A stretch of DNA of 64,000 nucleotides from a virus (Duplodnaviria; Caudoviricetes), in the IMG/VR virus record IMGVR_UViG_3300007280_000474. One strand, written 5' to 3'. The notes beneath the pieces are model-generated. The model was not told the DNA's origin and ran no database searches. It saw nothing but the letters and a program-made list of their open reading frames with translations. The translations under genes were made by a program, and so were the position numbers. Positions 1 to 64,000 of the stretch are shown here, piece after piece (positions within the stretch are counted from its first letter, which is position 1; every line of letters starts with the position of its first letter).

Positions 1-123
1 GCCTAGTTTATCTGCTAGTACAGCACCATAACAATTTGCTCTGTTGTATTCGCTATCTTGTGAGCCATCTATTTCTGAGCCACTGGTGTGACTACACCCT
101 GCTACTAATAATATTTTATCCAT
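1..123 (-). CDS. Partial SGNH/GDSL-like protein (runs off the window start)
   Basis: Not in the ORF track; ATG at 123 gives MDKILLVAGCSHTSGSEIDG...LADKLG with a GCS block-I motif. Confidence 0.55.
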   Translation of the reverse strand, partial: MDKILLVAGCSHTSGSEIDGSQDSEYNRANCYGAVLADKLG

Positions 124-724
124 TCATCTTATCCCTAAACACTGGCATGTCTGGTAGGAAAGGATAGTCTTTCCAACTCCATGTAGGCCATTTCTCTTTC
201 GATACTACAGGCAATTTATCCAAACCCATTTGTGCAGTTTCTGGTGTCATGTAATAATGATATCCAATTGTGTCTATGGCTTGATCTCCCCATGGTTGAT
301 CATCTACTCTGCCATCGTACGCCATCTTCTTTAGTGCGTCATAATCACTTTCGTAGTGACACAGTATAGCACCACCTCTGCCTAAACTCAAGGGCTTTTT
401 AAACTGAAAACTTAAACATGTAAAACTTAGTGGAATATAACTATGAGGTCGAAAGTCCACAGCCGCATCAATGATGTCTGTGTTGCCTAGTGTGTAATAA
501 TTTTCCCATTCAGTGTTTTCCCAGTGCCAATCGAGCCCTAGTTTTTCACACACAAAAGGTATACTGATATATGTGTGAGTAGGTATGCCAACTGATGTTG
601 TTGGTCTCATGTATCGCAAACATAGTTCAACTGCATGTGTACAGCAATCAACAGCAACAGCATAAGGTGCATCATAGTAATCGGCTATTGCACGTTCAAA
701 GTCTCTTACAATTTTAAAGCTCAT
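116..724 (-). CDS. DegT/DnrJ/EryC1/StrS-family PLP aminotransferase (short phage form)
   Basis: AVAVDCCTHA, IIDAA, LSFQFKKPLSLGRGG, GYHYYM motifs. Confidence 0.8.
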   Translation of the reverse strand: MSFKIVRDFERAIADYYDAPYAVAVDCCTHAVELCLRYMRPTTSVGIPTHTYISIPFVCEKLGLDWHWENTEWENYYTLGNTDIIDAAVDFRPHSYIPLSFTCLSFQFKKPLSLGRGGAILCHYESDYDALKKMAYDGRVDDQPWGDQAIDTIGYHYYMTPETAQMGLDKLPVVSKEKWPTWSWKDYPFLPDMPVFRDKMNG

Positions 725-738
725 GTACTACTTCCTTT

Positions 739-763
739 GATAAATATTAAAACAGTATTTATC
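739..763. promoter_or_regulatory. Pair of oppositely oriented T4-type late promoters (GATAAATA)
   Basis: GATAAATA at 739-746 (+) and its reverse complement at 756-763, between divergent genes. Confidence 0.6.
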
Positions 764-783
764 GGTAAGGAAACACACACATA

Positions 784-1998
784 ATGAAAACAGAACGTGC
801 GATAGTTTTTAGAGAAGTTTGGCGCCACGACTTCACAGTACAAAAACTAATTAATTTAGTTCACGAATACAAAAATACAGATATAGTGGTTGATTGTGCT
901 AAGGAATCTACACTACACCATAGAGAAGTAGGCATAAACATACCATGGGAAGAAATAGTAGATGCTAAGTTTAAGAATAATAATACAGTACATGTAATAA
1001 CAGGCAATTTTTCTAGTTATTCTACAGAATGGAATCATCCTAATGACATAGAAATTAACAGACCAGGTCGGTCGATAGGAGATAAACATTTTGAGCAAGC
1101 AGTAAAATATGGTCTGATAGATCAAGTACATTGTTGGCCCACATATTTTTTAGCATGGAATGGATTTAAAGTATTTAGATCAATCGAAAAAGCATACGTT
1201 GATCCTCTAAAAGAAAAGTTATTTTTTTGTGCAGTAAGACAAGCAAAACCGCATCGAATGTTACTGTTGGATGAATTAGAAAAACGTAAATTACTTGATC
1301 GCGATATTTCTGGCTTTACATGTTTAGATCCTCTCAAAGTCTGGAAGAAAAATTTAGATTTAGTAGGCGGAACGGATTACTATCAAGGGGAAGTTGAATT
1401 ACCCCCACTAGTATCAGAAAACAGTGATCTTTATGGTACCCCACCTAATGTAATGAAAAAATGTCTTATCAATGTTGTGTCAGAAACATCTATTGATAGT
1501 CGTTTTTGGACAGAAAAAACAGTATGGCCTATTGTATATCAGATGCCATTTTTAATACACGGAACAAGACATATAAACAACAGATTGAAGGCTATCGGTT
1601 TTAAACTGTTTGATGAACTCATTGATTATTCATTTGACAGCATTGTATCTCCAAGAGAACGTACAGTTGCAATAGCAGAAGAACTTAAACGTTTAGCAGA
1701 CTTGAATTTGAATTATGAAGAAGTATTTGAATCCCAGAGACCTATAGCAGAACATAATCTTTGGCGATTAATAGAGTTGTATCACAATGATGAATACATG
1801 CCAGGGTTTGTGAGGAATGCCAGCGATAGACTAGTTAGAGCTACTTTCGATGACACAAAACCAGAAGGTGCGCCAATAATTGATCCTATAATAGGCAGTT
1901 GGTTGCCTTTTACTGAGAACAATGGACGTAACCAAAAAGCAGTAGACCTCTATAGAGACAATCCATACTTACGCAAGTTATTCAAAGACCGGTTATAA
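784..1998 (+). CDS. Hypothetical glycan-island protein (glycosyltransferase-like C-terminus)
   Basis: INVVSET...FWTEKTVWPI...PFLIHG...GFKLFDELIDYSFD, a pattern recurrent in phage glycan islands. Confidence 0.5.
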   Translation: MKTERAIVFREVWRHDFTVQKLINLVHEYKNTDIVVDCAKESTLHHREVGINIPWEEIVDAKFKNNNTVHVITGNFSSYSTEWNHPNDIEINRPGRSIGDKHFEQAVKYGLIDQVHCWPTYFLAWNGFKVFRSIEKAYVDPLKEKLFFCAVRQAKPHRMLLLDELEKRKLLDRDISGFTCLDPLKVWKKNLDLVGGTDYYQGEVELPPLVSENSDLYGTPPNVMKKCLINVVSETSIDSRFWTEKTVWPIVYQMPFLIHGTRHINNRLKAIGFKLFDELIDYSFDSIVSPRERTVAIAEELKRLADLNLNYEEVFESQRPIAEHNLWRLIELYHNDEYMPGFVRNASDRLVRATFDDTKPEGAPIIDPIIGSWLPFTENNGRNQKAVDLYRDNPYLRKLFKDRL

Positions 1999-2001
1999 AT
2001 A
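1994..2001 (+). promoter_or_regulatory. T4-type late promoter TATAAATA
   Basis: Exact T4 late consensus upstream of SD AAGGAG and ATG 2028. Confidence 0.65.
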
Positions 2002-2027
2002 GTTGTACTGAGATTAAGGAGTTTGCT

Positions 2028-2255
2028 ATGTCAGAAACACATGAAGGTTCAATGGGCACCGATAGAATACCACCAAGTGGTACAGAAAGAAACTATAAAG
2101 ATAAGCAACAGGACCTAACTGAACTAAACAGTGATGGTAACAGAGAGCGTGGCCGTTATGGCGAAGACGAATCTGCTGAGGCTAAAGCAAGAGAAGCGGA
2201 ATTAAAAAAACGTATTGAGGAATTACGCAAGAGAGATCCTTTCATCTATAAATGA
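2028..2255 (+). CDS. Hypothetical protein
   Basis: 75-aa ORF with SD AAGGAG. Confidence 0.65.
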   Translation: MSETHEGSMGTDRIPPSGTERNYKDKQQDLTELNSDGNRERGRYGEDESAEAKAREAELKKRIEELRKRDPFIYK

Positions 2256-2413
2256 TTACACCCTGCGTACAAGTTTGTACTATAAACAAACACAATGTAT
2301 GCACAGGCTGTAAACGTACGGTAAAAGAAATCTCAAATTGGACAAGATATAGTCCAAGTAAACGTAAACAAATAATGCGTGAGTTAAAACACAGAGACAT
2401 ACATAAAGAATGA
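2252..2413 (+). CDS. DUF1289-like small Cys-rich (putative Fe-S) protein
   Basis: Not in the ORF track; MITPCVQVCTINKHNVCTGCKRTVKEISNW (PCxxxC...CxGCxRTxxEIxxW); ATGA overlaps on both sides. Confidence 0.75.
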   Translation: MITPCVQVCTINKHNVCTGCKRTVKEISNWTRYSPSKRKQIMRELKHRDIHKE

Positions 2414-3921
2414 TAATACTAGGAATAAGTTCAGGCTTTCACGATGCGGCAGTAACAGTCGTCAAAAGCGGCAAAGTGTTATTTGCAGGACACAGTGAAA
2501 GATACAGTAAACAAAAAAACGATGCATTTCTCAATGATGAATTAATCAATGCAGCGTTAGAGCATGGCAAGCCAGATGTTATAGTATTACACGAAAACAG
2601 TCGTGCTAAAAAGTTGAGAGGATTGTTATCGGGCGATTTCAACACATTCAAGGAATTATCTCAAGAACAATGGATCAAAGAGTTCTATCCACAGTTAGCA
2701 GGCATTCCAATTAAAAGTTATTGGCACCATGAAACACATGCCGCGGCTGGTATCTTAACAAGCAATTTTGCTGAAAGTGCAATAATGGTTATCGACGCAA
2801 TTGGTGAATTCGATACAGCAACCATTTGGCACTACAAGGGCAAAGAACTTAAAAAATTACATAGCACTAGATATCCTAGCAGTTTAGGTTTATTTTATAC
2901 AGCAGTTACACACAGAGTAGGCTTAAAGCCAAACGAAGATGAATATATTTTAATGGGTATGGCTGCATACGGCGACCCAATACAAGCTGCAAAGTTAAGC
3001 AGACAAATGGGCAAAGACTTTTTCAAACATGAGTGGGCATGGAGCAAACCTGCTGAAACAGTTAAAATGAAAAAGAATTTGCAAAAGGGCATGAACCCTA
3101 AAATGTATGAGGAGTACGATGACTTCACTATTGCAATGGCAGCACAAATGCAAATTGAGGAACGTATACTTGCATACGCAGAACATGCCAGAGAGTTAAC
3201 AGGTTCCAACAACTTAGTGTTCATGGGCGGAGTTGCATTAAATTGTGTTGCTAACAGCAGACTAAAAGAAGTAGGGTTTGAGCAATTACACATCATGCCT
3301 AACCCAGGTGATGCTGGTAGCAGTTTAGGTGCCGCCGCTTTAGAATACTTTAATCAAACAGAACGTAAAATTAAATGGGAAGGACCTTACTTGGGTAAAA
3401 ACATTCCAGGTAGTTATCCTGTAAATGCCGCTCTAGCAAGTTTAGAGAAAGGTGAACTGTTTGGTATAGCAAATGGTAGAGCAGAGTTTGGACCTCGAGC
3501 ATTAGGTAATAGAAGTTTATGTGCAGACCCACGTGGTGATGAGATACAAGACCGCATGAACGAAATCAAAAAGAGACAAGAGTTTAGACCATTTGCTCCA
3601 GTTATATTAGAAGAGTTTGCAGACCAATACTTTGACATGCCTGTAGAGACAAGTCCTTACATGCAATATGTAGCACGTTGTAAATATCCAGAGCAGTTTC
3701 CTGCTATTGTACACAAAGATGGTACAAGCAGAGTACAAACAGTATCTCAAAAACAACACCCAGGGCTATACATGTTGCTGAGAGAGTTCTACAAGCGAAC
3801 AGGATGCCCAATGATACTTAATACAAGTTTAAATATTAAAGGACAACCAATCGTTAATGATGTAGAGGATGCGGCTTTGTTTGCAAAACAATACGGTGTA
3901 CCTGTACACATAAGTGATTAA
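2410..3921 (+). CDS. Carbamoyltransferase (NodU/CmcH family)
   Basis: GFHDAA, ERYS, HHETHA, GGVALNC, GDAG, EFGPRALGNRS, FRPFAP, NTSLN. Confidence 0.95.
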   Translation: MIILGISSGFHDAAVTVVKSGKVLFAGHSERYSKQKNDAFLNDELINAALEHGKPDVIVLHENSRAKKLRGLLSGDFNTFKELSQEQWIKEFYPQLAGIPIKSYWHHETHAAAGILTSNFAESAIMVIDAIGEFDTATIWHYKGKELKKLHSTRYPSSLGLFYTAVTHRVGLKPNEDEYILMGMAAYGDPIQAAKLSRQMGKDFFKHEWAWSKPAETVKMKKNLQKGMNPKMYEEYDDFTIAMAAQMQIEERILAYAEHARELTGSNNLVFMGGVALNCVANSRLKEVGFEQLHIMPNPGDAGSSLGAAALEYFNQTERKIKWEGPYLGKNIPGSYPVNAALASLEKGELFGIANGRAEFGPRALGNRSLCADPRGDEIQDRMNEIKKRQEFRPFAPVILEEFADQYFDMPVETSPYMQYVARCKYPEQFPAIVHKDGTSRVQTVSQKQHPGLYMLLREFYKRTGCPMILNTSLNIKGQPIVNDVEDAALFAKQYGVPVHISD

Positions 3922-6900
3922 TATGTTTGATATATTTTATATTGGCGAAAACCAGCAACTCAAAAATCAATTACCCTTCGCAAAGCAAGTAGACTCCGCT
4001 GACGTTGCCACCCCTAATACCAAAATGTTTTGGCTTATAGAGCCTAACATTGAACTCAGTGATTTTGGTGTACTTGAATTTAGACCTCCGCAACATGATC
4101 AACATTATGAGCATGTATGGAAATGGGATAATATAAACTACGGTGGGCTACGTTTAATGCCTACTCAAGAATCACAAGGTGTTAAAGAAGTTAACAAAGT
4201 AGTATGTAGAAAGAAGTTTGACATACTACACACTAAAACACCTGGCAAATATTTTGAAAAGAATCCATATGCTACACACGTCTGGTGTGTAGATAAAGAA
4301 TATGCCTTCAATGACGACATTGATTGGGCACCCAGTAACTTTGAACCAGACTTTATACATACATTCCATTTGCGTGGACAACTAGAACATAAGTATCCAG
4401 AGCAAGAGGGTGGTATCAAATTATATCCTAAAAATTGGAAAAATGCTGATATCAAGTATCACACATTCTTGGATGCAAGTGCGAAGTATCCTGTAATGTT
4501 TGTCGAAGATCCTGAAGATTACTCACAACGTGATGTACACGATGATGATTATGTCTGGTTAATAGACAAAGAACACCGCATTGACGAAAGCACAATCGAC
4601 TGGGTGCCTAATCCTTTTGAAGGAGAATTTATACACAGTTTTAGAATGCCTAATCAACTACAGGAAAAGACTTGGAGTTATAATCATCCTACAAGCGATA
4701 GACGTTTAGGCGGTATTAGACTTGTACCTCGTAATTGGAAAAAGTCATTTGAGTTAATAGAGAATGGACTTGTTATACACAACGACTGTCCTATAGATGA
4801 TGAGTCATATGATGTTTACTTTATTGACGAGGACGACTTCAATGCAGACACATATCAAGATCTTGCAGATAGAAGTAAGACAGAATGGTTTTGGGTAGTG
4901 GACAGAGAGTATGACTTTAACGGTAAACTGTTGTTTATACCACAGGAACACGAACTAGATTATATACATGTATTCAAAGTACCAGACATGCTGGAAGAAC
5001 GTTATCCACTTGACATTGAAGAACCATGGGATAATAGATGCGGTGGTGTTCGTTTAGTTAATAAAAACTTTGATATGACCAAGCACAAATATCAGCCAGG
5101 TATTGTGCCTGTTAAGTATGATATATTTTACACAGATGATCCTAAACAGTTTGGTACATTTGCTCGCAAAAGCAAGACAAAAATGTTTTGGCTTATTGAC
5201 AACGAATATCAACTAGACAATAATTTTAAAGTTGTAGTTCCTAAGCATGAACAAAAGTTTATGCTAAACTATCAAGTAGAACAATTACAACATAAGTATC
5301 CAGAACAAGAAGGCGGCATATACTTAGTGCCTAAGAGTGCTAATGCTGATACACAAATCAAGTATAAAGGACAATTAGAAAAAGTTTCAGTTGCTAAGTA
5401 TCCAGTTGTTCGTGTAAGCGACATTGATAACTTTGGACAGATAAATGAGGACTGCTGGATTGTTGATGAGGAATATCAAATAGAGGATAACATCGATTGG
5501 GCTCCTAGTGTGTTTGAGAAAAATAGCATGCACACATTCCATGTAGGAGATCAGTTAAGACACAAATACCCAGATAGAATGGGCGGTGTTAGATGGGTAC
5601 CTTTAGTGTGGGACGGTAACGTTGCTATACACGATGAAGCATTAGACATTGCTAAACAGTATCCTATTAAACGTGTTAAAGATGTAACAGACTTGAGTGT
5701 TGTTACTACTGACTGCTGGTTAGTAGATGAGGAGTATCAATTAGAAGATAAGTTTACTTGGGTACCGACTGTATTTGAAAAAGAGAGCATACACACATTC
5801 CACTTTGGTGATCAACTAAAACATAAGTATCCTGAAGAGATGGGTGGTATACGTTGGGTACCAAAAGAGTGGAACAACGAATACATTATACATGAAAGTT
5901 TAGAAGGTGCACAAAAACTTTATCCAGTTAAGTTTGTTGATGACCCAAGTGTTGCACCAGAGTCAAACAAGCCATGTTGGCAAGTTGACAAGGCTTATAG
6001 AATCAATGACAGTATTAATTGGGTACCAGGAGACTTTGACAAAGACAAAGTACATGTATTCCATATATTTGAACAGTTAACAACCAAGTACACAGAAAAG
6101 ATGGGTGGTGCATATTGGTGGCCCGGTAACGAATGGGACTACCAGATTAAAGTACATGAAGATCCGTTACGTCTTGCTGTTGATCCTTATCCAGTTATGT
6201 TTGTTGAAGACCCAACTGACTTTAGTGTAGTCACAGAAGACTGTTGGTTAGTGGATAAAGAATACGAACTTGATGAAAAAATAAATGTTGTGCCGTATCA
6301 AAATGAATCAGAGATGAGCATGGTTCATACATACCATGTGTCAGGACAACTAGAACACAAATACCCTGAAGCAATGGGCGGTATATACTGGGTACCAAAA
6401 GATCATGTAGATGCAGATATTAAAATACACGAAGAGTCATTACAAATAGATAGAACTTTCCCGGTATACTTTGTACAAGACCCAACTGACTTTAGTCAAG
6501 TTACTGAGGATTGTTGGTTAGTAGATGAGGAGTATGAAATAGATCCTAACATTACATATCTACCATGGGGTTCGTGGAAAGACAAGTGGCAAGCAGATGC
6601 TGAACGCAAGTTAATTCATGTGTATCATGTTAAAGGACAGTTAGCACACAAATATCCAGAAGCAATGGGTGGTGTGTATTATGTACCTAAGAACTGGAAA
6701 GATGCAGAAACAAAGATCCATGAGAATACACCGTTTGGTGACACATTTAAATTTGATGTATTTGACAACGAAGAACAAGGTCGTAAAGAAAGCACAACTG
6801 GTTGGTTCTGGGTTATAGAATCAGACGTTGAACTATTACCTGATTTTAACTTGGATTTTGTACCGCAAGTTTGGGATAAAGGCAAGAAGCATGTATGGCA

Positions 6901-8401
6901 AAAACTGAATCCTAAAACAGGTAGACAGTACGATTATAGTGGTGTGTCATTGTGTCATAAGGAGCCTGCTGAAAAAGGTAGACCTAAATTCATACGCGAG
7001 CCTGCTTGTACGCAACGCGAGTACCCCGTTTATCACTTAGAGGCATCAGATTACAGCGATACACTAGACGCCGCTTACAGACGCTTGTGTGCGGCTACAG
7101 ACACCAAAATGTTCTGGGTAGTAGACTTACATACCCAATTATCACCGGACTTTGACTTCGCTTATTACCCTACACAATACGATGTAGGCTATATGCACGT
7201 CTTTTTAAACGAAGATGGCGAGCATAAGAACGTTAGATTAGTGCCTAAAGAACTGTTTGAGGAGTGGGAATACACTGACGAACAGATACTAAACAACAGT
7301 TTAGGCAACATGAAAATGATGACTGTAGAGGCTAGTTTACGTCCTAAGTGGCCTATTATTAGACTAGATGATTACAACAAAGAAGACTTTATTAGCGAAT
7401 TAGAAAGTTATAGAGATGGGTTTGAAACAGGTGAACCAGTGCCATTTGTGTGGTCAGTAGACCCAAACACAGACATTGATGTACAAGGATCACCAGTAAA
7501 GTTAGGATTCTCACCGAAAGTATCTGATATAACAAAAGTACATGCATGGCAAAAAGTTAATGATCAAACTAACAGTGTACATGGATATGGCGGACTTAGA
7601 CTATGGCCCACTAATGGCGATTACAGTAAGTTAACATCAGAAGCACTAAGACTGAACAAAATTAAGAACATACAATATGTCAGAGAGCATGGTAGTATTA
7701 CAGATATGTACGACATAGTGTTCTTGAGTTATAACGAGCCTAAAGCAGAACAACGTTATGAGAAGTTACAAGAACGTGTAGAACAAATATCTACTGTGAG
7801 CAAACGCAAGCCTAATCTTATATGGGTCAAAGACATTGATGGTATATTCAATGCACACCAACATGCCGCTAATCAAGTTAGCAGTAGAATGTTTTGGGTG
7901 ATTGACGGTGATGCTGATTTAGTAGATGAGTTCAACTTTGAATACTTACCTGATGTATACGACGAAGATGTTGTGCATGTATGGAACAGTATCAACAAAG
8001 TAAATGGTTTAGAATACGGTTACGGTGGTGTTAAACTGTTCCCAACTGAGATGGTTAGGGAAGCAACATCATGGGGATTAGACTTCACTACAGGGCTTAG
8101 TTCTAGGTTTAAGGCTATTCCTGATATTAGTTGTTACACATCGTTCAACACAGACGCTTACAGCACGTGGAGAAGCGCCTTTAGAGAGTGTGTTAAACTA
8201 TCACTCAAAGACGATTCAGAGAGTACAGAACGTTTAGATGCATGGTTACATCCTAATCCAGATGCAGACTTTAGGCATGATGCTAAACGTGGTGCAGAGG
8301 AAGCCGTTGCATTTGCTAAACAGTACAAAGACGATCCAGAAACACTAGCCAACATCAACGACTTTAAGTGGTTAGAACAATACTACAATGAGCAAAATTA
8401 A
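3914..8401 (+). CDS. Large protein of about 14 tandem GT-A-like modules; intact glycosyltransferase-like C-terminal module
   Basis: Repeated Y[P/D]V-F...W-VD-EY...P...H-F...GG---P units; last unit YDIVFLSYNE...FWVIDGDA carries a DxD. Confidence 0.7.
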   Translation: MINMFDIFYIGENQQLKNQLPFAKQVDSADVATPNTKMFWLIEPNIELSDFGVLEFRPPQHDQHYEHVWKWDNINYGGLRLMPTQESQGVKEVNKVVCRKKFDILHTKTPGKYFEKNPYATHVWCVDKEYAFNDDIDWAPSNFEPDFIHTFHLRGQLEHKYPEQEGGIKLYPKNWKNADIKYHTFLDASAKYPVMFVEDPEDYSQRDVHDDDYVWLIDKEHRIDESTIDWVPNPFEGEFIHSFRMPNQLQEKTWSYNHPTSDRRLGGIRLVPRNWKKSFELIENGLVIHNDCPIDDESYDVYFIDEDDFNADTYQDLADRSKTEWFWVVDREYDFNGKLLFIPQEHELDYIHVFKVPDMLEERYPLDIEEPWDNRCGGVRLVNKNFDMTKHKYQPGIVPVKYDIFYTDDPKQFGTFARKSKTKMFWLIDNEYQLDNNFKVVVPKHEQKFMLNYQVEQLQHKYPEQEGGIYLVPKSANADTQIKYKGQLEKVSVAKYPVVRVSDIDNFGQINEDCWIVDEEYQIEDNIDWAPSVFEKNSMHTFHVGDQLRHKYPDRMGGVRWVPLVWDGNVAIHDEALDIAKQYPIKRVKDVTDLSVVTTDCWLVDEEYQLEDKFTWVPTVFEKESIHTFHFGDQLKHKYPEEMGGIRWVPKEWNNEYIIHESLEGAQKLYPVKFVDDPSVAPESNKPCWQVDKAYRINDSINWVPGDFDKDKVHVFHIFEQLTTKYTEKMGGAYWWPGNEWDYQIKVHEDPLRLAVDPYPVMFVEDPTDFSVVTEDCWLVDKEYELDEKINVVPYQNESEMSMVHTYHVSGQLEHKYPEAMGGIYWVPKDHVDADIKIHEESLQIDRTFPVYFVQDPTDFSQVTEDCWLVDEEYEIDPNITYLPWGSWKDKWQADAERKLIHVYHVKGQLAHKYPEAMGGVYYVPKNWKDAETKIHENTPFGDTFKFDVFDNEEQGRKESTTGWFWVIESDVELLPDFNLDFVPQVWDKGKKHVWQKLNPKTGRQYDYSGVSLCHKEPAEKGRPKFIREPACTQREYPVYHLEASDYSDTLDAAYRRLCAATDTKMFWVVDLHTQLSPDFDFAYYPTQYDVGYMHVFLNEDGEHKNVRLVPKELFEEWEYTDEQILNNSLGNMKMMTVEASLRPKWPIIRLDDYNKEDFISELESYRDGFETGEPVPFVWSVDPNTDIDVQGSPVKLGFSPKVSDITKVHAWQKVNDQTNSVHGYGGLRLWPTNGDYSKLTSEALRLNKIKNIQYVREHGSITDMYDIVFLSYNEPKAEQRYEKLQERVEQISTVSKRKPNLIWVKDIDGIFNAHQHAANQVSSRMFWVIDGDADLVDEFNFEYLPDVYDEDVVHVWNSINKVNGLEYGYGGVKLFPTEMVREATSWGLDFTTGLSSRFKAIPDISCYTSFNTDAYSTWRSAFRECVKLSLKDDSESTERLDAWLHPNPDADFRHDAKRGAEEAVAFAKQYKDDPETLANINDFKWLEQYYNEQN

Positions 8402-9050
8402 TTTAGAGACTTGGGAAGACGTTAGAGTATGGTGCGACAAATATGGTACCGTGCCTCCCACAGTTGTTGAAAAAATTAACAGTGGCTTATATCCTAGAGA
8501 TGCATTCAGCCTAGGACAGTTAGCAAGTAAGTTTTGGTTACTTAATTGTTTAGAAGTACAAGAAGTACCACAGAATGCTACATGGGCCATACTAGGTTGT
8601 TGGATAGGCAGTCTAGTTCCTTTTATATGCAAGAAGCAAGCAGTAGAACGCATATACGGCTTTGACATGGACCCTGTAGCAATTACCAAAGCAGAAATGT
8701 TTAATGACCGTTATTTAGATGGCTGGAAGTTTAAAGGCGTTGTACAAGATTTAGAATACCTCGACACAGGTAATATGGAGTTCCAAACAGGCGGTGAACT
8801 TATTCAAGTTACGCCAGACATAGTGATCAATACTAGTTGCGAACATATGAACACACATTGGTTTGACTCAGCAGACTCTGATCAACTCATAATTATGCAA
8901 ACAAATAACTCAGAAGAGTTTGACGGGCACATCAATGTGTGTTATACTGTAGAACAGATGCAAGAGCGTTACCCGATGAGTAACTGTCTCTTTGCAGGAG
9001 AAATGGTTACACCCGTTTACTCCAGGTTTATGCAAATAGGATACAAGTAA
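8388..9050 (+). CDS. Class I SAM-dependent methyltransferase-like protein
   Basis: AILGCWIG motif I, FDMD, DIVINTSCEH. Confidence 0.7.
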   Translation: MSKINLETWEDVRVWCDKYGTVPPTVVEKINSGLYPRDAFSLGQLASKFWLLNCLEVQEVPQNATWAILGCWIGSLVPFICKKQAVERIYGFDMDPVAITKAEMFNDRYLDGWKFKGVVQDLEYLDTGNMEFQTGGELIQVTPDIVINTSCEHMNTHWFDSADSDQLIIMQTNNSEEFDGHINVCYTVEQMQERYPMSNCLFAGEMVTPVYSRFMQIGYK

Positions 9051-9572
9051 GTGAAAACCAAAGTTATTAACCTCTACGGAGGACCCTCGAGCGGAAAGAG
9101 CACACAGGCAAGTGGCTTGTTCTACAAAATGAAACAGCAAGGTTACAATGTAGAACTAGTAAATGAGTTTGCCAAGGAATGTGTATGGGAAGACAATGTA
9201 CCAATGCTGAAGGATCAGTTATGGGTATTAGCACACCAGCACCGTAAATTAGTACGTTTAAGAGACAAAGTAGACTACATTATCACAGATAGCCCTGTGT
9301 TGCTTAGTGTTGCTTACAGGACGGTTTATGACGGTCCTATGTACACTGATGCTATCGATGTACTAGCAAAAGAATGCTACGACATGTACGATAACTTAAA
9401 CGTATATCTAAACAGAACAACAGAGTTTACTGAAGAAGGTAGAGCTCAAGACTTAGAACATTCAGTACACATAGACAATCACATACTTACAATACTAGAG
9501 GATATGCAAGTACCATACTTTCGTTTGGATGTCGATAACGAAACTGTACCAAAAGTACTAAGGTTGCTTTAG
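9051..9572 (+). CDS. NadR/AAA_28-like P-loop nucleotide kinase
   Basis: GGPSSGKST, EFAKE, IITDSP. Confidence 0.8.
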   Translation: MKTKVINLYGGPSSGKSTQASGLFYKMKQQGYNVELVNEFAKECVWEDNVPMLKDQLWVLAHQHRKLVRLRDKVDYIITDSPVLLSVAYRTVYDGPMYTDAIDVLAKECYDMYDNLNVYLNRTTEFTEEGRAQDLEHSVHIDNHILTILEDMQVPYFRLDVDNETVPKVLRLL

Positions 9573-9736
9573 TGTATCTATGTATTTGTAATGCTGTTAA
9601 AGAAGGTGACAAAGAACGTTACCACCTCATAGGTACCAATTGTGGTAAGTGTAAACTACATTGGCCTGATCCTAAACTTCCACCAATCAACTTATACAAC
9701 GCACCGAAAATAAAGTCAAAAAAAAGCACCCCTTAG
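9572..9736 (+). CDS. Minimal Bfd-like [2Fe-2S] protein
   Basis: Not in the ORF track; GTG start overlapping the previous stop; MYLCICNAV...GTNCGKC. Confidence 0.65.
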   Translation: MYLCICNAVKEGDKERYHLIGTNCGKCKLHWPDPKLPPINLYNAPKIKSKKSTP

Positions 9737-9743
9737 GGTGCTT
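9718..9743 (-). terminator. Intrinsic terminator (probably bidirectional)
   Basis: AAAGCACCC-CTTA-GGGTGCTTT hairpin with a T8 tract on the minus strand, between convergent genes. Confidence 0.8.
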
Positions 9744-9749
9744 TAAGTT

Positions 9750-10079
9750 TTAGAAGTATTTGGCAAAAATACTATCTGAGCCTTCCTGTAAAGATGTCAT
9801 AATCAAATCTAAGTCTAGTGTTACCTCTACTAGTTGAATACGACCTTTACGGTCTATTTTATTAAGCCATTCAGTCATCCCGTCTACTGTAAAGTTTTCT
9901 TCGAGATTCTCAGTATCAAATTCCATGACTTGTTCTGTATCGAACGTTACAGTTATTTTATCAATAAACTGCTTCGGAATTTCTGTTGGATTTATGCCTT
10001 GTAAAATGTTATTCGAGCTATTCTTTCCATTCTTCGACTTACCGATCAACACCACACGAGCGGCTCCGTTGGTCATCAT
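9750..10079 (-). CDS. Hypothetical protein
   Basis: 109-aa ORF downstream of TATAAATA (10116-10123). Confidence 0.6.
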   Translation of the reverse strand: MMTNGAARVVLIGKSKNGKNSSNNILQGINPTEIPKQFIDKITVTFDTEQVMEFDTENLEENFTVDGMTEWLNKIDRKGRIQLVEVTLDLDLIMTSLQEGSDSIFAKYF

Positions 10080-10118
10080 AATGATCCCTTATATTAAAAA
10101 AGTGTGTTACTTATATAT

Positions 10119-10781
10119 TTATACGACTTTTTTAGGTCTGCCGGGACCTTTCTTTGGCTTGAGCTCTGGGTTCAAACGATATGCTTCTGCTTTCTTTGCT
10201 TCTGCATCACGTAACAATGCTGCTGCATCGTCTTCCAAAATTCCTGCCTGTGCAAGTAAGTTGTTAGCAATTTGAGCTTCTTCAGCCTCAGATGCTACCT
10301 CTGGAATACTTACTGCTTCACTTGCTAGAGTTGGATCTGATTCAACATCGACAGGATTAACTGCTGGTGCTTCTGCAGACTCTCTAAGTGTTGCTGGATC
10401 TACTTCCGTGTTCAATGGTGGATTAGAAGCATTTTTAATTTTTCTAATCTCAGCATTTACATCTGCTAGTGAAACTGATGTAGACGGTGTAGGGGTCAGT
10501 GTAACTAAATCTACAGACACCTTTTCAATTCTACGATCGAAATGTAATGCTTGTAAAATGTTTTGCCCATCTGAGAACTGTCTACGATCTAGTACATCAG
10601 CAATGTCATTAGATTCTTGTGCTTCTGCACTCTGTACGACGTTCATTAAACCATCATGTTGAACATCAGGTAATGATTCTGTTTTTACAATTAAGGCATT
10701 CTCGGCTTCACCTGGTACTTCTCTATAAAGAATTACACAAGGCTTCTCACCAATTTTACCAACGTGTTTCATTGCTTCCAT
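10119..10781 (-). CDS. Hypothetical protein with C-terminal AT-hook-like KKGPGRPKK
   Basis: 220-aa ORF with SD GAGGAG. Confidence 0.7.
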   Translation of the reverse strand: MEAMKHVGKIGEKPCVILYREVPGEAENALIVKTESLPDVQHDGLMNVVQSAEAQESNDIADVLDRRQFSDGQNILQALHFDRRIEKVSVDLVTLTPTPSTSVSLADVNAEIRKIKNASNPPLNTEVDPATLRESAEAPAVNPVDVESDPTLASEAVSIPEVASEAEEAQIANNLLAQAGILEDDAAALLRDAEAKKAEAYRLNPELKPKKGPGRPKKVV

Positions 10782-10786
10782 GGTAA

Positions 10787-11083
10787 TTACTCCTCTGAAG
10801 CTGCTTCTTCTCCAGCCTCTTCTTGAGCTGCTTGCTGTTCTTGTACATAAGATAAGAACGCATTCAACTTGTCAAATACTGCACCAACTTGTGATAACTC
10901 AGCACCTCTAAATGCTCCACGTTGTGTTGCAAGGTCCACGATCTGTAATAGTGTTCCTAGGTCTGAAAGGTTTACACTCTCTGGTACTTGTTGCTCCCCG
11001 GCTTCTGCTGTAGCCTCAGGTGCTGTTGTTTCTTCTGCCATTTCTGGTTGCTCCTTTTTTGTTTTAGCATTTTGTTTTGCCAT
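10787..11083 (-). CDS. Hypothetical acidic phage protein
   Basis: 98-aa ORF with SD AGGAG. Confidence 0.7.
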   Translation of the reverse strand: MAKQNAKTKKEQPEMAEETTAPEATAEAGEQQVPESVNLSDLGTLLQIVDLATQRGAFRGAELSQVGAVFDKLNAFLSYVQEQQAAQEEAGEEAASEE

Positions 11084-11153
11084 TTTTAAACTCCTAAAAT
11101 GTTTATTATATTTAACTGATGTTTTAATGAAGGGGTGAAAATTATGGCGTATT

Positions 11154-11438
11154 TTACAAAGAACTGTTCAAAACCCTCTGAAAGTTCTCTAATTCAATAG
11201 GGCATTCAAAGTATACTGTGCCACTGTGGTATCCTTTGCGATAGTAGAACTGCTTTTTAACATTGATATCTAAATATTCTTGTATGTTAAGCATAAAGTC
11301 TACGCCGCTTTTTGTTTCTCTATCAGTTACACGAACACGTTGGGTGAGTAGTTTAACAAACAGTTCTGCTCCAGAACGTGCTAGTAACTCAAACTCCCAT
11401 TCAGTAAGTTGATTATTATTAGTTGGTACTAATTCCAT
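11154..11438 (-). CDS. Hypothetical protein
   Basis: Start re-assigned to MELVPT directly after the upstream stop. Confidence 0.55.
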   Translation of the reverse strand: MELVPTNNNQLTEWEFELLARSGAELFVKLLTQRVRVTDRETKSGVDFMLNIQEYLDINVKKQFYYRKGYHSGTVYFECPIELENFQRVLNSSL

Positions 11439-11439
11439 T

Positions 11440-12762
11440 TTAGTCCTCTCTGCTGTATGGTACTGTAATACCAAATGGTGAGGTTGGTGTTGATAAGCCT
11501 CTGCTACCGTGTACAATAAACAATGTATCACAGTAGTTCTCATCTCCCCAACTACCCCATGGGTATCCATCTGTGAACATGATGAACTTCTTAGGCACAA
11601 TGCCTTCGTCCTTCATGTAGTCAAAGCAACAATCAAACTCGGTACCGCCGCCACCTTCGATTTCGTAGTCCATAAACTCGTCCATGTTAGTGTCAGTGAA
11701 TACTTGAGGATTGTGTACTTCTGTATCAAAGCAGAATAAGTGTATCTTGAAGTTAGTGTACTGATCCATAACGCCTTTAACTTCGCTTAAGAAGTCAATT
11801 AGCATGTCGTCAAATATACTACCACTCACATCAAGTGCAATAGCAACATCGATAGTTGTGTCGTAGTCCATACCTGGCAACCAGTAACCACTGTCTGCAC
11901 CTTTACGGCTTTGTGTTCTAAAAGTGTAGTCGTTCTTGATCACACTTTGAATTTGCATAGCAAGTAGTGTTCTCCAATCCAACTGAGGATTGAGGATCTT
12001 GTCCAGCATACGTTTAACGCCACCTGGTAAGTTACCGGCGCCTGCTGCTTTTGCTGCTTGCACTGTAGCACTTTTAAATTCTTGCTTGGCCTTTTCCTTC
12101 TCATCAGCAGTCATTGGGATTGGACCTGCTTTACCATTTTCGCTGTCGTCAGCATCACCATCACCTGCAGGACCGCTACCAGCATCATCGCCATCTTCAC
12201 GTTCCATGTGAATGTCGAAAGATACTTTTTGTATACGACCTTCATCGTCCATTTCTTTGTATATTTCGTCATACACTGCTTCAGAGGTCATGTCCTGATA
12301 CTTGTAATCAAAACATACTTCAATAATCTCTTTACGAATTCGCTTGCCAATCTTAGCAAGTTCAAGTTCTAGATTGATAACGTAATCGTTCGCTACATTC
12401 CAAAGTTGATGTATACGGTCTCCACGTCTATCAGGATCCATATGGTCATATACGCAATGTAGAATCTCATGACCCATAAGCCAAATGCACTCATCTTCTG
12501 TAAGTGCGGCAGTGAAGTGTCTGTTGTAATAGAAATGCTTACCGTCTGTAGCGGCAGTAGGACACCATTCAGTAGCATCAATCAACTTCAAACGTGTAGC
12601 AAGAGCACCAAAGAACGGTGCATTCATAAGCATGTCTACACGAGCTTTGATAAGAATATCTTCTATTTCTACTGAAGTTTTAGTTGTTTGCGGTACATCA
12701 ATAACAGGCTTTGCGTCCTTGTTTACAGATGTCTCGTCTTTTGTTGCGAATGAGTTATCCAT
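11440..12762 (-). CDS. DUF2201-type putative metallopeptidase + VWA domain protein
   Basis: TAATDG, HEILH (HExxH), DVSGS MIDAS, GGGTEF, FTDG. Confidence 0.9.
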   Translation of the reverse strand: MDNSFATKDETSVNKDAKPVIDVPQTTKTSVEIEDILIKARVDMLMNAPFFGALATRLKLIDATEWCPTAATDGKHFYYNRHFTAALTEDECIWLMGHEILHCVYDHMDPDRRGDRIHQLWNVANDYVINLELELAKIGKRIRKEIIEVCFDYKYQDMTSEAVYDEIYKEMDDEGRIQKVSFDIHMEREDGDDAGSGPAGDGDADDSENGKAGPIPMTADEKEKAKQEFKSATVQAAKAAGAGNLPGGVKRMLDKILNPQLDWRTLLAMQIQSVIKNDYTFRTQSRKGADSGYWLPGMDYDTTIDVAIALDVSGSIFDDMLIDFLSEVKGVMDQYTNFKIHLFCFDTEVHNPQVFTDTNMDEFMDYEIEGGGGTEFDCCFDYMKDEGIVPKKFIMFTDGYPWGSWGDENYCDTLFIVHGSRGLSTPTSPFGITVPYSRED

Positions 12763-12793
12763 TTGTTACCTAATTTCCTACTTAATATTGTAT

Positions 12794-12854
12794 ATTATAC
12801 GCTCTTTTGTGGTGTAAGTCAAGTACATATTACTTATAAATTTCAATAACTTAC
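12794..12854 (-). promoter_or_regulatory. Early sigma70-type promoter with upstream GTAAGTTATTG element
   Basis: TTGACT-17-TATAAT; element 21 nt upstream of the -35. Confidence 0.85.
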
Positions 12855-12870
12855 ATGCCCTTAATAAGGT

Positions 12871-12943
12871 GGACCTCCCGTTAAGGAGGTCCGTTTGCCC
12901 TGTGCTAGGTAGGGAGTAACATAGGTAGGTGCACAAGGGCAAA
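12871..12943 (-). ncRNA. Candidate structured 3'-UTR RNA (two hairpins; anti-SD-like loop)
   Basis: Stem 12894-12905/12931-12943 with 25-nt loop ACCUACCUAUGUUACUCCCUACCUA; second hairpin GGACCTCC/GGAGGTCC at 12871-12892. Confidence 0.5.
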
Positions 12944-12948
12944 AACCG

Positions 12949-14058
12949 TTATACGATATACTTGAGGTACTTATCGTTGAAAGTAGTCTGTATATCTTTG
13001 TCCAACACCTTACGGAAGTTGAACACGATTTGGTAGTCTTTCATCAATGTCTTAAGAGCAAAGATGACCATTTCAGGTTCAAAGTTGTTGAATGCAAAAC
13101 GAATCATGTTGTTAAGCATTTTGCCGATATTGGTGTCTACCTCACCAACTTCTTTCCATACTTCGTTTAGTTCGTATGCAAGACCGACAGTCAAACTGTA
13201 TTTTGCAGATATCTCACTTGATACCTTCTTGTCCAGTTTAGTGACCTTACCATCAAGTACCTCGGTTGGATTAGGTAGGAACGCCGCAACCTTACGGTGC
13301 TCAGCAAACTTAATTGCCATACCTTCGCCAACTGCACCTGCAAGTTCAGCCATTTGTTCTTTTGCACTTGCATCCTCAAATTCTTCTACATTAAGAATCT
13401 CGCTCACAAAGTTCCATGAACGTGGTGAGGCAAATGCCTGTGAGTTAGACTTTGGATCAAAGTCAAACAAGTCCTGTTTAGCATAAGACAAGTAACCAAC
13501 AACATCAGGGTGAACATCGTTGTTCACAGCCCACTGAGCCCAATCCTCAAAATTGACCTCCATGTTAATGTGTCGGAACCTGTTAGCCAACGGTGCTGGC
13601 ATTCTGTATGTAACACCTCGGTCAGTGTCACGGTTACCAGCCGCTACAATCCTAACATTCTTAGGAAGGGTGTACTGTCCAATCTTACCGTTAAGAACTA
13701 ACTGGTAAGCCGCCGCCTGTACACTTGGAGGAGCAGAGTTAAGTTCATCCAAGAACAATACAATAGTATCGAACTCAGCAGCCTGCTCTGGCGTTGGAAG
13801 GTCCGCTGGGGGAGCCCATTCCATTTGATTAGTTTCCGGGTTACGGAAAGGATATCCACGCAAGTCTGTTGGCTCCATAAGAGCTAGACGCATATCAATC
13901 ATTAAGTTTTTACCAGGAAGAACATTGTATGTAATGTTCTCAATAAGTTCAGACTTACCTATGCCTGGAGCACCCCAAAGGAATATGGGACGTTTTGCTT
14001 TCATTGCTCGAACTACAATTGGTTGTACTTGAGCTGGACGTGTTGTTAATGTTTCCAT
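12949..14058 (-). CDS. MoxR-like AAA+ ATPase
   Basis: GAPGIGKS, DLRG, LFLDELN, AAGNR, LANRF, SPRSW. Confidence 0.92.
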   Translation of the reverse strand: METLTTRPAQVQPIVVRAMKAKRPIFLWGAPGIGKSELIENITYNVLPGKNLMIDMRLALMEPTDLRGYPFRNPETNQMEWAPPADLPTPEQAAEFDTIVLFLDELNSAPPSVQAAAYQLVLNGKIGQYTLPKNVRIVAAGNRDTDRGVTYRMPAPLANRFRHINMEVNFEDWAQWAVNNDVHPDVVGYLSYAKQDLFDFDPKSNSQAFASPRSWNFVSEILNVEEFEDASAKEQMAELAGAVGEGMAIKFAEHRKVAAFLPNPTEVLDGKVTKLDKKVSSEISAKYSLTVGLAYELNEVWKEVGEVDTNIGKMLNNMIRFAFNNFEPEMVIFALKTLMKDYQIVFNFRKVLDKDIQTTFNDKYLKYIV

Positions 14059-14093
14059 TGTTTACCTACCTATTTAATTTAACCTACCCTAGT

Positions 14094-14122
14094 ATTATAC
14101 TAAGAGTTCCTACCAAAGTCAA
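14094..14122 (-). promoter_or_regulatory. Early sigma70-type promoter for the AAA gene
   Basis: TTGACT-17-TATAAT. Confidence 0.8.
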
Positions 14123-14297
14123 CCGAAACTTTATACATTTTTTCAAAAATATGTATTGCTTCTTCACGACTCAACAGTTCTTCTTGATACGCACTACGCT
14201 CTTCACAGTTAAGTGTGTACCACTCATTAAAGTTGCTTTCGACTGAAATACCATCAATCCACTTGAATTCAAATTGTTCTGCCATCATAATCCCCAT
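14100..14297 (-). CDS. Hypothetical protein
   Basis: 65-aa ORF coupled to the upstream gene. Confidence 0.55.
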   Translation of the reverse strand: MGIMMAEQFEFKWIDGISVESNFNEWYTLNCEERSAYQEELLSREEAIHIFEKMYKVSVDFGRNS

Positions 14298-14806
14298 TAT
14301 TGAACAGAAACTCTAACTGGAATAAAAGTGTCCAATTGAGGCTCGTAGTTACGTTTGATCCAATAAGTATCTCCGTCCAATTCGACTAGGACATTGTACC
14401 CTGTGATCACAGTTTCAGTATAACGTTGCTGTACCATCTTGGTGACTTCTTTACAAGTTTCACCCTTCTTGTATGCAATGTTATTACCAACTTTGTTACC
14501 TAAGACACCACCGATAACTTTAGCTGCTTCGTTGCCGCTACCGCCACCAATTTTGTCACCAATTGCAGTACCAATTGCGGCACCTAACAGTCCTTCTGTG
14601 CTGCCAAAGATGCCATTAACACCTCTTTCAACATAGCCACTGCTATCACGTTGTGCTTGATACCCACATACCAACTGCTGAGTTGGCACATTCTCATACC
14701 TAACCTGCTCATGCAGAATAGGATTTACGTCTACGACATACGCATCAGCCGCCAAAGCAGGGCCACTGGCTGCAATAAGTCCTAGTGCAATTAAAGATTT
14801 CTTCAT
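14297..14806 (-). CDS. Secreted glycine-zipper 2TM protein (YcfJ-like)
   Basis: Signal peptide; GAAIGTAIGDKIGGGSG..AAKVIGGVLG. Confidence 0.8.
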   Translation of the reverse strand: MKKSLIALGLIAASGPALAADAYVVDVNPILHEQVRYENVPTQQLVCGYQAQRDSSGYVERGVNGIFGSTEGLLGAAIGTAIGDKIGGGSGNEAAKVIGGVLGNKVGNNIAYKKGETCKEVTKMVQQRYTETVITGYNVLVELDGDTYWIKRNYEPQLDTFIPVRVSVQ

Positions 14807-14837
14807 AAGTTACTCCGTTTTGTTACTTAATATGTAT

Positions 14838-14898
14838 ATTATACGGATATATTGGGGTAAAGTCAACCAAAAAACCGACTTAAAAATCAATAACTTAC
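14838..14898 (-). promoter_or_regulatory. Early sigma70-type promoter with upstream GTAAGTTATTG element
   Basis: TTGACT-17-TATAAT; element 21 nt upstream of the -35. Confidence 0.85.
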
Positions 14899-14899
14899 G

Positions 14900-15298
14900 T
14901 TACCTAGCAGTTAATCCTACTGTTGCTTCTGCTACTTTTTGCTCGTTATTGTACACTACACAGTCGTAAAAGACGTGCTTACGCCTACTGTAAGCCCTTG
15001 TAGCAACGTATTTGATAGTCTGGCCGGGTAACACTACCCTACGAAACTTAGCCTTGTCTACAGTGGTAATCATGGGTGTTGCGGGTATGGCTGAGTTAAC
15101 TTGGCTCATAGCATGCAATCCTGCTGTTTGACACATACCTTCGATTAAGTATACGCCGGGCCAAATAGCCATATGTGGGAAATGATCTTTTAGAATAGGG
15201 TGATCAGATTTTATTGTGTAGTATGCTTCTACGGTGTTTTCATCTAGTATGTCGTGTTGTTCTACTAATAGTATTGAACCAGTGTGTGGTAGTTTCAT
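14900..15298 (-). CDS. fabZ: 3-hydroxyacyl-ACP dehydratase FabZ-like (hotdog fold)
   Basis: LPH, DHFP..AIWPGVYLIEGMCQ, KFRRVVLPG, VAEA. Confidence 0.85.
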   Translation of the reverse strand: MKLPHTGSILLVEQHDILDENTVEAYYTIKSDHPILKDHFPHMAIWPGVYLIEGMCQTAGLHAMSQVNSAIPATPMITTVDKAKFRRVVLPGQTIKYVATRAYSRRKHVFYDCVVYNNEQKVAEATVGLTAR

Positions 15299-15693
15299 TA
15301 TAAGTTACCTGCAAAATATTTTAAATCGTGTCCGCCTAACTTAAACCATGCCGCATCATTATCATCATAAAACACTATCTTTTTCTTTGATAGGTAGTAC
15401 GGCCTAGTCATTGCTTTGTCTAACTTAATTAGTATAGAACCAACTAATGGCTCCTCTAAATTGAATTCGTGATGTGCAAACCACCTACGCATTAGACTGT
15501 TACCCACTGTTGTGAGTCTGAGTCCAATTGGCTTGTTTGGCATATTGGTAACACGAAAATTTTTGAATATGGCATGACATATATCAATAACTTCATCGTC
15601 GTTGAAATTGTTTTTGTATTTTGCTGAACGCTCTTTGATGTAACCCGCAATTTGAAATTGGATAGGACTATCCTTTGTGATTTCGAATTTCAT
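15298..15693 (-). CDS. Hypothetical protein
   Basis: Start re-assigned to MKFEITK. Confidence 0.55.
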   Translation of the reverse strand: MKFEITKDSPIQFQIAGYIKERSAKYKNNFNDDEVIDICHAIFKNFRVTNMPNKPIGLRLTTVGNSLMRRWFAHHEFNLEEPLVGSILIKLDKAMTRPYYLSKKKIVFYDDNDAAWFKLGGHDLKYFAGNL

Positions 15694-15979
15694 CCTCAGT
15701 AATTTCCTCGCCTTGTAACAATTTAATGACTTTAAAATCTTGTGTGTCAAATTGTTTATTGAGTCGTTCTGCAAGATTAAATGCATGTCCAGGGTTTGAA
15801 AAAGAAACTTTCTTGTATTTTGGTCCAGGATAACTAACAAGAGTATTTAAAATTCTAAGGTTTATAGGACTACCTTGGTAATAAACACTAAATATTGCTC
15901 CTGCACTTAGTACTTGTTCCGATTTGTATGTGTGTTTGTTTATGCTTTCTAACAGTATGTTAGGTTTTGGTCTACTCAT
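15668..15979 (-). CDS. Hypothetical phage protein
   Basis: MSRPKP...YPGPKYKKVSFSNPGHA; SD AGGAG; late promoter GATAAATA at 16003-16010. Confidence 0.7.
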   Translation of the reverse strand: MSRPKPNILLESINKHTYKSEQVLSAGAIFSVYYQGSPINLRILNTLVSYPGPKYKKVSFSNPGHAFNLAERLNKQFDTQDFKVIKLLQGEEITEDEIRNHKG

Positions 15980-16040
15980 TGTATGTGTCTCCTGTACACA
16001 TATATTTATCAATTTTCGCCATTAAAGCATACGTTAATAC

Positions 16041-16244
16041 CTACTTGCTATGTGGGGGTAATTTAGCCTCTACAAACAGTTCATGTTTCCTTTTTACTGG
16101 ATTATACTTCCTTAGTTTAAGTTTTTTGTTTTCTACTACTAATGACCTAGTCTTAACTGCTGTATAATGATAGGTGTGGTGGTCCCTAGTTTCTCCCTCT
16201 GGTATGAGGTAAACTATGGTTCTTCTCTTGTCTTTCTTTGCCAT
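16041..16244 (-). CDS. rpmG: 50S ribosomal protein bL33 (Zn-free type)
   Basis: MAKK..R..V.L...HY...K.....KLKLRKYNPVKRKHELFVE. Confidence 0.85.
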   Translation of the reverse strand: MAKKDKRRTIVYLIPEGETRDHHTYHYTAVKTRSLVVENKKLKLRKYNPVKRKHELFVEAKLPPHSK

Positions 16245-16250
16245 GTCTCT

Positions 16251-16697
16251 CTAGTTTGATGGAAAGCCTGCCTGTACAAACTCGCCAATTGTTTGAATAT
16301 CTTTCTCTGATAGCATACCTGCTTGTCCCCACATAAGAGCAGATTGTGGTCCAACCGTGCCTCCGTTTTTATATGTGGTAAGTTTCATGATAATATCACT
16401 TGAACTTTGTCCTGCTAACATTGGGCCTACTCCGCCTTGTCCTTGCTGTCCGTGACATGCGGCACAACCTGCCCACAAACTTCTAATACTGCTAAAATCA
16501 TCAGCCATTGCTAGTTCTCTTTTAGCCATTTCGATTTCTGCTGGAGTACCGTTAAGTGCTACATATTCCTCGTAGCATTCACCTGTGCAATTACTTACAC
16601 TTTTATACCCACTGTATGCTAGATTAGGGTAAATCATAAGTCCAAAAAATACTGCTATTGCCGCAGTGCCTGTTAGTGCTTTAAAAAGTTCGCTCAT
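16251..16697 (-). CDS. Membrane-anchored cytochrome c553/c4-like protein
   Basis: N-terminal TM helix, CAACHG haem motif, GPMLAGQ, distal Met in SALMWGQA. Confidence 0.85.
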   Translation of the reverse strand: MSELFKALTGTAAIAVFFGLMIYPNLAYSGYKSVSNCTGECYEEYVALNGTPAEIEMAKRELAMADDFSSIRSLWAGCAACHGQQGQGGVGPMLAGQSSSDIIMKLTTYKNGGTVGPQSALMWGQAGMLSEKDIQTIGEFVQAGFPSN

Positions 16698-16698
16698 A

Positions 16699-16929
16699 TT
16701 AATCCTTGCTGTCTACTAATGCTTTGAATTCTGTGTATCCACCAATCTTCTCACCGTCAACGATGATCTGTGGGAATGTTCTTGCACCTGGAAAAGTTTC
16801 CATTAGTGTTTCTCTATCAAAGTCTTCGTTTAACATTTTGTATGTTAAGTCGTAACCTTTCTGCTCTGCAAGCCTTTTAGCCATATCACAGTATGGACAT
16901 TGTGGTTTGCTGTAAATTTCTACTTTCAT
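16699..16929 (-). CDS. grx: Glutaredoxin
   Basis: CPYC, TFPQI, IGGY. Confidence 0.95.
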   Translation of the reverse strand: MKVEIYSKPQCPYCDMAKRLAEQKGYDLTYKMLNEDFDRETLMETFPGARTFPQIIVDGEKIGGYTEFKALVDSKD

Positions 16930-16951
16930 AATCTTCCTTATTTTTCAAATA

Positions 16952-17302
16952 CTATTTATTAATTACTCCGCCCAAACATAACTTTGTTAGGACCAAATCG
17001 TCTATGTGACTAAAGGTTAGTATTACGTCTTTACCATTACTGCTATCCCAATGCCAACCCCAACGACCGTAACAGTTGTCTTCGATCCATGCTTTGTCAG
17101 AACCGCTTAGAGTTTCTGAGTTAGTACGCCATTCGTAATCAAACTGTACATTGTACTCACCTTGATATGGTTTTGCGAACATCTCAAGTTGTATTGGCAT
17201 TATGTGCTTAATCGCCATCAGAGAACTTGCCTCCGTCTCCCACAATGTTTTGTTCTGCCTTGATCTGTTTCTTTGTTTCCAGTGTAGGATAAACTCTTTC
17301 AA
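16952..17302 (-). CDS. Hypothetical protein (start probably at MAIKH)
   Basis: ORF; its final codons AAT AAA TAG form a late promoter. Confidence 0.5.
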   Translation of the reverse strand: MKEFILHWKQRNRSRQNKTLWETEASSLMAIKHIMPIQLEMFAKPYQGEYNVQFDYEWRTNSETLSGSDKAWIEDNCYGRWGWHWDSSNGKDVILTFSHIDDLVLTKLCLGGVINK

Positions 17303-17399
17303 ACAAACGTACTAGAAACTTAACATCAAATGTTGCTTCAGTAATACCTTCGTTATCGAGGTTTCTAACGTGGTTAACAAACTTACTTAGTTCATCCAT
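17208..17399 (-). CDS. Hypothetical protein
   Basis: 63-aa ORF in operon. Confidence 0.5.
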   Translation of the reverse strand: MDELSKFVNHVRNLDNEGITEATFDVKFLVRLFERVYPTLETKKQIKAEQNIVGDGGKFSDGD

Positions 17400-17898
17400 T
17401 ACGTTGCTTGTTCAGGATACGCATACGTTGTTTGCATTCCATCCTAGTCTTAAATGGTCCTTCATAACCATAATGAAGTAATGTTGATAACTTAGGACCA
17501 TGTCCTTGTTTCCAACCTTTTTCAAAGTTAATACAATACCAGCCAGCGGCATAGTATACATCACTGCCTTCTGTTTTAAGATACAATGGTATATCTTCCC
17601 TGTAATTAGTATCATCTGATTCTACAGGTATTGGGTTTGGGTAATCAATTAAGTGTCCTTTAATAAAGAACTCTGTGTTTTCTTGATTAGACTTATCAAT
17701 TTGTTCCTCAAAAATAGAGATGTTACCAAAATGGTTACCTACTGCATCTTCATTATCAAACACCTCTATAGTTTGTCCGCTAATGAATGTAAATCTATCC
17801 TGTACATTTTTGTTGAGCAAACCAATACGTTTGTCTCCACGTTGTACAATCCACGCCTCGTCACTTATAGGTTGAAGTTTTGCTTTAGTATCGATCAT
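17392..17898 (-). CDS. Hypothetical phage protein
   Basis: 168-aa ORF; YYAAGWY..GPFKT. Confidence 0.7.
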   Translation of the reverse strand: MIDTKAKLQPISDEAWIVQRGDKRIGLLNKNVQDRFTFISGQTIEVFDNEDAVGNHFGNISIFEEQIDKSNQENTEFFIKGHLIDYPNPIPVESDDTNYREDIPLYLKTEGSDVYYAAGWYCINFEKGWKQGHGPKLSTLLHYGYEGPFKTRMECKQRMRILNKQRNG

Positions 17899-17900
17899 CT

Positions 17901-18110
17901 TTACCTCTTTTCGATTAGTTTAATATATTCTTCATCTAGTGTATCATTATCTGCAACTGCTTTACCATTGACATAAATTAACTGTCTAGGTCTAAACGTG
18001 CCCAGTCTACGATACACTGATTGGCCTTTGTCTGGTGACTCGTATATCCAAGTACCTTTCTTAGGCCATATGCCTCGAAGTATTTTCTCAGCCTTGTCGA
18101 GGGGGTGCAT
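17901..18110 (-). CDS. Hypothetical protein
   Basis: 69-aa ORF; IYESPDKG. Confidence 0.55.
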   Translation of the reverse strand: MHPLDKAEKILRGIWPKKGTWIYESPDKGQSVYRRLGTFRPRQLIYVNGKAVADNDTLDEEYIKLIEKR

Positions 18111-19083
18111 TTAAGAACTCCGAGTAGTCTTGAGGTGTTTCACTCATACGCATCAAGTTCCATTTAGCACAGAACTTCATGAAGTGAATACCAACTTGAC
18201 TCACTTGTTCTTTATCCACCGCCTCTGTGATTACACGTCTGCTCTCTTCTTTAATCTCATCAGGTTGCTGAGTAAGATCAATAAGGATTCTATTACGTTC
18301 GTAATCATCTTTAACTCTATGCTCTTCTTCGTTATGGTCTACCCAACGTTGTAGCATAAAGTTGTTATAGTTAAATCCGCCTGTGTTTCTGTCTTCAAAT
18401 GCTTCCAGCATGCCTGTTTTATTCTTACTGCCTTTCTTTCTAGCACCTGGATATGCACTGAATACATTATCACTAGTATCACCCCTAATACACTTTTCAA
18501 ACAATAACCACTCTGGGTTTGGTGCTTCTACAGGCTCTTTAGTCTTTTTATTAATAATTGGGTCGCCTGTCTTACCGCTAGTGATACCATCAATAGCAAC
18601 AATCTTATCTTGTACGCCATCGTACTGCTTAACGTTCTCAGCAATCAATTGATAGAAGTCACTGTCACTGCTGACAATAACGTGTTGATCTTCTGGATGT
18701 TGTTGTATCCAAGTAGCAATAAGGTCGTCTGCTTCTGCATTACCTTGTCTAACAACACTTGCATTAGTCTTACTACTTAAGAAGTCAATCATATCGTTGT
18801 ATGCTTCAAAGAACAGTTCATCATCTTCTTGTTCTTTTACACTACGTTGATCAGCAATCACTTTACGATTTGCTTTGTATGGGGGATAAAAATCTTTACG
18901 CCAAGAACGGCCTTCTAGACAGAATACAACATGAGTGCCGTCAAAGTCTCTCCATGCTTTCTTAACACTGTTAAACATGATGTGCATTGCCATGCCGATC
19001 TTCATGTCCATGTCGTTACCACGTGCTACATGCTTTGCACGGAAAAACATATTCATACTGTCTACTAGAATAAATGTTTGCAT
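18088..19083 (-). CDS. rnh: RNase H / 5'-3' exonuclease (T4 Rnh/FEN family)
   Basis: ILVDSMN, SWRK..YPPYKANR, EADD, SSDSDF, GDTSDNV. Confidence 0.92.
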   Translation of the reverse strand: MQTFILVDSMNMFFRAKHVARGNDMDMKIGMAMHIMFNSVKKAWRDFDGTHVVFCLEGRSWRKDFYPPYKANRKVIADQRSVKEQEDDELFFEAYNDMIDFLSSKTNASVVRQGNAEADDLIATWIQQHPEDQHVIVSSDSDFYQLIAENVKQYDGVQDKIVAIDGITSGKTGDPIINKKTKEPVEAPNPEWLLFEKCIRGDTSDNVFSAYPGARKKGSKNKTGMLEAFEDRNTGGFNYNNFMLQRWVDHNEEEHRVKDDYERNRILIDLTQQPDEIKEESRRVITEAVDKEQVSQVGIHFMKFCAKWNLMRMSETPQDYSEFLNAPPRQG

Positions 19084-19115
19084 ATCTGTGTCCGTTTTAT
19101 GTATATTAGTGTGTG

Positions 19116-19144
19116 ATTTTAGCATATCTATTTAACTGTGTCAA
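19116..19144 (-). promoter_or_regulatory. sigma70-type promoter for rnh
   Basis: TTGACA-17-TAAAAT. Confidence 0.7.
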
Positions 19145-19184
19145 TGTTCTTGTAAAATTAAAATACCTTATAATATGCGGTAAA

Positions 19185-19409
19185 TTAATCAAATAGGTCA
19201 TCAAATGGTGACTCTTTTAAATTGTCTGTTCTACGTTTTTCAAAGTCTCTACTCAAGTCGTATGTTAGGTGCTTTGAAAAGTTTTCAAGAATGAAGTTGA
19301 TTTCGTCTGGCTTAAAGTTATCTAGCTCTTTGGTGATAACACCATCAAGCATCCTTACCAGTCTCGCCAGTTTCTCCTTCGCCCTTGTCTCTGGTGTCTG
19401 TTTCGACAT
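19185..19409 (-). CDS. Hypothetical protein
   Basis: 74-aa ORF. Confidence 0.5.
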   Translation of the reverse strand: MSKQTPETRAKEKLARLVRMLDGVITKELDNFKPDEINFILENFSKHLTYDLSRDFEKRRTDNLKESPFDDLFD

Positions 19410-19884
19410 CTAAACTCATCTCCTGTTGTTCTTGTAACCCATAGTCTAAGTCAGCACGTTCCTGTAATAGTACAGTTTTACATACATCATTGAACCATTT
19501 GTTTACTACATCTTCATCGCTTTGTCCTGTGTAACCATTGTTGTGCAACATCTTAACAAAGTGATCATTCCAATCTAGTTCGATGTATCCTGCTTTTGCA
19601 TTCTCAGGATCTACACCTAGTTCAAGTACATTTACCCAAGGTTCTTCTTTTATTTCAGCAACCTTCTTTTCAAACTCAACCTTGCCAATTCTTTCATGCT
19701 TAAAGTCAACTTCAAGTTGTGCTACTTCTTTATCAACTTCAGTTTCTGCTTCAATCATAGCAAGTGCTTTTTCTAAATCTTCACCTTCGTAGTAGTATTC
19801 TGCTTCTGCTATTGCACGACTTTTACCTTTAAGTCCCCAACTAGCAGGCATCATACTAAAAGGCATCTTAGTTTTTTTCTTCAT
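19345..19884 (-). CDS. Hypothetical phage protein
   Basis: 179-aa ORF; EPWV..ELDWN..KWF. Confidence 0.7.
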   Translation of the reverse strand: MKKKTKMPFSMMPASWGLKGKSRAIAEAEYYYEGEDLEKALAMIEAETEVDKEVAQLEVDFKHERIGKVEFEKKVAEIKEEPWVNVLELGVDPENAKAGYIELDWNDHFVKMLHNNGYTGQSDEDVVNKWFNDVCKTVLLQERADLDYGLQEQQEMSLDVETDTRDKGEGETGETGKDA

Positions 19885-19893
19885 AACATTCTC

Positions 19894-20781
19894 CTATTTG
19901 CCAATTGCATTACCATATATGTGTGCATGCACTCGGCTAGTATAATAATACCCACGTTGTATTGCTTCGTCGGCAATCATCGCTTCAGTCATCTTAAGAC
20001 CTTCTACTGTGCCTCCAACGCCCATAATCCAGACAGGCCAATCAACACCAACATTACGAAACGCTTCTGTGTGTTGTTCAACTTCATCCCAACTCTCCTC
20101 ACTTCCATTTACAACAAATTTAAGTTGTCCTTTATTAGATACTTCTGCATACTTGCCTACAACTTCAGGCTTAATTGCTTTCTTAGGTTGTTCACCTGCT
20201 GTACTCCATAACTTAGGCGACACACTCCAATACCATTCTCTGCCTACCCAACGTGAGTAATTTATTTGTACCCACTCGCTGAATTCATCTGTAATAGGCT
20301 TTGTGCCATTTGTTTCTACAGTGACTCGCATTGGCATGTTACCTCTGCTTTTAAATTCATCGATAACTGCACTCATACCTGGTTGTGTTTTCTTAAGCAT
20401 TGGCTCGCCGCCAGTAAACACCATATCGATATTCTGGCCTGTTTTATCATGTACAAAAGTACCTGTGGGCAAAAGTGCTGTAAGTTCATCTACAGCCTCT
20501 TCGACAGTTCGATCTGTGATCAAGTGCTTGTATTTCTTTGCCCATGTATAACTACTATCACAGCCTTTGCTGAACACAGGCAACTCTTCTACTACTTTAA
20601 TTCTAGAGATATCAATCTCTTCATAAGGTAGTTCCCAACTGTCTGGGTTTGTAGGATCGTCTTGCCCGAATCCATTACACTGTAAATTACACAAGAAGAA
20701 ACGCATCCACAGACTAGGAATACCTACGTAGGCTCCTTCTCCTTGCGGACTGTAGAATGTTTCACTGTATTGTAAATTCAT
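19894..20781 (-). CDS. queE: 7-carboxy-7-deazaguanine synthase QueE (radical SAM)
   Basis: ETFYSPQGEG..G.PS..MR..CNLQC...CDS, FTGGEP, VETNG, SVSPK. Confidence 0.9.
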   Translation of the reverse strand: MNLQYSETFYSPQGEGAYVGIPSLWMRFFLCNLQCNGFGQDDPTNPDSWELPYEEIDISRIKVVEELPVFSKGCDSSYTWAKKYKHLITDRTVEEAVDELTALLPTGTFVHDKTGQNIDMVFTGGEPMLKKTQPGMSAVIDEFKSRGNMPMRVTVETNGTKPITDEFSEWVQINYSRWVGREWYWSVSPKLWSTAGEQPKKAIKPEVVGKYAEVSNKGQLKFVVNGSEESWDEVEQHTEAFRNVGVDWPVWIMGVGGTVEGLKMTEAMIADEAIQRGYYYTSRVHAHIYGNAIGK

Positions 20782-20802
20782 AATTATACACCAATTTGCA
20801 TT

Positions 20803-20831
20803 ATTATACGCTCTTTAATAGTTAAAGTCAA
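20803..20831 (-). promoter_or_regulatory. sigma70-type promoter for queE
   Basis: TTGACT-17-TATAAT. Confidence 0.8.
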
Positions 20832-21091
20832 GTCCATTTTCCAGTAAGTTTCATGTGTGCGATGTCTTCCCATGTTGCCCATTCAACTCTACGAGAACTA
20901 TCTACCGGCAGTTGAGGTAGTTCTATTCTCATCTTTACAGTTCTAGTATAAGCATAACGCAACCAAATACGTTGTTTGGTTACACTAGTCTTTGGCCACA
21001 GTACAAACTTTCTCTTCCATTCACTTACTTCTAAGTTATCTGGCGAATGTAAAAAGTCTGCAACACTATTACCTTCTCCTGGTATTGGCAC
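20828..21091 (-). CDS. Hypothetical protein
   Basis: 87-aa ORF. Confidence 0.55.
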   Translation of the reverse strand: MPIPGEGNSVADFLHSPDNLEVSEWKRKFVLWPKTSVTKQRIWLRYAYTRTVKMRIELPQLPVDSSRRVEWATWEDIAHMKLTGKWT

Positions 21092-21502
21092 TTATAGTTT
21101 ACCTTCTGCTCTTAACTGCTCTCTAATTTTTGTAGCACTAATGCTGTGGATATCCTCACCGAGATCGTGTTCAGTAAAAGTATAACCCACGCCACGCCCA
21201 TAACTAATATCAACGATATTAGGCACAAGCATAATAATAAAATCTTCACCTTCTACAAAACCCTCTTTTGATAATGCTTCGCTGATGTTTGCAAAAACTG
21301 TGTCGACATCAAATGGATTATCATTCTGCGCCGCAGTTCTGCCACCGCCTGCATCTTCGCCTACAATGCCGCCTACGTTGCGTACTTGTATTGCTACTTG
21401 CCCTGTTTCCAGCAATGCTTTTTTAAACAGTGCTGTGTGTCCGTCATGCCAGGGTTGCCATCTACCTAGCATTTGAGTTGTTGGCTTAGTCCAATCAAAC
21501 AT
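21092..21502 (-). CDS. Cytidylyltransferase-like (HxGH) nucleotidyltransferase
   Basis: GRWQPWHDGH, ISATKIR. Confidence 0.85.
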   Translation of the reverse strand: MFDWTKPTTQMLGRWQPWHDGHTALFKKALLETGQVAIQVRNVGGIVGEDAGGGRTAAQNDNPFDVDTVFANISEALSKEGFVEGEDFIIMLVPNIVDISYGRGVGYTFTEHDLGEDIHSISATKIREQLRAEGKL

Positions 21503-21512
21503 ATCTTACTCC

Positions 21513-22229
21513 TTAATCAACAAAGGCACGCTCTAACATAAAGTCGCCTGCCTCGCCTGTGTTACCCTCAATCCACCCGGATTCAGAGAATTGCTCTCTA
21601 CATTGTCTGTTTAGGTCTGGAGAGCCACAAACCATAACTGAATCTCGCCCTAGTGTTAACCCACCTGGGAGAAACTCCTCTATATGATCCCAGAACCTTC
21701 CCTTCCTGGGATAGTCTTCTCGGGTCACACTTTCAATATACCTAAAAGGTAAATCAGTCTCTAGTAATGCAAGTTCGGGCCTATATGATAACTCAGCCTT
21801 CTCTCTTACCGTGTGGAACAAATAAACATTCTTGTACTGCTCATATGTTAGATAGTCTCTAGCAATACTCATAAATGGTGCAATGCCTGTTCCTGTGCTT
21901 AACATTACCAAGTTCTCAGTTGGTTTCAAATAATCAATAACCAAACTACCTGTACACTTTGGCTTCATTAATACTTCATCGCCTGGTTGTATGTGCTGTA
22001 GCCTACTTGTTAAAGGACCGTCGGGTACTTTAATACTTAAAAACTCTAAGTGGTCATCGTAATTTGTGCTGACTACACTGTATGCTCTATAGATAGGACG
22101 TGGGTCAGCATCTAATCCTATCATTGCAAACTCGCCGTTTTTAAATCTAAAACTACGATCTCTTGTTGTTTTAAAACTAAAAAGTCTATCGCTATAATGT
22201 TGTACCTCTAGTACTTTTTCTTTTAACAT
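21513..22229 (-). CDS. fpr: Ferredoxin/flavodoxin-NADP+ reductase
   Basis: RAYS, GPLTSRL, STGTGIAPF, MVCGS, C-terminal ERAFVD. Confidence 0.93.
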   Translation of the reverse strand: MLKEKVLEVQHYSDRLFSFKTTRDRSFRFKNGEFAMIGLDADPRPIYRAYSVVSTNYDDHLEFLSIKVPDGPLTSRLQHIQPGDEVLMKPKCTGSLVIDYLKPTENLVMLSTGTGIAPFMSIARDYLTYEQYKNVYLFHTVREKAELSYRPELALLETDLPFRYIESVTREDYPRKGRFWDHIEEFLPGGLTLGRDSVMVCGSPDLNRQCREQFSESGWIEGNTGEAGDFMLERAFVD

Positions 22230-22236
22230 AATACCT

Positions 22237-22599
22237 CTATGTTGTCGATAAAATTACAATTACCACATAAGTTAAAAAGTGTGCTAATTGATCTACTCCG
22301 TGTGTTACCCAGTATAATTGATCTGCTGGTCCTAGTTTCTTACTCTTCCAAAAATTGCTTTTAATATAGTCTACGTGGTAATGTACAACTGTGTCTAGTA
22401 TTCCTAAAAGTGCCGCCCAAAGAACAGGTATACCACACGACGCTAACACGACCCATGTAAAAAGTCCATGCAGTTCGCTATGTGCCATTCCTTTCCAGTG
22501 TCCATAGGTGCCTTTGTGTTTAATCATCCAACTGTATTGCATAAAGTAATCAGCGAATACATGCTTGATCATTAGTAAAGTGATAATTGTCAGTTCCAT
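22237..22599 (-). CDS. DUF3307-like membrane protein
   Basis: KH.FADY..Q, HS.LHG, HYHVD, DQLAH. Confidence 0.8.
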   Translation of the reverse strand: MELTIITLLMIKHVFADYFMQYSWMIKHKGTYGHWKGMAHSELHGLFTWVVLASCGIPVLWAALLGILDTVVHYHVDYIKSNFWKSKKLGPADQLYWVTHGVDQLAHFLTYVVIVILSTT

Positions 22600-22600
22600 A

Positions 22601-22924
22601 TCAATCACCCTCTTTGACAAATACTCCGTCAACCATTCGACCCTTTCGGTCCTTTATATCATTATAAGCCACTTCCAAACAATCTGTAAGGCTTATGTTG
22701 TTTCTCTCTGCAATGTTAATCAACACAACCAACATGTCACCAATATCATCTTTGATGTCTTTGCCTTTGCAAATATTATCGCTCAGTTCACCCATCTCTT
22801 GAATTAGTTTTGCTAGTTGGTCTTTGTCTGTAGCACCTTCGATTAAGTTCCTTGCATGATGCCAGTGCTTAACATGCTCAATGGTAGCAATCAGTCTTGT
22901 GCTTTCTAAGTTTTCAACTGTCAT
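22601..22924 (-). CDS. MazG-like NTP pyrophosphohydrolase
   Basis: KLIQEMGEL, DDIGD, AYNDIKDRKG. Confidence 0.85.
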   Translation of the reverse strand: MTVENLESTRLIATIEHVKHWHHARNLIEGATDKDQLAKLIQEMGELSDNICKGKDIKDDIGDMLVVLINIAERNNISLTDCLEVAYNDIKDRKGRMVDGVFVKEGD

Positions 22925-23427
22925 TCTACATCTCCATTTAAACTTGCTAGAATGTGATGTGGGTCAAGGTCTCCCACTTCTGCAAGAAGTGCTTCGTAAA
23001 CAGCAACATGTAAGTCACTGCTTTCGAAATACTTTGCTCCTTGTGCTAAATCTTTATAGATATCTCTGATGACGTTGGTGAGTCCTACGTTGTACACTTC
23101 ATCAAAGTTAAGTGCTTCTGGTTTTAATGTATGACCGTAACTTATTAGTCCAAAGAAAACTACATCGTTTACACTAATAGTTTCTATGTCTAAGTTAATA
23201 TCATCGCCAGTGTTTAGTAATGTAATACCTTCCTTGTATGAACTTTGTTTTGCATTATCTGCAATGCAGTCAATACATTCAAATACTTCATCAACGGAAA
23301 CAGGAAAACGATTGCAAATCCAATCTAAACCTTTTCTATCAATTACTGCGTCTGTGATATCCTCTACTGGAACAGCACTGCTAGATACAACCAGGATATT
23401 ATTGTGACCTCGTGTTTCAATACTCAT
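22921..23427 (-). CDS. Hypothetical protein
   Basis: 168-aa ORF. Confidence 0.6.
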   Translation of the reverse strand: MSIETRGHNNILVVSSSAVPVEDITDAVIDRKGLDWICNRFPVSVDEVFECIDCIADNAKQSSYKEGITLLNTGDDINLDIETISVNDVVFFGLISYGHTLKPEALNFDEVYNVGLTNVIRDIYKDLAQGAKYFESSDLHVAVYEALLAEVGDLDPHHILASLNGDVE

Positions 23428-23437
23428 TGATCCCCCG

Positions 23438-24115
23438 TTACTTAGACGAATTCACAATGTTCATAAACTCATTACGAACTGCTGGATCATGCTTAAAGCA
23501 TCCACCTAGTTTGCTAGTAATGGTTGATGAACCGGTATCTTCAACTCCCCTACTCTTAACACAATAATGTTGAGCATCAACAATAACGCCAATGTTCTCA
23601 GTGTCGAGTATATATGACAACGCATGGTAAACTTGTTCAGTTAACCTTTCTTGTATTTGAGGTCTTTTAGCAAAGTACTCAACTACTCTGTTAAGTTTAC
23701 TAAGACCTAATACTTTTTCATTTGGAATATATGCCACTGTAGCAACACCATCAATAACAACAAAGTGATGTTCGCAGTTACTTTGAACGTTGATGTTACG
23801 CTCAATAACCATCTCATCATACTTCATCTTATTGTCTACTGCTGTACACTTTGGAAATGCTTCATAGTCGAGACCCCAAAAGATTTCGTTTACATACATT
23901 TTTGCAACTCTTTTAGGTGTGTCTACTAAACTATCATCAGTAAGATCAAGTTCAAGCAGTTTCATAATTTCTACAAAATGCTTTTCGATTGAATCAATTT
24001 TATCTGTACGTGATAGACCATTGCTTACTACTGGAGTTTCTACTCCAACAGATACTAGGTGTTCGTGGACTCTGCGACCCAGATCAGGGTCAGTTTTAGT
24101 TTTATTATAAGCCAT
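23438..24115 (-). CDS. folE: GTP cyclohydrolase I
   Basis: TPKRVAKMY, CEHH, GLSKLNR, QIQERL, HYCVKSRG. Confidence 0.97.
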   Translation of the reverse strand: MAYNKTKTDPDLGRRVHEHLVSVGVETPVVSNGLSRTDKIDSIEKHFVEIMKLLELDLTDDSLVDTPKRVAKMYVNEIFWGLDYEAFPKCTAVDNKMKYDEMVIERNINVQSNCEHHFVVIDGVATVAYIPNEKVLGLSKLNRVVEYFAKRPQIQERLTEQVYHALSYILDTENIGVIVDAQHYCVKSRGVEDTGSSTITSKLGGCFKHDPAVRNEFMNIVNSSK

Positions 24116-24186
24116 TTGCTTTCTCCTTCCTAACGCGGATTAATAAGTTAAATTGTTTTGCTACCTTTGTGTAGCAATTATATTTA

Positions 24187-24402
24187 TCAAGAATCAAGTT
24201 TAATTATACCGTTTTCCCAATTTTCAGCAACGTCTTCAGCATAGTGAATACTTTTGCCTGGGACCTCCCTGCTTTCTCTCAATGTGTCATCTTCGAAGAG
24301 ATCAATCACATAAGTTGTGTCTGGACCTCTACTGCCATTGCCACCGTATGGCTCTTTACGAATTACTGCTGAACGACTCATTCCCTCACTCCTTGTTGTC
24401 AA
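24187..24402 (-). CDS. Hypothetical protein
   Basis: KSIHYAEDVAENW. Confidence 0.6.
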   Translation of the reverse strand: MTTRSEGMSRSAVIRKEPYGGNGSRGPDTTYVIDLFEDDTLRESREVPGKSIHYAEDVAENWENGIIKLDS

Positions 24403-24892
24403 AGTTCCACCATTGCTCGTATGGGAATACTACCCACGGATTGTTATCTGGTGTTAGTTCCCTTGCATAAAAGTCTACGTTTTGATAATTGCTTTGTGAC
24501 TTGCTTAACAGTGTAGCCACTTTAAGATTTACATCATTGCCAACTTCTAATGCGTGATCGTATATGACATCTTCAATTGCTTGAAGTGTAGTGCCAGTAT
24601 CGTTTATGTCATCAACTAACAACACCTTTCTATCAATATACTTCTCTAGTATGTGTTCGAGTGTTTTAATGTCCTCAAACTCTCCATCACGGGTCTGCCA
24701 ATTGAAACCTCTAAATGGAACATCAAAGTAATGGCTAAACATTACTCCAATTAGATAACCGCCTCTACCAGGACCAATTACTACGTCTGGTTTGTAAGCA
24801 TCGACAGACATGTCCCTTACTATACTTTGGCAGTCATTAACTAAGTTCTCATAGGAATAGAACAGTTTTTTCACTTCTGCTTTTTCTCCCAT
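24386..24892 (-). CDS. Type I purine phosphoribosyltransferase (Gpt-like)
   Basis: GRGG, VLLVDDINDTGTT PRPP loop, WVVFPYE. Confidence 0.9.
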   Translation of the reverse strand: MGEKAEVKKLFYSYENLVNDCQSIVRDMSVDAYKPDVVIGPGRGGYLIGVMFSHYFDVPFRGFNWQTRDGEFEDIKTLEHILEKYIDRKVLLVDDINDTGTTLQAIEDVIYDHALEVGNDVNLKVATLLSKSQSNYQNVDFYARELTPDNNPWVVFPYEQWWNFDNKE

Positions 24893-25839
24893 TCAAATGA
24901 GTGTTCGATTATTTCATCTAGTCCAAATACTGGAGTCCAACCTAGCTCTTCTCTTGCCTGTGTAATGTCAGCATAAGTCTTAGGTGGATCACCTGCTCTG
25001 CGATCTACGATACTGTATTTTGGGGTAATACCAGTAACACGCTCAAAGGCTTCGATGACCTGAAGCACACTGTTAGGAGTCGACTGTCCTAAGTTAAATG
25101 TGTTACTGGTATTTTTATCTTCGAGGTAATTAAGAGCGGCTAGATGTGCAACTGCTATGTCGTAGACATGCGTATAATCTCTTTCGCATGTTCCGTCTGT
25201 GGTATCATAGTCATTGCCGAAGACTTGAATCTCTTCATCATTAAGCACGGCTCTGCATATAATTGGCACCAAGTGACTAGCAGGCTTTTGAGTGTAGCCA
25301 TGTTCTAGTTCAGGGTCGGCACCTGCGGCATTAAAATATCGAAGATTAACAAATTTCAATCCGTATGCTCGGTCGTAGTCTGGTAGCATATCTTCTACCA
25401 TCTTTTTAGTAAGACCATATGCACTAACTGGTGCAGTTGGTGTGTCCTCAGTAGTTGGGAAGTTTTGTATATCCCCATACACACTGCTTGAACTACTAAA
25501 AATAAAATGTTTAACACCTGCTTCTACAGCACTGTTCAACAGTGAAATAGTATTACCTACGTTGTTCTCATAGAACACACCAGGCTCTGTTACACTTCTT
25601 CCAACCTCATGATCGGCTGCAAAGTGCATAATAGCATCTGGTTGTGTAAGTTTGATCACACCTTTCATTTGATGGTTGTCTAAATCAAATGGATACTGTG
25701 ATACTCCAGGTATTTCTTTTTTAACTCTATCAATATTAATAACATTATGACCTGCGTCTACAAGTAAGCGACATACCATGCCACCAATGTATCCACTGCC
25801 TCCTGTAACTAATACTGTCTTTGCTTCTTGATTATTCAT
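24871..25839 (-). CDS. galE: UDP-glucose 4-epimerase
   Basis: TGGSGYIG, FSSS, YGLTK, LRYFN, DGTCERDY. Confidence 0.93.
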   Translation of the reverse strand: MNNQEAKTVLVTGGSGYIGGMVCRLLVDAGHNVINIDRVKKEIPGVSQYPFDLDNHQMKGVIKLTQPDAIMHFAADHEVGRSVTEPGVFYENNVGNTISLLNSAVEAGVKHFIFSSSSSVYGDIQNFPTTEDTPTAPVSAYGLTKKMVEDMLPDYDRAYGLKFVNLRYFNAAGADPELEHGYTQKPASHLVPIICRAVLNDEEIQVFGNDYDTTDGTCERDYTHVYDIAVAHLAALNYLEDKNTSNTFNLGQSTPNSVLQVIEAFERVTGITPKYSIVDRRAGDPPKTYADITQAREELGWTPVFGLDEIIEHSFEWEKKQK

Positions 25840-27046
25840 ATTTTTGCCTTGCTACATGCTTTCTGAAACCCCAATTATCTCTGAGCCATCTAGCACCTTT
25901 GCCTTCCAGTATGTCCATTGTCCTATCAATAGTGCCATTCTGGTAGTCGCTAATTTTACCAATATTATACTTGGAAAGATCGTTTGTGTCAATACTTTTT
26001 AACATATTATCTAGTTTTTGTACTGCGTCATCGATGCTCCAAGGTACATACATATGGTGTCCGTTGTTTGCAAACACTTCTGGGAAACTTCTGTAAGCAG
26101 GATATAAGGTAAGTGTACCCATAGTGTCTGCTTCGCTTACAGTGTTGCTTACCCAATCTTGTAACGCACAATTAAATAGCACTTTACTATCTGCTAACAA
26201 ATTGTAGTAGTCATTCTTTTTAAGACCTGTGTAAACTCTAAAGTTTGCAGTCTTTGTCTTGCCTAAATCCCATGCATCTTGTAAGTCCATTGCACGTTTT
26301 ACATACCGTGGATCATTGCTTTTAAGTTCTGGGTGTCCACAAAATATAGCAAATTCAACATCTGGATCTATTTTGTAATAGGCTTCTGCTAAATCCATAT
26401 AAAAGTGTGGTTGCTTCTCGTCGTCCCAACGTGCGGCAAAGCCTACACGATTTGATCTATCATGTAGTAATGCAGGAGCAGGAACACGTTCCTTAACTTC
26501 TTCTTTACCATATGGTAGACCTGAAACATAAATTGGACACTTGAATCCTGCAATTCTTAGGTGTGCAACAAATTCTTCACTTGCAACAATAATACCATCT
26601 ACAAACTCATCAACCATTTGCTCATATCTACGCATCCAACTAAACATGCCTTCTCTGATTAAGAAGTCATCTGGGTCAGTAGTTTGTGCAAGGAACCTAA
26701 GGTATACTTTGGGTCTGTATTCCTTTGGTGATTGATCCATAATGTAAGGAAGGCATTCAAGTCCTGGTGTAAACATATCTTCATAAAAGATAACATCGTC
26801 ACTACTAATCTCGCCATTCTTCATTTTCTGTACAAGACTCATAGTCTGACTTAAACTGTAATAACTACGTCCATGAGCATCCAACACACTACCAGTTACG
26901 ATAGCCTTACTGTTGTCCAGTTCCTCACCAGTGATAATCTCATAGTCAATACCACGTGCTTTGAATACACGTTCATTCCAATCTTGCAACTGCAATGTAT
27001 AACGTGCCTCATAACTTTCGAGGCCCATGTAATATAGTTTACGCAT
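25832..27046 (-). CDS. GT-B fold glycosyltransferase (candidate DNA base glycosyltransferase)
   Basis: FAARWDDEKQP, NTVSEADTMG, YRSFPE; start re-assigned to MRKLYY. Confidence 0.75.
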   Translation of the reverse strand: MRKLYYMGLESYEARYTLQLQDWNERVFKARGIDYEIITGEELDNSKAIVTGSVLDAHGRSYYSLSQTMSLVQKMKNGEISSDDVIFYEDMFTPGLECLPYIMDQSPKEYRPKVYLRFLAQTTDPDDFLIREGMFSWMRRYEQMVDEFVDGIIVASEEFVAHLRIAGFKCPIYVSGLPYGKEEVKERVPAPALLHDRSNRVGFAARWDDEKQPHFYMDLAEAYYKIDPDVEFAIFCGHPELKSNDPRYVKRAMDLQDAWDLGKTKTANFRVYTGLKKNDYYNLLADSKVLFNCALQDWVSNTVSEADTMGTLTLYPAYRSFPEVFANNGHHMYVPWSIDDAVQKLDNMLKSIDTNDLSKYNIGKISDYQNGTIDRTMDILEGKGARWLRDNWGFRKHVARQKYE

Positions 27047-27200
27047 CTTTATCTTTCTCCTCAGATTGTGTATTGTCAGGTAACTCGCCGTAATCAACAA
27101 CTTGCGTTACTTCTTCGTCTAAGTTTCCTAAGTTACTGTTATTTAGATCTTTAGAATCTTTATCAGTAGTTTTTTTCGATTTTTCCATCTCAATATCCTT

Positions 27201-28103
27201 TTATAAATTTAGTAGATCAGCATAATGTTCGGCAGTCTGTTTAGCAGTCTTTGGACCTAAGTGCCCAGGAATGCTATCATTAAACATATTGCCACCTTTA
27301 TAACAATCTCTAGCATCATCGATCTGGTCTATGATATAACATCCTAATAGATCAGCAGTGTTCTTACTCCATGTGCCTTCCACATAAGAAGTCTTACCTT
27401 CCCACATGTTCTGAATAGAATTGATCAAACACATTGCCTGAGTATTTCTATTATGTTCCCAATCATCCAAATCAAAACCAAACAATGATCTTAACATGTT
27501 AAAGTTTTTTCTTTGGTATGGCTCATGGTTAAGGTGCCCGGTTACATATCTATTCACACCGTAATAAGATTCACGTGAGAATTCAGTCCACTGGTTTATA
27601 ACACCGAGTGGTTTCTTACATTGCTTATATAGTGATAGATTATTAACATAACTAAAATGTATAGATGTGCCTGCTTTACCTAAATTAATTACCGGCACAC
27701 CTAGTGCTTGTGACAGATAATAGCATATACGCTCATCCTCTGCTAATCCTGTTCCCATTAATTCTGAACATCCAAACATTACCACACTATTGGACCAATC
27801 TACATCGTCTAGGTCAATGCATCTATAGCCCTGCTTGTTAAATGTGTATGTAACTTCTTTGTTTCTGTAATGCCAATCCTCAGGCATTAACTCCAAATTT
27901 GCTACATACCTATCAAGTGTGTCATTTGAATAAAACTTATGAGTACCTGGCAATTCCACATCATCATTTTGATCTACAAATGCTGGATATTGGTTAGCCT
28001 TTATGAGTTGTGCATCAGTACCATTAAAAGTTGAGTGCGGCAAAAAATTGCCATCTTCAATACTTTGTAGTATACTTTTCCTATCCATCAGTGTTTCTTC
28101 CAT
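27201..28103 (-). CDS. SGNH-like hypothetical protein
   Basis: FGCS, INLGKAG, C-terminal GH. Confidence 0.55.
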   Translation of the reverse strand: MEETLMDRKSILQSIEDGNFLPHSTFNGTDAQLIKANQYPAFVDQNDDVELPGTHKFYSNDTLDRYVANLELMPEDWHYRNKEVTYTFNKQGYRCIDLDDVDWSNSVVMFGCSELMGTGLAEDERICYYLSQALGVPVINLGKAGTSIHFSYVNNLSLYKQCKKPLGVINQWTEFSRESYYGVNRYVTGHLNHEPYQRKNFNMLRSLFGFDLDDWEHNRNTQAMCLINSIQNMWEGKTSYVEGTWSKNTADLLGCYIIDQIDDARDCYKGGNMFNDSIPGHLGPKTAKQTAEHYADLLNL

Positions 28104-28159
28104 CTACACTCTTCTTAGTATAATTGTTGGTTCGTTCTGCTCTGCAATACGCAACATAA

Positions 28160-28339
28160 TTACATATTGTTTTTCTTGTCTTGGATTTCCTTACGTCTTT
28201 CTTTTGTAAGTTTACCAAGTTCACCTAAAGCCTTACGAGCTCTAGTTGCCGCGGCTTTAACGCCACCGTTTTCGAACTTATCGTTCTCTGCTAAGTACTG
28301 CTCGAATAGAGCTTTAATTTGTAAATGATTCTCTGTCAT
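28160..28339 (-). CDS. Hc1-like (histone H1-like) small basic protein
   Basis: KFENGGVKAAATRARKAL.EL.KL.KERRKEIQ. Confidence 0.75.
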   Translation of the reverse strand: MTENHLQIKALFEQYLAENDKFENGGVKAAATRARKALGELGKLTKERRKEIQDKKNNM

Positions 28340-28359
28340 TACTTTCTCCTTTTTAATTG

Positions 28360-28746
28360 TTATGCCCCAGGCATGTAATTGGTGGGGTATTCCATTTCGC
28401 AACCGTTTTCATTATCTTCGGCTACTGAAATCTTTAACCAGCGATCAGGATACATTGCTTGTATATGCTCTGCTAGTTCATCTGCGATCATCTCGCATGA
28501 TTTGTAATCAAGATCGAGAGTCGCTTTATCATATAGCCTCTCCATCCATCTTTTAAACTGTATAAATTCTACATCTCTGTCTTCATGAAACACTTCAAGC
28601 CATACCTTAAAGTGAAAGATGTGTCTGTGCGGATATCCTAAAAAGGATACATCATCCCAATCACCTGTTGCTAGATTAGGATCTTCCAAGGCGGCAGGGT
28701 ACTTGTGAATACCCTCCTTGTTAAACGTTACCCAGATACTCCTCAT
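28360..28746 (-). CDS. QueD-like T-fold protein, HRH type (DpdL-like)
   Basis: EGIH, LGYPHRHIF, SCEMIA, VAEDNENG parallel QueD motifs. Confidence 0.75.
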   Translation of the reverse strand: MRSIWVTFNKEGIHKYPAALEDPNLATGDWDDVSFLGYPHRHIFHFKVWLEVFHEDRDVEFIQFKRWMERLYDKATLDLDYKSCEMIADELAEHIQAMYPDRWLKISVAEDNENGCEMEYPTNYMPGA

Positions 28747-28919
28747 AGTGTTACTGTCTCCTCAGCAACCTCAGTAACGGGTTGAGTTACATAACGCATT
28801 GGTCTACGCATAGCGGCTACCCTAGCCTTTCTAATAGCATTACGTTCTGCTTTCTTCTTATGGTTCTTTCTGTTCTGTCTATCTCTGAACTGTTGAACCT
28901 TTTGTTTTACTTTTCTCAC
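28743..28919 (-). CDS. Small highly basic protein
   Basis: Not in the ORF track; GTG start, MRKVKQKVQQFRDRQNRKNHKKKAERNAIRKAR...; overlaps both neighbours. Confidence 0.55.
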   Translation of the reverse strand: MRKVKQKVQQFRDRQNRKNHKKKAERNAIRKARVAAMRRPMRYVTQPVTEVAEETVTL

Positions 28920-29101
28920 GACCAGCCTCCGTCAATTGTTTCCATTACTTCATTCATATGACCTAGCAACTGTGTGATAGGCTCATCATAATCACCAATA
29001 TCGTAATCAACACTATCTTGCTCTTCAAACATAGCCTTGATCTGATCTCCGTACTGAACAATCTGTTCTAGTTGTTCTCTCATTTCATCTGATATTGCCA
29101 T
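28916..29101 (-). CDS. Hypothetical acidic protein
   Basis: 61-aa ORF with SD. Confidence 0.55.
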   Translation of the reverse strand: MAISDEMREQLEQIVQYGDQIKAMFEEQDSVDYDIGDYDEPITQLLGHMNEVMETIDGGWS

Positions 29102-29532
29102 TACGCCTCCTTGCTAGGATCCCATATAGTCAAGTTCTTAGTCTTAAGTCTATTGACTACAATTTTATACCTGCTTTGTTCCTCTTGCCATTCCTTTAAC
29201 CATTTATGTCCGTCACGCTCTGCGTCAACAAAAATTGCATTAGTAAATGCTAATGGTAATAAGATAGCACAATGTATAACAATACTTGCTACTGTGTTGT
29301 AGCCAAACCAACCTAAGTAGTTGGCTGCTAAAAATCCAAAGAACACACTCCACACAACAAACAATACTAACATAAAGTATGTCTGTAGGCTAGGGTCTGG
29401 GATATACTTTAATGGATTGTATCTCACATCCATCACACGCCTCCAGCCACTCACAAGACTCATGACTGTTCTTCTGAATAGACTTGGCTTTTTAATTGCT
29501 GGTTCAATCATTTTTTCTTCCTTACTCAACAT
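29101..29532 (-). CDS. Hypothetical membrane protein
   Basis: Two TM segments; VMDVRYNPLKYIPD. Confidence 0.65.
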   Translation of the reverse strand: MLSKEEKMIEPAIKKPSLFRRTVMSLVSGWRRVMDVRYNPLKYIPDPSLQTYFMLVLFVVWSVFFGFLAANYLGWFGYNTVASIVIHCAILLPLAFTNAIFVDAERDGHKWLKEWQEEQSRYKIVVNRLKTKNLTIWDPSKEA

Positions 29533-29758
29533 GGTTCCTTATATATTCTTTGATCACATGCATTCCATATGATGCCCAAGTTATTACTACTAGACTCCAA
29601 AACAATATCTCTATCATTCATCTGAATCCTTTTTAATAGGATTGTCGTAGTAATCATGTGTGCCTGCTCTGTAACGTGCTTTCTTCTCACTTACAAGAAC
29701 ACTGCTCATGTATGCAAAATATCCAGCAGACAAAAAGATAACTACTCCAAATATAAAA

Positions 29759-29950
29759 TTAAGAATCTCCATCAAGATAGTCATCTAGCATCTCCTGTAT
29801 TTCGTCTGGTAGTTTGGCTCCCATTGCTACTGCAAAGTCTAATACAGTGATAAAGAACTCTTGCAAGTCTTCTTCACTGTTAAAACCTTCAATGTCAATG
29901 GTGGACTCTATGTTAGTCCTGCCACGTTTACCTGCTAATTTAATTTGCAT
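29759..29950 (-). CDS. Hypothetical protein, probably leaderless
   Basis: TTGACA-17-TATAAT (29959-29987) ends 8 nt before the ATG. Confidence 0.55.
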   Translation of the reverse strand: MQIKLAGKRGRTNIESTIDIEGFNSEEDLQEFFITVLDFAVAMGAKLPDEIQEMLDDYLDGDS

Positions 29951-29983
29951 AGTTCTTTATTATACGATTATAACGATTCAATG

Positions 29984-30409
29984 TCAACCTTTCTTTTGCT
30001 TGCTAAGTTTTTCTAAACTTAGTTTATCTTTAAGACTCATTAAGTATGCTGCACCTGCTAAAATAAAGATAGCACCTGCTTCTGCAAATAGCCCAATTGG
30101 TTCCATCTCTTTACTGTGCAACACAATAAGTCTACATAATGCTGTAATAGCAATGATAATAGGTAGTGTTACAGGAATACGTTCTGTGCTGTAAAATGCT
30201 CCAATCATTGCAACAACCTCTGCAAAGATAAACAACATAAACAAGTCTGCTAGTACAACTGATCTAGCAATAAACATACCAAATACATAGTCGCCAATGG
30301 CAAATATAGTACATACGCCAATCAATGCAATAATTGCACGTTCTGTTAACACTGTGGTCCAATGCATCTTATCGTCCTTCTTTAGTAAACTTTCAAATAA
30401 TTCTTTCAT
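29984..30409 (-). CDS. psiE: Phosphate-starvation-inducible PsiE-like membrane protein
   Basis: LADLFMLFIFAEV...RIPV..PIIIAITALCRLI. Confidence 0.85.
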   Translation of the reverse strand: MKELFESLLKKDDKMHWTTVLTERAIIALIGVCTIFAIGDYVFGMFIARSVVLADLFMLFIFAEVVAMIGAFYSTERIPVTLPIIIAITALCRLIVLHSKEMEPIGLFAEAGAIFILAGAAYLMSLKDKLSLEKLSKQKKG

Positions 30410-30586
30410 ACTATATGGTTCTCCCTGCTTTTCTTTGCCGTGTGTACAATACCACTTTTAGTTGTGTAGGGTTCTTTGCTTATACCCTTTGTACCTGCAT
30501 TGTCATTTATAAGTTGAAATAAAAATACAAACATTGCAATTACTGCTGGTAATAATATTGCTAATAAAATAACTCCGTCCATGTCC

Positions 30587-30769
30587 TCACCAATTGTGTA
30601 TTACATTTGCCATAATAAAGAAACATGTCATAAAGTTAACCCCCACAATAACAGTGCGGAGCAAAGCCACATAATTATCATAGGGTTCAGTTTTCTCATC
30701 TGAGAAACCACCTAATGCATATTTCCAAATAGTCCATACCTTACGCACTTTCGTACCTATCAAAGACAT
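30587..30769 (-). CDS. Small membrane protein
   Basis: IWKYALG.F.D.KT..YDN. Confidence 0.6.
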   Translation of the reverse strand: MSLIGTKVRKVWTIWKYALGGFSDEKTEPYDNYVALLRTVIVGVNFMTCFFIMANVIHNW

Positions 30770-31793
30770 GGTTAATTACATTGTTAACTCTAACGAAGTG
30801 AGCACACTTGGGCATATCCTTTATACGAGTTGCACCAATGTATGTACATGTACTTCTTACTCCGCCGAGTATTTGTTCTACTGTATTGCTTACAGGACCT
30901 CTATCCGGCATAACAATAGTCTTGCCTTCTGTGCCTCTGTAGCCGTCCTTTCTAGCACCATGTGTATCAAGTGCTGTTTGCGAACTCATGCCGTAGAACA
31001 CTCTGTTACCATCTACTAGTTCTGCTTCACTTTCTTCATGTCCTGCTAACATACCTCCTAGCATTACAAAGTGAGCACCGCCTGCTAATGCTTTTGCTAC
31101 ATCGCCTGGTTGTGTACAACCACCGTCAGCAATTATGTGTCCACCAACTCCATTAGCGGCATCGGCACAATCCATAATTGCACTAAACTGTGGTACGCCT
31201 ACACCTGTTTGTGTTCTTGTAGTACAAACACTGCCTGGACCAATACCAACTTTGACAACGTCAGCACCCTTTATAATCAATTCTTCAGTCATATTAGGAG
31301 TGACAACATTGCCGGCGATTATAATCTTATCAGGGTATTCTTCTCTGATACGTTGTACAAAGTCGATATAGGATTGATGATAGCCGTTAGCCACATCAAT
31401 TGTGATTGCTGGAATGTCTGGCCATGATTGCATTACTTGTTTTAGTGTTTGGTAATCAGTTGCATTGTTATCCCAAAGTGCACCAGTGCCAACGCATGCT
31501 GAAATGTACTTCAGTTCTAAGCCACTGCCCATTGCTTCTTTCCACTGTTCAAAGGTGTAGTGCTTTCTGATAACAGTCATCATCTTAAACTTCTGTAAGG
31601 TCTTAGCCATACTAAATGTTCCTACACCATCCATGTTACTAGCCATAATAGGCACATAACTTAGTGAACGCCCGCTGTTTCTAAACGAAAACTCACGCAT
31701 AATGTTTACGTCTTTCCTAGAGCTCAAGGTAGAGCGTTTAGGTTGTAGCAATACATCAGCATAATCTAAATGTATATTGTAGTCGATTCTCAT
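30741..31793 (-). CDS. guaC: GMP reductase
   Basis: LDYADVLL.PKRSTL.SR, SNMDGVG, IDVANG, GIGPGSVCTTR, GGVRSTCTY. Confidence 0.95.
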   Translation of the reverse strand: MRIDYNIHLDYADVLLQPKRSTLSSRKDVNIMREFSFRNSGRSLSYVPIMASNMDGVGTFSMAKTLQKFKMMTVIRKHYTFEQWKEAMGSGLELKYISACVGTGALWDNNATDYQTLKQVMQSWPDIPAITIDVANGYHQSYIDFVQRIREEYPDKIIIAGNVVTPNMTEELIIKGADVVKVGIGPGSVCTTRTQTGVGVPQFSAIMDCADAANGVGGHIIADGGCTQPGDVAKALAGGAHFVMLGGMLAGHEESEAELVDGNRVFYGMSSQTALDTHGARKDGYRGTEGKTIVMPDRGPVSNTVEQILGGVRSTCTYIGATRIKDMPKCAHFVRVNNVINHVFDRYESA

Positions 31794-31972
31794 ACAAATT
31801 GTCCTATTAAAAACATTGAAAGTAACATAAAGCCTAACACACATACCTGAATTATTGACGCCCATGCTACTTGCTTCATTGGGTGCATTTCTACTAGTTT
31901 ATCTAGTGCGTCTACATCAGGACTTAGGTTAACTGCCTGTAGTACTTTCTCTTCTGTTGATTTCTTATTCAA
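31790..31972 (-). CDS. Small membrane protein
   Basis: 60-aa ORF with C-terminal TM. Confidence 0.55.
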   Translation of the reverse strand: MNKKSTEEKVLQAVNLSPDVDALDKLVEMHPMKQVAWASIIQVCVLGFMLLSMFLIGQFV

Positions 31973-32484
31973 TCTATTACCTCGTCCTTAGTGTACTTTG
32001 TCCAATCTGTGAAGTTCTTTCTGGTTTGTAATTCATGTACACTATGACACCAAACTCCAGGATTAGTTGCTTTGAAGTCTTTATCATCTAACTTCAAAGT
32101 AGCATTATAATTAAACTGTGAGATGTATGGCAACTTAACACTTATCATCGGAATGAATGTGTCATACTCTGTCATACCTCCTTCTAGTACTGTTTCAGCA
32201 TACTTGACATCAAAGTCAAGTGTTACCCAAATACCTTCTTTAACTAGTTCCATACATAGTTCATCCCATGCAAGTAATTCCTTAGTATTGGATAAGTCTG
32301 GTTGATAACTTTGGTTTGCACCTAAATAGATGTGAGGACAATTAGAGTTTAATGCTCTAGCAAGTATCTCTTCTTTAGGCTGTAAACCCACTACAAACAA
32401 TGTACGTTGACCGTGTGCAGGTGAGTGCTCTACTTCTGTTCCTATAAAGAACTTAGTATCGTCTGTGTGTCCTTCTCTATCCAT
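31969..32484 (-). CDS. Hypothetical protein downstream of the DpdA/TGT gene
   Basis: G.EVEH.P..G.RTLFVVG, HIYLGAN, TNPGVW. Confidence 0.7.
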   Translation of the reverse strand: MDREGHTDDTKFFIGTEVEHSPAHGQRTLFVVGLQPKEEILARALNSNCPHIYLGANQSYQPDLSNTKELLAWDELCMELVKEGIWVTLDFDVKYAETVLEGGMTEYDTFIPMISVKLPYISQFNYNATLKLDDKDFKATNPGVWCHSVHELQTRKNFTDWTKYTKDEVID

Positions 32485-32702
32485 TAGTACCTCGTATATC
32501 CCCAAGTTAATAATTGTTCTGCTTGTTCGCATGCGGATTCGTATGGCACAATTTTTGATACCACAGGATTACCATCTTTTATTTCAGTGATCCTCACGTG
32601 GTCGTCTTGTTGTATCGAGTGTTGCATTAACACTTCGTGCCCTTCATACATGTAGCAACCTTCGATAGGTACTACACTAATTTTAGAATTCAAAGAAGTC
32701 AT
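32484..32702 (-). CDS. Hypothetical protein
   Basis: 72-aa ORF. Confidence 0.45.
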   Translation of the reverse strand: MTSLNSKISVVPIEGCYMYEGHEVLMQHSIQQDDHVRITEIKDGNPVVSKIVPYESACEQAEQLLTWGYTRY

Positions 32703-34245
32703 TTATTACCTCCTCCTTAGTAGTTCCTTCATCGCCTGCAAAACTAACTGCTGTTAGAAACTCATCATAATCAACTAGCATTTGTCTAGGATTAGGATTA
32801 GCAGGATCAAGTATATCCTCTGCAAACCTTTGGAACATTAATATATTAACCGGTACATATGGAGACAGTTCTTGTGCCTTGCTATTCTTCTTAGACTTCT
32901 GCCAACCTTTGTAGTTTGCTACATCTCTGTAACGTTCTACATCAGCAAGTCTATTTGCTTCTTGAACTGCATCAATATGATTGTAAACACTGTGAGCCAT
33001 GTAATACAAATAACTTTGTGTGTCCCATGTAGTACTATCACGTTCTGCAAACAATTGGTTGCCATCTTTATCTAACTTAGGTTCACCATGCTTGTCTGTC
33101 AATGGCTGTCCTTCGCTAAACTTGAAGTTACCATTCTTGTCTTGATCACCTGGACCCATTGTACATAAGTCACCCATCTTAAGCCTTTCCATAATAGGGC
33201 TATGACCAAACGGTGCTGGCAAGTCACTGCCAACTAAGTCTTGTTGATCAAATGCTCTATCCATAAAGTAACCAAACTTACCAGGCTCAAAGAAGTTATG
33301 TGCATAAGTTTGTCCATATGCTGTATTAACAAATGGACTAGCGGCATCAAAACTCAATGTGATGTTAGGGTTATCATGTTTGCGTAATTGTCTTTGTATT
33401 GCTGTTAAGAAACATGCCCACTGTAGTTTACCAGTACCTAAAAAGTGTATCCAATCTTTACCTTCAAGCAGTCCATCTTCACGCAAGTCTAGTATACGAT
33501 TAAGTACACACTTCATGTCTTTCATGTTAATACCAGCAAACGCATAGCCTTCTAGTGTACGATTTGCATCGCCGTATGCTTGCTCTACAAAACTTGGGTT
33601 ACTAAAGTTCTTAACTTGATCGTACCATTCTTTACTTGTTGCTTCGTCTGTACCACTTAGTACATTTAAGAACTTAGTTGCACCTGGTACTCTGTTTTGT
33701 ACAAAGTAATGCAAGTTAAGTAAACTGATATCCAATGTGTCTTTAAACTCAGTTAGTCCTGTTTTACTGCTTAGTGGTTCAACTGCAGCAAAGGCTGGAA
33801 TGTCTAATGTCATACTCCAGTCTGCTGTATGCTCTAACCAACGTAATATCTTTTCGCACATTTTTGTGCGAGCAGGATCATTAGGATCTTTAGCATTAGT
33901 CCAATCAAGTTTCATAACACCTGTAGCAATCTGGAAACCACCTGAGTCACCAAGTATTACTTTTACAGTATTACGATCACGCTCTTGTATCATAGGTTCG
34001 TCAGCATGACTCTTGTCAATGTCTAAGTGAGCATGTCCTGCTGAATACAATCCATATGGATAATGAAAGTATGTATCCTTGTCTTTGAGAAAGTCTAGTC
34101 CTTCGTTACCGTGTTCAAACCCTGCAGGAGTCCTGCTGTCCTCAGGCACTTTGTTGATGATTTTATCAACTTGCTTTACATAAAAACTACTAATGGCGGG
34201 CAGATATACTGCATAGTCTTTCTGTGATTTGCCTAAGTCTCGCAT
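32683..34245 (-). CDS. tRNA-guanine transglycosylase-like protein (DpdA-type DNA base-exchange enzyme)
   Basis: GDSGGFQ, MTLDIP, IHFLG, SFDAASP TGT motifs; no CxCxxC Zn site. Confidence 0.8.
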   Translation of the reverse strand: MRDLGKSQKDYAVYLPAISSFYVKQVDKIINKVPEDSRTPAGFEHGNEGLDFLKDKDTYFHYPYGLYSAGHAHLDIDKSHADEPMIQERDRNTVKVILGDSGGFQIATGVMKLDWTNAKDPNDPARTKMCEKILRWLEHTADWSMTLDIPAFAAVEPLSSKTGLTEFKDTLDISLLNLHYFVQNRVPGATKFLNVLSGTDEATSKEWYDQVKNFSNPSFVEQAYGDANRTLEGYAFAGINMKDMKCVLNRILDLREDGLLEGKDWIHFLGTGKLQWACFLTAIQRQLRKHDNPNITLSFDAASPFVNTAYGQTYAHNFFEPGKFGYFMDRAFDQQDLVGSDLPAPFGHSPIMERLKMGDLCTMGPGDQDKNGNFKFSEGQPLTDKHGEPKLDKDGNQLFAERDSTTWDTQSYLYYMAHSVYNHIDAVQEANRLADVERYRDVANYKGWQKSKKNSKAQELSPYVPVNILMFQRFAEDILDPANPNPRQMLVDYDEFLTAVSFAGDEGTTKEEVINDFFEF

Positions 34246-34435
34246 AGTTTCTCCTAGTGTGTCTCTGTAAGTTTATCTAGTTCGTCTAGATTGTGTTCAC
34301 CTAGTAACTCTACTTCAAACATATCGTTAGGTAGTAGTTTTACTGTGTGTGGTAATTCATACCCTTTGCTTACAAGAGTGTCTACCTTAACAGTAAACTC
34401 TCTGTAATCGTCTTTGTTTAGTACTGCTGTCATTA

Positions 34436-35191
34436 TTATCCTTTTGCTGGCAATAAGTATGTGTACTCACCAAGTCCACTTAATACTTTAATTTGCATTA
34501 AGCCTTGATCGTTAATGCTCATTACACAATTAGCACTATCGCTTAGACGTAAAATCTTTAACACGATGTCTAGTGGCCATTTCCAATCTCTTGTAATGCT
34601 ACCATCGATATCACTGTTAATGTGTACTTTTGCTCTATCACTTACGCCATCGCCAATGTGGAATGTTAAGTTAGTGCCATCTGTCTTAGGCGAGAACGTT
34701 GCTTCATATGCACCGAGGATACCATTGAAGTAGTTTAAGTCTTTCAAGTTCTTCGCTGTAGGAACAATGTTTACACCAAACTCAGCACCTTTAAAAGTGA
34801 TGTCTTTCATTTGCTGATTAACAACATCTGCAAGCATGAAACGATAGTTTGCATCGTTACCATCTGTGCTTTTGAATGCTACTTCAGTTGGTACTTCTTC
34901 ACCGTTACGTTCTTGCTTAACAACTTCTACTGTTGCATCTTCGCTGTCAAAGCCTGGGTAGTTCAAGTAACCTTGTAACACTCCCATTCTACTTAGACCC
35001 AATGTTCCGTCTACAAAGTCAGGCACTGGGTTAACAGTTTTACCTTTAAAGATAACAGTCTTCTCAGGATCAACAGTTTGTATTTCTGTTTGCTCTAGAT
35101 CGCCTGTGATCTTAACCATCTCAAAAATACCTAAGCCATGTGTGTGCTTCAGTACGTCTTTGAGAATGTCTTTAATATGATTTGTCGCCAT
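34436..35191 (-). CDS. DNA polymerase sliding clamp (gp45/PCNA-like)
   Basis: 251 aa near polB; C-terminal YTYLLPA; PolB and the TGT both end in PIP-like FFEF. Confidence 0.7.
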   Translation of the reverse strand: MATNHIKDILKDVLKHTHGLGIFEMVKITGDLEQTEIQTVDPEKTVIFKGKTVNPVPDFVDGTLGLSRMGVLQGYLNYPGFDSEDATVEVVKQERNGEEVPTEVAFKSTDGNDANYRFMLADVVNQQMKDITFKGAEFGVNIVPTAKNLKDLNYFNGILGAYEATFSPKTDGTNLTFHIGDGVSDRAKVHINSDIDGSITRDWKWPLDIVLKILRLSDSANCVMSINDQGLMQIKVLSGLGEYTYLLPAKG

Positions 35192-35217
35192 TATATTTTC
35201 TCCAATTTGATTGCGTA

Positions 35218-35246
35218 ATTATACTTTAAGTATTTAGATAAGTCAA
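35218..35246 (-). promoter_or_regulatory. sigma70-type promoter for the clamp-dpdA unit
   Basis: TTGACT-17-TATAAT. Confidence 0.8.
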
Positions 35247-35533
35247 GCATTTCTTGCCTCTTTTTTTCGATTCTTTTTATCAAAGTAATGCCTGATGATT
35301 GTTTTTCTTATTATTGCTATAGTCCCAAAGCAGATAGTTAAGTACACTGAGGTCCAAAATATCTCTTGCTCTTGTGTGTCTACCCACAATATAAATGTGT
35401 TTGCCGCAATGTATAACAATAGTATGTTTATAGGAAAGTTTATTACTGTGGCTATGCCTGTATCAATGCATGCTTCTTTGAATGCCGCCCATGGAAACCT
35501 ACGTTCCTTGACTATTTTGTATCCTTTACTCAT
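35243..35533 (-). CDS. Small membrane protein
   Basis: Two TM segments. Confidence 0.6.
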   Translation of the reverse strand: MSKGYKIVKERRFPWAAFKEACIDTGIATVINFPINILLLYIAANTFILWVDTQEQEIFWTSVYLTICFGTIAIIRKTIIRHYFDKKNRKKEARNA

Positions 35534-36317
35534 TATCTAACTCCAGTAGATTTGTTATACACACTCTGTTAACATCACCGCGTTTATATTTTGCATAATT
35601 GTCAGTCTTATCCAAACCAAATATAACGGTTGAACTTGGAATCAACTCATACTTGCGACATATACTCTTTTGCTTTGAGGCATACTTGTTTGGCATGTCG
35701 TCAGGTCCAACAGTTGATAATAGATCGTAATGATACTCTGCACTAGCCACTAGTGGATACTGCCAGTCAGCATACTGTGTGCATGCAAAAGGCTCTTTGG
35801 TGTACAACAATCCAACACGTCTTAGTCCTGTGCCAAATACTTTACTGAGTGAAAAACAAACACTGGTAACATTTTTGTATGGCTTGAAGTCAAAGTTAAT
35901 ATCTTTGCATATACCAAACAATGCACAATCTATAAAGATAGGCACGCCATAACTGTTTGCTTCACGCAACTTGTCTAGCGAGCAATTACCATCTCCACTG
36001 AACGGATGGCTTAGTATGATACAGTCCGCTTCACGCAAATCTGTAGTAACTCTATTGCCTAGTACTTTTTTATGGTAGCCGTACTCACCTTCGAACACAC
36101 CTATTTTATTATGCAATGCATACAGTTGATTGAACGCATCTGTGACTCCGCTAACAATATATTTCTTCCTGGGTAAACCTTTTACTTCTTGTACACTGCT
36201 ATGTACCCAAATATGAAACTTATGTTCAAACTCCGCAAGCTCACGTCTATTGTCGTTGACAATAGACATATCATAGTTAAATGCTTTTGCTGAACCTGTT
36301 AGTAAATCCCTTTTCAT
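35526..36317 (-). CDS. Fold-type I PLP-dependent enzyme-like protein
   Basis: FIDCA, FSLSKVFG..RVG. Confidence 0.7.
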   Translation of the reverse strand: MKRDLLTGSAKAFNYDMSIVNDNRRELAEFEHKFHIWVHSSVQEVKGLPRKKYIVSGVTDAFNQLYALHNKIGVFEGEYGYHKKVLGNRVTTDLREADCIILSHPFSGDGNCSLDKLREANSYGVPIFIDCALFGICKDINFDFKPYKNVTSVCFSLSKVFGTGLRRVGLLYTKEPFACTQYADWQYPLVASAEYHYDLLSTVGPDDMPNKYASKQKSICRKYELIPSSTVIFGLDKTDNYAKYKRGDVNRVCITNLLELDNE

Positions 36318-39011
36318 TTAAAACTCAAAAAACTGTTGTAGTGTTTCGCTCTCATGTATCTTGTCTAAGTCGAAACCCATTTGTCCAATAACGTTGCTTA
36401 CCTTCTTGTCAAGTACAGCATGTTCCATTGCCTCCTCATCGAATGGCAAATCCTTAAACCAATCTGGCAGTTGCATTTCATCTGTTGGGTATGCGATACT
36501 GTCATAACCCATTGCGTTACTCTTTAACCTACACACAATAACTTTCATACCATCAGTGATAGTCATACTGTAGTTGTCGCCCATTGCTTGTTTAAAGTTA
36601 TTCCAATTGATGCTTGCTCTAACGTGTCCTGGGATAGTAACTGTTTTCTTGCCTTCATTCTTTACAGCATTAAGTTTGTGTAGTCTGTAGTTGCCTGGAG
36701 CATCTACTTTTGCTTTGTCTGCCATCTTAGATGCATACAGTGTAAGGTTGTTTACACGTTTAGGCATACCTTTATTCCAAGCAGGCAAGTCTTTGAAATA
36801 CTTTTTGTAGTCTTTGATCTTGCTTATTACTTCTGGTTCTTTGTGACCGTTCAAACAATCAATTAGTATTTCTTCCAAGAAGTCCTGTATAAACTCAGGC
36901 GTATCAGAACGCTTCAAGTCCAAGCCCATTGCTTTTAGTTTACCGCCTTCTGGTTGCCAACCTTCCAAGTCTAGTACTTGGATAGCATATCTCTTCTTGG
37001 TGATAAACAAACCAGAACGTCCAACTACCTCACGCCCTGCTTTCATTACTTGTCCAAAACTCTTAGGCACGTTAAACGTATCTTGCAAGAACTGCGGGAA
37101 TGTATCACTAACAGTATCCGACACGTGATCATACAGTTTGATTGCACTATCCATATCAAGTTCTTGCCCTTCGGGCAATGCTGGAACAGCACTAAAATAC
37201 ACAGAGTCTGTGTCGCCATATATCATACAGTCACCTGTGTGATCATATTTGCCTGTGAACAAGCGATTAGTTTCTGCTCCCATGTGCTTGGTGATAGCAC
37301 GACCAGTAAGTGTAGTACTCTGTCCTATACGTTTATCAAAGAACCTACAATGTGGATTAAGTATCGCACCATACAAACTGTTCAAGTTAATCTTCTTAAC
37401 CAACTGTCGCTTGTCATAGAATGCTTTCTCAGCATCTGTGGTTGCTTCTTTCTTCTTAGCCTGTAACTGTTGTCGTTCTGCATACCAACGCTCTAGTAGT
37501 CCTGGCACAATACCTTGAAAGTCTGTTCTAAAGATTGTACCATTGGCACTGATATTCCAGGGCTGATCACTTTTGAATACCAAATTGTATACGTCTGCAC
37601 CTGTGCATTCAATGCTCTCACCAGACTCCATGTCTAGTTTCAACGGCTTGTTGATATCTTTAGCCATTACCATTTCAAATTCATTAGTACCAAACTTACC
37701 TAACCAAGCATCAGCAAATGATTTCTTTTCTAGTTTCTGTGCATTGTGTATTTCTTCATCTGTATACTCAGGTCTAATCTGTGCAACAATAGTTTCAGGA
37801 GCCATATTTAATGCTCTAAACACACTAGGATATAGACTGTTCAAGTCCATTGAGCCTACCCATTCATGGAAGCCTTTCTTAGGGAAGGCAACATAAGCAC
37901 CTGCCGCTTGCGTATCTTCATCTCTGTTACGTTTGCGATCAGGAACAATGTATCCACGTCTGTGTGACTCATTGATAATTGCTTGCTCTGTGGTTGCTAC
38001 AGCACCCATTGTTACAGGAAGCAGTACAGTATTGTCATGTGCAATAGTGTTTGCTAAGTCAATAAACTGTAGTTTCTTATCCAGTTTATCTAACAGCATA
38101 ACGTCTTGAATGTTATATTCTAAGAACTTTTCAAAGTCATGATTGTAAAGTCTATCCAACGAACCTTCATAGGCTACCTTCTTCTCACCTACTTCCATTT
38201 CACCAATGTAGTCTAGTCTGTAACTGTGTCGTTCCTCATAGTTGTATTTCCTGTACAGTTGCATATAGTCCAAATGTACACGCCCTATAAGATCATATGT
38301 TACACGTTCTGCTCCGAAAGCCTCATACGTCTTCTTCATTGGCATTTGATCAAACAAACAAAGTTTACGCAACTCTGCTTTACCAATAGTACGAATGATT
38401 CTGTTAACAGTGTAAGGAATATCATAACCCTCACTGTTCCAACCACTTAGTATGTCTGCGTCTTCTATGACTTCTAAGAATGTTTTAAGCATTTCTGCTT
38501 CTGTGCGGAACAACACGACCTCTGGCATCTTGGCTGCAATACTTTGTGCTTGGCCCCAACTGAGTGTCTTAGGTGGGACTGCCAAACAAATCATTGCGTC
38601 CATCCACTGCAAGTATACACCAATAGATGTAATAGGAGTAAATGAATCCTCAGGGGAACTATATCCACGTTGTGGATCAAAGTCTACCTCGATGTCGAAG
38701 AATGCTGTATGCAGTCTGGGTGGTTCAGCATTTATGTAATGCTTTGCTAGAGTTTTGTTAAGTGGCTTGATGTCACTTTCGAATGTAGTGTTATGTTGAT
38801 TAATGGCAACATTCTTTTTGAAGTCTTTGCCATTCTTACTACGCACCTCAGTCACAGACTGACCGTGTATAGTTTGATGTTTTCCTTTAGGATCGAGTAT
38901 ATAGAAATTATACTCTGGGTTTATGTCTTGAATAATTCTTTTGCCATCTACACGCTCTGCAACATGTATGATATCCTTAGCCTTATTCAGATACGCATCA
39001 ACGTAACTCAT
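36318..39011 (-). CDS. Family B DNA polymerase with 3'-5' exonuclease
   Basis: FDIE, GWNSEGYD, DLNSLYPS, KINLNSLYG, YGDTDS, KKRY. Confidence 0.97.
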   Translation of the reverse strand: MSYVDAYLNKAKDIIHVAERVDGKRIIQDINPEYNFYILDPKGKHQTIHGQSVTEVRSKNGKDFKKNVAINQHNTTFESDIKPLNKTLAKHYINAEPPRLHTAFFDIEVDFDPQRGYSSPEDSFTPITSIGVYLQWMDAMICLAVPPKTLSWGQAQSIAAKMPEVVLFRTEAEMLKTFLEVIEDADILSGWNSEGYDIPYTVNRIIRTIGKAELRKLCLFDQMPMKKTYEAFGAERVTYDLIGRVHLDYMQLYRKYNYEERHSYRLDYIGEMEVGEKKVAYEGSLDRLYNHDFEKFLEYNIQDVMLLDKLDKKLQFIDLANTIAHDNTVLLPVTMGAVATTEQAIINESHRRGYIVPDRKRNRDEDTQAAGAYVAFPKKGFHEWVGSMDLNSLYPSVFRALNMAPETIVAQIRPEYTDEEIHNAQKLEKKSFADAWLGKFGTNEFEMVMAKDINKPLKLDMESGESIECTGADVYNLVFKSDQPWNISANGTIFRTDFQGIVPGLLERWYAERQQLQAKKKEATTDAEKAFYDKRQLVKKINLNSLYGAILNPHCRFFDKRIGQSTTLTGRAITKHMGAETNRLFTGKYDHTGDCMIYGDTDSVYFSAVPALPEGQELDMDSAIKLYDHVSDTVSDTFPQFLQDTFNVPKSFGQVMKAGREVVGRSGLFITKKRYAIQVLDLEGWQPEGGKLKAMGLDLKRSDTPEFIQDFLEEILIDCLNGHKEPEVISKIKDYKKYFKDLPAWNKGMPKRVNNLTLYASKMADKAKVDAPGNYRLHKLNAVKNEGKKTVTIPGHVRASINWNNFKQAMGDNYSMTITDGMKVIVCRLKSNAMGYDSIAYPTDEMQLPDWFKDLPFDEEAMEHAVLDKKVSNVIGQMGFDLDKIHESETLQQFFEF

Positions 39012-39025
39012 TCATTTTTCTCCAA

Positions 39026-39045
39026 GCATCACTTACGGCTGACGC
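39026..39045 (-). promoter_or_regulatory. Candidate translational operator hairpin of polB
   Basis: GCGUCA-GCCGUAAG-UGAUGC (6-bp stem, 8-nt loop) directly 5' of SD GGAG. Confidence 0.5.
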
Positions 39046-39101
39046 AATACCTATACTAATATATATGCCGTTAGGCACTATACGACCAACATTATTGGCT
39101 A

Positions 39102-39365
39102 TTAAAGAGTCTTACCGACTGTTTCTAAAATTGTTTCTAGTTCGTCAAACTTGTCGTATTCATCCTGGAAACTTGCTTTATGTGCAATTCGGATTGCTTT
39201 GTTTACGACTGCTGGCTTGAGGTCCATCTCTTCTGAGATTGCTTTTACTGTGTCTCGTAGACCTTCTTTGAGAGTTTCGATTTCGAAAGTAACTTGCATA
39301 CCTTCTTCAATCAAACGTTTTAGACGTGCTTGTTCTTCTTGATTAAATGTTCTGTTAAATGCCAT
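39102..39365 (-). CDS. T4 DsbA/GapR-like dsDNA-binding protein
   Basis: LKRLIEEG...LKEGLRDTVKAISEE.DLKP. Confidence 0.7.
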   Translation of the reverse strand: MAFNRTFNQEEQARLKRLIEEGMQVTFEIETLKEGLRDTVKAISEEMDLKPAVVNKAIRIAHKASFQDEYDKFDELETILETVGKTL

Positions 39366-39367
39366 TC

Positions 39368-39577
39368 TTACCTCTGTGTGTTAATGTTGATATTTACTTC
39401 TATTGGTTCTATTATAGCATCATTACTGGCATTGTCAACCTCGACAGTAAATGTCTGTTGAGTACCAGTAAACGGTTCAAATTCTAATTGTTCTAAGATG
39501 GATCTATCTTTGATTACATTCCCTTGTTCATCAACTGCAATAAATTGATTACCAACGAAATGTACTGTGACTAACAT
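39368..39577 (-). CDS. Hypothetical protein
   Basis: 69-aa ORF. Confidence 0.55.
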   Translation of the reverse strand: MLVTVHFVGNQFIAVDEQGNVIKDRSILEQLEFEPFTGTQQTFTVEVDNASNDAIIEPIEVNININTQR

Positions 39578-39886
39578 TTAGACTTCTACCGAAGCCTCAA
39601 ATGTAAACTGGATATCATCAAACTCGTCAAACAGTTGTTCTGATATGGCATCGCCCTCGTCTGCATCAATTTCCTCATCGAGGACGATTTCATATATCCA
39701 CATATCACCATCTTCATCTTCTGATGTGTATGCCATAACTTCTATACCTACTGATTGCTTTTCGTCATCATAGGCTTTGACTAGTTTGGTTGCTACAACA
39801 CTTTGAACAATATCATAATACACCATGACGTCCTGATCACTCAGTTCCTCTCTGGTTAACATTCTTGCAAAGTGTTTATAAAACAT
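39578..39886 (-). CDS. Hypothetical acidic protein
   Basis: 102-aa ORF. Confidence 0.6.
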   Translation of the reverse strand: MFYKHFARMLTREELSDQDVMVYYDIVQSVVATKLVKAYDDEKQSVGIEVMAYTSEDEDGDMWIYEIVLDEEIDADEGDAISEQLFDEFDDIQFTFEASVEV

Positions 39887-39889
39887 ATC

Positions 39890-40219
39890 TTACTTCTTAT
39901 TTGTAAATGCTTGAGCGCCGAAAAAGGCTGCTACAATACCTGCTACGGCTACAAAGTATGTTGGTGCCATATCGCCTAGTGTTTTTTGTGCTTGGTCTAG
40001 TCCTGCTAAACTTGCACACACTACAGCAAATGGATACAACAACATTCCGCCTAATGAGAACCATGCCATCTTACGTTGTGCATCTCTCATTGCATCCTGG
40101 TCTTCTAGCTCTTTACGTCTAAACTCCAAGTACATTGCTTCTTCTTGCTTTGACACTTTTCCATCTCCGTTAGTATCGGCAGGATGGTGTGTCGCTGTTT
40201 TGGTTACTTCTTCTGTCAT
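39890..40219 (-). CDS. 2-TM membrane protein with EF-hand-like loop (holin-like?)
   Basis: DTNGDGKVS followed by two TM helices; late promoter at 40244-40251. Confidence 0.6.
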   Translation of the reverse strand: MTEEVTKTATHHPADTNGDGKVSKQEEAMYLEFRRKELEDQDAMRDAQRKMAWFSLGGMLLYPFAVVCASLAGLDQAQKTLGDMAPTYFVAVAGIVAAFFGAQAFTNKK

Positions 40220-40255
40220 GTAATACTCCTACCGTTGTAGTAGTATTTATCACAA

Positions 40256-40909
40256 TTAAGCAGTATCGAACTTAACCCTGTTGATCATTGTTTCTTTGAA
40301 CCCTGTGAACTTGTTCACATTGTGTGGTTTTACATATCCTGCAATAGTATATGTCTCACCAACAACAGGCATATCGCCTCCGTATGGCTTAAAGAACTTT
40401 AACAGATGCTTATCGTCAATGCTAGTAGTTACCAAATGACTTTCTGTAGCAGGAATGTACTTAACAAATTCAACTTTGACTATAAAAGTACAACGTGTGT
40501 TCTGCGTACCTTGGTATTCGCTAGTATGTCCTAACTTACGCTCTCTGTCAGTCCATGTGTCAGACTTTACTTTGTTCAAGTAAACATTAGGCAGACTTGC
40601 GGCAATACCTAGAGAACTCTTGTCAGTTGATTTACTTGTAACGAACCCTAGCACTTTCTTTTCAAACTCAGTGAGATTACGCTCAAGTGCTTTAAAGCCA
40701 AGTCCTTGTAGATAACTGATTACTTCTTCTGCTTGCTCGCGATCAGCATCAACGATTTCAACTTTGTCACCTTCGCAAAAATGCTTGTACAAGTATGAAC
40801 TATTTGATTTCTTTTCTTCCGAGTCAAAGCCTTTCTTTATAAAGCCTTCGTTGATTCGCTGTATTGCACAACTTGCTGAAATAACTTCAGTGACTGAATA
40901 CTCTACCAT
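40256..40909 (-). CDS. Hypothetical protein (possible C-terminal OB fold)
   Basis: Start MVEYSV with SD AGGAG; ends ETMINRVK. Confidence 0.6.
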   Translation of the reverse strand: MVEYSVTEVISASCAIQRINEGFIKKGFDSEEKKSNSSYLYKHFCEGDKVEIVDADREQAEEVISYLQGLGFKALERNLTEFEKKVLGFVTSKSTDKSSLGIAASLPNVYLNKVKSDTWTDRERKLGHTSEYQGTQNTRCTFIVKVEFVKYIPATESHLVTTSIDDKHLLKFFKPYGGDMPVVGETYTIAGYVKPHNVNKFTGFKETMINRVKFDTA

Positions 40910-40920
40910 GCTACTCTCCT

Positions 40921-41496
40921 TTAAGATACGATTTGCTTGTAAATATGTTCCCACTTGCTAAGTCTGACAGCAGGGCCATCATACTTGCTGTTGTGGTCGT
41001 GTGCTACAAGAATACCATTCAACCCTAAGTTGATTCCACAGTCTACGTTCTGTGGTTTGTCTTCTACCCAGTAGCAACCTGAATCTTTATACGGTAATAG
41101 TGCATCGTCTTTGTCAGCACCCGTATCTAGATAAACATATCTCTCAAACACTGTTGGTCCAAATGTTTCAATTAAGTTCTTTGTTCTTAAGTGTTGAGAG
41201 TAATCGTCATTACTCAATGAAGTAATTGCATGGAATATAAATCCATGTTCTTCATGCAGTTTCTTAACGTATTTGATTGAATCCCTTAGTGGTGGCAGTT
41301 TCCTAATCCACGCACTTTCATTGAACATTCTGATGAAACGTTTTGCTTCAATTGGGTCCATGTCATACTTAATGTTCATCAAGTATTCACCTGGCTTCTT
41401 AATCTCAAATCCATGCCTTGACATCCAATGGTCAAATGCATATTCCCAATCAAATAGAACGCCATCACAATCGACTAGTATCAGTTTGTCTTTCAT
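40921..41496 (-). CDS. HAD-family 5'(3')-nucleotidase-like protein
   Basis: LVDCDGVL, ITS, WVEDK. Confidence 0.8.
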   Translation of the reverse strand: MKDKLILVDCDGVLFDWEYAFDHWMSRHGFEIKKPGEYLMNIKYDMDPIEAKRFIRMFNESAWIRKLPPLRDSIKYVKKLHEEHGFIFHAITSLSNDDYSQHLRTKNLIETFGPTVFERYVYLDTGADKDDALLPYKDSGCYWVEDKPQNVDCGINLGLNGILVAHDHNSKYDGPAVRLSKWEHIYKQIVS

Positions 41497-41526
41497 GAAG
41501 TTTCTACTCTTTCTTAACATACAACT

Positions 41527-41587
41527 ATTATACATATATACAGCCGCAAAGTCAAGTAGAATTTTAGTTTATTTTTCAATGACTTAC
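41527..41587 (-). promoter_or_regulatory. Early promoter with upstream GTAAGTCATTG element
   Basis: TTGACT-17-TATAAT; element 21 nt upstream of the -35. Confidence 0.85.
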
Positions 41588-41598
41588 AAATTTCAGTC

Positions 41599-41627
41599 AA
41601 AAAAATGCCCTCCGAAGAGGGCATTTT
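41599..41627 (-). terminator. Intrinsic terminator after the structural gene
   Basis: AAAATGCCCTC-TTCG-GAGGGCATTTT followed by a T tract. Confidence 0.9.
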
Positions 41628-41650
41628 ATGCACCTACCTAGTGTATAATC

Positions 41651-44600
41651 TTATGCAAAGTTATACTGTAGACTTGCTGTCATTGCACCTGTGCTTGGTG
41701 TAGCCGCTGTACTACCATCACTTTGAACGAAACTTACAGTTACACCTGCGTTCTTAGTTAAAGTAATATCACCGTCTAATTCAACAATGTATGTACCAAT
41801 TGTTGTACAATCTGCATCATCAATTGCTACTAATGTTGAACCAGATGTGCCGTTTTCTGTAATCTTAATTGCGTTTACAGAACCACCACTAAATGCTGTA
41901 CTTACTTTGATAACTAGTTTGTTAGCATAATAAGTTCTAGCAGAGTTATTTGGCATAGTACCAATACTAAATGAGTTGTCACTGCTGTTAGCACTGAACG
42001 CTGCTCTTAGTAATAACCCTTCTGGAGCATTTGCTGCAACATAATCAACTATCGCACCTGCTGTTGGTAACAACGCATCGTTGTCACTTACAGTTGTTGC
42101 AATATCAGTTACTGTATTTGTTCCATCTGTTAATGAACCAAAACTTACTGCACCACTAAATGTACCAGTTGCACCGCTGATGTTACCTGAAACATCACCA
42201 GTTACGTCTGCTGTTACACTGTTAAATGATACATTTGATGTAGTTTCAACAGCCTGACCAATTGCAATTACACCAGTTGAACTGTTGTATGTTACACCAG
42301 TACCACCTGATAAGTGTGCTCTAACTTCGCTTGCACTTGAACCAGTGAATGTTAATACACCAGTTGTGCTGTTATATGTTAGTGAACCATCGCCACTTAC
42401 ATCATCAACGCTGATTGAGCTTCTTGATCTTGCGTTAGTGAAGTATACGTTAGTTGTACCTTCTGACAAGTCATCAGTGTCATGGTTAGCAATCGAACTA
42501 ACTGTACCAGTTACATCACCAGTTAAATCACCAGTTACATTACCTGTTACGTTACCAGTTAAGTTACCTGTAACATCACCAGTAACATCACCTGTTACAT
42601 CACCTGTAACATCACCAGTTACGTCACCTGTGAATGATGAACCAATAAATGCTTTAGTACCTGCGTTATATGCAACACTGTTGTCTGATGCTCTAACATT
42701 ACCTGTGTGTACACCTGCACTGTTACCAGTCAAGTTACCTGTAACGTTACCTGTTACATCACCAGTCACATCACCTGTAACATCACCAGTTAAATCACCA
42801 GTTACATTACCTGTTACGTTTCCTGTTAAGTTACCAGTTACATCACCAGTTACATCACCTGTGAATGTAGCATCTGAACCGTCAGTACCTGATTCAAGTA
42901 CTTTTTGTCCACCACTTGCTAACACGTCACCAGTTAAGTTACCAGTTGTGTTACCTGTTACATTACCTGTTACGGAACCTGTAAAGGATGCATCAGTGCC
43001 GTCTGTACCTGCTTCAAGTATTTTACTTGTACCATTGCTTGCATAAACATCACCGTTTAAGTCACCTGTAACATCACCAGTTACATCACCAGTTAAGTTA
43101 CCTGTAACATCACCTGTAACATCACCAGTTAAATCACCTTCAAATGCGTTAGCAACAAAAGTTTCGTTTCCTACACTCCACTTGCTACCAGCACCTGTGT
43201 AAATGATCTGCTTCATTACACCGCCAACGTTTGCTTCTAAACCAACGTCAGTACCTGTTGTACCATTACCATTAACACGAACGACTGCGTCGTTTGTTGC
43301 TACAGTAGTTGATTGTACAATAGTTTGTGTACCTTGAACTGTTAAGTTACCAGTAATAACTGCGTCACCGTCAACGTTAACTGTGCTACTTGTAATGTCG
43401 TCCGATGTGAACGTACCAGTTACAGTTAAGTTTGCAATGCTTGCACCGTCTACAATACCAACTTCAACTTTGTTGTCAGTAATTGTTGTTTCTATTTGAC
43501 CGTCTGTACCTTCAATAGTTAAAGTTTCACCATTATTAATAGTGTCGTTTGAACCATTGTCACCAGCAATATCAAAAGTTGAGCCAACTGCTGCTGTTGT
43601 TGCTGATGTGATACGACCTTTTGAGTCTATTGTTATAACAGGAACTGCACTTGTACTACCATAACTACCTGCGTTAACGCCTGTGTTATCTAGTGTAGTT
43701 GTTAATGTAATGTTCTGACTACCATCAAAAGAAGTAGCAGTTGCATCAACGTCACCATCGATAGTAATTGTTCTTGCATTTTGTAATGTAGTTGCTGTAT
43801 CTGCATTACCAGTTACATCACCTGTAACATCACCAGTTAAATCACCGACAACATCACCTGTTACATTACCTGTTACATTACCTGTTAAGTTACCAGTAAC
43901 ATCACCAGTTACGTCACCTGTTACATCACCAGTTAAATCACCAGTAACATCGCCTGTTACGTTTCCTGTTAAGTTACCTGTTACATTACCTGTTACATTA
44001 CCTGTAACATCACCTGTTAAGTTACCTGTAACATCACCAGTTACGTCACCAGTCACGTCGCCTGTTACAGCACCTGTGAATGAAGAGCCTGTGAATGCTT
44101 TAGTGCCTGCATTGTATGCAACACTGTTATCTGCAGCTCTTACGTTACCAGTATGAACACCTGTTGTGTTACCTGTTACGTTTCCTGTTACGTTACCAGT
44201 TAAGTTACCTGTAACATTACCTGTTACATCACCAGTTACGTCACCAGTCAAGTCACCTGTTACATCACCTGTAACATCACCTGTTAAGTTACCAGTTACG
44301 TTACCTGTTACATCACCTGTTAAGTCGCCAGTTACATCACCAGTTACATCACCTGTTAAGTTACCAACAAAGTTTGTTGAAGTAACACTGCTTAAACCAG
44401 TTAATGTTGTTGACAATGCAATGTTTGCAGCCTGTCCTGAAACAGTAACACCTAAGTTGCCGTTGCTGGATTGGATTCTTAAAGTTTGACTGTCTAAGTC
44501 AACTGAACCTGTGCCGCTGTTACCTGCGATGTCTAATGCTGTTGCACCTAACTGTGAATCAACGTATGCTTTTACAGACTGCTGTGTTGGTACTAACTGT

Positions 44601-46684
44601 GAACTATCACTGTTAAAGTCATCTTCGTCTACAAAACCTGTGATTGTAATTGAACCATCTGTTAATGAACCAAATGATACTAAACCACTTACGTCTGCTG
44701 TTGCTGCTTCTAAACCTGCTGAAGCAATAAAGTTAGTTGCACTTACGTTACCACTGAACGCACCAGTTGTTGCACCACTTAATGCACCACTACTTAATGT
44801 AGCAGTACCATCTGTTAATGAACCACCAGTAATAGCACCACTACCTGTGATGTTAGTTGCGCCACTAATAGCACCACTTGACATGCTTGCAGTACCATCT
44901 GTTAATGTACCACCAGTAATTGTACCACTTGCTGTTAAGTTAGTAAGGCTTGGACTTGCGTCTAGGCTGATGTCAACTATGTCTGTTGCTGAAACAGAAG
45001 TTGTAATGTTGTTACCACCTCTTACTAATACTGAGTCACCGCCGTCAATTGCTTGTGAACCACTATCAGCAGTCAATGTCCAAGAAGTTTGTAGAGCTGA
45101 TTCACCAGCTGCTGTTAAACGTCCTTGTGCGTCAACTGTAAAGTTTGGAATAGTTGTAGCATTACCATATGAACCAGCAGTTACCGCAGTGTTGTCTAGT
45201 ACGACTTCACCGTTAGTTGCAGTAATACCAGTACCACCTGTTACTCTAGCGTCGATAGCAGCGTTTGCTCTAGCAACTGTGTAGTATAAGTTACTACCTT
45301 CTGCTAAATCACCTGTATCGTGGTTTGAAAGGTCTGAAACTGTACCAGTAACAACACCAGTAACATCACCAGTAAATACTGCATCAGAACCATCTGTTCC
45401 TGCTTCAAGTATTTTCTGTCCGCCACTTGCGTAAACGTCACCAGTTAAGTCACCTGTAACATCACCTGTTACGTCACCAGTTAAATCACCTTCAAATGTT
45501 CCTGCAACAAATGTCTCCGAACCTACGGACCATTTGTTACTTGCGCCAGTGTAAACGATCTGCTTCATGTTGCCACCTACATTGGCTTCAAAACCAACGT
45601 CTGTGCCAGTAGTACCTGCAGAGTTAACTCTGAAGATTGGATCGCTTGCTTCAACTGTTGTAGAGTTAACTGTTGTCTGTGTACCTTGAACTGTCAAGTT
45701 ACCAGTAATAACAGCATCACCATCAACGTTAACTGTTGATGATGTAATATCGTCCGATGTAAATGTGCCTGTAACTGTTAAGTTAGCAATTTGTGCACCA
45801 TCAACAATACCAATCTCTACTTTATTATCTGAAATTGTTGTTTCTATTTGATTTGAAGTACCTTCAAAAGTAATAGTTTCACCACCTGCAACTGCGTCAT
45901 CAGAACCAATATCACCTGAAAGAGTGAAACCTGTAGCAATAGTTGCTGTTGAAGTCGCTGTAACACGACCCTTAGCATCAATTGTTAGGATTGGAACTGC
46001 TGCTGCACCACCAACTGTACCTGCTGTAACACCGCTGTTTGCGAGTGTCATAGCAACTGTTGCTGTGTCGCCTGCGTTCTGGAATGTTGCTGAACCTGTT
46101 GCGTCTCCGCTAAGTGCTACTGTAACTGCACTTGAAAGACCGTTAGCATCATCCGCTGTACCAGTCAAGTCACCTATGAAACCTGAGTTTGCAGTAAGTG
46201 TTGTAAATGTACCAGCCGCCGCAGTTGAACCACCAATAACGATATTATCAAGTGTACCACCTGTTAATGAAACGCTATTGCTGTTCTGTGTAGCGATTGT
46301 ACCAAGACCCAAATTGGATCTTGCACCTGCTGCTGTACTTGCTCCAGTACCACCCGTAGAGACTGCTAATTGTGTATTTGTATTAATAAAATTAGCATCG
46401 CTAAGAGAGATATTAGCTGCTGAGCCCGTACCATTATTGACTTGAACAATACCAGTTGAACTACTTAAATCAACACCGGTACCACCGTATTGCGTCGCTA
46501 CTGCTGTCGCCGTCCATGCACCCGAAGTAACGCTGCCTAAGCGTAAGTCCTCTAATGTACTACCATCGGATTGTGTAAGGTCAAATCTTCCGTTGCCGGA
46601 ATCATACTTGAGGCGTCCCCCACTTTTACCCAATTGGACGTCGGACGCGATACCTTTGATACCAAAGTTTTTAATGTCCGCCAT
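41651..46684 (-). CDS. Long tail-fibre/virion structural protein with G[D/N][V/L]T tetrapeptide repeats
   Basis: 1677 aa, G/T/S-rich, internal duplications; late promoter at 46737-46744. Confidence 0.8.
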   Translation of the reverse strand: MADIKNFGIKGIASDVQLGKSGGRLKYDSGNGRFDLTQSDGSTLEDLRLGSVTSGAWTATAVATQYGGTGVDLSSSTGIVQVNNGTGSAANISLSDANFINTNTQLAVSTGGTGASTAAGARSNLGLGTIATQNSNSVSLTGGTLDNIVIGGSTAAAGTFTTLTANSGFIGDLTGTADDANGLSSAVTVALSGDATGSATFQNAGDTATVAMTLANSGVTAGTVGGAAAVPILTIDAKGRVTATSTATIATGFTLSGDIGSDDAVAGGETITFEGTSNQIETTISDNKVEIGIVDGAQIANLTVTGTFTSDDITSSTVNVDGDAVITGNLTVQGTQTTVNSTTVEASDPIFRVNSAGTTGTDVGFEANVGGNMKQIVYTGASNKWSVGSETFVAGTFEGDLTGDVTGDVTGDLTGDVYASGGQKILEAGTDGSDAVFTGDVTGVVTGTVSDLSNHDTGDLAEGSNLYYTVARANAAIDARVTGGTGITATNGEVVLDNTAVTAGSYGNATTIPNFTVDAQGRLTAAGESALQTSWTLTADSGSQAIDGGDSVLVRGGNNITTSVSATDIVDISLDASPSLTNLTASGTITGGTLTDGTASMSSGAISGATNITGSGAITGGSLTDGTATLSSGALSGATTGAFSGNVSATNFIASAGLEAATADVSGLVSFGSLTDGSITITGFVDEDDFNSDSSQLVPTQQSVKAYVDSQLGATALDIAGNSGTGSVDLDSQTLRIQSSNGNLGVTVSGQAANIALSTTLTGLSSVTSTNFVGNLTGDVTGDVTGDLTGDVTGNVTGNLTGDVTGDVTGDLTGDVTGDVTGNVTGNLTGNVTGNVTGNTTGVHTGNVRAADNSVAYNAGTKAFTGSSFTGAVTGDVTGDVTGDVTGNLTGDVTGNVTGNVTGNLTGNVTGDVTGDLTGDVTGDVTGDVTGNLTGNVTGNVTGDVVGDLTGDVTGDVTGNADTATTLQNARTITIDGDVDATATSFDGSQNITLTTTLDNTGVNAGSYGSTSAVPVITIDSKGRITSATTAAVGSTFDIAGDNGSNDTINNGETLTIEGTDGQIETTITDNKVEVGIVDGASIANLTVTGTFTSDDITSSTVNVDGDAVITGNLTVQGTQTIVQSTTVATNDAVVRVNGNGTTGTDVGLEANVGGVMKQIIYTGAGSKWSVGNETFVANAFEGDLTGDVTGDVTGNLTGDVTGDVTGDLNGDVYASNGTSKILEAGTDGTDASFTGSVTGNVTGNTTGNLTGDVLASGGQKVLESGTDGSDATFTGDVTGDVTGNLTGNVTGNVTGDLTGDVTGDVTGDVTGNVTGNLTGNSAGVHTGNVRASDNSVAYNAGTKAFIGSSFTGDVTGDVTGDVTGDVTGDVTGNLTGNVTGNVTGDLTGDVTGTVSSIANHDTDDLSEGTTNVYFTNARSRSSISVDDVSGDGSLTYNSTTGVLTFTGSSASEVRAHLSGGTGVTYNSSTGVIAIGQAVETTSNVSFNSVTADVTGDVSGNISGATGTFSGAVSFGSLTDGTNTVTDIATTVSDNDALLPTAGAIVDYVAANAPEGLLLRAAFSANSSDNSFSIGTMPNNSARTYYANKLVIKVSTAFSGGSVNAIKITENGTSGSTLVAIDDADCTTIGTYIVELDGDITLTKNAGVTVSFVQSDGSTAATPSTGAMTASLQYNFA
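42500..44370. repeat. Arrays of 12-nt coding repeats (ACATCACCAGTT variants)
   Basis: Dozens of GDVT/GNVT/GNLT codon units in several blocks. Confidence 0.9.
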
Positions 46685-46773
46685 TTTTTATCTCCTAATA
46701 TATGTCATCGATAACATTATAATCTAATGTTATCTATATTTATCAATTCTAGGAAATAAACTTATGTATAGAG

Positions 46774-48801
46774 TTAAACGTAAGTGAGTTTGACAGTGAC
46801 AACACCTTGGGCTGAATTCTCATGTGTGCAACGTGCTCTAACCTGTAAATCTTGATTATTTGATGCAGGATATATGTAGTTTGGTGAGTATTCAAATGCT
46901 GAAGCATCACTTAAATCATTTGACGAAGCGGGAACGTATGCATCTGGATCAAGTAATGTTCCTACTTGAATATTTGGTATAGCATTTGGATTACCACCAC
47001 TGAATGCGTTAGTAACATCTACTGAAACGTTTAGTATACGTCTTCCTGGAGATATATTACCAAGCACCTGTGTGGTTGCTGTACCAAACCCGCCCACTGG
47101 CATTGTGAATGTAGTTGTTAAAGTCTTAGCATCAGTTGTAGAACTGTCTGCATTTGATATCATTGTCCATGTTGCACCAGTATAGATATAGATACCCCAC
47201 TCGCCATCGCCCTTGTTGAGAACGTATGCTTGGTCTCCGGGCTCTGCAGTCAGTGCATTCCTTGATGAAATGTCTGCAACAACCTTAGTACCAGCAACTC
47301 TTAGACCTTGTTCAATGTTCATTGCTAATGGATATTGTCCAGTGTGTCCACTAGCAATACCTGTAGCAGTTCTAAAGTATTCTGTGCTTTCGAATATTAA
47401 TATCTCACCGCCATCGCTTCGTGTGAGTTTTAATCTTTGTGTACCTGGGGCATTTGTTTGTGCTGGTAAGCCTGAAATGTTACCTGTGCCAACGAATGGT
47501 TGCCCGTTTCCATCTGGAATGTTTGCTGAAATATTTACAGTGTTACCATTTGCTTCTGTAATCTTTAGCAAGTTAGAACCTGTTACTGTTGCTGTTAAGT
47601 TTGCTATGCCAGCAGCATTAATGTCTGCCGCCATATCTTCTGCAATACCTACAGCAATACCGTACGTTGCTTGTCCAGCAGTGTCTGTAGTAAAGTTAAC
47701 TAATGTGTTACCAGAACCAGTGTTAAAATGGGCACTAAACGGAACGTATCCACCTACTAGACCGTATGCTACAGCACTTGTATCTGAAATAATCTCTGTG
47801 GTTGTTGCTACACTGGATGCAGTAACATGGTGATTAGCAGTATCATTATTAATAGTGCTTTCAATCTCATGTATTTGTGCGTTTGCATTACTTGAAAAGA
47901 ATATTAATGACTTACCATTTAATTTAATTGTGTGGTTAGCAGGCACTTCGGGGCCATCTTCTGTGCCCGTTAGTACAGTTGGAATAGCATCTTGTACATT
48001 TAAGAATGCTGCTTTACCTGTGTCTGCTGTACCAAGTGTACCATCATTTTGTACATATATGTAGTCACCTTGACTTCCAGGAATCTTAGGATCAAAGTCA
48101 ATTATTCTATTGTTAGGTGCCATAATGAACTGATTTGGTCCTGGTCCTGCATCTACTACAGTACCAATCATTCTGTTCATTGTGTCAGCATTTGCTTTAC
48201 CAAAGCCGTTGCTTGTAACTGCTACAACATCACCGATACTGAAGCCGTGTGCATCTTGATGTAAAATGTAATTAAGTTGAGGATTCAAGTATTGAAATCT
48301 ACTTACCACTGTTGCATAAAAGTCTGAACTAACAATACCTGGTAATGGATCTAACAGAGGTAAACCATTCTCATTTAGTGAGAAAACAACCGCGGCACCA
48401 TTACTGAACATACCGTTACCAGTTGTGCTTTTGAATGTGTTGTAACGTAATACGTCTTCAACTACTGCTGTGACACTTGTCTTTGTTTTAGCACTAATAC
48501 TTACAATTTTTAAACACTGTCCTGTACTAGCACCTGCAATCCAATCGCCTACAATAATATCTAAGCCATTGAACTTTTTGTTTTCTCTGGTTAAGTGAGA
48601 ACCGTGCGTTTGTTCTGTTACACTGAATGTGATTTCCCATCTATAATATTTCTTAGTGTTGGAACCTTCGTACCACGGATCCGCTGAGCCGTTAGCATGA
48701 GGCCAATATGCAGTACCACTTTGTGCTGATACAGAACACGATAAAACCTTATTAGGAAAGTTAAGTTTTATGTGTCCTGTTCTATAAGAAATCTCAGACA
48801 T
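46774..48801 (-). CDS. Putative virion structural protein
   Basis: 675 aa within the late structural cluster. Confidence 0.65.
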   Translation of the reverse strand: MSEISYRTGHIKLNFPNKVLSCSVSAQSGTAYWPHANGSADPWYEGSNTKKYYRWEITFSVTEQTHGSHLTRENKKFNGLDIIVGDWIAGASTGQCLKIVSISAKTKTSVTAVVEDVLRYNTFKSTTGNGMFSNGAAVVFSLNENGLPLLDPLPGIVSSDFYATVVSRFQYLNPQLNYILHQDAHGFSIGDVVAVTSNGFGKANADTMNRMIGTVVDAGPGPNQFIMAPNNRIIDFDPKIPGSQGDYIYVQNDGTLGTADTGKAAFLNVQDAIPTVLTGTEDGPEVPANHTIKLNGKSLIFFSSNANAQIHEIESTINNDTANHHVTASSVATTTEIISDTSAVAYGLVGGYVPFSAHFNTGSGNTLVNFTTDTAGQATYGIAVGIAEDMAADINAAGIANLTATVTGSNLLKITEANGNTVNISANIPDGNGQPFVGTGNISGLPAQTNAPGTQRLKLTRSDGGEILIFESTEYFRTATGIASGHTGQYPLAMNIEQGLRVAGTKVVADISSRNALTAEPGDQAYVLNKGDGEWGIYIYTGATWTMISNADSSTTDAKTLTTTFTMPVGGFGTATTQVLGNISPGRRILNVSVDVTNAFSGGNPNAIPNIQVGTLLDPDAYVPASSNDLSDASAFEYSPNYIYPASNNQDLQVRARCTHENSAQGVVTVKLTYV

Positions 48802-48820
48802 CTAATATTAAACCCTTGAA

Positions 48821-51691
48821 TTAATCGTACATTACCATTTGGATCCAAGCATGAGTTGCTGTTCCAAAACTTCTACTTGCTCCTGTTTCTGCTTCTCTTA
48901 ATCTTAGTTTGATTGTTGGAGTTGCTGAACCATCAAACAATGTAGGCGAGCCACTGCTACCGCCACCTGCTAATTCTCTTGTAGCCATAGTGGTTTCAAT
49001 TGAACTCGCATAGTACTTGTTGTTTGCGTAATCGTAACCGTATAACATAACTGATGCTGGAGGGAAGTTATATCCTGTGAATGTGATACTTACTTCACCA
49101 CTGGTTGTACTATCAATTGATATGCTGTTAATACCAGATGTTTTATCTGATGTACTATCTAAGTTACCGTTTGTTGCATAGTTAAGTTTAAATCTTTCTA
49201 CAGTAGCACCTGAACCACCACCGCCACCGCCTGTGGCTGAAATAGTAACTGTATCAGTTGTGCTGTTAGTTGTAAGAGCAATACCTGAACCAGCTGCAAA
49301 GTTAAGTGTATCAGTTGTGCTGTCAGCCTCAATAGTGTTTTGTCCACTAATTGCAATGCTAGAGAATACGTTCTGAGAACCTCCTCCGCCTCCGCCACCA
49401 GTTACTGTAGTGAAAGTGAAATTACCGCTACCATCTGTTGTTAAAACTTGACCGTTTGTTCCGTCTGAGCCAACGTCTATTAAACCAAGTAAAGTATTAG
49501 TATTAGTATCCGTATCTGTTGTTTTATTTGTCCACGAATAGTCTGACCCGTCCCAAGTTAGAACTTGTCCTGAATTTGCACTGCTTACATTTAGATGATC
49601 ATCTACGTCACCTTGTACTTCTGATTCAAGGTTGAGGAATTCAAATTGACTGTTAGGAGCATTATACTTTAATATGTCGCCGTTTTGTAATGTATCAACA
49701 CTGTCAACATCTGACAAGTGTTGCATATCCATATAACCGTTAACCCATGCTGAGCCTGACCATTGTGCTACTTGATTTTGTTGTAAGTTAGCAACTGTTG
49801 TATCTGTTAATGCACTAAATGTTGTTGCACCACCGCCTCCAGCAAATGAAGTTAAGTCAACACTGTTACCGCCTGTGATAGTTAATGTATTACCTGACAA
49901 TCCTAACTGTTGTGAATCTGTATTTACATAGGTACCTAGTACACCAGTTAAGTCAACGTTACTGTTACTACCGCTGATAGTAATTACATTGCCTGCTAAA
50001 CTTAATGTTTGTGGCGATTGTCCTGGGTTTGATTGAGCCCAAACAGAACCAGTGTAAACGTATGTATGAGCATCATCTGTGTCATACCATAAGTCACCTG
50101 CGTTTGGACTAGTTGGTGGATCTGATTGTACAACTGCTGTACCACCAGCGGCACCCGTAGCACCCTGCGGTCCTTGTGGACCTGTAGCACCGGTTGCACC
50201 AACCGCACCTTGTACATTACCAGTAACATTAACTGTGCTTAAATCATTAAGTGTGAGTGTTATTACACCATTTGTTACTGAAGCACTTGTAATTGTTTGT
50301 CCATCATCACCATCACTACCGTTAGTACCTGCTGGGCCCTGTGGTCCTTGAGGTCCTTGAATGTTACCTAAGTTTTGCGTACTTGTATTTGAATAGTTAA
50401 ATATTAAGTCACCGCCTGTTAATGATGTTGATATAACACCAACGCCATCGGCACCATCTGCACCTGCTGGTCCAGTAGCACCTGTATTACCCTGTGGCCC
50501 TTGTGGACCTGGTACTGTACTATCTGCACCGTCGGCTCCGTCTGCACCTGCTGGACCTGTTGGTCCTGTTGCTCCAGTATCTCCTTGCGGTCCTGCTGGG
50601 CCTTGTGCGCCTGTTGTTCCTTGTAATCCTTGTGGGCCTTGCGGTCCTGTTGCACCGTCTGCGCCATCTGCGCCATCTGCGCCATCATTACCTGCAGGTC
50701 CTTGAGGTCCTGTTGGGCCTGTTAATCCTTGAGGTCCTTGAGCACCTGTGTCTCCAGTATCACCTTGAACACCCTGTGGGCCTGTTGCTCCGACATTACC
50801 TTGTGGTCCTTGTGGTCCTGCTACACCAACAACTGCACTTAAATCAATTGTTGTGCCATCGTAAGATAAATCGCTACCACTTAGTGATAATGCACTTGGT
50901 CTATTTTGTAAATCTGTATAGTTACCAGTAAATGATACTGTGCTTAATTCCGTATTGCTGTTTGCTAATGCATTGGCTACTTCTGCTAAACTGTCTAAAC
51001 TTACGTTAGCACCGCCAACTACTCTGCTTTCTAATGCGTCAACGTATGCTTTAACAGATTGCTGTGATGGAAGTTTAGTAGCATCATTTGATGACATATC
51101 ATCTTCATCAACTAATGCATTAGTAATTCTAGCATCTGCTCTAGCGTCTGCTCTAGCATCTGTGAAGTATAAGTTAGTTGATCCTTCAGATAAGTCATCT
51201 GTATCTTTAGCACTAAAGCCTGCATCTACTCTTGCATCGGCTCTTGCGTCTGTATAATATTGATTAGTTGAACCTTCTGCTACATCATCTGTTGTTTGTG
51301 CATCAACGTATGCTTGCATTTCTGAGTTTGCAGTTGAAATACTGTTTGTAACACTTGTAGTATTTGCAAAACTCTTGCCTGCTAATAATGTTTCTACATC
51401 ACTGTCGCCATAACTTGCTGGTATATCGCCTACTTGAAATTCATTTGCTGATGCGTTCCATAACAATGCTTGTCCGTTAGTAACCCCGCTGATACTAGCA
51501 ACATCTGATAAATCAGATATTGCTTGGACATTGCTATTTCCGCCACCACCGCCTGATGCTAAGTTGATTATGTTGGGAGACCCGCTTACTCCAATGTATA
51601 GATTTCCTGAATCGGTAGCATAGAGCAACTCACCTTCTGCGGGATTGACTGGTAAGTTTGCTTCTAAACCCCTTCTTATTTGTAAAGCCAT
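48821..51691 (-). CDS. Collagen-like tail-fibre protein
   Basis: MALQIRRG N-terminus (EGEL.Y.TD), long Gly-X-Y repeats, GDLWYD. Confidence 0.85.
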
Positions 51692-51710
51692 TTTCTTTTG
51701 TGTCTCCTAA

Positions 51711-53600
51711 TTAAAATGAACCCATGTCAAGTGTTATACCTGACGGCGCCGTAAATGTTCCAAAGTCTAGCCCTTGGTTAACTATGTTACTAGAAATTGT
51801 AATGCTCTGCGCCGATGCATTTGTTTCTAGTGTGATATTGTTGCCTGCTACATACGTTACAGTATCTTCGCCCGATGCAACAACATCGTTTTGTCCTGTT
51901 ACTGAGATAGTGCTGAATGCATTTGATGCACTGCCACCACCACCGTTATTATCTACCCAAGCATAGTCGGACCCATTCCAACTTAATACTTGATCAGCAG
52001 TTGCACTGCTGACATTTAGATGTGAGTCTACGCCACCTGTGCTTATTCCGCTACCTGAATTTCCTAGTATTGGTGTTAAATCTACGTTACTATCACTACC
52101 ACTGATTGTGATTACATTGCCTGCTAAACTAAGTGTTTGATCAGTGTCATCCATCATCACACTTAAATCTACAGTGTTGCCACCGCTTAAACTTAATCGC
52201 TTAGTAGATGCATTCCAACTTAATGATTGAATAAAACTTGCCACACTAATGTTGGCAACGTCAGTGATAACACCCTTTTCGTTTACTGTAAACTGAGGTA
52301 TAGTTGTGCCTGCACCGTATGTGCCTGCATCAACACCTGAGTCTGGTAATGAATCTTCTTCGTTAATACTTGTAACACGGCCTAGTACATCAACTGTAAC
52401 GTTTGCAGTTTTACCTGATCCACCGTATGTACCTGGTGCGGCACCTGTCTGCTCCATGTAAATAGATACAGTACCATTACCGCCACCACCACCTAAACCT
52501 GCGCCTGCATCAACACCTGTGATGTCTCCTTGTGGGATAGCAATTTCTGTAACACCTGTGATAACACCTGTGCTATCTACTGTAAATTGTGCTACGTTAC
52601 CGGTATCACCATATGTTCCTGCTGTTACTCCTGATGCTGGTAGTACTGGAGTTACATTGCTTGCTTCAAATCTGCTTGCTGATGCATTGTATACCAATGC
52701 TTGTCCGTTTGTTGCACCTGCTACACTGACGTCTGCTAAGTCGCCTACTGATGCATTACCAATAATGTTGTCTGCTGATGCTGAAATTGTAATGGCATCA
52801 TCTGCTGGGTCAGTTGTTATAGTAACACCTGCACCTTCTCTAAATGTTAATATGTCTTCTGCTTCGTCTGCAGCTAAATCTATTTGACCTGCAACTTGAA
52901 TTGTTTTGTAAGCAAGATTAACATTGCCTGAACCGCCGCCAGTGCCGCCAACAATAGCAATCTGGTCTACGTTTTGTATTCTACCGTAAGCATCAACAGT
53001 TATTTGAGGAACTGTTGTGGCATTACCGTATGTGGCTGCTGTTACACCTGTTGCAACAAGATTAACTGTTGCTTGAGCATTGTTGCCTGTACCACCAGTG
53101 ACTGTGATTTGTCCTGATGTTCCTGATAGTGAACCAACAAAGTCATCTGTGATTGTTTGAGCACTATCTGCAACAAGAGCAACTTCGCTTATTGCAGTTA
53201 TTTGTCCTTTATCGTTAACTGTGAATGTAGGGATAGTGTTTGCAGCACCGTATGTACCACTAACGTTTGCAATATCTGAAATGTACACACCAGTGGCATT
53301 TGATGTTAAGCCACCGCCCATTCCGGCTAATACGTTTAAACTAAGTCCAGACTTGTTAATACCGTTACCAGCACTGTACACATCCATGGAGCCAGGCTTC
53401 CACTTGTTATCTGAGTGGTAAATTAATGTTTCACCAACATCAGGTGTGTAAGCACCTTGTGCTACGATTTCTTCAATATCATTTAATTGAACATTCCAAA
53501 ATTGAATGCTGTCGCCGGCATTGTTTACTTTCGCAAACTTGTTCGCGGCTAGTTCGTAACTGCTAGGAGTATCATTAAGTTGAATGAATGTATTTGCCAT
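51711..53600 (-). CDS. Tail-fibre-like structural protein
   Basis: Repeated GTYG....P.FTV...G.IT; late promoter at 53637-53644. Confidence 0.75.
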   Translation of the reverse strand: MANTFIQLNDTPSSYELAANKFAKVNNAGDSIQFWNVQLNDIEEIVAQGAYTPDVGETLIYHSDNKWKPGSMDVYSAGNGINKSGLSLNVLAGMGGGLTSNATGVYISDIANVSGTYGAANTIPTFTVNDKGQITAISEVALVADSAQTITDDFVGSLSGTSGQITVTGGTGNNAQATVNLVATGVTAATYGNATTVPQITVDAYGRIQNVDQIAIVGGTGGGSGNVNLAYKTIQVAGQIDLAADEAEDILTFREGAGVTITTDPADDAITISASADNIIGNASVGDLADVSVAGATNGQALVYNASASRFEASNVTPVLPASGVTAGTYGDTGNVAQFTVDSTGVITGVTEIAIPQGDITGVDAGAGLGGGGGNGTVSIYMEQTGAAPGTYGGSGKTANVTVDVLGRVTSINEEDSLPDSGVDAGTYGAGTTIPQFTVNEKGVITDVANISVASFIQSLSWNASTKRLSLSGGNTVDLSVMMDDTDQTLSLAGNVITISGSDSNVDLTPILGNSGSGISTGGVDSHLNVSSATADQVLSWNGSDYAWVDNNGGGGSASNAFSTISVTGQNDVVASGEDTVTYVAGNNITLETNASAQSITISSNIVNQGLDFGTFTAPSGITLDMGSF

Positions 53601-53648
53601 TTAGTATCCTGATCACGTGTTAATCGTTCTTAACACTATTTATCAAGA

Positions 53649-54083
53649 CTAGGCCGATAAGATTGCTTGGGTTATTTGACCGTATGAATTATCGTAAGTT
53701 TCGCCATCACCGATATATGTTCTGTCCATATACACTCTTAACCAGGCAAAATTACCTGTAAAACTGTATGCTTGCGAACCGTCTGCTGGGTCGTTTGCAT
53801 TGAATTGAATAAATCCTGCGGCGTTCCATGCTACTGTGTTGTCAGTGATACTACCATATGTGCTTATATCTTGTTGGATATCAAACCAATCTGCATCAGT
53901 TGGCTCTAGAGAAAGTGTTGCTTGAATTCTGAGACGCCCTACGAAGTCTGCGTATGTTACTTGGATAGTGTGGAAACCGTCTGTGTAGCCATAGTAACTG
54001 TCAGCCTTAACTGCTGTTCCATATGAACTCATGTTAGAACCAGTTGCTTCTAGTATATTTGCATGTCTACGATGTATTGGCAT
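53649..54083 (-). CDS. Putative structural protein
   Basis: GDG-like YYG..DG.HT, GNFAWLR; late promoter at 54110-54117. Confidence 0.6.
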   Translation of the reverse strand: MPIHRRHANILEATGSNMSSYGTAVKADSYYGYTDGFHTIQVTYADFVGRLRIQATLSLEPTDADWFDIQQDISTYGSITDNTVAWNAAGFIQFNANDPADGSQAYSFTGNFAWLRVYMDRTYIGDGETYDNSYGQITQAILSA

Positions 54084-54108
54084 AGTTAATGATCCTCAGA
54101 TTACCTAA

Positions 54109-54789
54109 CTATTTATCATATAAAGGTAGCTCTGAGAACAACTTTATCTTGTCTACTGTGCGTATATTGTTTTTAAATGATAAGAAAGCAAATGCTTCTA
54201 GGTCTTTCCACTCGTCAGCATCGCAGTACAAGTAGTTGTAAAACCATTTAGAGTACATAGAATTATCAGTGATAGAAAATCTATAGTCTTCAAAGTTATT
54301 CTCCACAAACGTATAGATTGAATTTCGTATGTCTTGGTCTTTACTGATGTCGGTGCCTTTGAATTTCCATGGGGTATTCAATCCAACACTGAATTCTATT
54401 CTAGTATCAAACTTTCTATACCAGTTTTGGTCTCGTAATACAAGCCCAGGTGTGTGCATATCCAAAATATGCTGTTCGCTAACAGGAACATGAACACTGT
54501 CAACATAGTCTGACATCCAATTAATAAACCATAAAAAGTCGTCCCACAACGAAAAGTATATGTTTCTGCTTTTAGGAGTATGCAATTCTCTTTTAAAGAA
54601 CATGTTGGTTGTTCGTAAGAAGTCCGTCACTTCCCAATGCATGTTAGGATCATACTCGGGGTGAGGATGTCCTGGTCCTTTTATACAGACACGATAAGGA
54701 TAGTCTCCAAAGTAAATTTTGGTGCTAGGATATATTTTTATTTTTTCGTCAACGTCTTTTTTAGTGCAGTGTTGTATGTGTAAAGTCAT
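54109..54789 (-). CDS. Hypothetical protein
   Basis: Start re-assigned to MTLHIQ. Confidence 0.55.
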   Translation of the reverse strand: MTLHIQHCTKKDVDEKIKIYPSTKIYFGDYPYRVCIKGPGHPHPEYDPNMHWEVTDFLRTTNMFFKRELHTPKSRNIYFSLWDDFLWFINWMSDYVDSVHVPVSEQHILDMHTPGLVLRDQNWYRKFDTRIEFSVGLNTPWKFKGTDISKDQDIRNSIYTFVENNFEDYRFSITDNSMYSKWFYNYLYCDADEWKDLEAFAFLSFKNNIRTVDKIKLFSELPLYDK

Positions 54790-56962
54790 ATTCTTCCCCA
54801 TCAAACAACACAGTGATTGTGGTATCTGATAGATTTTCAAAGAGTATTTTTTTACTGAGAGGCTTTTTGATTTTGTTTTCAAATACTCTCTTTAATGGTC
54901 TTGCACCCATAGTAGGTTCATAACCATCCTCTGCTAATTGCTTCCTTGCACCTTCTGACAATTCAATTACAACGTTTGATTCGTTTTCTTCTAGTAAAGC
55001 ATTTGTATCTTTAACTAGCCTGTCTACAATTAACAACATCAACTCTTCTGATAATTTGTTAAATTCAATTACAGCATCTAATCTGTTTCTAAACTCTGGC
55101 GTAAAGAACTTATTAACTGCTTTGTTTTGTTCGCCCTTCTTGGTTTGATCTCCGAAACCAATCTTCTTCTCTTCTGCCGCCGCGGCACCTAAGTTGGATG
55201 TCATCAACAGCACTACATTAGTAAAGTCAACAACATTACCTGTAGCACCTGTAAGTCTACCATCGTCCATTACTTGTAACAATACCTGTAATACTTCTGG
55301 TGCGGCTTTCTCAACCTCATCAAGTAGCAGTACACAATTAGGTGACTGTTCTACTTCTGCAAGCAGTTGCCCTTGGCCCATCTTGCCCTCAGCATGTCCT
55401 ACATAACCTGGAGGAGCACCAATAAGTTTAGCAACACTGTGACGCTCTTGATATTCTGACATGTCAAACTTAACAAGTTTAGCATCCATATGGTTTGCTA
55501 ATGCCCTTGCTGTTTCAGTTTTACCTGTACCTGTTGGGCCTACAAACAAGTAACTGCCCACTGGCTTGTTCTTTTCTCTGAGCCCTGCTTTACTTACTAA
55601 GATGTTTTCTACAATAGCATCAACTGCTTGATCTTGTCCGTATACCTGTCCTTTGATTCTTTGATCAAGTTCTCGATAGCCGTCCTTCTTCTCAATGTCA
55701 ATCATTTCTTCATTCATCTTGCTTACTTTAGACAGCACTGTAATAACATCGTTGATTGTAACTGTTTCTCTGCCTGCTAGTTTTACTCTAGCACCTGCGG
55801 CATCTACAATGTCTAGTGCCTTGTCTGGGAAATACTTGTTCTTGACATATCTGTCTGTGAGGTCTACTAATTTATCTAGCACACCATCTTCGTATTTTAC
55901 TATGTGGAAGTTCTCGTAATGACCTTTCAGTCCATTAACAATACGTTTTGTATCTTCTACAGATGTTTGTTCAATGTCTAGTCTTGCAAACCTACGCATC
56001 AATGCTCTGTCTTTGTCAAAACTGTTTGCAAATTCGTCTGGTGTAGTTGCACCAATAGTTAATAGTCTACCTTTGCCCAACACAGGCTTGATCATGTTTG
56101 CAACATCAACACTGCTGTTGCCGCCTGCGCCAGCACCCATAATCATATGTATTTCATCAATAAACAAAATAGTGTCTGGGTTATCTTCTAGCACTTCTAA
56201 CACTAGTTTGAGACGCTCCTCAAAGTCACCTCTGTATCTTGTGCCTGCTAATAAGTCTCCAATACTCAAACTGTATACAACTTTGCTACGCAATAGAGGA
56301 GGTACCTCACCGTCCACAATACGTTTTGCAAGGCCTTCTGCGATAGCAGTTTTACCTGTACCTGGTTCGCCAACTAGTACACAATTATTTTTCTTACGTC
56401 TTGCTAGGATATGTACTAAGTCATCTACTTCTGTTTCTCTACCAATAAGAGGATCAATACGATTCTTATTTGCTTCTTTGTTTAAATTGGTAGTGTATTC
56501 TTCTACAAGCTCTGCACTCTTGCTGTTGCGTATCTCCTTGTCTACTTGCTCTACAACGCCGTTACGCCCAAAGCCTGCTAGTTCGCAGTAGTATTGTGCA
56601 TATGAATTATCTTCGCTTAGAATGCTTGTAAACACGTCTAGTGGCTGTATTTGTTGCTTGCCTTGGAAGATGACTTGTGCTAATGCACGTTGGATAACAC
56701 GTTCAACTGCTTGCGTTTTCTTAGGAGAACCTTTGACACCGTGAGCTGCTTTGATTCCATTGAAGTCTTCGTTGAGTAGAAAGCCTTCTAAGTCTTGACG
56801 AATTTGTATTCTATCAACTTGCATTACTTCTGCAAGGTTCACAATGTCGTCACACTCTAATAAAGTGTGCAAAATATGTTCGCAAGTCAAGTACTCATGC
56901 TGAAGGTCTGTGGCATAATTTAGCGATTCTCTAATAATGTCATCTAGCAGTTTGCTATCCAT
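54761..56962 (-). CDS. clpA: ClpA-like Hsp100 ATPase
   Basis: GEPGTGKT, LFIDEIH, GPTGTGKT, LLDEVEKA, IGF ClpP-docking loop, MGARP. Confidence 0.93.
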   Translation of the reverse strand: MDSKLLDDIIRESLNYATDLQHEYLTCEHILHTLLECDDIVNLAEVMQVDRIQIRQDLEGFLLNEDFNGIKAAHGVKGSPKKTQAVERVIQRALAQVIFQGKQQIQPLDVFTSILSEDNSYAQYYCELAGFGRNGVVEQVDKEIRNSKSAELVEEYTTNLNKEANKNRIDPLIGRETEVDDLVHILARRKKNNCVLVGEPGTGKTAIAEGLAKRIVDGEVPPLLRSKVVYSLSIGDLLAGTRYRGDFEERLKLVLEVLEDNPDTILFIDEIHMIMGAGAGGNSSVDVANMIKPVLGKGRLLTIGATTPDEFANSFDKDRALMRRFARLDIEQTSVEDTKRIVNGLKGHYENFHIVKYEDGVLDKLVDLTDRYVKNKYFPDKALDIVDAAGARVKLAGRETVTINDVITVLSKVSKMNEEMIDIEKKDGYRELDQRIKGQVYGQDQAVDAIVENILVSKAGLREKNKPVGSYLFVGPTGTGKTETARALANHMDAKLVKFDMSEYQERHSVAKLIGAPPGYVGHAEGKMGQGQLLAEVEQSPNCVLLLDEVEKAAPEVLQVLLQVMDDGRLTGATGNVVDFTNVVLLMTSNLGAAAAEEKKIGFGDQTKKGEQNKAVNKFFTPEFRNRLDAVIEFNKLSEELMLLIVDRLVKDTNALLEENESNVVIELSEGARKQLAEDGYEPTMGARPLKRVFENKIKKPLSKKILFENLSDTTITVLFDGEEYDFTHTTLH

Positions 56963-56964
56963 CG

Positions 56965-57759
56965 TTACTTGTTACCTCTTTGTTTAATAGTATTTAATAA
57001 ATCTATGCTTTCTGGGTCAGTGATATCTGGTATATGTACGTCTACAATAACATATAGGCTACCTGTGCCTCCTGTAGTAGGACTTTGCATACCTAAACCA
57101 CTTAGTCTTACCCTTTCTCCTGGCTGTATTCCTGCGGGTATTTGTACAGAATACTTCTTACCATTGATGTGTTTTACTTTTATTTCGATTCCTGTTATTG
57201 CATCGAGAGCATCAATCATGTATCTTACATACAAGTTATCTCCATCTCTGCCCCAGTTGCTTGGTGTATCAACATTCACATGTACAAACACATCTCCTGG
57301 TGGCATGTTAGGATCACGTTGCCTACCTTTGCCTGCTACACGCAATCTGGCACCATCTCTAATGCCTGCAGGTATTCTAATAGATACTTCACTGCCGTCC
57401 GGCATGTTTAAATTAAAATTACTGCCGTTGTATGCTTCCTCTAAACTTATGTGTAGATTAAACTGTGAGTCAGGATTCTTTCTAACACGTTGTCCAAAGC
57501 CTCCGCCTCCGAAGATACTGCCAAAGATATCCTCAAAGTTCATATTGCCTTCGAAGCCTTGCCCGAATGGATTAGGATTATCGTACTGCTCTTTCTTTTG
57601 TGGATCGCTTAGAGTATCATATGCCTCTTGTATCTTTTTGAATTGCTCAGCATCACCTCCCTTGTCAGGGTGATGTTTAGAGGCAAGTTTTCTGTATGCC
57701 TTCTTTATGTCACTTGGTGAGCTGGTGCGATCAACACCTAGATGTTCGTAGTAATCCAT
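56965..57759 (-). CDS. DnaJ class B (CbpA-like) co-chaperone
   Basis: J-domain HHPD, G/F linker, C-terminal domain, no Zn finger; TTGACT-16-TATAAT ends 6 nt before the ATG. Confidence 0.92.
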
Positions 57760-57797
57760 TTAAGAATTATAGCACAAATAACAAACAAGTCAAGTGC

Positions 57798-58031
57798 TTA
57801 ACTTAATTCTTGGACTAAATTTACAATATCTTTTACTGTTCGAATGTTTTCGAGATCGTCGTCGTCAATTTCAATGTCAAATTCTTTTTCACATTCAACA
57901 ACAATTTCAATTGAGTCGAGGCTGTCAGCATTTAGATCATTTATCAAATGCTTATCGATATTAATTTCATTTACAGGAACACTGAATTGTTCAGCAATAA
58001 TTCTAAATATAGTTTCTTCTTGTGATAACAT
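57798..58031 (-). CDS. acpP: Acyl carrier protein
   Basis: DLNADSLDSIEIV (phosphopantetheine Ser), EFDIEI.D, TVKD. Confidence 0.92.
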   Translation of the reverse strand: MLSQEETIFRIIAEQFSVPVNEINIDKHLINDLNADSLDSIEIVVECEKEFDIEIDDDDLENIRTVKDIVNLVQELS

Positions 58032-58042
58032 ACTAATATTTA

Positions 58043-58780
58043 TTAGTCCTTCTTAATAGAAGGTATTAGTTTTGAAATGCTGAATCCTGTATCTTCCTCG
58101 GCAGGTGCAGCCGCTTTTGATGCTTCTGCTTCTTGTTGTGGATTATCTTGCTTTGCTTTTTCTACTTGCTTGTCTTGCTTTGCTTCGTTCTTATCTAGCC
58201 AATCTTCCTTGTCATCGTTCTTGTTAGCACCTGTGGCTTCACGATAGTAAAGGATAATTTCTTTTTGCTGTTTGATAAAACGTTTGATGTCTTGTAAGTT
58301 AGCAGCCATGTTCTCATAGCCTTTTGGAGTAATAGCCATAACAACAAATTCGCCACCTATCATTTTCTCAACTTCTGCAATCTTCTGTTCTAAGTTACCG
58401 CACACCATTATAACTTCACCGTTATCATCTACCAACGGCTCTCTTGGTATACGTTTACCTTCTGCGTCTCTGACTGCACGAGTACTTGTAGTGCCGTCCT
58501 CTTTGGTATACTGTTCGCTCATGTACTTTTCTGTTGTGTAGTATTTTGGATTCTTGTTCTCGCCTGTTGCAGGTTTACAAGGTGTGTTGGTTAACACTTT
58601 CCATTCTACATCTAACATTTGAATTGCTTGTGGCAATGGTGGCTGATATATTTCTAATGAAACTTCTTCTGTAATTACTTTAACAGGAGGCAGTGGCTGA
58701 TATGGTTGTTGCATTGTGGAGCAAGCACTCAGTCCTAAAAATAAAACTGCTATAATACCTGCATCAAATATATTTTTCAT
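58043..58780 (-). CDS. Outer-membrane lipoprotein, o-spanin-like
   Basis: Lipobox LSAC, Pro-rich, YENMAANLQDIKRFIKQQ..II.YY. Confidence 0.7.
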   Translation of the reverse strand: MKNIFDAGIIAVLFLGLSACSTMQQPYQPLPPVKVITEEVSLEIYQPPLPQAIQMLDVEWKVLTNTPCKPATGENKNPKYYTTEKYMSEQYTKEDGTTSTRAVRDAEGKRIPREPLVDDNGEVIMVCGNLEQKIAEVEKMIGGEFVVMAITPKGYENMAANLQDIKRFIKQQKEIILYYREATGANKNDDKEDWLDKNEAKQDKQVEKAKQDNPQQEAEASKAAAPAEEDTGFSISKLIPSIKKD

Positions 58781-58784
58781 TACT

Positions 58785-59231
58785 CTATTCTTTGTCATTT
58801 GGTTCGCCTGCCTGTGTGTCCTGTGAGTCTATTTCCATACTGTCCGCTTCAACAGATCTAAATACGTCTGCTGTTGCTCTGTTTGCTTTTAGTTCTATGC
58901 TACCTGGACGAGCTCTTGCTAGTTTAGTGAAGTCATGGTCTTTAAATATTCTCATGTAACTGTCACGCTCTGCATTGAGTTCGTTGTTGCGGTTTGTTAA
59001 GTTAACCATTGCGGCCGCTTGCTGTTTTGCATTTGCTTCTAATGCTTTGATTGTGTTCTCATTAGTTTGTGCGGCTGTTTGCAATGCTACGTTCTGTTGA
59101 TTGAGAACGTCAATTTGCTGTTGCTGTTGATCAATTCTAGTTTCTAGTTTGCCAACTATCCAACTGTGTGCTCCGTAGCCTATTGAGGCTAGTAATATGA
59201 TTGCGGGTAATGCTTTTAAAAATCCTAACAT
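58785..59231 (-). CDS. i-spanin-like protein
   Basis: N-terminal TM plus coiled coil; LARARPG; directly upstream of the lipoprotein. Confidence 0.7.
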   Translation of the reverse strand: MLGFLKALPAIILLASIGYGAHSWIVGKLETRIDQQQQQIDVLNQQNVALQTAAQTNENTIKALEANAKQQAAAMVNLTNRNNELNAERDSYMRIFKDHDFTKLARARPGSIELKANRATADVFRSVEADSMEIDSQDTQAGEPNDKE

Positions 59232-59992
59232 GGTTTAGTCACTAATACGTTTGTGTGTGCTGGGTCATAGATAACAAATAAATCATCTATTGGCATGGCT
59301 TTCATTTCGCCTAACATGCCTTTCAGCCCGTTAAATAATTTTACATCTGGGTTTAGGTTGATAGCATTTTCATAAATGCCTATCTCTTCCATTACTTCTG
59401 TTCCGTTACCAAACCCCAGAACCTCTAAATTTATACTGTTACGACTATCTTCTAACGTCAATACACCGTCTACTAAGTGTGCATTGTATAGGTTACTGTT
59501 CTGTAAAAACTCCATTATACTTTCATTTCTAGCAGACTCTAAGTTAGCAGTATTAAGCTCTTGCTCTAACTTATCTTTGTATTCCTGAGCCGTTAAATAG
59601 TCTTCAGCGTCTGTTTGAATGTACTTGCCTGCTTCATCAATTGGCATATAGTCTTCCATGTATGGAGTCTTAACTGACCATTTAAGTTTGCCTGCTACGT
59701 TCTCAACTTCTGCTATAAGTGCTTCGACGCTTTCCATCATACCACCTGTGCGATCTAGTTCTACAAATACCATGTAGTAACCATCATCATTTGGGTTAGG
59801 TGATACTTCAATGTCTCTGTTTTCAACTACAGAGCCACCTAAAAAATTATATAAATCTTGTGCTGCACCGTCACTGTTTACGTGGAAACCTAGTACAGCA
59901 ACATTTCTTTCGTCACCTGTTTTAGGTTCGAATTCATCTAAACTTATTTTCTTAAGAACACTGTCCTTTAAGTCGCCGGTTTTGATTCCCAT
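59225..59992 (-). CDS. Hypothetical phage protein
   Basis: 255-aa ORF. Confidence 0.7.
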   Translation of the reverse strand: MGIKTGDLKDSVLKKISLDEFEPKTGDERNVAVLGFHVNSDGAAQDLYNFLGGSVVENRDIEVSPNPNDDGYYMVFVELDRTGGMMESVEALIAEVENVAGKLKWSVKTPYMEDYMPIDEAGKYIQTDAEDYLTAQEYKDKLEQELNTANLESARNESIMEFLQNSNLYNAHLVDGVLTLEDSRNSINLEVLGFGNGTEVMEEIGIYENAINLNPDVKLFNGLKGMLGEMKAMPIDDLFVIYDPAHTNVLVTKPC

Positions 59993-60552
59993 TATATTCC
60001 TGCTCCTGGATCAACTGGTGGTGCTGCTATTGGATCTACTGCTGGCTCTTCTGCTTGTAACTGTGCATCTGTACCAGCATCCTCAACATCAACGTATGAA
60101 TCCTCATCCATTTCAACTACATCTGCATTAAATTCATCCACATACTTACGTGGCATTTTGAGTTCTACTACCCATACAGGGTGTGAATCTGTTTTAGTTC
60201 TAAAACGTGTGCCGCCGTCTGCTCTAGTCTCTACTGCTAGATCATCAAAGTTGCGTACTTTACGTGGCTTGATCAATGTATCTTCGTTGTACTTTACTAA
60301 TACATCACGTTTGAGTAAACGTTGTGCTCCACTTGGATCTGGCATTTGTGCTTTAGGGTACATCAATTTAACAGTCATGTAATGACGATCTAGTGTAGGA
60401 CCTTCTAAAACTTCACCTTCGTCCCAATTCTTAAACGCATACAAATCCATGCCGTCTAGTGTTTTTTCAAACTCTAGAAGCATGTCCAATAATGTATTAG
60501 TTTCAGATATCTTTTTGATCTGATCGTTAAGTAATTTAACTGCTATTGTCAT
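59992..60552 (-). CDS. Hypothetical phage protein
   Basis: LLEFEKTLD..YAFKNW..MPDP; late promoter at 60575-60582. Confidence 0.7.
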   Translation of the reverse strand: MTIAVKLLNDQIKKISETNTLLDMLLEFEKTLDGMDLYAFKNWDEGEVLEGPTLDRHYMTVKLMYPKAQMPDPSGAQRLLKRDVLVKYNEDTLIKPRKVRNFDDLAVETRADGGTRFRTKTDSHPVWVVELKMPRKYVDEFNADVVEMDEDSYVDVEDAGTDAQLQAEEPAVDPIAAPPVDPGAGI

Positions 60553-60573
60553 AGTCGTAACCTCTCGTTACAA

Positions 60574-60891
60574 CTATTTATCAACTAAGCCTATCTGATT
60601 GCTGTAAGAATTGTCCACTTCCCACTCAACCCATCCAAATACCTGTTCACTTGGCACTTCTAGTATCCATTCATACTTGCCTGCACCTGTGTCTAGTAGA
60701 TATTCGTAAAACTCCCCCTTGATTCTGTCCTCAAGGTCCTCAATGAGGGTCCGAGGACCCTCATAAAGGCGTTCAAAGTTTACTTCATGTCCACAGTGTC
60801 CTTCGTATTTGCGTCTACGACCTTCAGGATTACTGGTAATGCCGAAGCATGTACGACCTAAGTGGTTAGTCCATAAGTAAAAATATCTCAT
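60574..60891 (-). CDS. Small GIY-YIG-like nuclease
   Basis: YFYLW...FGIT.N...RRRKY...LE...EW; start re-assigned. Confidence 0.6.
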   Translation of the reverse strand: MRYFYLWTNHLGRTCFGITSNPEGRRRKYEGHCGHEVNFERLYEGPRTLIEDLEDRIKGEFYEYLLDTGAGKYEWILEVPSEQVFGWVEWEVDNSYSNQIGLVDK

Positions 60892-60892
60892 C

Positions 60893-62062
60893 TTAGATAC
60901 CTTTGTAAAGGTTAAGATTCTTGTCATCCAGCATAGGATAACTCTCACCTTTCTCTGTGCACCACTTATCAAAATCAATAATTAGTACACTGAGTAGTGA
61001 AGCATCTTGCCATGACTGCTTGAGATCATACTTCTTTTGGAATTGTGTAAGTCTTCGCTTACATTCTTTGTGAAACTTACTTGGGCTACCGTAAGTAGTT
61101 CCTAAGAACTCCAGCATTTCTGCTCTATGACTAGCACTAATCGTAACGCCTGACTTACGAGCAAGTTTAGCATAGCGACCAAATGCTAGAAGGAAACCAC
61201 CATCAACACCTTTTTGTCTGCTAAACTTTTCAGCATGACATCCAAGTGCCCAGTTTAAATCTTCAATAGCAAGATCAAATTGATCAGTATCGAATTCACT
61301 AATCGAGTTAAGCCCGATGATGTATGTTATCATGTTTGGCTGTGCACCTTGTCCACGTGCCTCAATAGCAGGACGACAATACATTCCGTTATCCTCTACT
61401 GTAGTCATAATCTTTTCAGCATGGATATCTTCTTGCAGTTCGCTTTCATATAAACGCACACCGTTTGCACGACTACGCAACATGAAATATGGATCTGGTG
61501 TCTTACGACCTTTGTAATTGATAATCCTAAACAACAAGTTACCAAAGCCTTCGCCCTTAACAGGTGAGCCTGGCACCATTAAGTCTGCCGGAATAACTTT
61601 ACACATAATCAATGTGTCTGCAGGAATCAATCCTTCTTGCATCAATATGTAAAGTGCTACCACAGTGTGTTGTCCTTCTGGTACACTGTAACGACCGTCA
61701 GCCAGTTTAACAGTGTTTACTACCTGCACAATCCTAGGATCAAAGTTCTCTAAGATAAATGCCACGTGGTCCCAATCTACATCACGTTGATTATCAATGT
61801 TGATAACAATATCGCGAACACGAATCATTTCAACATAACCAAAATGGTCTTTGGTAAATGTCTTGTTCTTGGTTCGCTTTTTAAGTCCTGCAAGTGCTTT
61901 CTTAATTAACTTGCGTTCCTTACGGGTTGGGTTGAATGCAACTTCAGTCCTCTGTTCGAGGTTTTCGTATACATCTTTTGCGTTAGTTGTTAACGCGGAC
62001 TTTGCAATCTTAACTGCAAAGGGATTAGTCGAGGCTCTAGCCTCTAGTTTTTCAATACTCAT
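60893..62062 (-). CDS. ParB/DndB (DGQHR-like) N-terminal domain protein
   Basis: NQRDVD...I.ENFDP...EGQHT. Confidence 0.65.
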   Translation of the reverse strand: MSIEKLEARASTNPFAVKIAKSALTTNAKDVYENLEQRTEVAFNPTRKERKLIKKALAGLKKRTKNKTFTKDHFGYVEMIRVRDIVINIDNQRDVDWDHVAFILENFDPRIVQVVNTVKLADGRYSVPEGQHTVVALYILMQEGLIPADTLIMCKVIPADLMVPGSPVKGEGFGNLLFRIINYKGRKTPDPYFMLRSRANGVRLYESELQEDIHAEKIMTTVEDNGMYCRPAIEARGQGAQPNMITYIIGLNSISEFDTDQFDLAIEDLNWALGCHAEKFSRQKGVDGGFLLAFGRYAKLARKSGVTISASHRAEMLEFLGTTYGSPSKFHKECKRRLTQFQKKYDLKQSWQDASLLSVLIIDFDKWCTEKGESYPMLDDKNLNLYKGI

Positions 62063-62131
62063 AATGAGCTCCTGTTTCTATTTAAAGTTATGTAGACCAT
62101 TTCACATGCAATTAAGCAAAACTACCCGCAT

Positions 62132-62160
62132 ATTATAAACATCATTAATCCTTTTGTCAA
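62132..62160 (-). promoter_or_regulatory. sigma70-type promoter for the ParB-like/GIY-YIG pair
   Basis: TTGACA-17-TATAAT, perfect consensus. Confidence 0.85.
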
Positions 62161-62185
62161 CCTTTTCCTAGAAATAAATACTAGC

Positions 62186-62737
62186 ATGTTGTTAGTGCTT
62201 GCAGGTTATCGTACCGGCTCAACTACACTGTGTTGGGGATTTGCTGAACACGAAGTGGAGACCGGAAGGGATTTTGATATATTCTTTGATGGATACAAAG
62301 AAGACCCAACACCCTATGACGGTAAGGTTGTTAAAGTATTTCCTATGCAACTCAACGACAGAGAATGGGAACACTTCAAAACATACTGGATACCTGCCGC
62401 TTCGGACATTGTGTACAGTTGCAGACGTGACTGGCATGCACAGGTTGTTAGTTATTATGTAGCACACACAACCAAGCAATGGCATCCTGTTGAAGTCAAT
62501 CCATATAATGCTTTCAACGAACATCAGACTAGTGTCAGTATAGCAAAACGTGATTTGAATATATGGGGCAAGAAACTGCGTGAAAACTATTATCGTATGG
62601 GGGAAGTGTACAAGAAGCACGAAGGCTTTATAACTTGGTTAGAAGACAGGCCCCAACAACCATATGAGAATCCAAATATCCAAGTGAATATTGTTGCGGA
62701 AACCAATGACTGGGAGCCTGCTGAAGTCTTCTCTTAA
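62186..62737 (+). CDS. Sulfotransferase-like (P-loop) protein
   Basis: GYRTGSTTL 5'-PSB-like motif, RRD...VVS; ATAAATA 5 nt before the ATG. Confidence 0.6.
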   Translation: MLLVLAGYRTGSTTLCWGFAEHEVETGRDFDIFFDGYKEDPTPYDGKVVKVFPMQLNDREWEHFKTYWIPAASDIVYSCRRDWHAQVVSYYVAHTTKQWHPVEVNPYNAFNEHQTSVSIAKRDLNIWGKKLRENYYRMGEVYKKHEGFITWLEDRPQQPYENPNIQVNIVAETNDWEPAEVFS

Positions 62738-62861
62738 TAGTAAAGGTGAGACAAGTCCCATGCAGTTGGGTCTTGTACAGCAAATGCTAGTGCAAATACA
62801 CTGTAGAATACAATAACAAGAACACTAAGACCCTTCCAATTCTCTTTTAGATCCTGCATAA

Positions 62862-63188
62862 TTAATCCAACCTTGAGTTTGCGTACAGCCTAACTTCAGG
62901 CAAGTACTTCTTAACAGTCTTCACGTATGCTTCAGCACCTGCTTCTTTCTCTACAATACACTGACCGCCAGTGCTTGCAGGATCCCACAGTTTCCAACCA
63001 CCGTCATAGCTCTTAGTGAAGCCACCGTTCTTAGCAAAACTCTTACCAAGTTTGGTGTTACCTTTCTCGTAAGAACTAACCCATGCAAAACCGCAGCCAA
63101 AGAATCCGTTAGGATGTTTTTGTCGATGTGCTGCTACAGCGTCTTTTGCAGCCTGAACTGCTTCGTTATGAATTTCAATTGTTAACAT
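62862..63188 (-). CDS. Hypothetical early protein
   Basis: GCGFAWV...KEAGAEAY...SRLD. Confidence 0.7.
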   Translation of the reverse strand: MLTIEIHNEAVQAAKDAVAAHRQKHPNGFFGCGFAWVSSYEKGNTKLGKSFAKNGGFTKSYDGGWKLWDPASTGGQCIVEKEAGAEAYVKTVKKYLPEVRLYANSRLD

Positions 63189-63190
63189 GA

Positions 63191-63601
63191 TTAAGCCTCC
63201 AACTTAGCAAGACGGTCTGCTCTGTAATCCAAAGCACCTTCGCCTAAATAAATGTTACCATCGTCTGCTCTAAACAAAGTAGCCAACGATGCCTCATCGT
63301 CCTTCTGCTTCTGCAGTAAGGAAAACTCAGCCTGTTCAAAGGTAATGCGTCCAATCTGTACAAAGTCCAACAGCATGTCTGCAAAAGGAACCTCACCGTT
63401 TGACTTCCAAACTGTAAGTCCATCTACCTGAGCAGTATCTTCAAACTTCTCTTCGATACTCTTCTGGAAGTCATTGAGCTTCTGAGTAGTGAAAAGAACA
63501 TCGCCTGTAAAGGTCCTGTTCGCATCGTACGCATTAGCCAAACCAAAACGTTGCTTACGCACTGTCTCGCCTGCTATCTCAATCGTGTCTTCTAAGTACA
63601 T
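63191..63601 (-). CDS. Hypothetical early protein
   Basis: Start MYLEDT with SD AGGAG. Confidence 0.65.
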   Translation of the reverse strand: MYLEDTIEIAGETVRKQRFGLANAYDANRTFTGDVLFTTQKLNDFQKSIEEKFEDTAQVDGLTVWKSNGEVPFADMLLDFVQIGRITFEQAEFSLLQKQKDDEASLATLFRADDGNIYLGEGALDYRADRLAKLEA

Positions 63602-63634
63602 AAAAACTCCTACCTTTTTGTGTTTATACTGTAT

Positions 63635-63694
63635 ATTATACAGGCTAATACCGGCAATGTCAAGCAAAAAAACCTATGTAAAACAGTAACTTAC
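63635..63694 (-). promoter_or_regulatory. Early promoter with upstream GTAAGTTACTG element
   Basis: TTGACA-17-TATAAT; element 20 nt upstream of the -35. Confidence 0.85.
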
Positions 63695-63878
63695 AGCGGT
63701 TATAGTGGTATTTTACCAAAAACTACGTTGTTTTGGTGCGGAATCACCGTGTTAAATAATATTGTATGATGAATTTTGAACAATCAATTCAGTACAAACA
63801 TTACACATGCTATCCGGACCGCAGGCGCATTTTTGCACTTGGCGGTTTTTTTATGACTGTAGCGAAGGAGACGAAACT

Positions 63879-64000
63879 ATGTCAAGAAGAGCTCGTAAAG
63901 AGAAATGCAACAAGTATAGAAAACAACAACATGGAGGAGATTATAGTTTGAGAGTAATAGACGGAGGTCGCAATGCCGTCAGTAGACAGCGACACAAGGA
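63879..64000 (+). CDS. Partial CDS (runs off the window end)
   Basis: SD AAGGAG then MSRRARKEKCNKYRKQ..., open to the end. Confidence 0.55.
   Translation, partial: MSRRARKEKCNKYRKQQHGGDYSLRVIDGGRNAVSRQRHK

Follow-up and report, generated by a model that had tools for sequence, protein, structure and literature searches.

A 3'-UTR hairpin loop complementary to the ribosome-binding leader of its own AAA+ ATPase gene is conserved among uncultured marine phages

A MoxR-like AAA+ ATPase gene in a 64-kb stretch of phage DNA (64,000 nt, hereafter the window) is followed by a hairpin whose large loop is complementary to the ribosome-binding leader of the same gene, and this complementarity has been retained in related phages in several different sequence forms. 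Our reading, which we hold to be probably correct, is that the loop in the 3' UTR pairs with the leader of the mRNA that carries it and masks the ribosome-binding site, most likely in cis. From the sequence comparisons we infer three things: in-vivo pairing, action in cis, and a repressive effect.

All genes around the hairpin locus lie on the minus strand, and the coordinates and sequences that the first-pass annotation had given for the hairpins, the loop and the leader sites all hold there. The features of the locus are as follows.

14094-14122, minus strand: AAA gene promoter of consensus sigma-70 type (TTGACT, 17 nt, TATAAT), with an equivalent at the same place in almost all relatives
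14082-14088, minus strand: leader box 1 (GGUAGGU), at or beside the inferred 5' end of the mRNA, complementary to the 3' CCUACC(U) copy in the loop
14064-14073, minus strand: leader box 2, the Shine-Dalgarno (SD) region (AUAGGUAGGU), whose 10 nt are perfectly complementary to loop positions 1-10
12949-14058, minus strand: MoxR-like AAA+ ATPase gene, 369 aa (Pfam AAA_5; PHROG 1297 'ATPase', 5e-94; 50% identity to the PA5oct ATPase)
12931-12943, minus strand: 5' arm of hairpin 1, with one bulged U (fold; covariation)
12906-12930, minus strand: loop of hairpin 1, 25 nt, single-stranded (unpaired in the MFE structure), with two CCUACCUA copies flanking GUUACUCC
12894-12905, minus strand: 3' arm of hairpin 1 (fold; covariation)
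12871-12892, minus strand: hairpin 2, with a GC-rich 9-bp stem and a 4-nt loop, in the terminator position (fold)
12794-12822, minus strand: the downstream gene's own consensus promoter, which marks the end of the AAA unit (promoter scan)
11440-12762, minus strand: DUF2201 metallopeptidase/VWA-like gene, outside the element (Pfam PF13203, PF09967)

The AAA promoter was also graded as near-consensus sigma-70 (14122-14094), and its transcript probably starts about 6-7 nt past the -10 hexamer. Box 1 lies 6-12 nt past the same hexamer, at this inferred start, and the leader as a whole is about 30 nt long. Hairpin 1, a 12-bp stem with one bulge, begins 5 nt past the AAA stop codon, in a 3' UTR of about 80 nt overall. 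The hairpin region folds in the window with an MFE of -35.3 kcal/mol (z = -2.55). Hairpin 2 has no U-run in this phage, where the next letters are ACCUUAUUAAGG; most relatives carry a canonical terminator (GC hairpin plus U-run) at the same position, and several are without the U-tail. The AAA gene is a self-contained unit, comprising promoter, short leader, gene, hairpin and terminator hairpin. The VWA-like gene beyond it is of the kind that usually partners MoxR ATPases.

The central claim of the first-pass annotation, that the loop and the ribosome-binding leader of the same gene are antisense to each other, was borne out both by the perfect 10-nt match and by the GGUAGGU complement. When the G-poor loop was scored against every 30-nt window of the sense strand, its own leader ranked first among the 10,662 such windows of the 64 kb, at -25.9 kcal/mol. 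Loops shuffled at the same composition (n=300) gave -11.05 ± 2.68 kcal/mol on the AAA leader and none reached the value of the real loop, so that the match stands far above the anti-SD background. The generic 16S anti-SD tail reached only -7.8 kcal/mol on the AAA leader versus -24.5 kcal/mol for the loop. The predicted duplex is bipartite, with the first 10 nt of the loop on the SD box and the 3' copy forming a 7-bp helix with the 5'-end box. Box 2 is the only 10-nt match to the loop in the 7-kb locus, and its 10-mer helix alone is worth -13.8 kcal/mol. Both partners appear accessible, with predicted opening costs of 0.18 kcal/mol for the loop, 1.65 for box 2 and 0.65 for box 1. These results come from loop-only scans and exact-run statistics, which replaced an energy matrix of the whole 3' UTR against the leader that was dropped as too noisy, being dominated by the GC-rich arms of the terminator.

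The pairing appears to be particular to this gene within the window, as the 27 other genes that have a 3' intergenic region showed no excess complementarity to their own start regions. GGTAGG sites are concentrated at the AAA unit, 6 of the 13 in the 64 kb falling inside 12908-14114. Two further sites at the locus were considered and set aside: a third CCTACCTA, located within the AAA gene (13272-13279), is unconserved and amounts to ordinary coding sequence, and a GGTAGG in the spacer of the AAA promoter likewise lacks conservation.

The stem and the loop of hairpin 1 were then compared among related phages, of which 28 distinct relatives had been retrieved through protein similarity alone. 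A covariance model was built from ten gap-free examples, and in the stem alignment of 27 distinct sequences all 10 of the 10 pairs showed compensatory change, with both sides altered. Paired cells made up 89.5% of the alignment, versus 34-46% in controls with slid partners, and the covariation score was 0.695 versus at most 0.137 in the slid controls. The alignment was fitted to the covariance model, which favours structure, and the raw, unfitted stems show the same. The pairing has been kept in more than 12 unrelated stem sequences, with at least 22 different arm sequences, and on this covariation hairpin 1 is a real structure. In the loop, by contrast, all 24 of the 24 core positions are identical in 15 of the 28 distinct relatives, in which only 41-60% of third codon positions in the AAA gene agree with the window. 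Judged from this comparison, the loop is under strong purifying selection.

No near match to this DNA was found in the phage collection, nor any cultured carrier of the element. The best isolates by protein were PA5oct-like jumbo phages, at 50% identity, and PA5oct itself, the closest of them, has only a plain terminator after its ATPase gene. A protein-based scan of IMG/VR gave 80 loci at 49-88% identity. At the loci with 65-88% identity a large-loop hairpin lies past the AAA stop codon, followed by a GC hairpin that usually carries a U-run; among relatives the first hairpin starts 2-20 nt after the stop codon, and in many of them an AU-rich stretch (GUUUAAAA) lies just 5' of its stem. The exact 24-nt loop core occurs once each in 33 viral contigs and 116 marine metagenome contigs, and was absent from 185,579 prokaryote genomes. 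A search of Rfam gave no match at gathering score anywhere in the 64 kb, and only chance-level matches (E ~4-5) for the region 12780-14130.

The element is tightly linked to the AAA gene. At every locus that includes the gene end, the loop lies 15-40 nt past it, both among viral contigs (32/32) and among the testable metagenome loci (75/75). The covariance model likewise gave exactly one match per locus, and a single match, with no paralogue, in the 64-kb window. Of 59 metagenome loci, only 25 have the VWA gene 3' of the hairpin; since the element follows the AAA gene with or without this neighbour, it belongs to the AAA gene. Some clades (L044-47, L049, L053 and L061) are without any such element, which shows that it can be lost.

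The strongest comparative evidence for an interaction is that loop and leader change together across clades. Within the clade that has the invariant loop there are 50 different AAA leaders, all of which can still form 7-11 consecutive Watson-Crick pairs with the loop, with a mean duplex energy of -18.0 kcal/mol versus -9.6 ± 1.6 kcal/mol for shuffled loops. Most leaders combine an SD box with a TAGGT-like box placed at the inferred 5' end, the two being 1-20 nt apart, and the loop equals the complement of the two boxes minus the spacer. The TAGGT-like box is found at the same position in 21 leader variants, its predicted partner being the 3' part of the loop. Cognate loop-leader complementarity extends over 10 nt in L017, L025, L031 and L055, over 12 nt in L023, and over 11 nt in L058, which has a further 9 nt to the 5' end. 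Among clades, the flanks of the GGAG/CUCC core show three different Watson-Crick pairs at the same place, and the SD, 11-15 nt upstream of the AUG, forms the centre of the paired stretch in almost every clade.

For 31 clade representatives, the longest cognate runs summed to 255, versus 204 ± 6.4 when partners were permuted, and not one of 20,000 permutations was as high. In seven representatives the gene's own leader is the sole match of that length in the 7-kb locus. By the looser measure of energy, the own leader ranked first at 8 of 33 loci; at most of the others, amounting to about half of the relatives, it fell within the top 1-2% of the windows of the 7-kb locus without being first. Distant clades that have no big-loop hairpin nevertheless keep a 3' end complementary to the start region. 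In L050-L057, L062 and L077 the SD-matching stretch overlaps the stop codon, and L062 and L077 differ by a compensatory change of C:G to U:A; in L066, L072 and L079 a stretch just past the stop codon matches codons 2-4.

These figures bear directly on the simplest alternative, namely that hairpin 1 is a terminator or 3' stabiliser only and that its complementarity to the leader reflects chance together with generic anti-SD composition. The position is indeed typical of terminators, and C/U-rich loops generally pair with purine-rich start regions, but neither the shuffled loops (0/300) nor the permuted partners (0/20,000) reach the observed values, a terminator has no need of an invariant 24-nt loop, and a separate terminator hairpin comes after hairpin 1. 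We consider this explanation extremely unlikely.

Leaders within the invariant-loop clade use different parts of the loop. As each leader uses only a part of it, pairing with a single leader does not by itself explain why 24 positions are frozen. These frozen positions, together with the leaders that neighbouring genes share with the AAA gene in some phages (see below), keep a multi-target or protein-binding role in view as a minority reading. In its protein-binding form, the loop would be the site of a factor that also binds the leader, or else a DNA-level signal such as an operator or a site for recombination or replication. The invariance of 24 nt where individual leaders pair with only some of them would fit such a site, as would the clusters of GGTAGG at both ends of the gene, one copy of which lies in the promoter spacer. 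However, a shared binding site would be expected to have the same sequence at both places rather than its complement on the transcribed strand, and covariation of the stem requires a folded single strand. In addition, divergent clades keep the complementarity and not the motif, the copies in the promoter spacer and within the gene are unconserved, and the AAA gene is never inverted relative to its neighbours. A protein-binding or DNA-level site is, on this balance, very unlikely.

The first-pass annotation had further proposed that the loop also matches the leaders of other early genes and may shut off their translation. Its matches at the genes starting at 14806, 63601 and 40909 are present, but the proposed shut-off was not supported, because the best second target is unconserved and the other leaders are near background. 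That second-best target in the window, the start region of the 40909 gene (40256-40909), has a 15-bp match with two G:U pairs; it was rejected as a trans target after the complementarity proved to be lost in 12 homologous loci, 6 of them on contigs with an identical loop. No conserved trans target was found. The leader of the downstream VWA-like gene gave -12.2 kcal/mol against the loop, much weaker than the AAA leader. An action on the downstream leader in read-through transcripts was also rejected, as this leader is weaker than that of the AAA gene in every listed case and the downstream gene varies.

The same pairing might nevertheless operate in trans, either through an sRNA of about 70-90 nt derived from the 3' UTR (hairpin plus terminator) or through pairing between mRNAs, so that AAA leaders are titrated, and perhaps further early leaders that use the same promoter-leader cassette. 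Several observations fit this. The layout is that of 3'-end-derived sRNAs, in which a terminator comes after a hairpin that presents a conserved single-stranded seed (PMC9438474), and the AU-rich stretch 5' of the stem in many relatives would suit such an RNA. The invariant loop covers several alternative leader types, and AAA-type leaders are common to neighbouring genes in some phages: near-identical neighbour leaders gave -18.5 kcal/mol in L096 and L103 and -17.0 kcal/mol in L093, where the AAA leader, like that of L103, gave -19.2 kcal/mol. In the window, the 68 remaining start regions also pair slightly better with the real loop (mean -9.88 versus -8.53 ± 0.62 kcal/mol for shuffled loops), 6 of 300 shuffles being as good. 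Against this stand the unconserved best target outside the AAA gene, the location of the element directly behind the AAA gene in 100% of cases, and the lack of a second copy or paralogue in 64 kb. Nor is there an internal promoter, a sigma-70-like sequence being absent from the last 90 nt of the AAA gene in 75 of 76 variants. The window and several relatives are without the terminator U-tail that Hfq-type sRNAs require, and in the clades where the anti-leader overlaps the stop codon there is no separable hairpin. Action in trans is therefore possible but, in our judgement, unlikely.

A broader form of this idea is that the loop, released as a small RNA, pairs with the promoter-leader cassette shared by many early mRNAs and switches off early translation, as a universal anti-leader. 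If true, this would explain the 24 frozen positions despite the partial use of the loop by each AAA leader, and would make the element an RNA counterpart of the RegB nuclease of phage T4, which cuts early Shine-Dalgarno sequences. The lost complementarity at the 40909 gene and the near-background values of other leaders count against it as well, and we regard it as improbable. We lean towards pairing in cis, because the element never occurs apart from the AAA gene, an internal promoter is lacking, the window terminator does not have the U-tail needed by Hfq-type sRNAs, the anti-leader overlaps the stop codon in some clades, and no conserved trans target was found.

In the proposed cis mechanism, hairpin 1 would keep the 25-nt anti-leader loop open, with its 5' copy opposite the Shine-Dalgarno box and its 3' copy opposite box 1 at the start of the transcript. 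After being transcribed, the 3' UTR would pair with its own leader to form a long-range pseudoknot, loop to single strand, covering the ribosome-binding site; a structure of this kind is outside what nested folding programs can score. Because the 3' UTR is made last, ribosomes would load only during transcription, so that translation would be confined mainly to the period of ongoing mRNA synthesis and the output of each transcript would be capped. As ribosomes can load before the 3' UTR exists, the repression would be only partial. The duplex may also tag the mRNA for decay.

The consequence of pairing could also be the reverse, with the mRNA closed into a loop that shields its 5' end or a cleavage site from ribonucleases, or with stop and start codons brought close enough for re-initiation. 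The inferred position of box 1, at the very start of the transcript, would suit protection, and in hbs of Bacillus subtilis an interaction of the 5' and 3' UTRs controls ribonuclease action (PMC5737220). The hairpin lies 2-20 nt past the stop codon, and in some clades the complement overlaps it, so that terminating ribosomes would melt the pairing. On the other hand, pairing that has its centre on the SD, 11-15 nt ahead of the AUG, is expected to block binding of the 30S subunit, and anti-SD-like sequences placed far from the ribosome-binding site repressed expression in a systematic test (PMC12697547). The SD-centred position of the pairing thus favours repression over a stabilising or recycling role, and a positive role seems rather improbable.

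Masking of the start site by the 3' UTR has known counterparts, of which icaR of Staphylococcus aureus is the nearest; there, anti-SD pairing by a long 3' UTR (>100 nt) blocks initiation and creates an RNase III site (PMC3868564). In both cases a pyrimidine-rich anti-SD motif in the 3' UTR faces the Shine-Dalgarno region of the same mRNA, the genes are stand-alone units, and pairing may be in cis or in trans. The two differ in that they have no sequence relationship, and in that the phage 3' UTR is only about 80 nt long and carries its anti-leader in a covarying hairpin loop. The phage pairing is also bipartite (5' end plus SD), concerns a gene of a lytic phage, and has comparative support, that for icaR being experimental. 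The element has a 3'-UTR motif complementary to its own SD region, with helices of 10 and 7 nt, and in this feature it resembles the icaR type, taken as a mechanistic class and not as a homologous family. A classical RNase III substrate is longer than either helix (10 and 7 bp).

In the hok mRNA of plasmid R1, through the tac and fbi elements, the 3' end of the full-length transcript pairs with the 5' end, and the mRNA is closed and untranslated (PMC9841398). As in hok, pairing of the 3' and 5' ends in the phage would be possible only after complete transcription. However, hok is part of a type I toxin-antitoxin system that includes an antisense RNA, and its activation comes through 3' trimming, whereas the phage unit has no toxin or antisense gene and would have its SD paired directly, not by way of an upstream complementary box. 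The gene encodes a 369-aa AAA ATPase, and no near-consensus antisense promoter was found at the AAA locus, the weaker plus-strand matches being at the level of shuffled sequence.

The 3'-end-derived sRNAs of enterobacteria (PMC9438474) resemble the element in having a conserved single-stranded seed beside the terminator of the parent mRNA, and processing could likewise free a 3' fragment here. Those sRNAs act on other mRNAs and have conserved targets, whereas here the sole conserved target is the parent mRNA; neither the U-tail of an Hfq-type sRNA in the window nor conserved trans targets were found, this phage's terminator ending without one. Anti-SD-like sequences located hundreds of nucleotides from a ribosome-binding site were shown in a systematic study to pair with that site in vivo, preventing initiation and accelerating decay (PMC12697547), and the phage loop is like them in being pyrimidine-rich, far downstream and complementary to the ribosome-binding site. 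Those sequences are depleted by selection, whereas the phage one is kept by strong selection, extends past the SD core, and is presented in a dedicated hairpin.

The first-pass annotation had called the element apparently undescribed, and this still stands: besides the lack of an Rfam family, literature searches found no description of the motif, no phage example, and no case with comparable comparative breadth. The class of mechanism is already known, and it is the RNA motif that is new. To our knowledge, end-to-end pairing within a bacterial mRNA has been studied experimentally in just a few instances (icaR, hok, hbs), none of them backed by much comparative evidence. The present case involves a single gene for which an entire family of uncultured marine phages has retained such pairing, in more than 100 contigs and with at least six different sequence solutions, which comes near to the strongest purely evolutionary kind of evidence that start-site masking by a 3' UTR is a selected regulatory device. 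The work defines a new and easily searchable RNA motif of simple design, with an anti-leader in a hairpin loop beside the terminator that would limit the amount of protein made per transcript. It also raises the question of why a MoxR-type ATPase must stay low, or be pulsed, during infection.

The loop of the hairpin that follows the AAA gene, which encodes a MoxR-like AAA+ ATPase, has its second-best site in the 64 kb at 40895-40924 (minus strand), the start region of an unannotated gene (40256-40909, minus strand; 217 aa). The predicted pairing comprises 15 contiguous base pairs, including two G:U pairs, and spans both the SD and the AUG; this complementarity was not conserved in 12 homologous loci.

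Insertions were found on both sides of the AAA gene among related IMG/VR loci. In L026 and L027, the big loop contains an additional small GC hairpin, located some 35-60 nt downstream of the AAA stop codon and ahead of the stretch complementary to the leader. Outside the pairing segment, then, the loop can accommodate insertions. In L007 and L008, an insertion of about 40 nt separates the promoter from the SD upstream of the AAA start, despite which both loop-matching leader boxes (9 nt each) are retained.

In the window and in a subset of the relatives, no U-run follows the GC hairpin that occupies the terminator position, while other relatives have a canonical one there.

12860-12892, minus strand: GC hairpin with, directly 3' of it, a conserved CACCUUAU-like stretch in place of the U-run; stretch also present in L001, L012, L016, L018, L021, and L024

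The CACCUUAU-like stretch is itself able to fold into a tiny hairpin, and the arrangement may terminate transcription non-canonically or mark the RNA for processing.

Annotations of the downstream gene (11440-12762, minus strand) were in conflict. It matched PHROG 1314 (1.6e-105), a family labelled 'HNH endonuclease', whereas Pfam identified a VWA-like domain together with a putative metallopeptidase of DUF2201; proteins of this metallopeptidase/VWA-like type are the usual partners of MoxR ATPases. Elsewhere, a 733-aa protein (54761-56962, minus strand) matched PHROG 4871, a phage 'ATP-dependent protease' family (1.2e-237), and is, judging from its sequence, a second large AAA+ machine of the same phage.

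Several early genes are preceded by near-identical promoter-plus-leader cassettes, each with consensus -35 and -10 hexamers and then an ATACA..TATTAAGTA-like leader.

14838-14866, minus strand: early-gene promoter, with the leader after it
12794-12822, minus strand: early-gene promoter, with the leader after it
63635-63663, minus strand: early-gene promoter, with the leader after it

In relatives, the AAA gene and a neighbouring gene can have almost identical leaders. Together, these similarities suggest that the promoter-plus-leader units are modular cassettes, spread by recombination.

Follow-up and report, generated by a model that had tools for sequence, protein, structure and literature searches.

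A C-terminal tail shared by PolB and a TGT-fold protein

Why would a phage DNA polymerase and a protein with the fold of a tRNA-guanine transglycosylase (TGT) end in the same short peptide? The question is raised by a 64-kb stretch of DNA, here called the window, from an uncultured marine jumbo phage. The 897-aa family B DNA polymerase (PolB; 36318..39011, minus strand) ends in TLQQFFEF and the 520-aa TGT-like protein (32683..34245, minus strand) in VINDFFEF. Both translations agree with the sequence-only reading, which had reported the endings ETLQQFFEF and EVINDFFEF. Among the 355 window ORFs of at least 40 aa, FFEF endings are confined to these two, and the window's own amino-acid frequencies give a chance expectation of 3.4e-4 for other ORF ends sharing it. 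The broader pattern [ILMV]xxFF[DE] followed by an aromatic or aliphatic residue has two occurrences among the 83 non-overlapping ORFs, namely the C-termini of these two proteins. The FFEF codons of the two genes differ at three of the four positions; therefore, the tail is not a recent DNA copy, and recent gene conversion is ruled out as its source.

In PolB, the motif consists of the last seven residues, L-x-x-F-F-E-F (36321..36341, minus strand). In the TGT-like protein, I-x-x-F-F-E-F closes a tail of residues 504-520 (32686..32736, minus strand) that is disordered in the AlphaFold model (pLDDT <50). A short hydrophobic-aromatic peptide at a disordered terminus, common to the cognate polymerase, is the type of tail expected of a clamp-binding motif. 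The sole other match to a relaxed motif in a long window protein was found in a ClpB-like ATPase, which we rejected as a further clamp client as the match lies inside its folded D2-small domain.

Gene order around the clamp gene

On the minus strand, PolB is followed by a 263-aa ORF (35526..36317) that has no Pfam or PHROG match and is found in only a few relatives, a 96-aa small hydrophobic/membrane ORF (35243..35533; phrog_4276, unknown function), the 251-aa sliding clamp (34436..35191), a 59-aa ORF without a family match (34254..34433) and the TGT-like gene. The intergenic gaps from the clamp to the TGT-like gene are 2 and 8 nt, no terminator-like site was found between these genes, and a sigma-70-like promoter match (11/12, a consensus match only; 35218..35246, minus strand) lies just upstream of the clamp gene. 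These observations fit the earlier claim that the TGT-like gene lies just downstream of the clamp gene in the same unit.

Megablast of the region against phage records gave no match. The order of PolB, clamp and TGT-like gene is retained in related phages at approximately 80 loci, with identities as low as 30%, including the cultured phages PA5oct and Vibrio phage 2.275.O. It is kept in 67 viral-contig loci as well as in PA5oct, and the clamp is adjacent in essentially every related locus with enough flank. Searches of viral contigs with the distant representatives P0182, P0221, P0172 and P0236 returned no related loci, and a search of genome contigs with P0182 was likewise negative.

Identity of the polymerase, the clamp and the TGT-like protein

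PolB is a polymerase of the RB69/T4 gp43 type. It matched Pfam DNA_pol_B (E-value 1e-35), an exonuclease domain and phrog_262 (2e-196), and its closest solved relatives are RB69 gp43 chains (E-value 4e-54). A profile search of PDB sequences with its last 200 residues alone found nothing.

The clamp was recognized by its predicted fold. Its AlphaFold model (pLDDT 92) had only PCNA among its top Foldseek matches (E-value 4e-11), and VIA-align superposed it on PCNA along the whole chain (Z 17-18, 224-231 residues aligned, rmsd 3.2), so that the two-domain processivity fold spans the entire protomer. The clamp had no Pfam match, its only PHROG match was phrog_12062 ('unknown function'), and profile searching of PDB sequences was equally uninformative. 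All five related genomes that we searched encode a clamp loader like T4 gp44 (E-values 1e-20 to 7e-29); none was seen within the 64-kb window. Counting against a clamp tether, the PA5oct homologue of the clamp carries the annotation of a virion 'structural protein', based on mass spectrometry.

Structure likewise identified the TGT-like protein. All top 50 Foldseek matches of its AlphaFold model (pLDDT 87.6) in the PDB are tRNA-guanine transglycosylases, and VIA-align aligned ~305 of ~365 residues with TGT (Z 19.5-20.4, rmsd 4.4-4.9). Both methods recover the TIM-barrel TGT fold over the catalytic domain, as in other members of the TGT superfamily. Fold matches in BFVD include Vibrio phage nt-1 and, weakly, a phiST protein.

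Sequence similarity to TGT is remote. The protein matched no Pfam family at E <= 0.01, and hence not PF01702 at its gathering score, it had no PHROG match, and a PDB profile search gave nothing relevant. The sole sequence link is an hhalign match (93%, E-value 3e-7) to a phage 'TGT domain' protein that is itself sub-threshold for PF01702; the register spans the DSGGFQ, LDIP and FDAASP blocks. Alignment of the family profile with E. coli Tgt was weak (14.6%), though in a plausible register. A tblastn search of phage records returned only unannotated jumbo-phage homologues, the best match annotated as TGT or DpdA having an E-value of ~1.

The catalytic-Asp loop D-S-G-G-[F/Y]-Q is present as D100-S-G-G-F-Q105 and does not vary among 26 sequences with identities as low as 46% or among 18 that are more distant. 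D300 (in the S-F-D-A-A-S-P block), C361, H418 and H423 are also invariant and are candidates for the nucleophile Asp (equivalent to Z. mobilis D280) and the Cys/His zinc site; the CxCxxC pattern is absent from the protein. On its predicted structure, the 520-aa protein is best read as a TGT-superfamily protein that has diverged very far. Of the names that the sequence-only reading had given to these proteins, 'TGT' and 'sliding clamp' agree with the predicted folds (Z ~20 and ~18, respectively), but family models did not confirm them. We use 'DpdA' as a putative name because no DpdA or TGT sequence model matched at its curated threshold.

The tail matches the polymerase lineage by lineage

Conservation of the tail in homologues, which had been named earlier as a check, greatly exceeds what was expected, and the match to the PolB tail of each genome is lineage-specific. 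The TGT-like tails of relatives carry a hydrophobic-x-x-[L/F]-F motif that resembles the PolB tail of their own genome. Both proteins end in FFEF in the window clade, in LFDF in a clade of 36-40% identity (L071-L079), in a similar K-rich ...LF-x-aromatic tail in L070, and in N-N-x-D-L-F-x-W in Vibrio phage 2.275.O. In a MAFFT alignment, the window's FFEF aligns with an internal x-x-L-F motif of more distant clades, in which an acidic extension comes after the motif; the column of the motif is conserved and the linker around it varies.

The mean tail similarity of PolB and TGT-like proteins from the same genome was 13.4, versus 10.4 +/- 0.7 for permuted pairs (0/2000 permutations), with counts that are inflated by the relatedness of the loci. 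Across related loci, a C-terminal form of the motif ([L/F]F in PolB) was found in 76/81 PolB homologues, 30/77 TGT-like proteins and 28 of ~3,460 other stop-to-stop ORFs. Over the entire PA5oct genome, the motif in a polar context picks out PolB and the TGT-like protein, together with three ORFs that are evidently spurious. The extended motif was present in 66 tails from 118 full-length 50%-cluster representatives, compared to 30 +/- 4.4 after shuffling. The motif is degenerate (M-W-G) or not clearly present in some relatives (L043, L045, L047, L049 and L050), and it is missing in about a third of the distant representatives.

7-deazaguanine genes accompany the TGT-like gene

The window encodes GTP cyclohydrolase I (FolE; 23438..24115, minus strand; Pfam 9e-62), which performs the first step of 7-deazaguanine synthesis, and a QueE-like radical SAM enzyme (19894..20781, minus strand; phrog_2076, 8e-51). 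No QueC was found in the window. QueF, QueC, FolE and a precursor transporter adjoin the TGT-like homologue in Vibrio phage 2.275.O, and QueE lies near it in PA5oct. Precursor genes accompany the viral TGT-like gene in these phages, the co-occurrence expected of a viral DpdA. PA5oct DNA resists restriction enzymes with G-containing sites (PMC12191111). A purine phosphoribosyltransferase and a GMP reductase are also encoded in the window, and they leave open a nucleotide-pool route to modified DNA.

A putative clamp-tethered DNA guanine transglycosylase

We suggest that the TGT-like protein is a clamp-tethered DNA guanine transglycosylase, with a probability of roughly 0.6. The 520-aa protein would act as the DpdA-type enzyme in a pathway by which the phage modifies its DNA with 7-deazaguanine. 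Its short hydrophobic and acidic peptide, which is extreme C-terminal here and of the same kind as the end of PolB, would be held on a flexible linker and would dock in a hydrophobic pocket of the PCNA-like, presumably trimeric clamp encoded immediately upstream. We propose this docking by analogy with gp43, gp55 and gp33 of T4/RB69 and with PIP-box clients of PCNA. Clamps loaded at the fork, or left behind, may hold the enzyme on the new duplex, so that guanine would be exchanged for a 7-deazaguanine base as the DNA is copied. A protective DNA modification is thus probably hooked physically to replication. Of the earlier interpretation as a whole, which had the enzyme riding the clamp and acting on DNA during replication, the PCNA fold, the TGT fold with DSGGFQ, the conserved, disordered and PolB-matched tail, the gene order and the pathway genes hold up; we infer the remainder, namely binding of the tail to the clamp, DNA as the substrate, the phage rather than the host clamp as the partner, and coupling to replication.

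The arrangement resembles that of the T4/RB69 gp45 clients, where the polymerase gp43, the late sigma factor gp55 and the co-activator gp33 of one genome bear similar hydrophobic and acidic peptides at or near their C-termini on flexible linkers. We checked that T4 gp43 ends in S-L-D-F-L-F-G and that gp55 carries S-L-D-F-L-Y followed by four more residues, so that there, as here, the motif is terminal or has few trailing residues. The gp43 and gp55 termini bind gp45, are interchangeable and are functional when internal (reviewed in PMC2988020). Unlike in T4, where the extra client is a transcription factor, the extra client here is a putative base-exchange enzyme for DNA modification, and the clamp is most PCNA-like among solved structures, without a sequence-model match to gp45.

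PIP-box clients of PCNA offer a second parallel, combining a DNA-modifying or base-flipping enzyme with a short motif that contains two adjacent aromatics. DNMT1 is one such client that acts on DNA bases. UNG2, MPG, NTH1 and hMYH are others (PMC9690074, Table 1). The window tails fit the [I/L]xxFF core of Qxx[I/L]xxFF but lack the leading Q, their setting is viral and prokaryotic, and the putatively tethered enzyme would be a transglycosylase inserting 7-deazaguanine rather than a methylase or repair glycosylase.

Like viral DpdA1-4 (PMC10516641), the TGT-like protein has a TGT-superfamily fold, is phage-encoded and is accompanied by FolE and QueE (QueC and QueF in relatives), and it includes in its group a phage, PA5oct, known to have modified G. 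Unlike them, it is larger, at 520 aa, and too divergent for detection by Pfam TGT or by tblastn to annotated TGT/DpdA proteins. No clamp-docking tail or replisome link is described for DpdA in PMC10516641.

Alternative explanations for the tail and the enzyme

Both enzymes could instead exploit host clamps, their common tail docking on the beta sliding clamp (DnaN). Many tails of the family end in ...[S/D]LF, or in ...LF plus one to three residues, near the bacterial consensus QL(S/D)LF (PMC9690074). Short C-terminal ...LF peptides of that kind are common to bacterial polymerases and repair enzymes, and the protein upstream of the TGT-like gene in Phosso is not detectably homologous to this clamp. 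Unlike the three-domain DnaN, however, the clamp encoded beside these genes is a two-domain, PCNA-like protomer. Its position between PolB and the TGT-like gene, the T4-type clamp loader of related genomes, the kinship of PolB to gp43, whose tail binds the phage clamp, and the PIP-box core of the window motif make a host clamp unlikely as the partner. The tail could also be a signal for another partner or process, such as the clamp loader, helicase-primase, single-strand-binding protein, a replication compartment or a protease. Acidic-hydrophobic tails serve other replisome contacts too, and the direct evidence consists solely of a common, conserved and disordered peptide. Since the equivalent peptide of RB69/T4 gp43, to which PolB is homologous, has been crystallised in complex with the clamp (PMC2988020), and the clamp gene is immediately upstream of the TGT-like gene, such a signal seems rather improbable.

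Similarly improbable, in our view, is that the substrate of the TGT-fold protein is tRNA or some other RNA, or that the protein does not exchange bases, with any modified bases in the DNA coming from the nucleotide pool via the polymerase. Its solved structural matches are all tRNA enzymes, purine phosphoribosyltransferase and GMP reductase beside FolE and QueE make a toyocamycin-like gene content, and QueC was not found in the window. Conversely, in all relatives the gene follows PolB and the clamp within a replication module, a tail like that of a polymerase would be hard to explain on a tRNA enzyme, the DNA of PA5oct behaves as G-modified, and a DpdA-type transglycosylase is encoded by every virus whose DNA is known to contain 7-deazaguanines (PMC10516641). 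As for chance similarity or a compositional effect, the motif has a length of just 4-7 residues, but its chance expectation in the window (3e-4), the recurrence of the pairing with different motif variants in clades down to 30% identity, and values exceeding the shuffling and permutation controls effectively refute this explanation.

Implications of the proposed clamp tethering for phage DNA modification

In the literature searched, we found no paper linking DpdA to a sliding clamp, PCNA or the replisome. Phage 7-deazaguanine modification is treated as post-replicative base exchange, and very high or complete replacement in some systems is left unexplained (PMC10516641). If the TGT-like protein is tethered to the clamp as we suggest, insertion would be co-replicative in practice though chemically post-synthetic, which would provide a concrete mechanism for those replacement levels. 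A DNA hypermodification enzyme would then join the clamp 'toolbelt' of prokaryotic viruses, paralleling DNMT1 and UNG2 on PCNA. The idea is practical to test, as two relatives, PA5oct and Vibrio phage 2.275.O, are in culture.

Whether the large, unannotated viral TGT-fold family as a whole consists of replisome-component DNA guanine transglycosylases, riding the phage clamp via a polymerase-like peptide, we regard as an even bet. If so, a very abundant family of hypothetical proteins of marine jumbo phages would gain a function. The family, which falls into >1,000 clusters at 50% identity, abounds in these phages.

PolB and the TGT-like protein share a C-terminal tail

The minus strand of the window carries a family B DNA polymerase gene (PolB; 897 aa, 36318-39011; Pfam DNA_pol_B, phrog_262), followed by a 263-aa ORF, a 96-aa hydrophobic ORF, the gene for a 251-aa PCNA-type clamp (34436-35191), a 59-aa ORF and the gene for a 520-aa TGT-like protein (32683-34245), the clamp and the TGT-like protein being assigned by predicted fold. 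The sequence-only reading had described the TGT-like gene as lying just downstream of the clamp gene and its product as ending like PolB. Both points hold. The clamp and TGT-like genes are separated by the 59-aa ORF alone, with gaps of 2 and 8 nt. No terminator-like site was found between them, and a strong promoter-like site lies immediately upstream of the clamp gene. In translation, PolB ends in TLQQFFEF and the TGT-like protein in VINDFFEF. These were the only two of the 355 ORFs of at least 40 aa in the window to end in FFEF, the chance expectation of further such ends being 3.4e-4 from the amino-acid composition of the window. Likewise, the pattern [ILMV]xxFF[DE]x occurred nowhere else among 83 non-overlapping ORFs in the window.

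The two genes use unlike codons at three of the four shared tail residues. What has been maintained is thus the likeness of the proteins, and a recent DNA copy is ruled out as its source. A 72-aa ORF (32484-32702) overlaps the end of the TGT-like gene, starting within its final 20 nt and in another frame. If this ORF is real, the tail codons of the TGT-like gene may be doubly constrained.

Identity of the three proteins

Judged by its sequence, PolB is unambiguously a family B polymerase, with RB69 gp43 as its best solved relative (E 4e-54). The 520-aa protein had no match in Pfam or PHROG, the sole family match of the 251-aa protein in these databases was a PHROG of unknown function, and PDB profile searches with both proteins found nothing. 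Because useful sequence-family matches were absent, we built alignments from related viral contigs and folded both proteins. The 251-aa model (pLDDT 92) matched PCNA over its full length (Foldseek E 4e-11), and VIA-align superimposed 224-231 residues on PCNA with a Z of 17-18 and an rmsd of ~3.2. The predicted fold is that of a two-domain PCNA-type clamp protomer, which bears out the earlier assignment of a sliding-clamp gene upstream of the TGT-like gene.

For the 520-aa model (pLDDT 87.6), the top 50 Foldseek matches were all tRNA-guanine transglycosylases, with a Z of ~20 over ~305 residues. D100 (in a D-S-G-G-F-Q loop), D148, D300 and several further positions are invariant in the family alignment, and across these conserved blocks hhalign matched the family to a phage protein annotated with a TGT domain (probability 93%). 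Of the predicted viral structures, those matching best belonged to jumbo-phage proteins that lack annotation and to TGT-like proteins of phages, Vibrio phage nt-1 among them. The enzyme is a divergent member of the TGT superfamily, which by context behaves like DpdA, the transglycosylase that swaps guanine for 7-deazaguanine bases in DNA. Residues 504-520 have a pLDDT below 50, and the model places the motif on this predicted disordered tail.

The tail is conserved across relatives in lineage-specific variants

A scan of viral contigs yielded 67 loci whose relatives are 44-98% identical, and two more scans with distant representatives added 11 loci at 31-40%. Relatives in phage records included the PA5oct group (52%), Sinorhizobium phage Phosso (30%) and Vibrio phage 2.275.O (~30%). 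The order PolB, clamp, TGT-like is conserved wherever the flank suffices. This includes 2.275.O, where a 239-aa neighbour of the TGT-like gene matches the clamp profile (99.95%).

In the clade of the window (77-98% identity), both PolB and the TGT-like protein end in FF[E/D][F/L], with few exceptions. In the 64% clade, the PolB terminus reads T-F-H-S-L-F-[D/E/N]-F with two residues after it, and the TGT-like protein has T-F-G-[A/S]-L-F-E-T ahead of an acidic extension of ~25 residues. The PA5oct proteins have F-D-S-L-F-G-W at the PolB end and F-N-S-L-F-D-V, again followed by an acidic extension, in the TGT-like protein. Both proteins end in L-F-D-F in the 36-40% clade, the TGT-like protein with up to two extra residues, and in N-N-x-D-L-F-x-W in 2.275.O. 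One contig locus (L070) has similar K-rich tails with L-F-x-aromatic ends on both, and in a few relatives the motif is degenerate (M-W-G or unclear). MAFFT aligned the terminal FFEF of the window with the internal L-F motif of distant clades, the linker being otherwise unconserved. The window clade has lost the acidic extension, and a PIP-like [I/L]xxFFEF stands at the extreme end of both proteins.

PolB and TGT-like motifs from the same genome were more similar (13.4) than permuted pairs (10.4 +/- 0.7; 0 of 2000), a figure that overstates independence because the loci are related. The qualitative point stands, since FF-E-F, L-F-D-F and D-L-F-x-W are each common to both proteins of one lineage. 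The tail conservation in homologues that the sequence-only reading had asked about is found in the form of these variants.

The C-terminal motif pattern was present at the loci in 76 of 81 PolB proteins, 30 of 77 TGT-like proteins and 28 of ~3,460 other stop-to-stop ORFs. The remaining TGT-like proteins carry the motif internally, and the 28 other ORFs are mostly antisense junk. Across the whole PA5oct genome, a polar-context motif within the last 60 residues was found in the C-terminal part of PolB, in the TGT-like protein and in three ORFs that are evidently spurious. A profile search for the TGT-like family among 1.84 billion representatives returned 1,086 clusters at E <= 1e-3. Among the 118 full-length proteins in the best 150 of these 1,086, the extended motif occurred in the last 45 residues of 66, compared with 30 +/- 4.4 for shuffled tails, and 25 had an [L/M/I/F]-F dipeptide at most three residues from the end.

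In Phosso (L084/L002), the PolB and TGT-like genes lie ~175 kb apart, and the upstream neighbour of the latter encodes a protein with no detectable clamp homology; an L-F type motif nevertheless ends both PolB and the TGT-like protein. PA5oct PolB (L001:1611-6837) is annotated as two pieces with a Hef-like homing endonuclease gene between them, and it is the C-terminal piece that bears the clamp-type tail. A sister TGT-like family in Vibrio phage vB_VcorM_GR11A (L082:5713-7302) has a Lys/Ala-rich basic tail of ~50 residues in place of the clamp-type motif, which may be an alternative way of holding the enzyme on DNA.

Clamp-motif-like ends were also seen on a 249-aa ORF (L060-L062:2808-3557; Y-F-F-G-D-N) and a 108-aa ORF (L046:13578-13904; F-M-D-L-F-D), which from these ends are possible extra clamp clients. 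A 531-aa hypothetical protein of PA5oct (MK797984 128846-130441), flanked by genes annotated as structural, ends in an acidic run and M-P-M-P-F-L-F, resembling either an SSB tail or a clamp motif.

Probable DNA-modification genes accompany the array

The window encodes a QueE-like radical SAM gene (19894-20781), FolE (23438-24115), a purine phosphoribosyltransferase (24386-24892), a GalE-like epimerase (24871-25839), a weakly matching glycosyltransferase-like ORF (25832-27100) and a GMP reductase/IMPDH-family gene (30741-31865). In the cultured phage 2.275.O (L088:300-11500; MG592671), PolB, the clamp homologue, two small ORFs (one with a NUMOD3 motif), the TGT-like gene and an amidoligase-like gene come first. 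QueF, a precursor-transporter-like gene of the YhhQ type, QueC, an amidotransferase-like gene and FolE also follow the TGT-like gene. Replication and preQ genes form a compact cluster here, in which near-identical PolB and TGT-like tails stand beside full preQ-type genes. In PA5oct, QueE lies nearby, and a preprint (PMC12191111) describes resistance of PA5oct DNA to several restriction enzymes, a pattern that modified G would explain.

The clamp as probable partner of both tails

T4 gp43 ends in S-L-D-F-L-F-G and T4 gp55 in S-L-D-F-L-Y plus four residues, as read directly from their sequences. In a co-crystal, the last 11 residues of RB69 polymerase sit on a hydrophobic patch of the clamp, T4-type docking motifs are interchangeable and still function when internal, and the gp55 linker varies and probably lacks structure (reviewed in PMC2988020). 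Each such tail feature recurs here, and the polymerase is gp43-like. The window tails also fit the [I/L]xxFF core of the PCNA PIP box (PMC9690074), consistent with the PCNA-like fold of the clamp. A search of five related genomes found a T4 gp44-like clamp loader in every one (E 1e-20 to 7e-29), and these phages therefore probably run a clamp-based replisome. By analogy, the clamp is the likely partner of both tails. The PA5oct clamp homologue is labelled 'structural protein' from virion mass spectrometry, which does not fit a purely replicative role, yet this is outweighed by fold and position.

The sequence-only reading had gone on to propose that the TGT-like enzyme binds the clamp, coupling modification to replication. 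This is partly supported: all of its predictions that could be computed (the folds and tail conservation) were borne out, and we give a probability of about 0.6 to a clamp-tethered DNA transglycosylase, with putative clamp binding and a presumed DNA substrate. The tails could instead bind host DnaN, since the motif resembles that of the bacterial beta-clamp; with a phage clamp encoded between the two genes, we consider this unlikely. Slightly less probable still is another partner common to both tails. Similarly improbable is that modified DNA arises through the nucleotide pool, to which the purine phosphoribosyltransferase and GMP reductase near the pathway genes would point. These two enzymes could salvage released guanine, or, with the GalE-like and glycosyltransferase-like ORFs, could supply 7-deazapurines at the nucleotide level and support additional glycosylation.

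As a clamp-tethered transglycosylase, the TGT-like protein would resemble a new client of the phage clamp toolbelt, beside T4 gp43, gp55 and gp33, and a viral counterpart of the base-modifying enzymes that are tethered to PCNA. A literature search for DpdA with sliding clamp, PCNA or replisome returned nothing relevant, and the word 'clamp' is absent from a paper on viral 7-deazaguanine modification (PMC10516641).

Elsewhere in the window, genes for a ClpB-like double-AAA chaperone of 733 aa and for a 264-aa DnaJ homologue lie next to each other (54761-57759), and a carbamoyltransferase with N- and C-terminal domains (2410-3921) lies upstream of a 1495-aa repeat protein.
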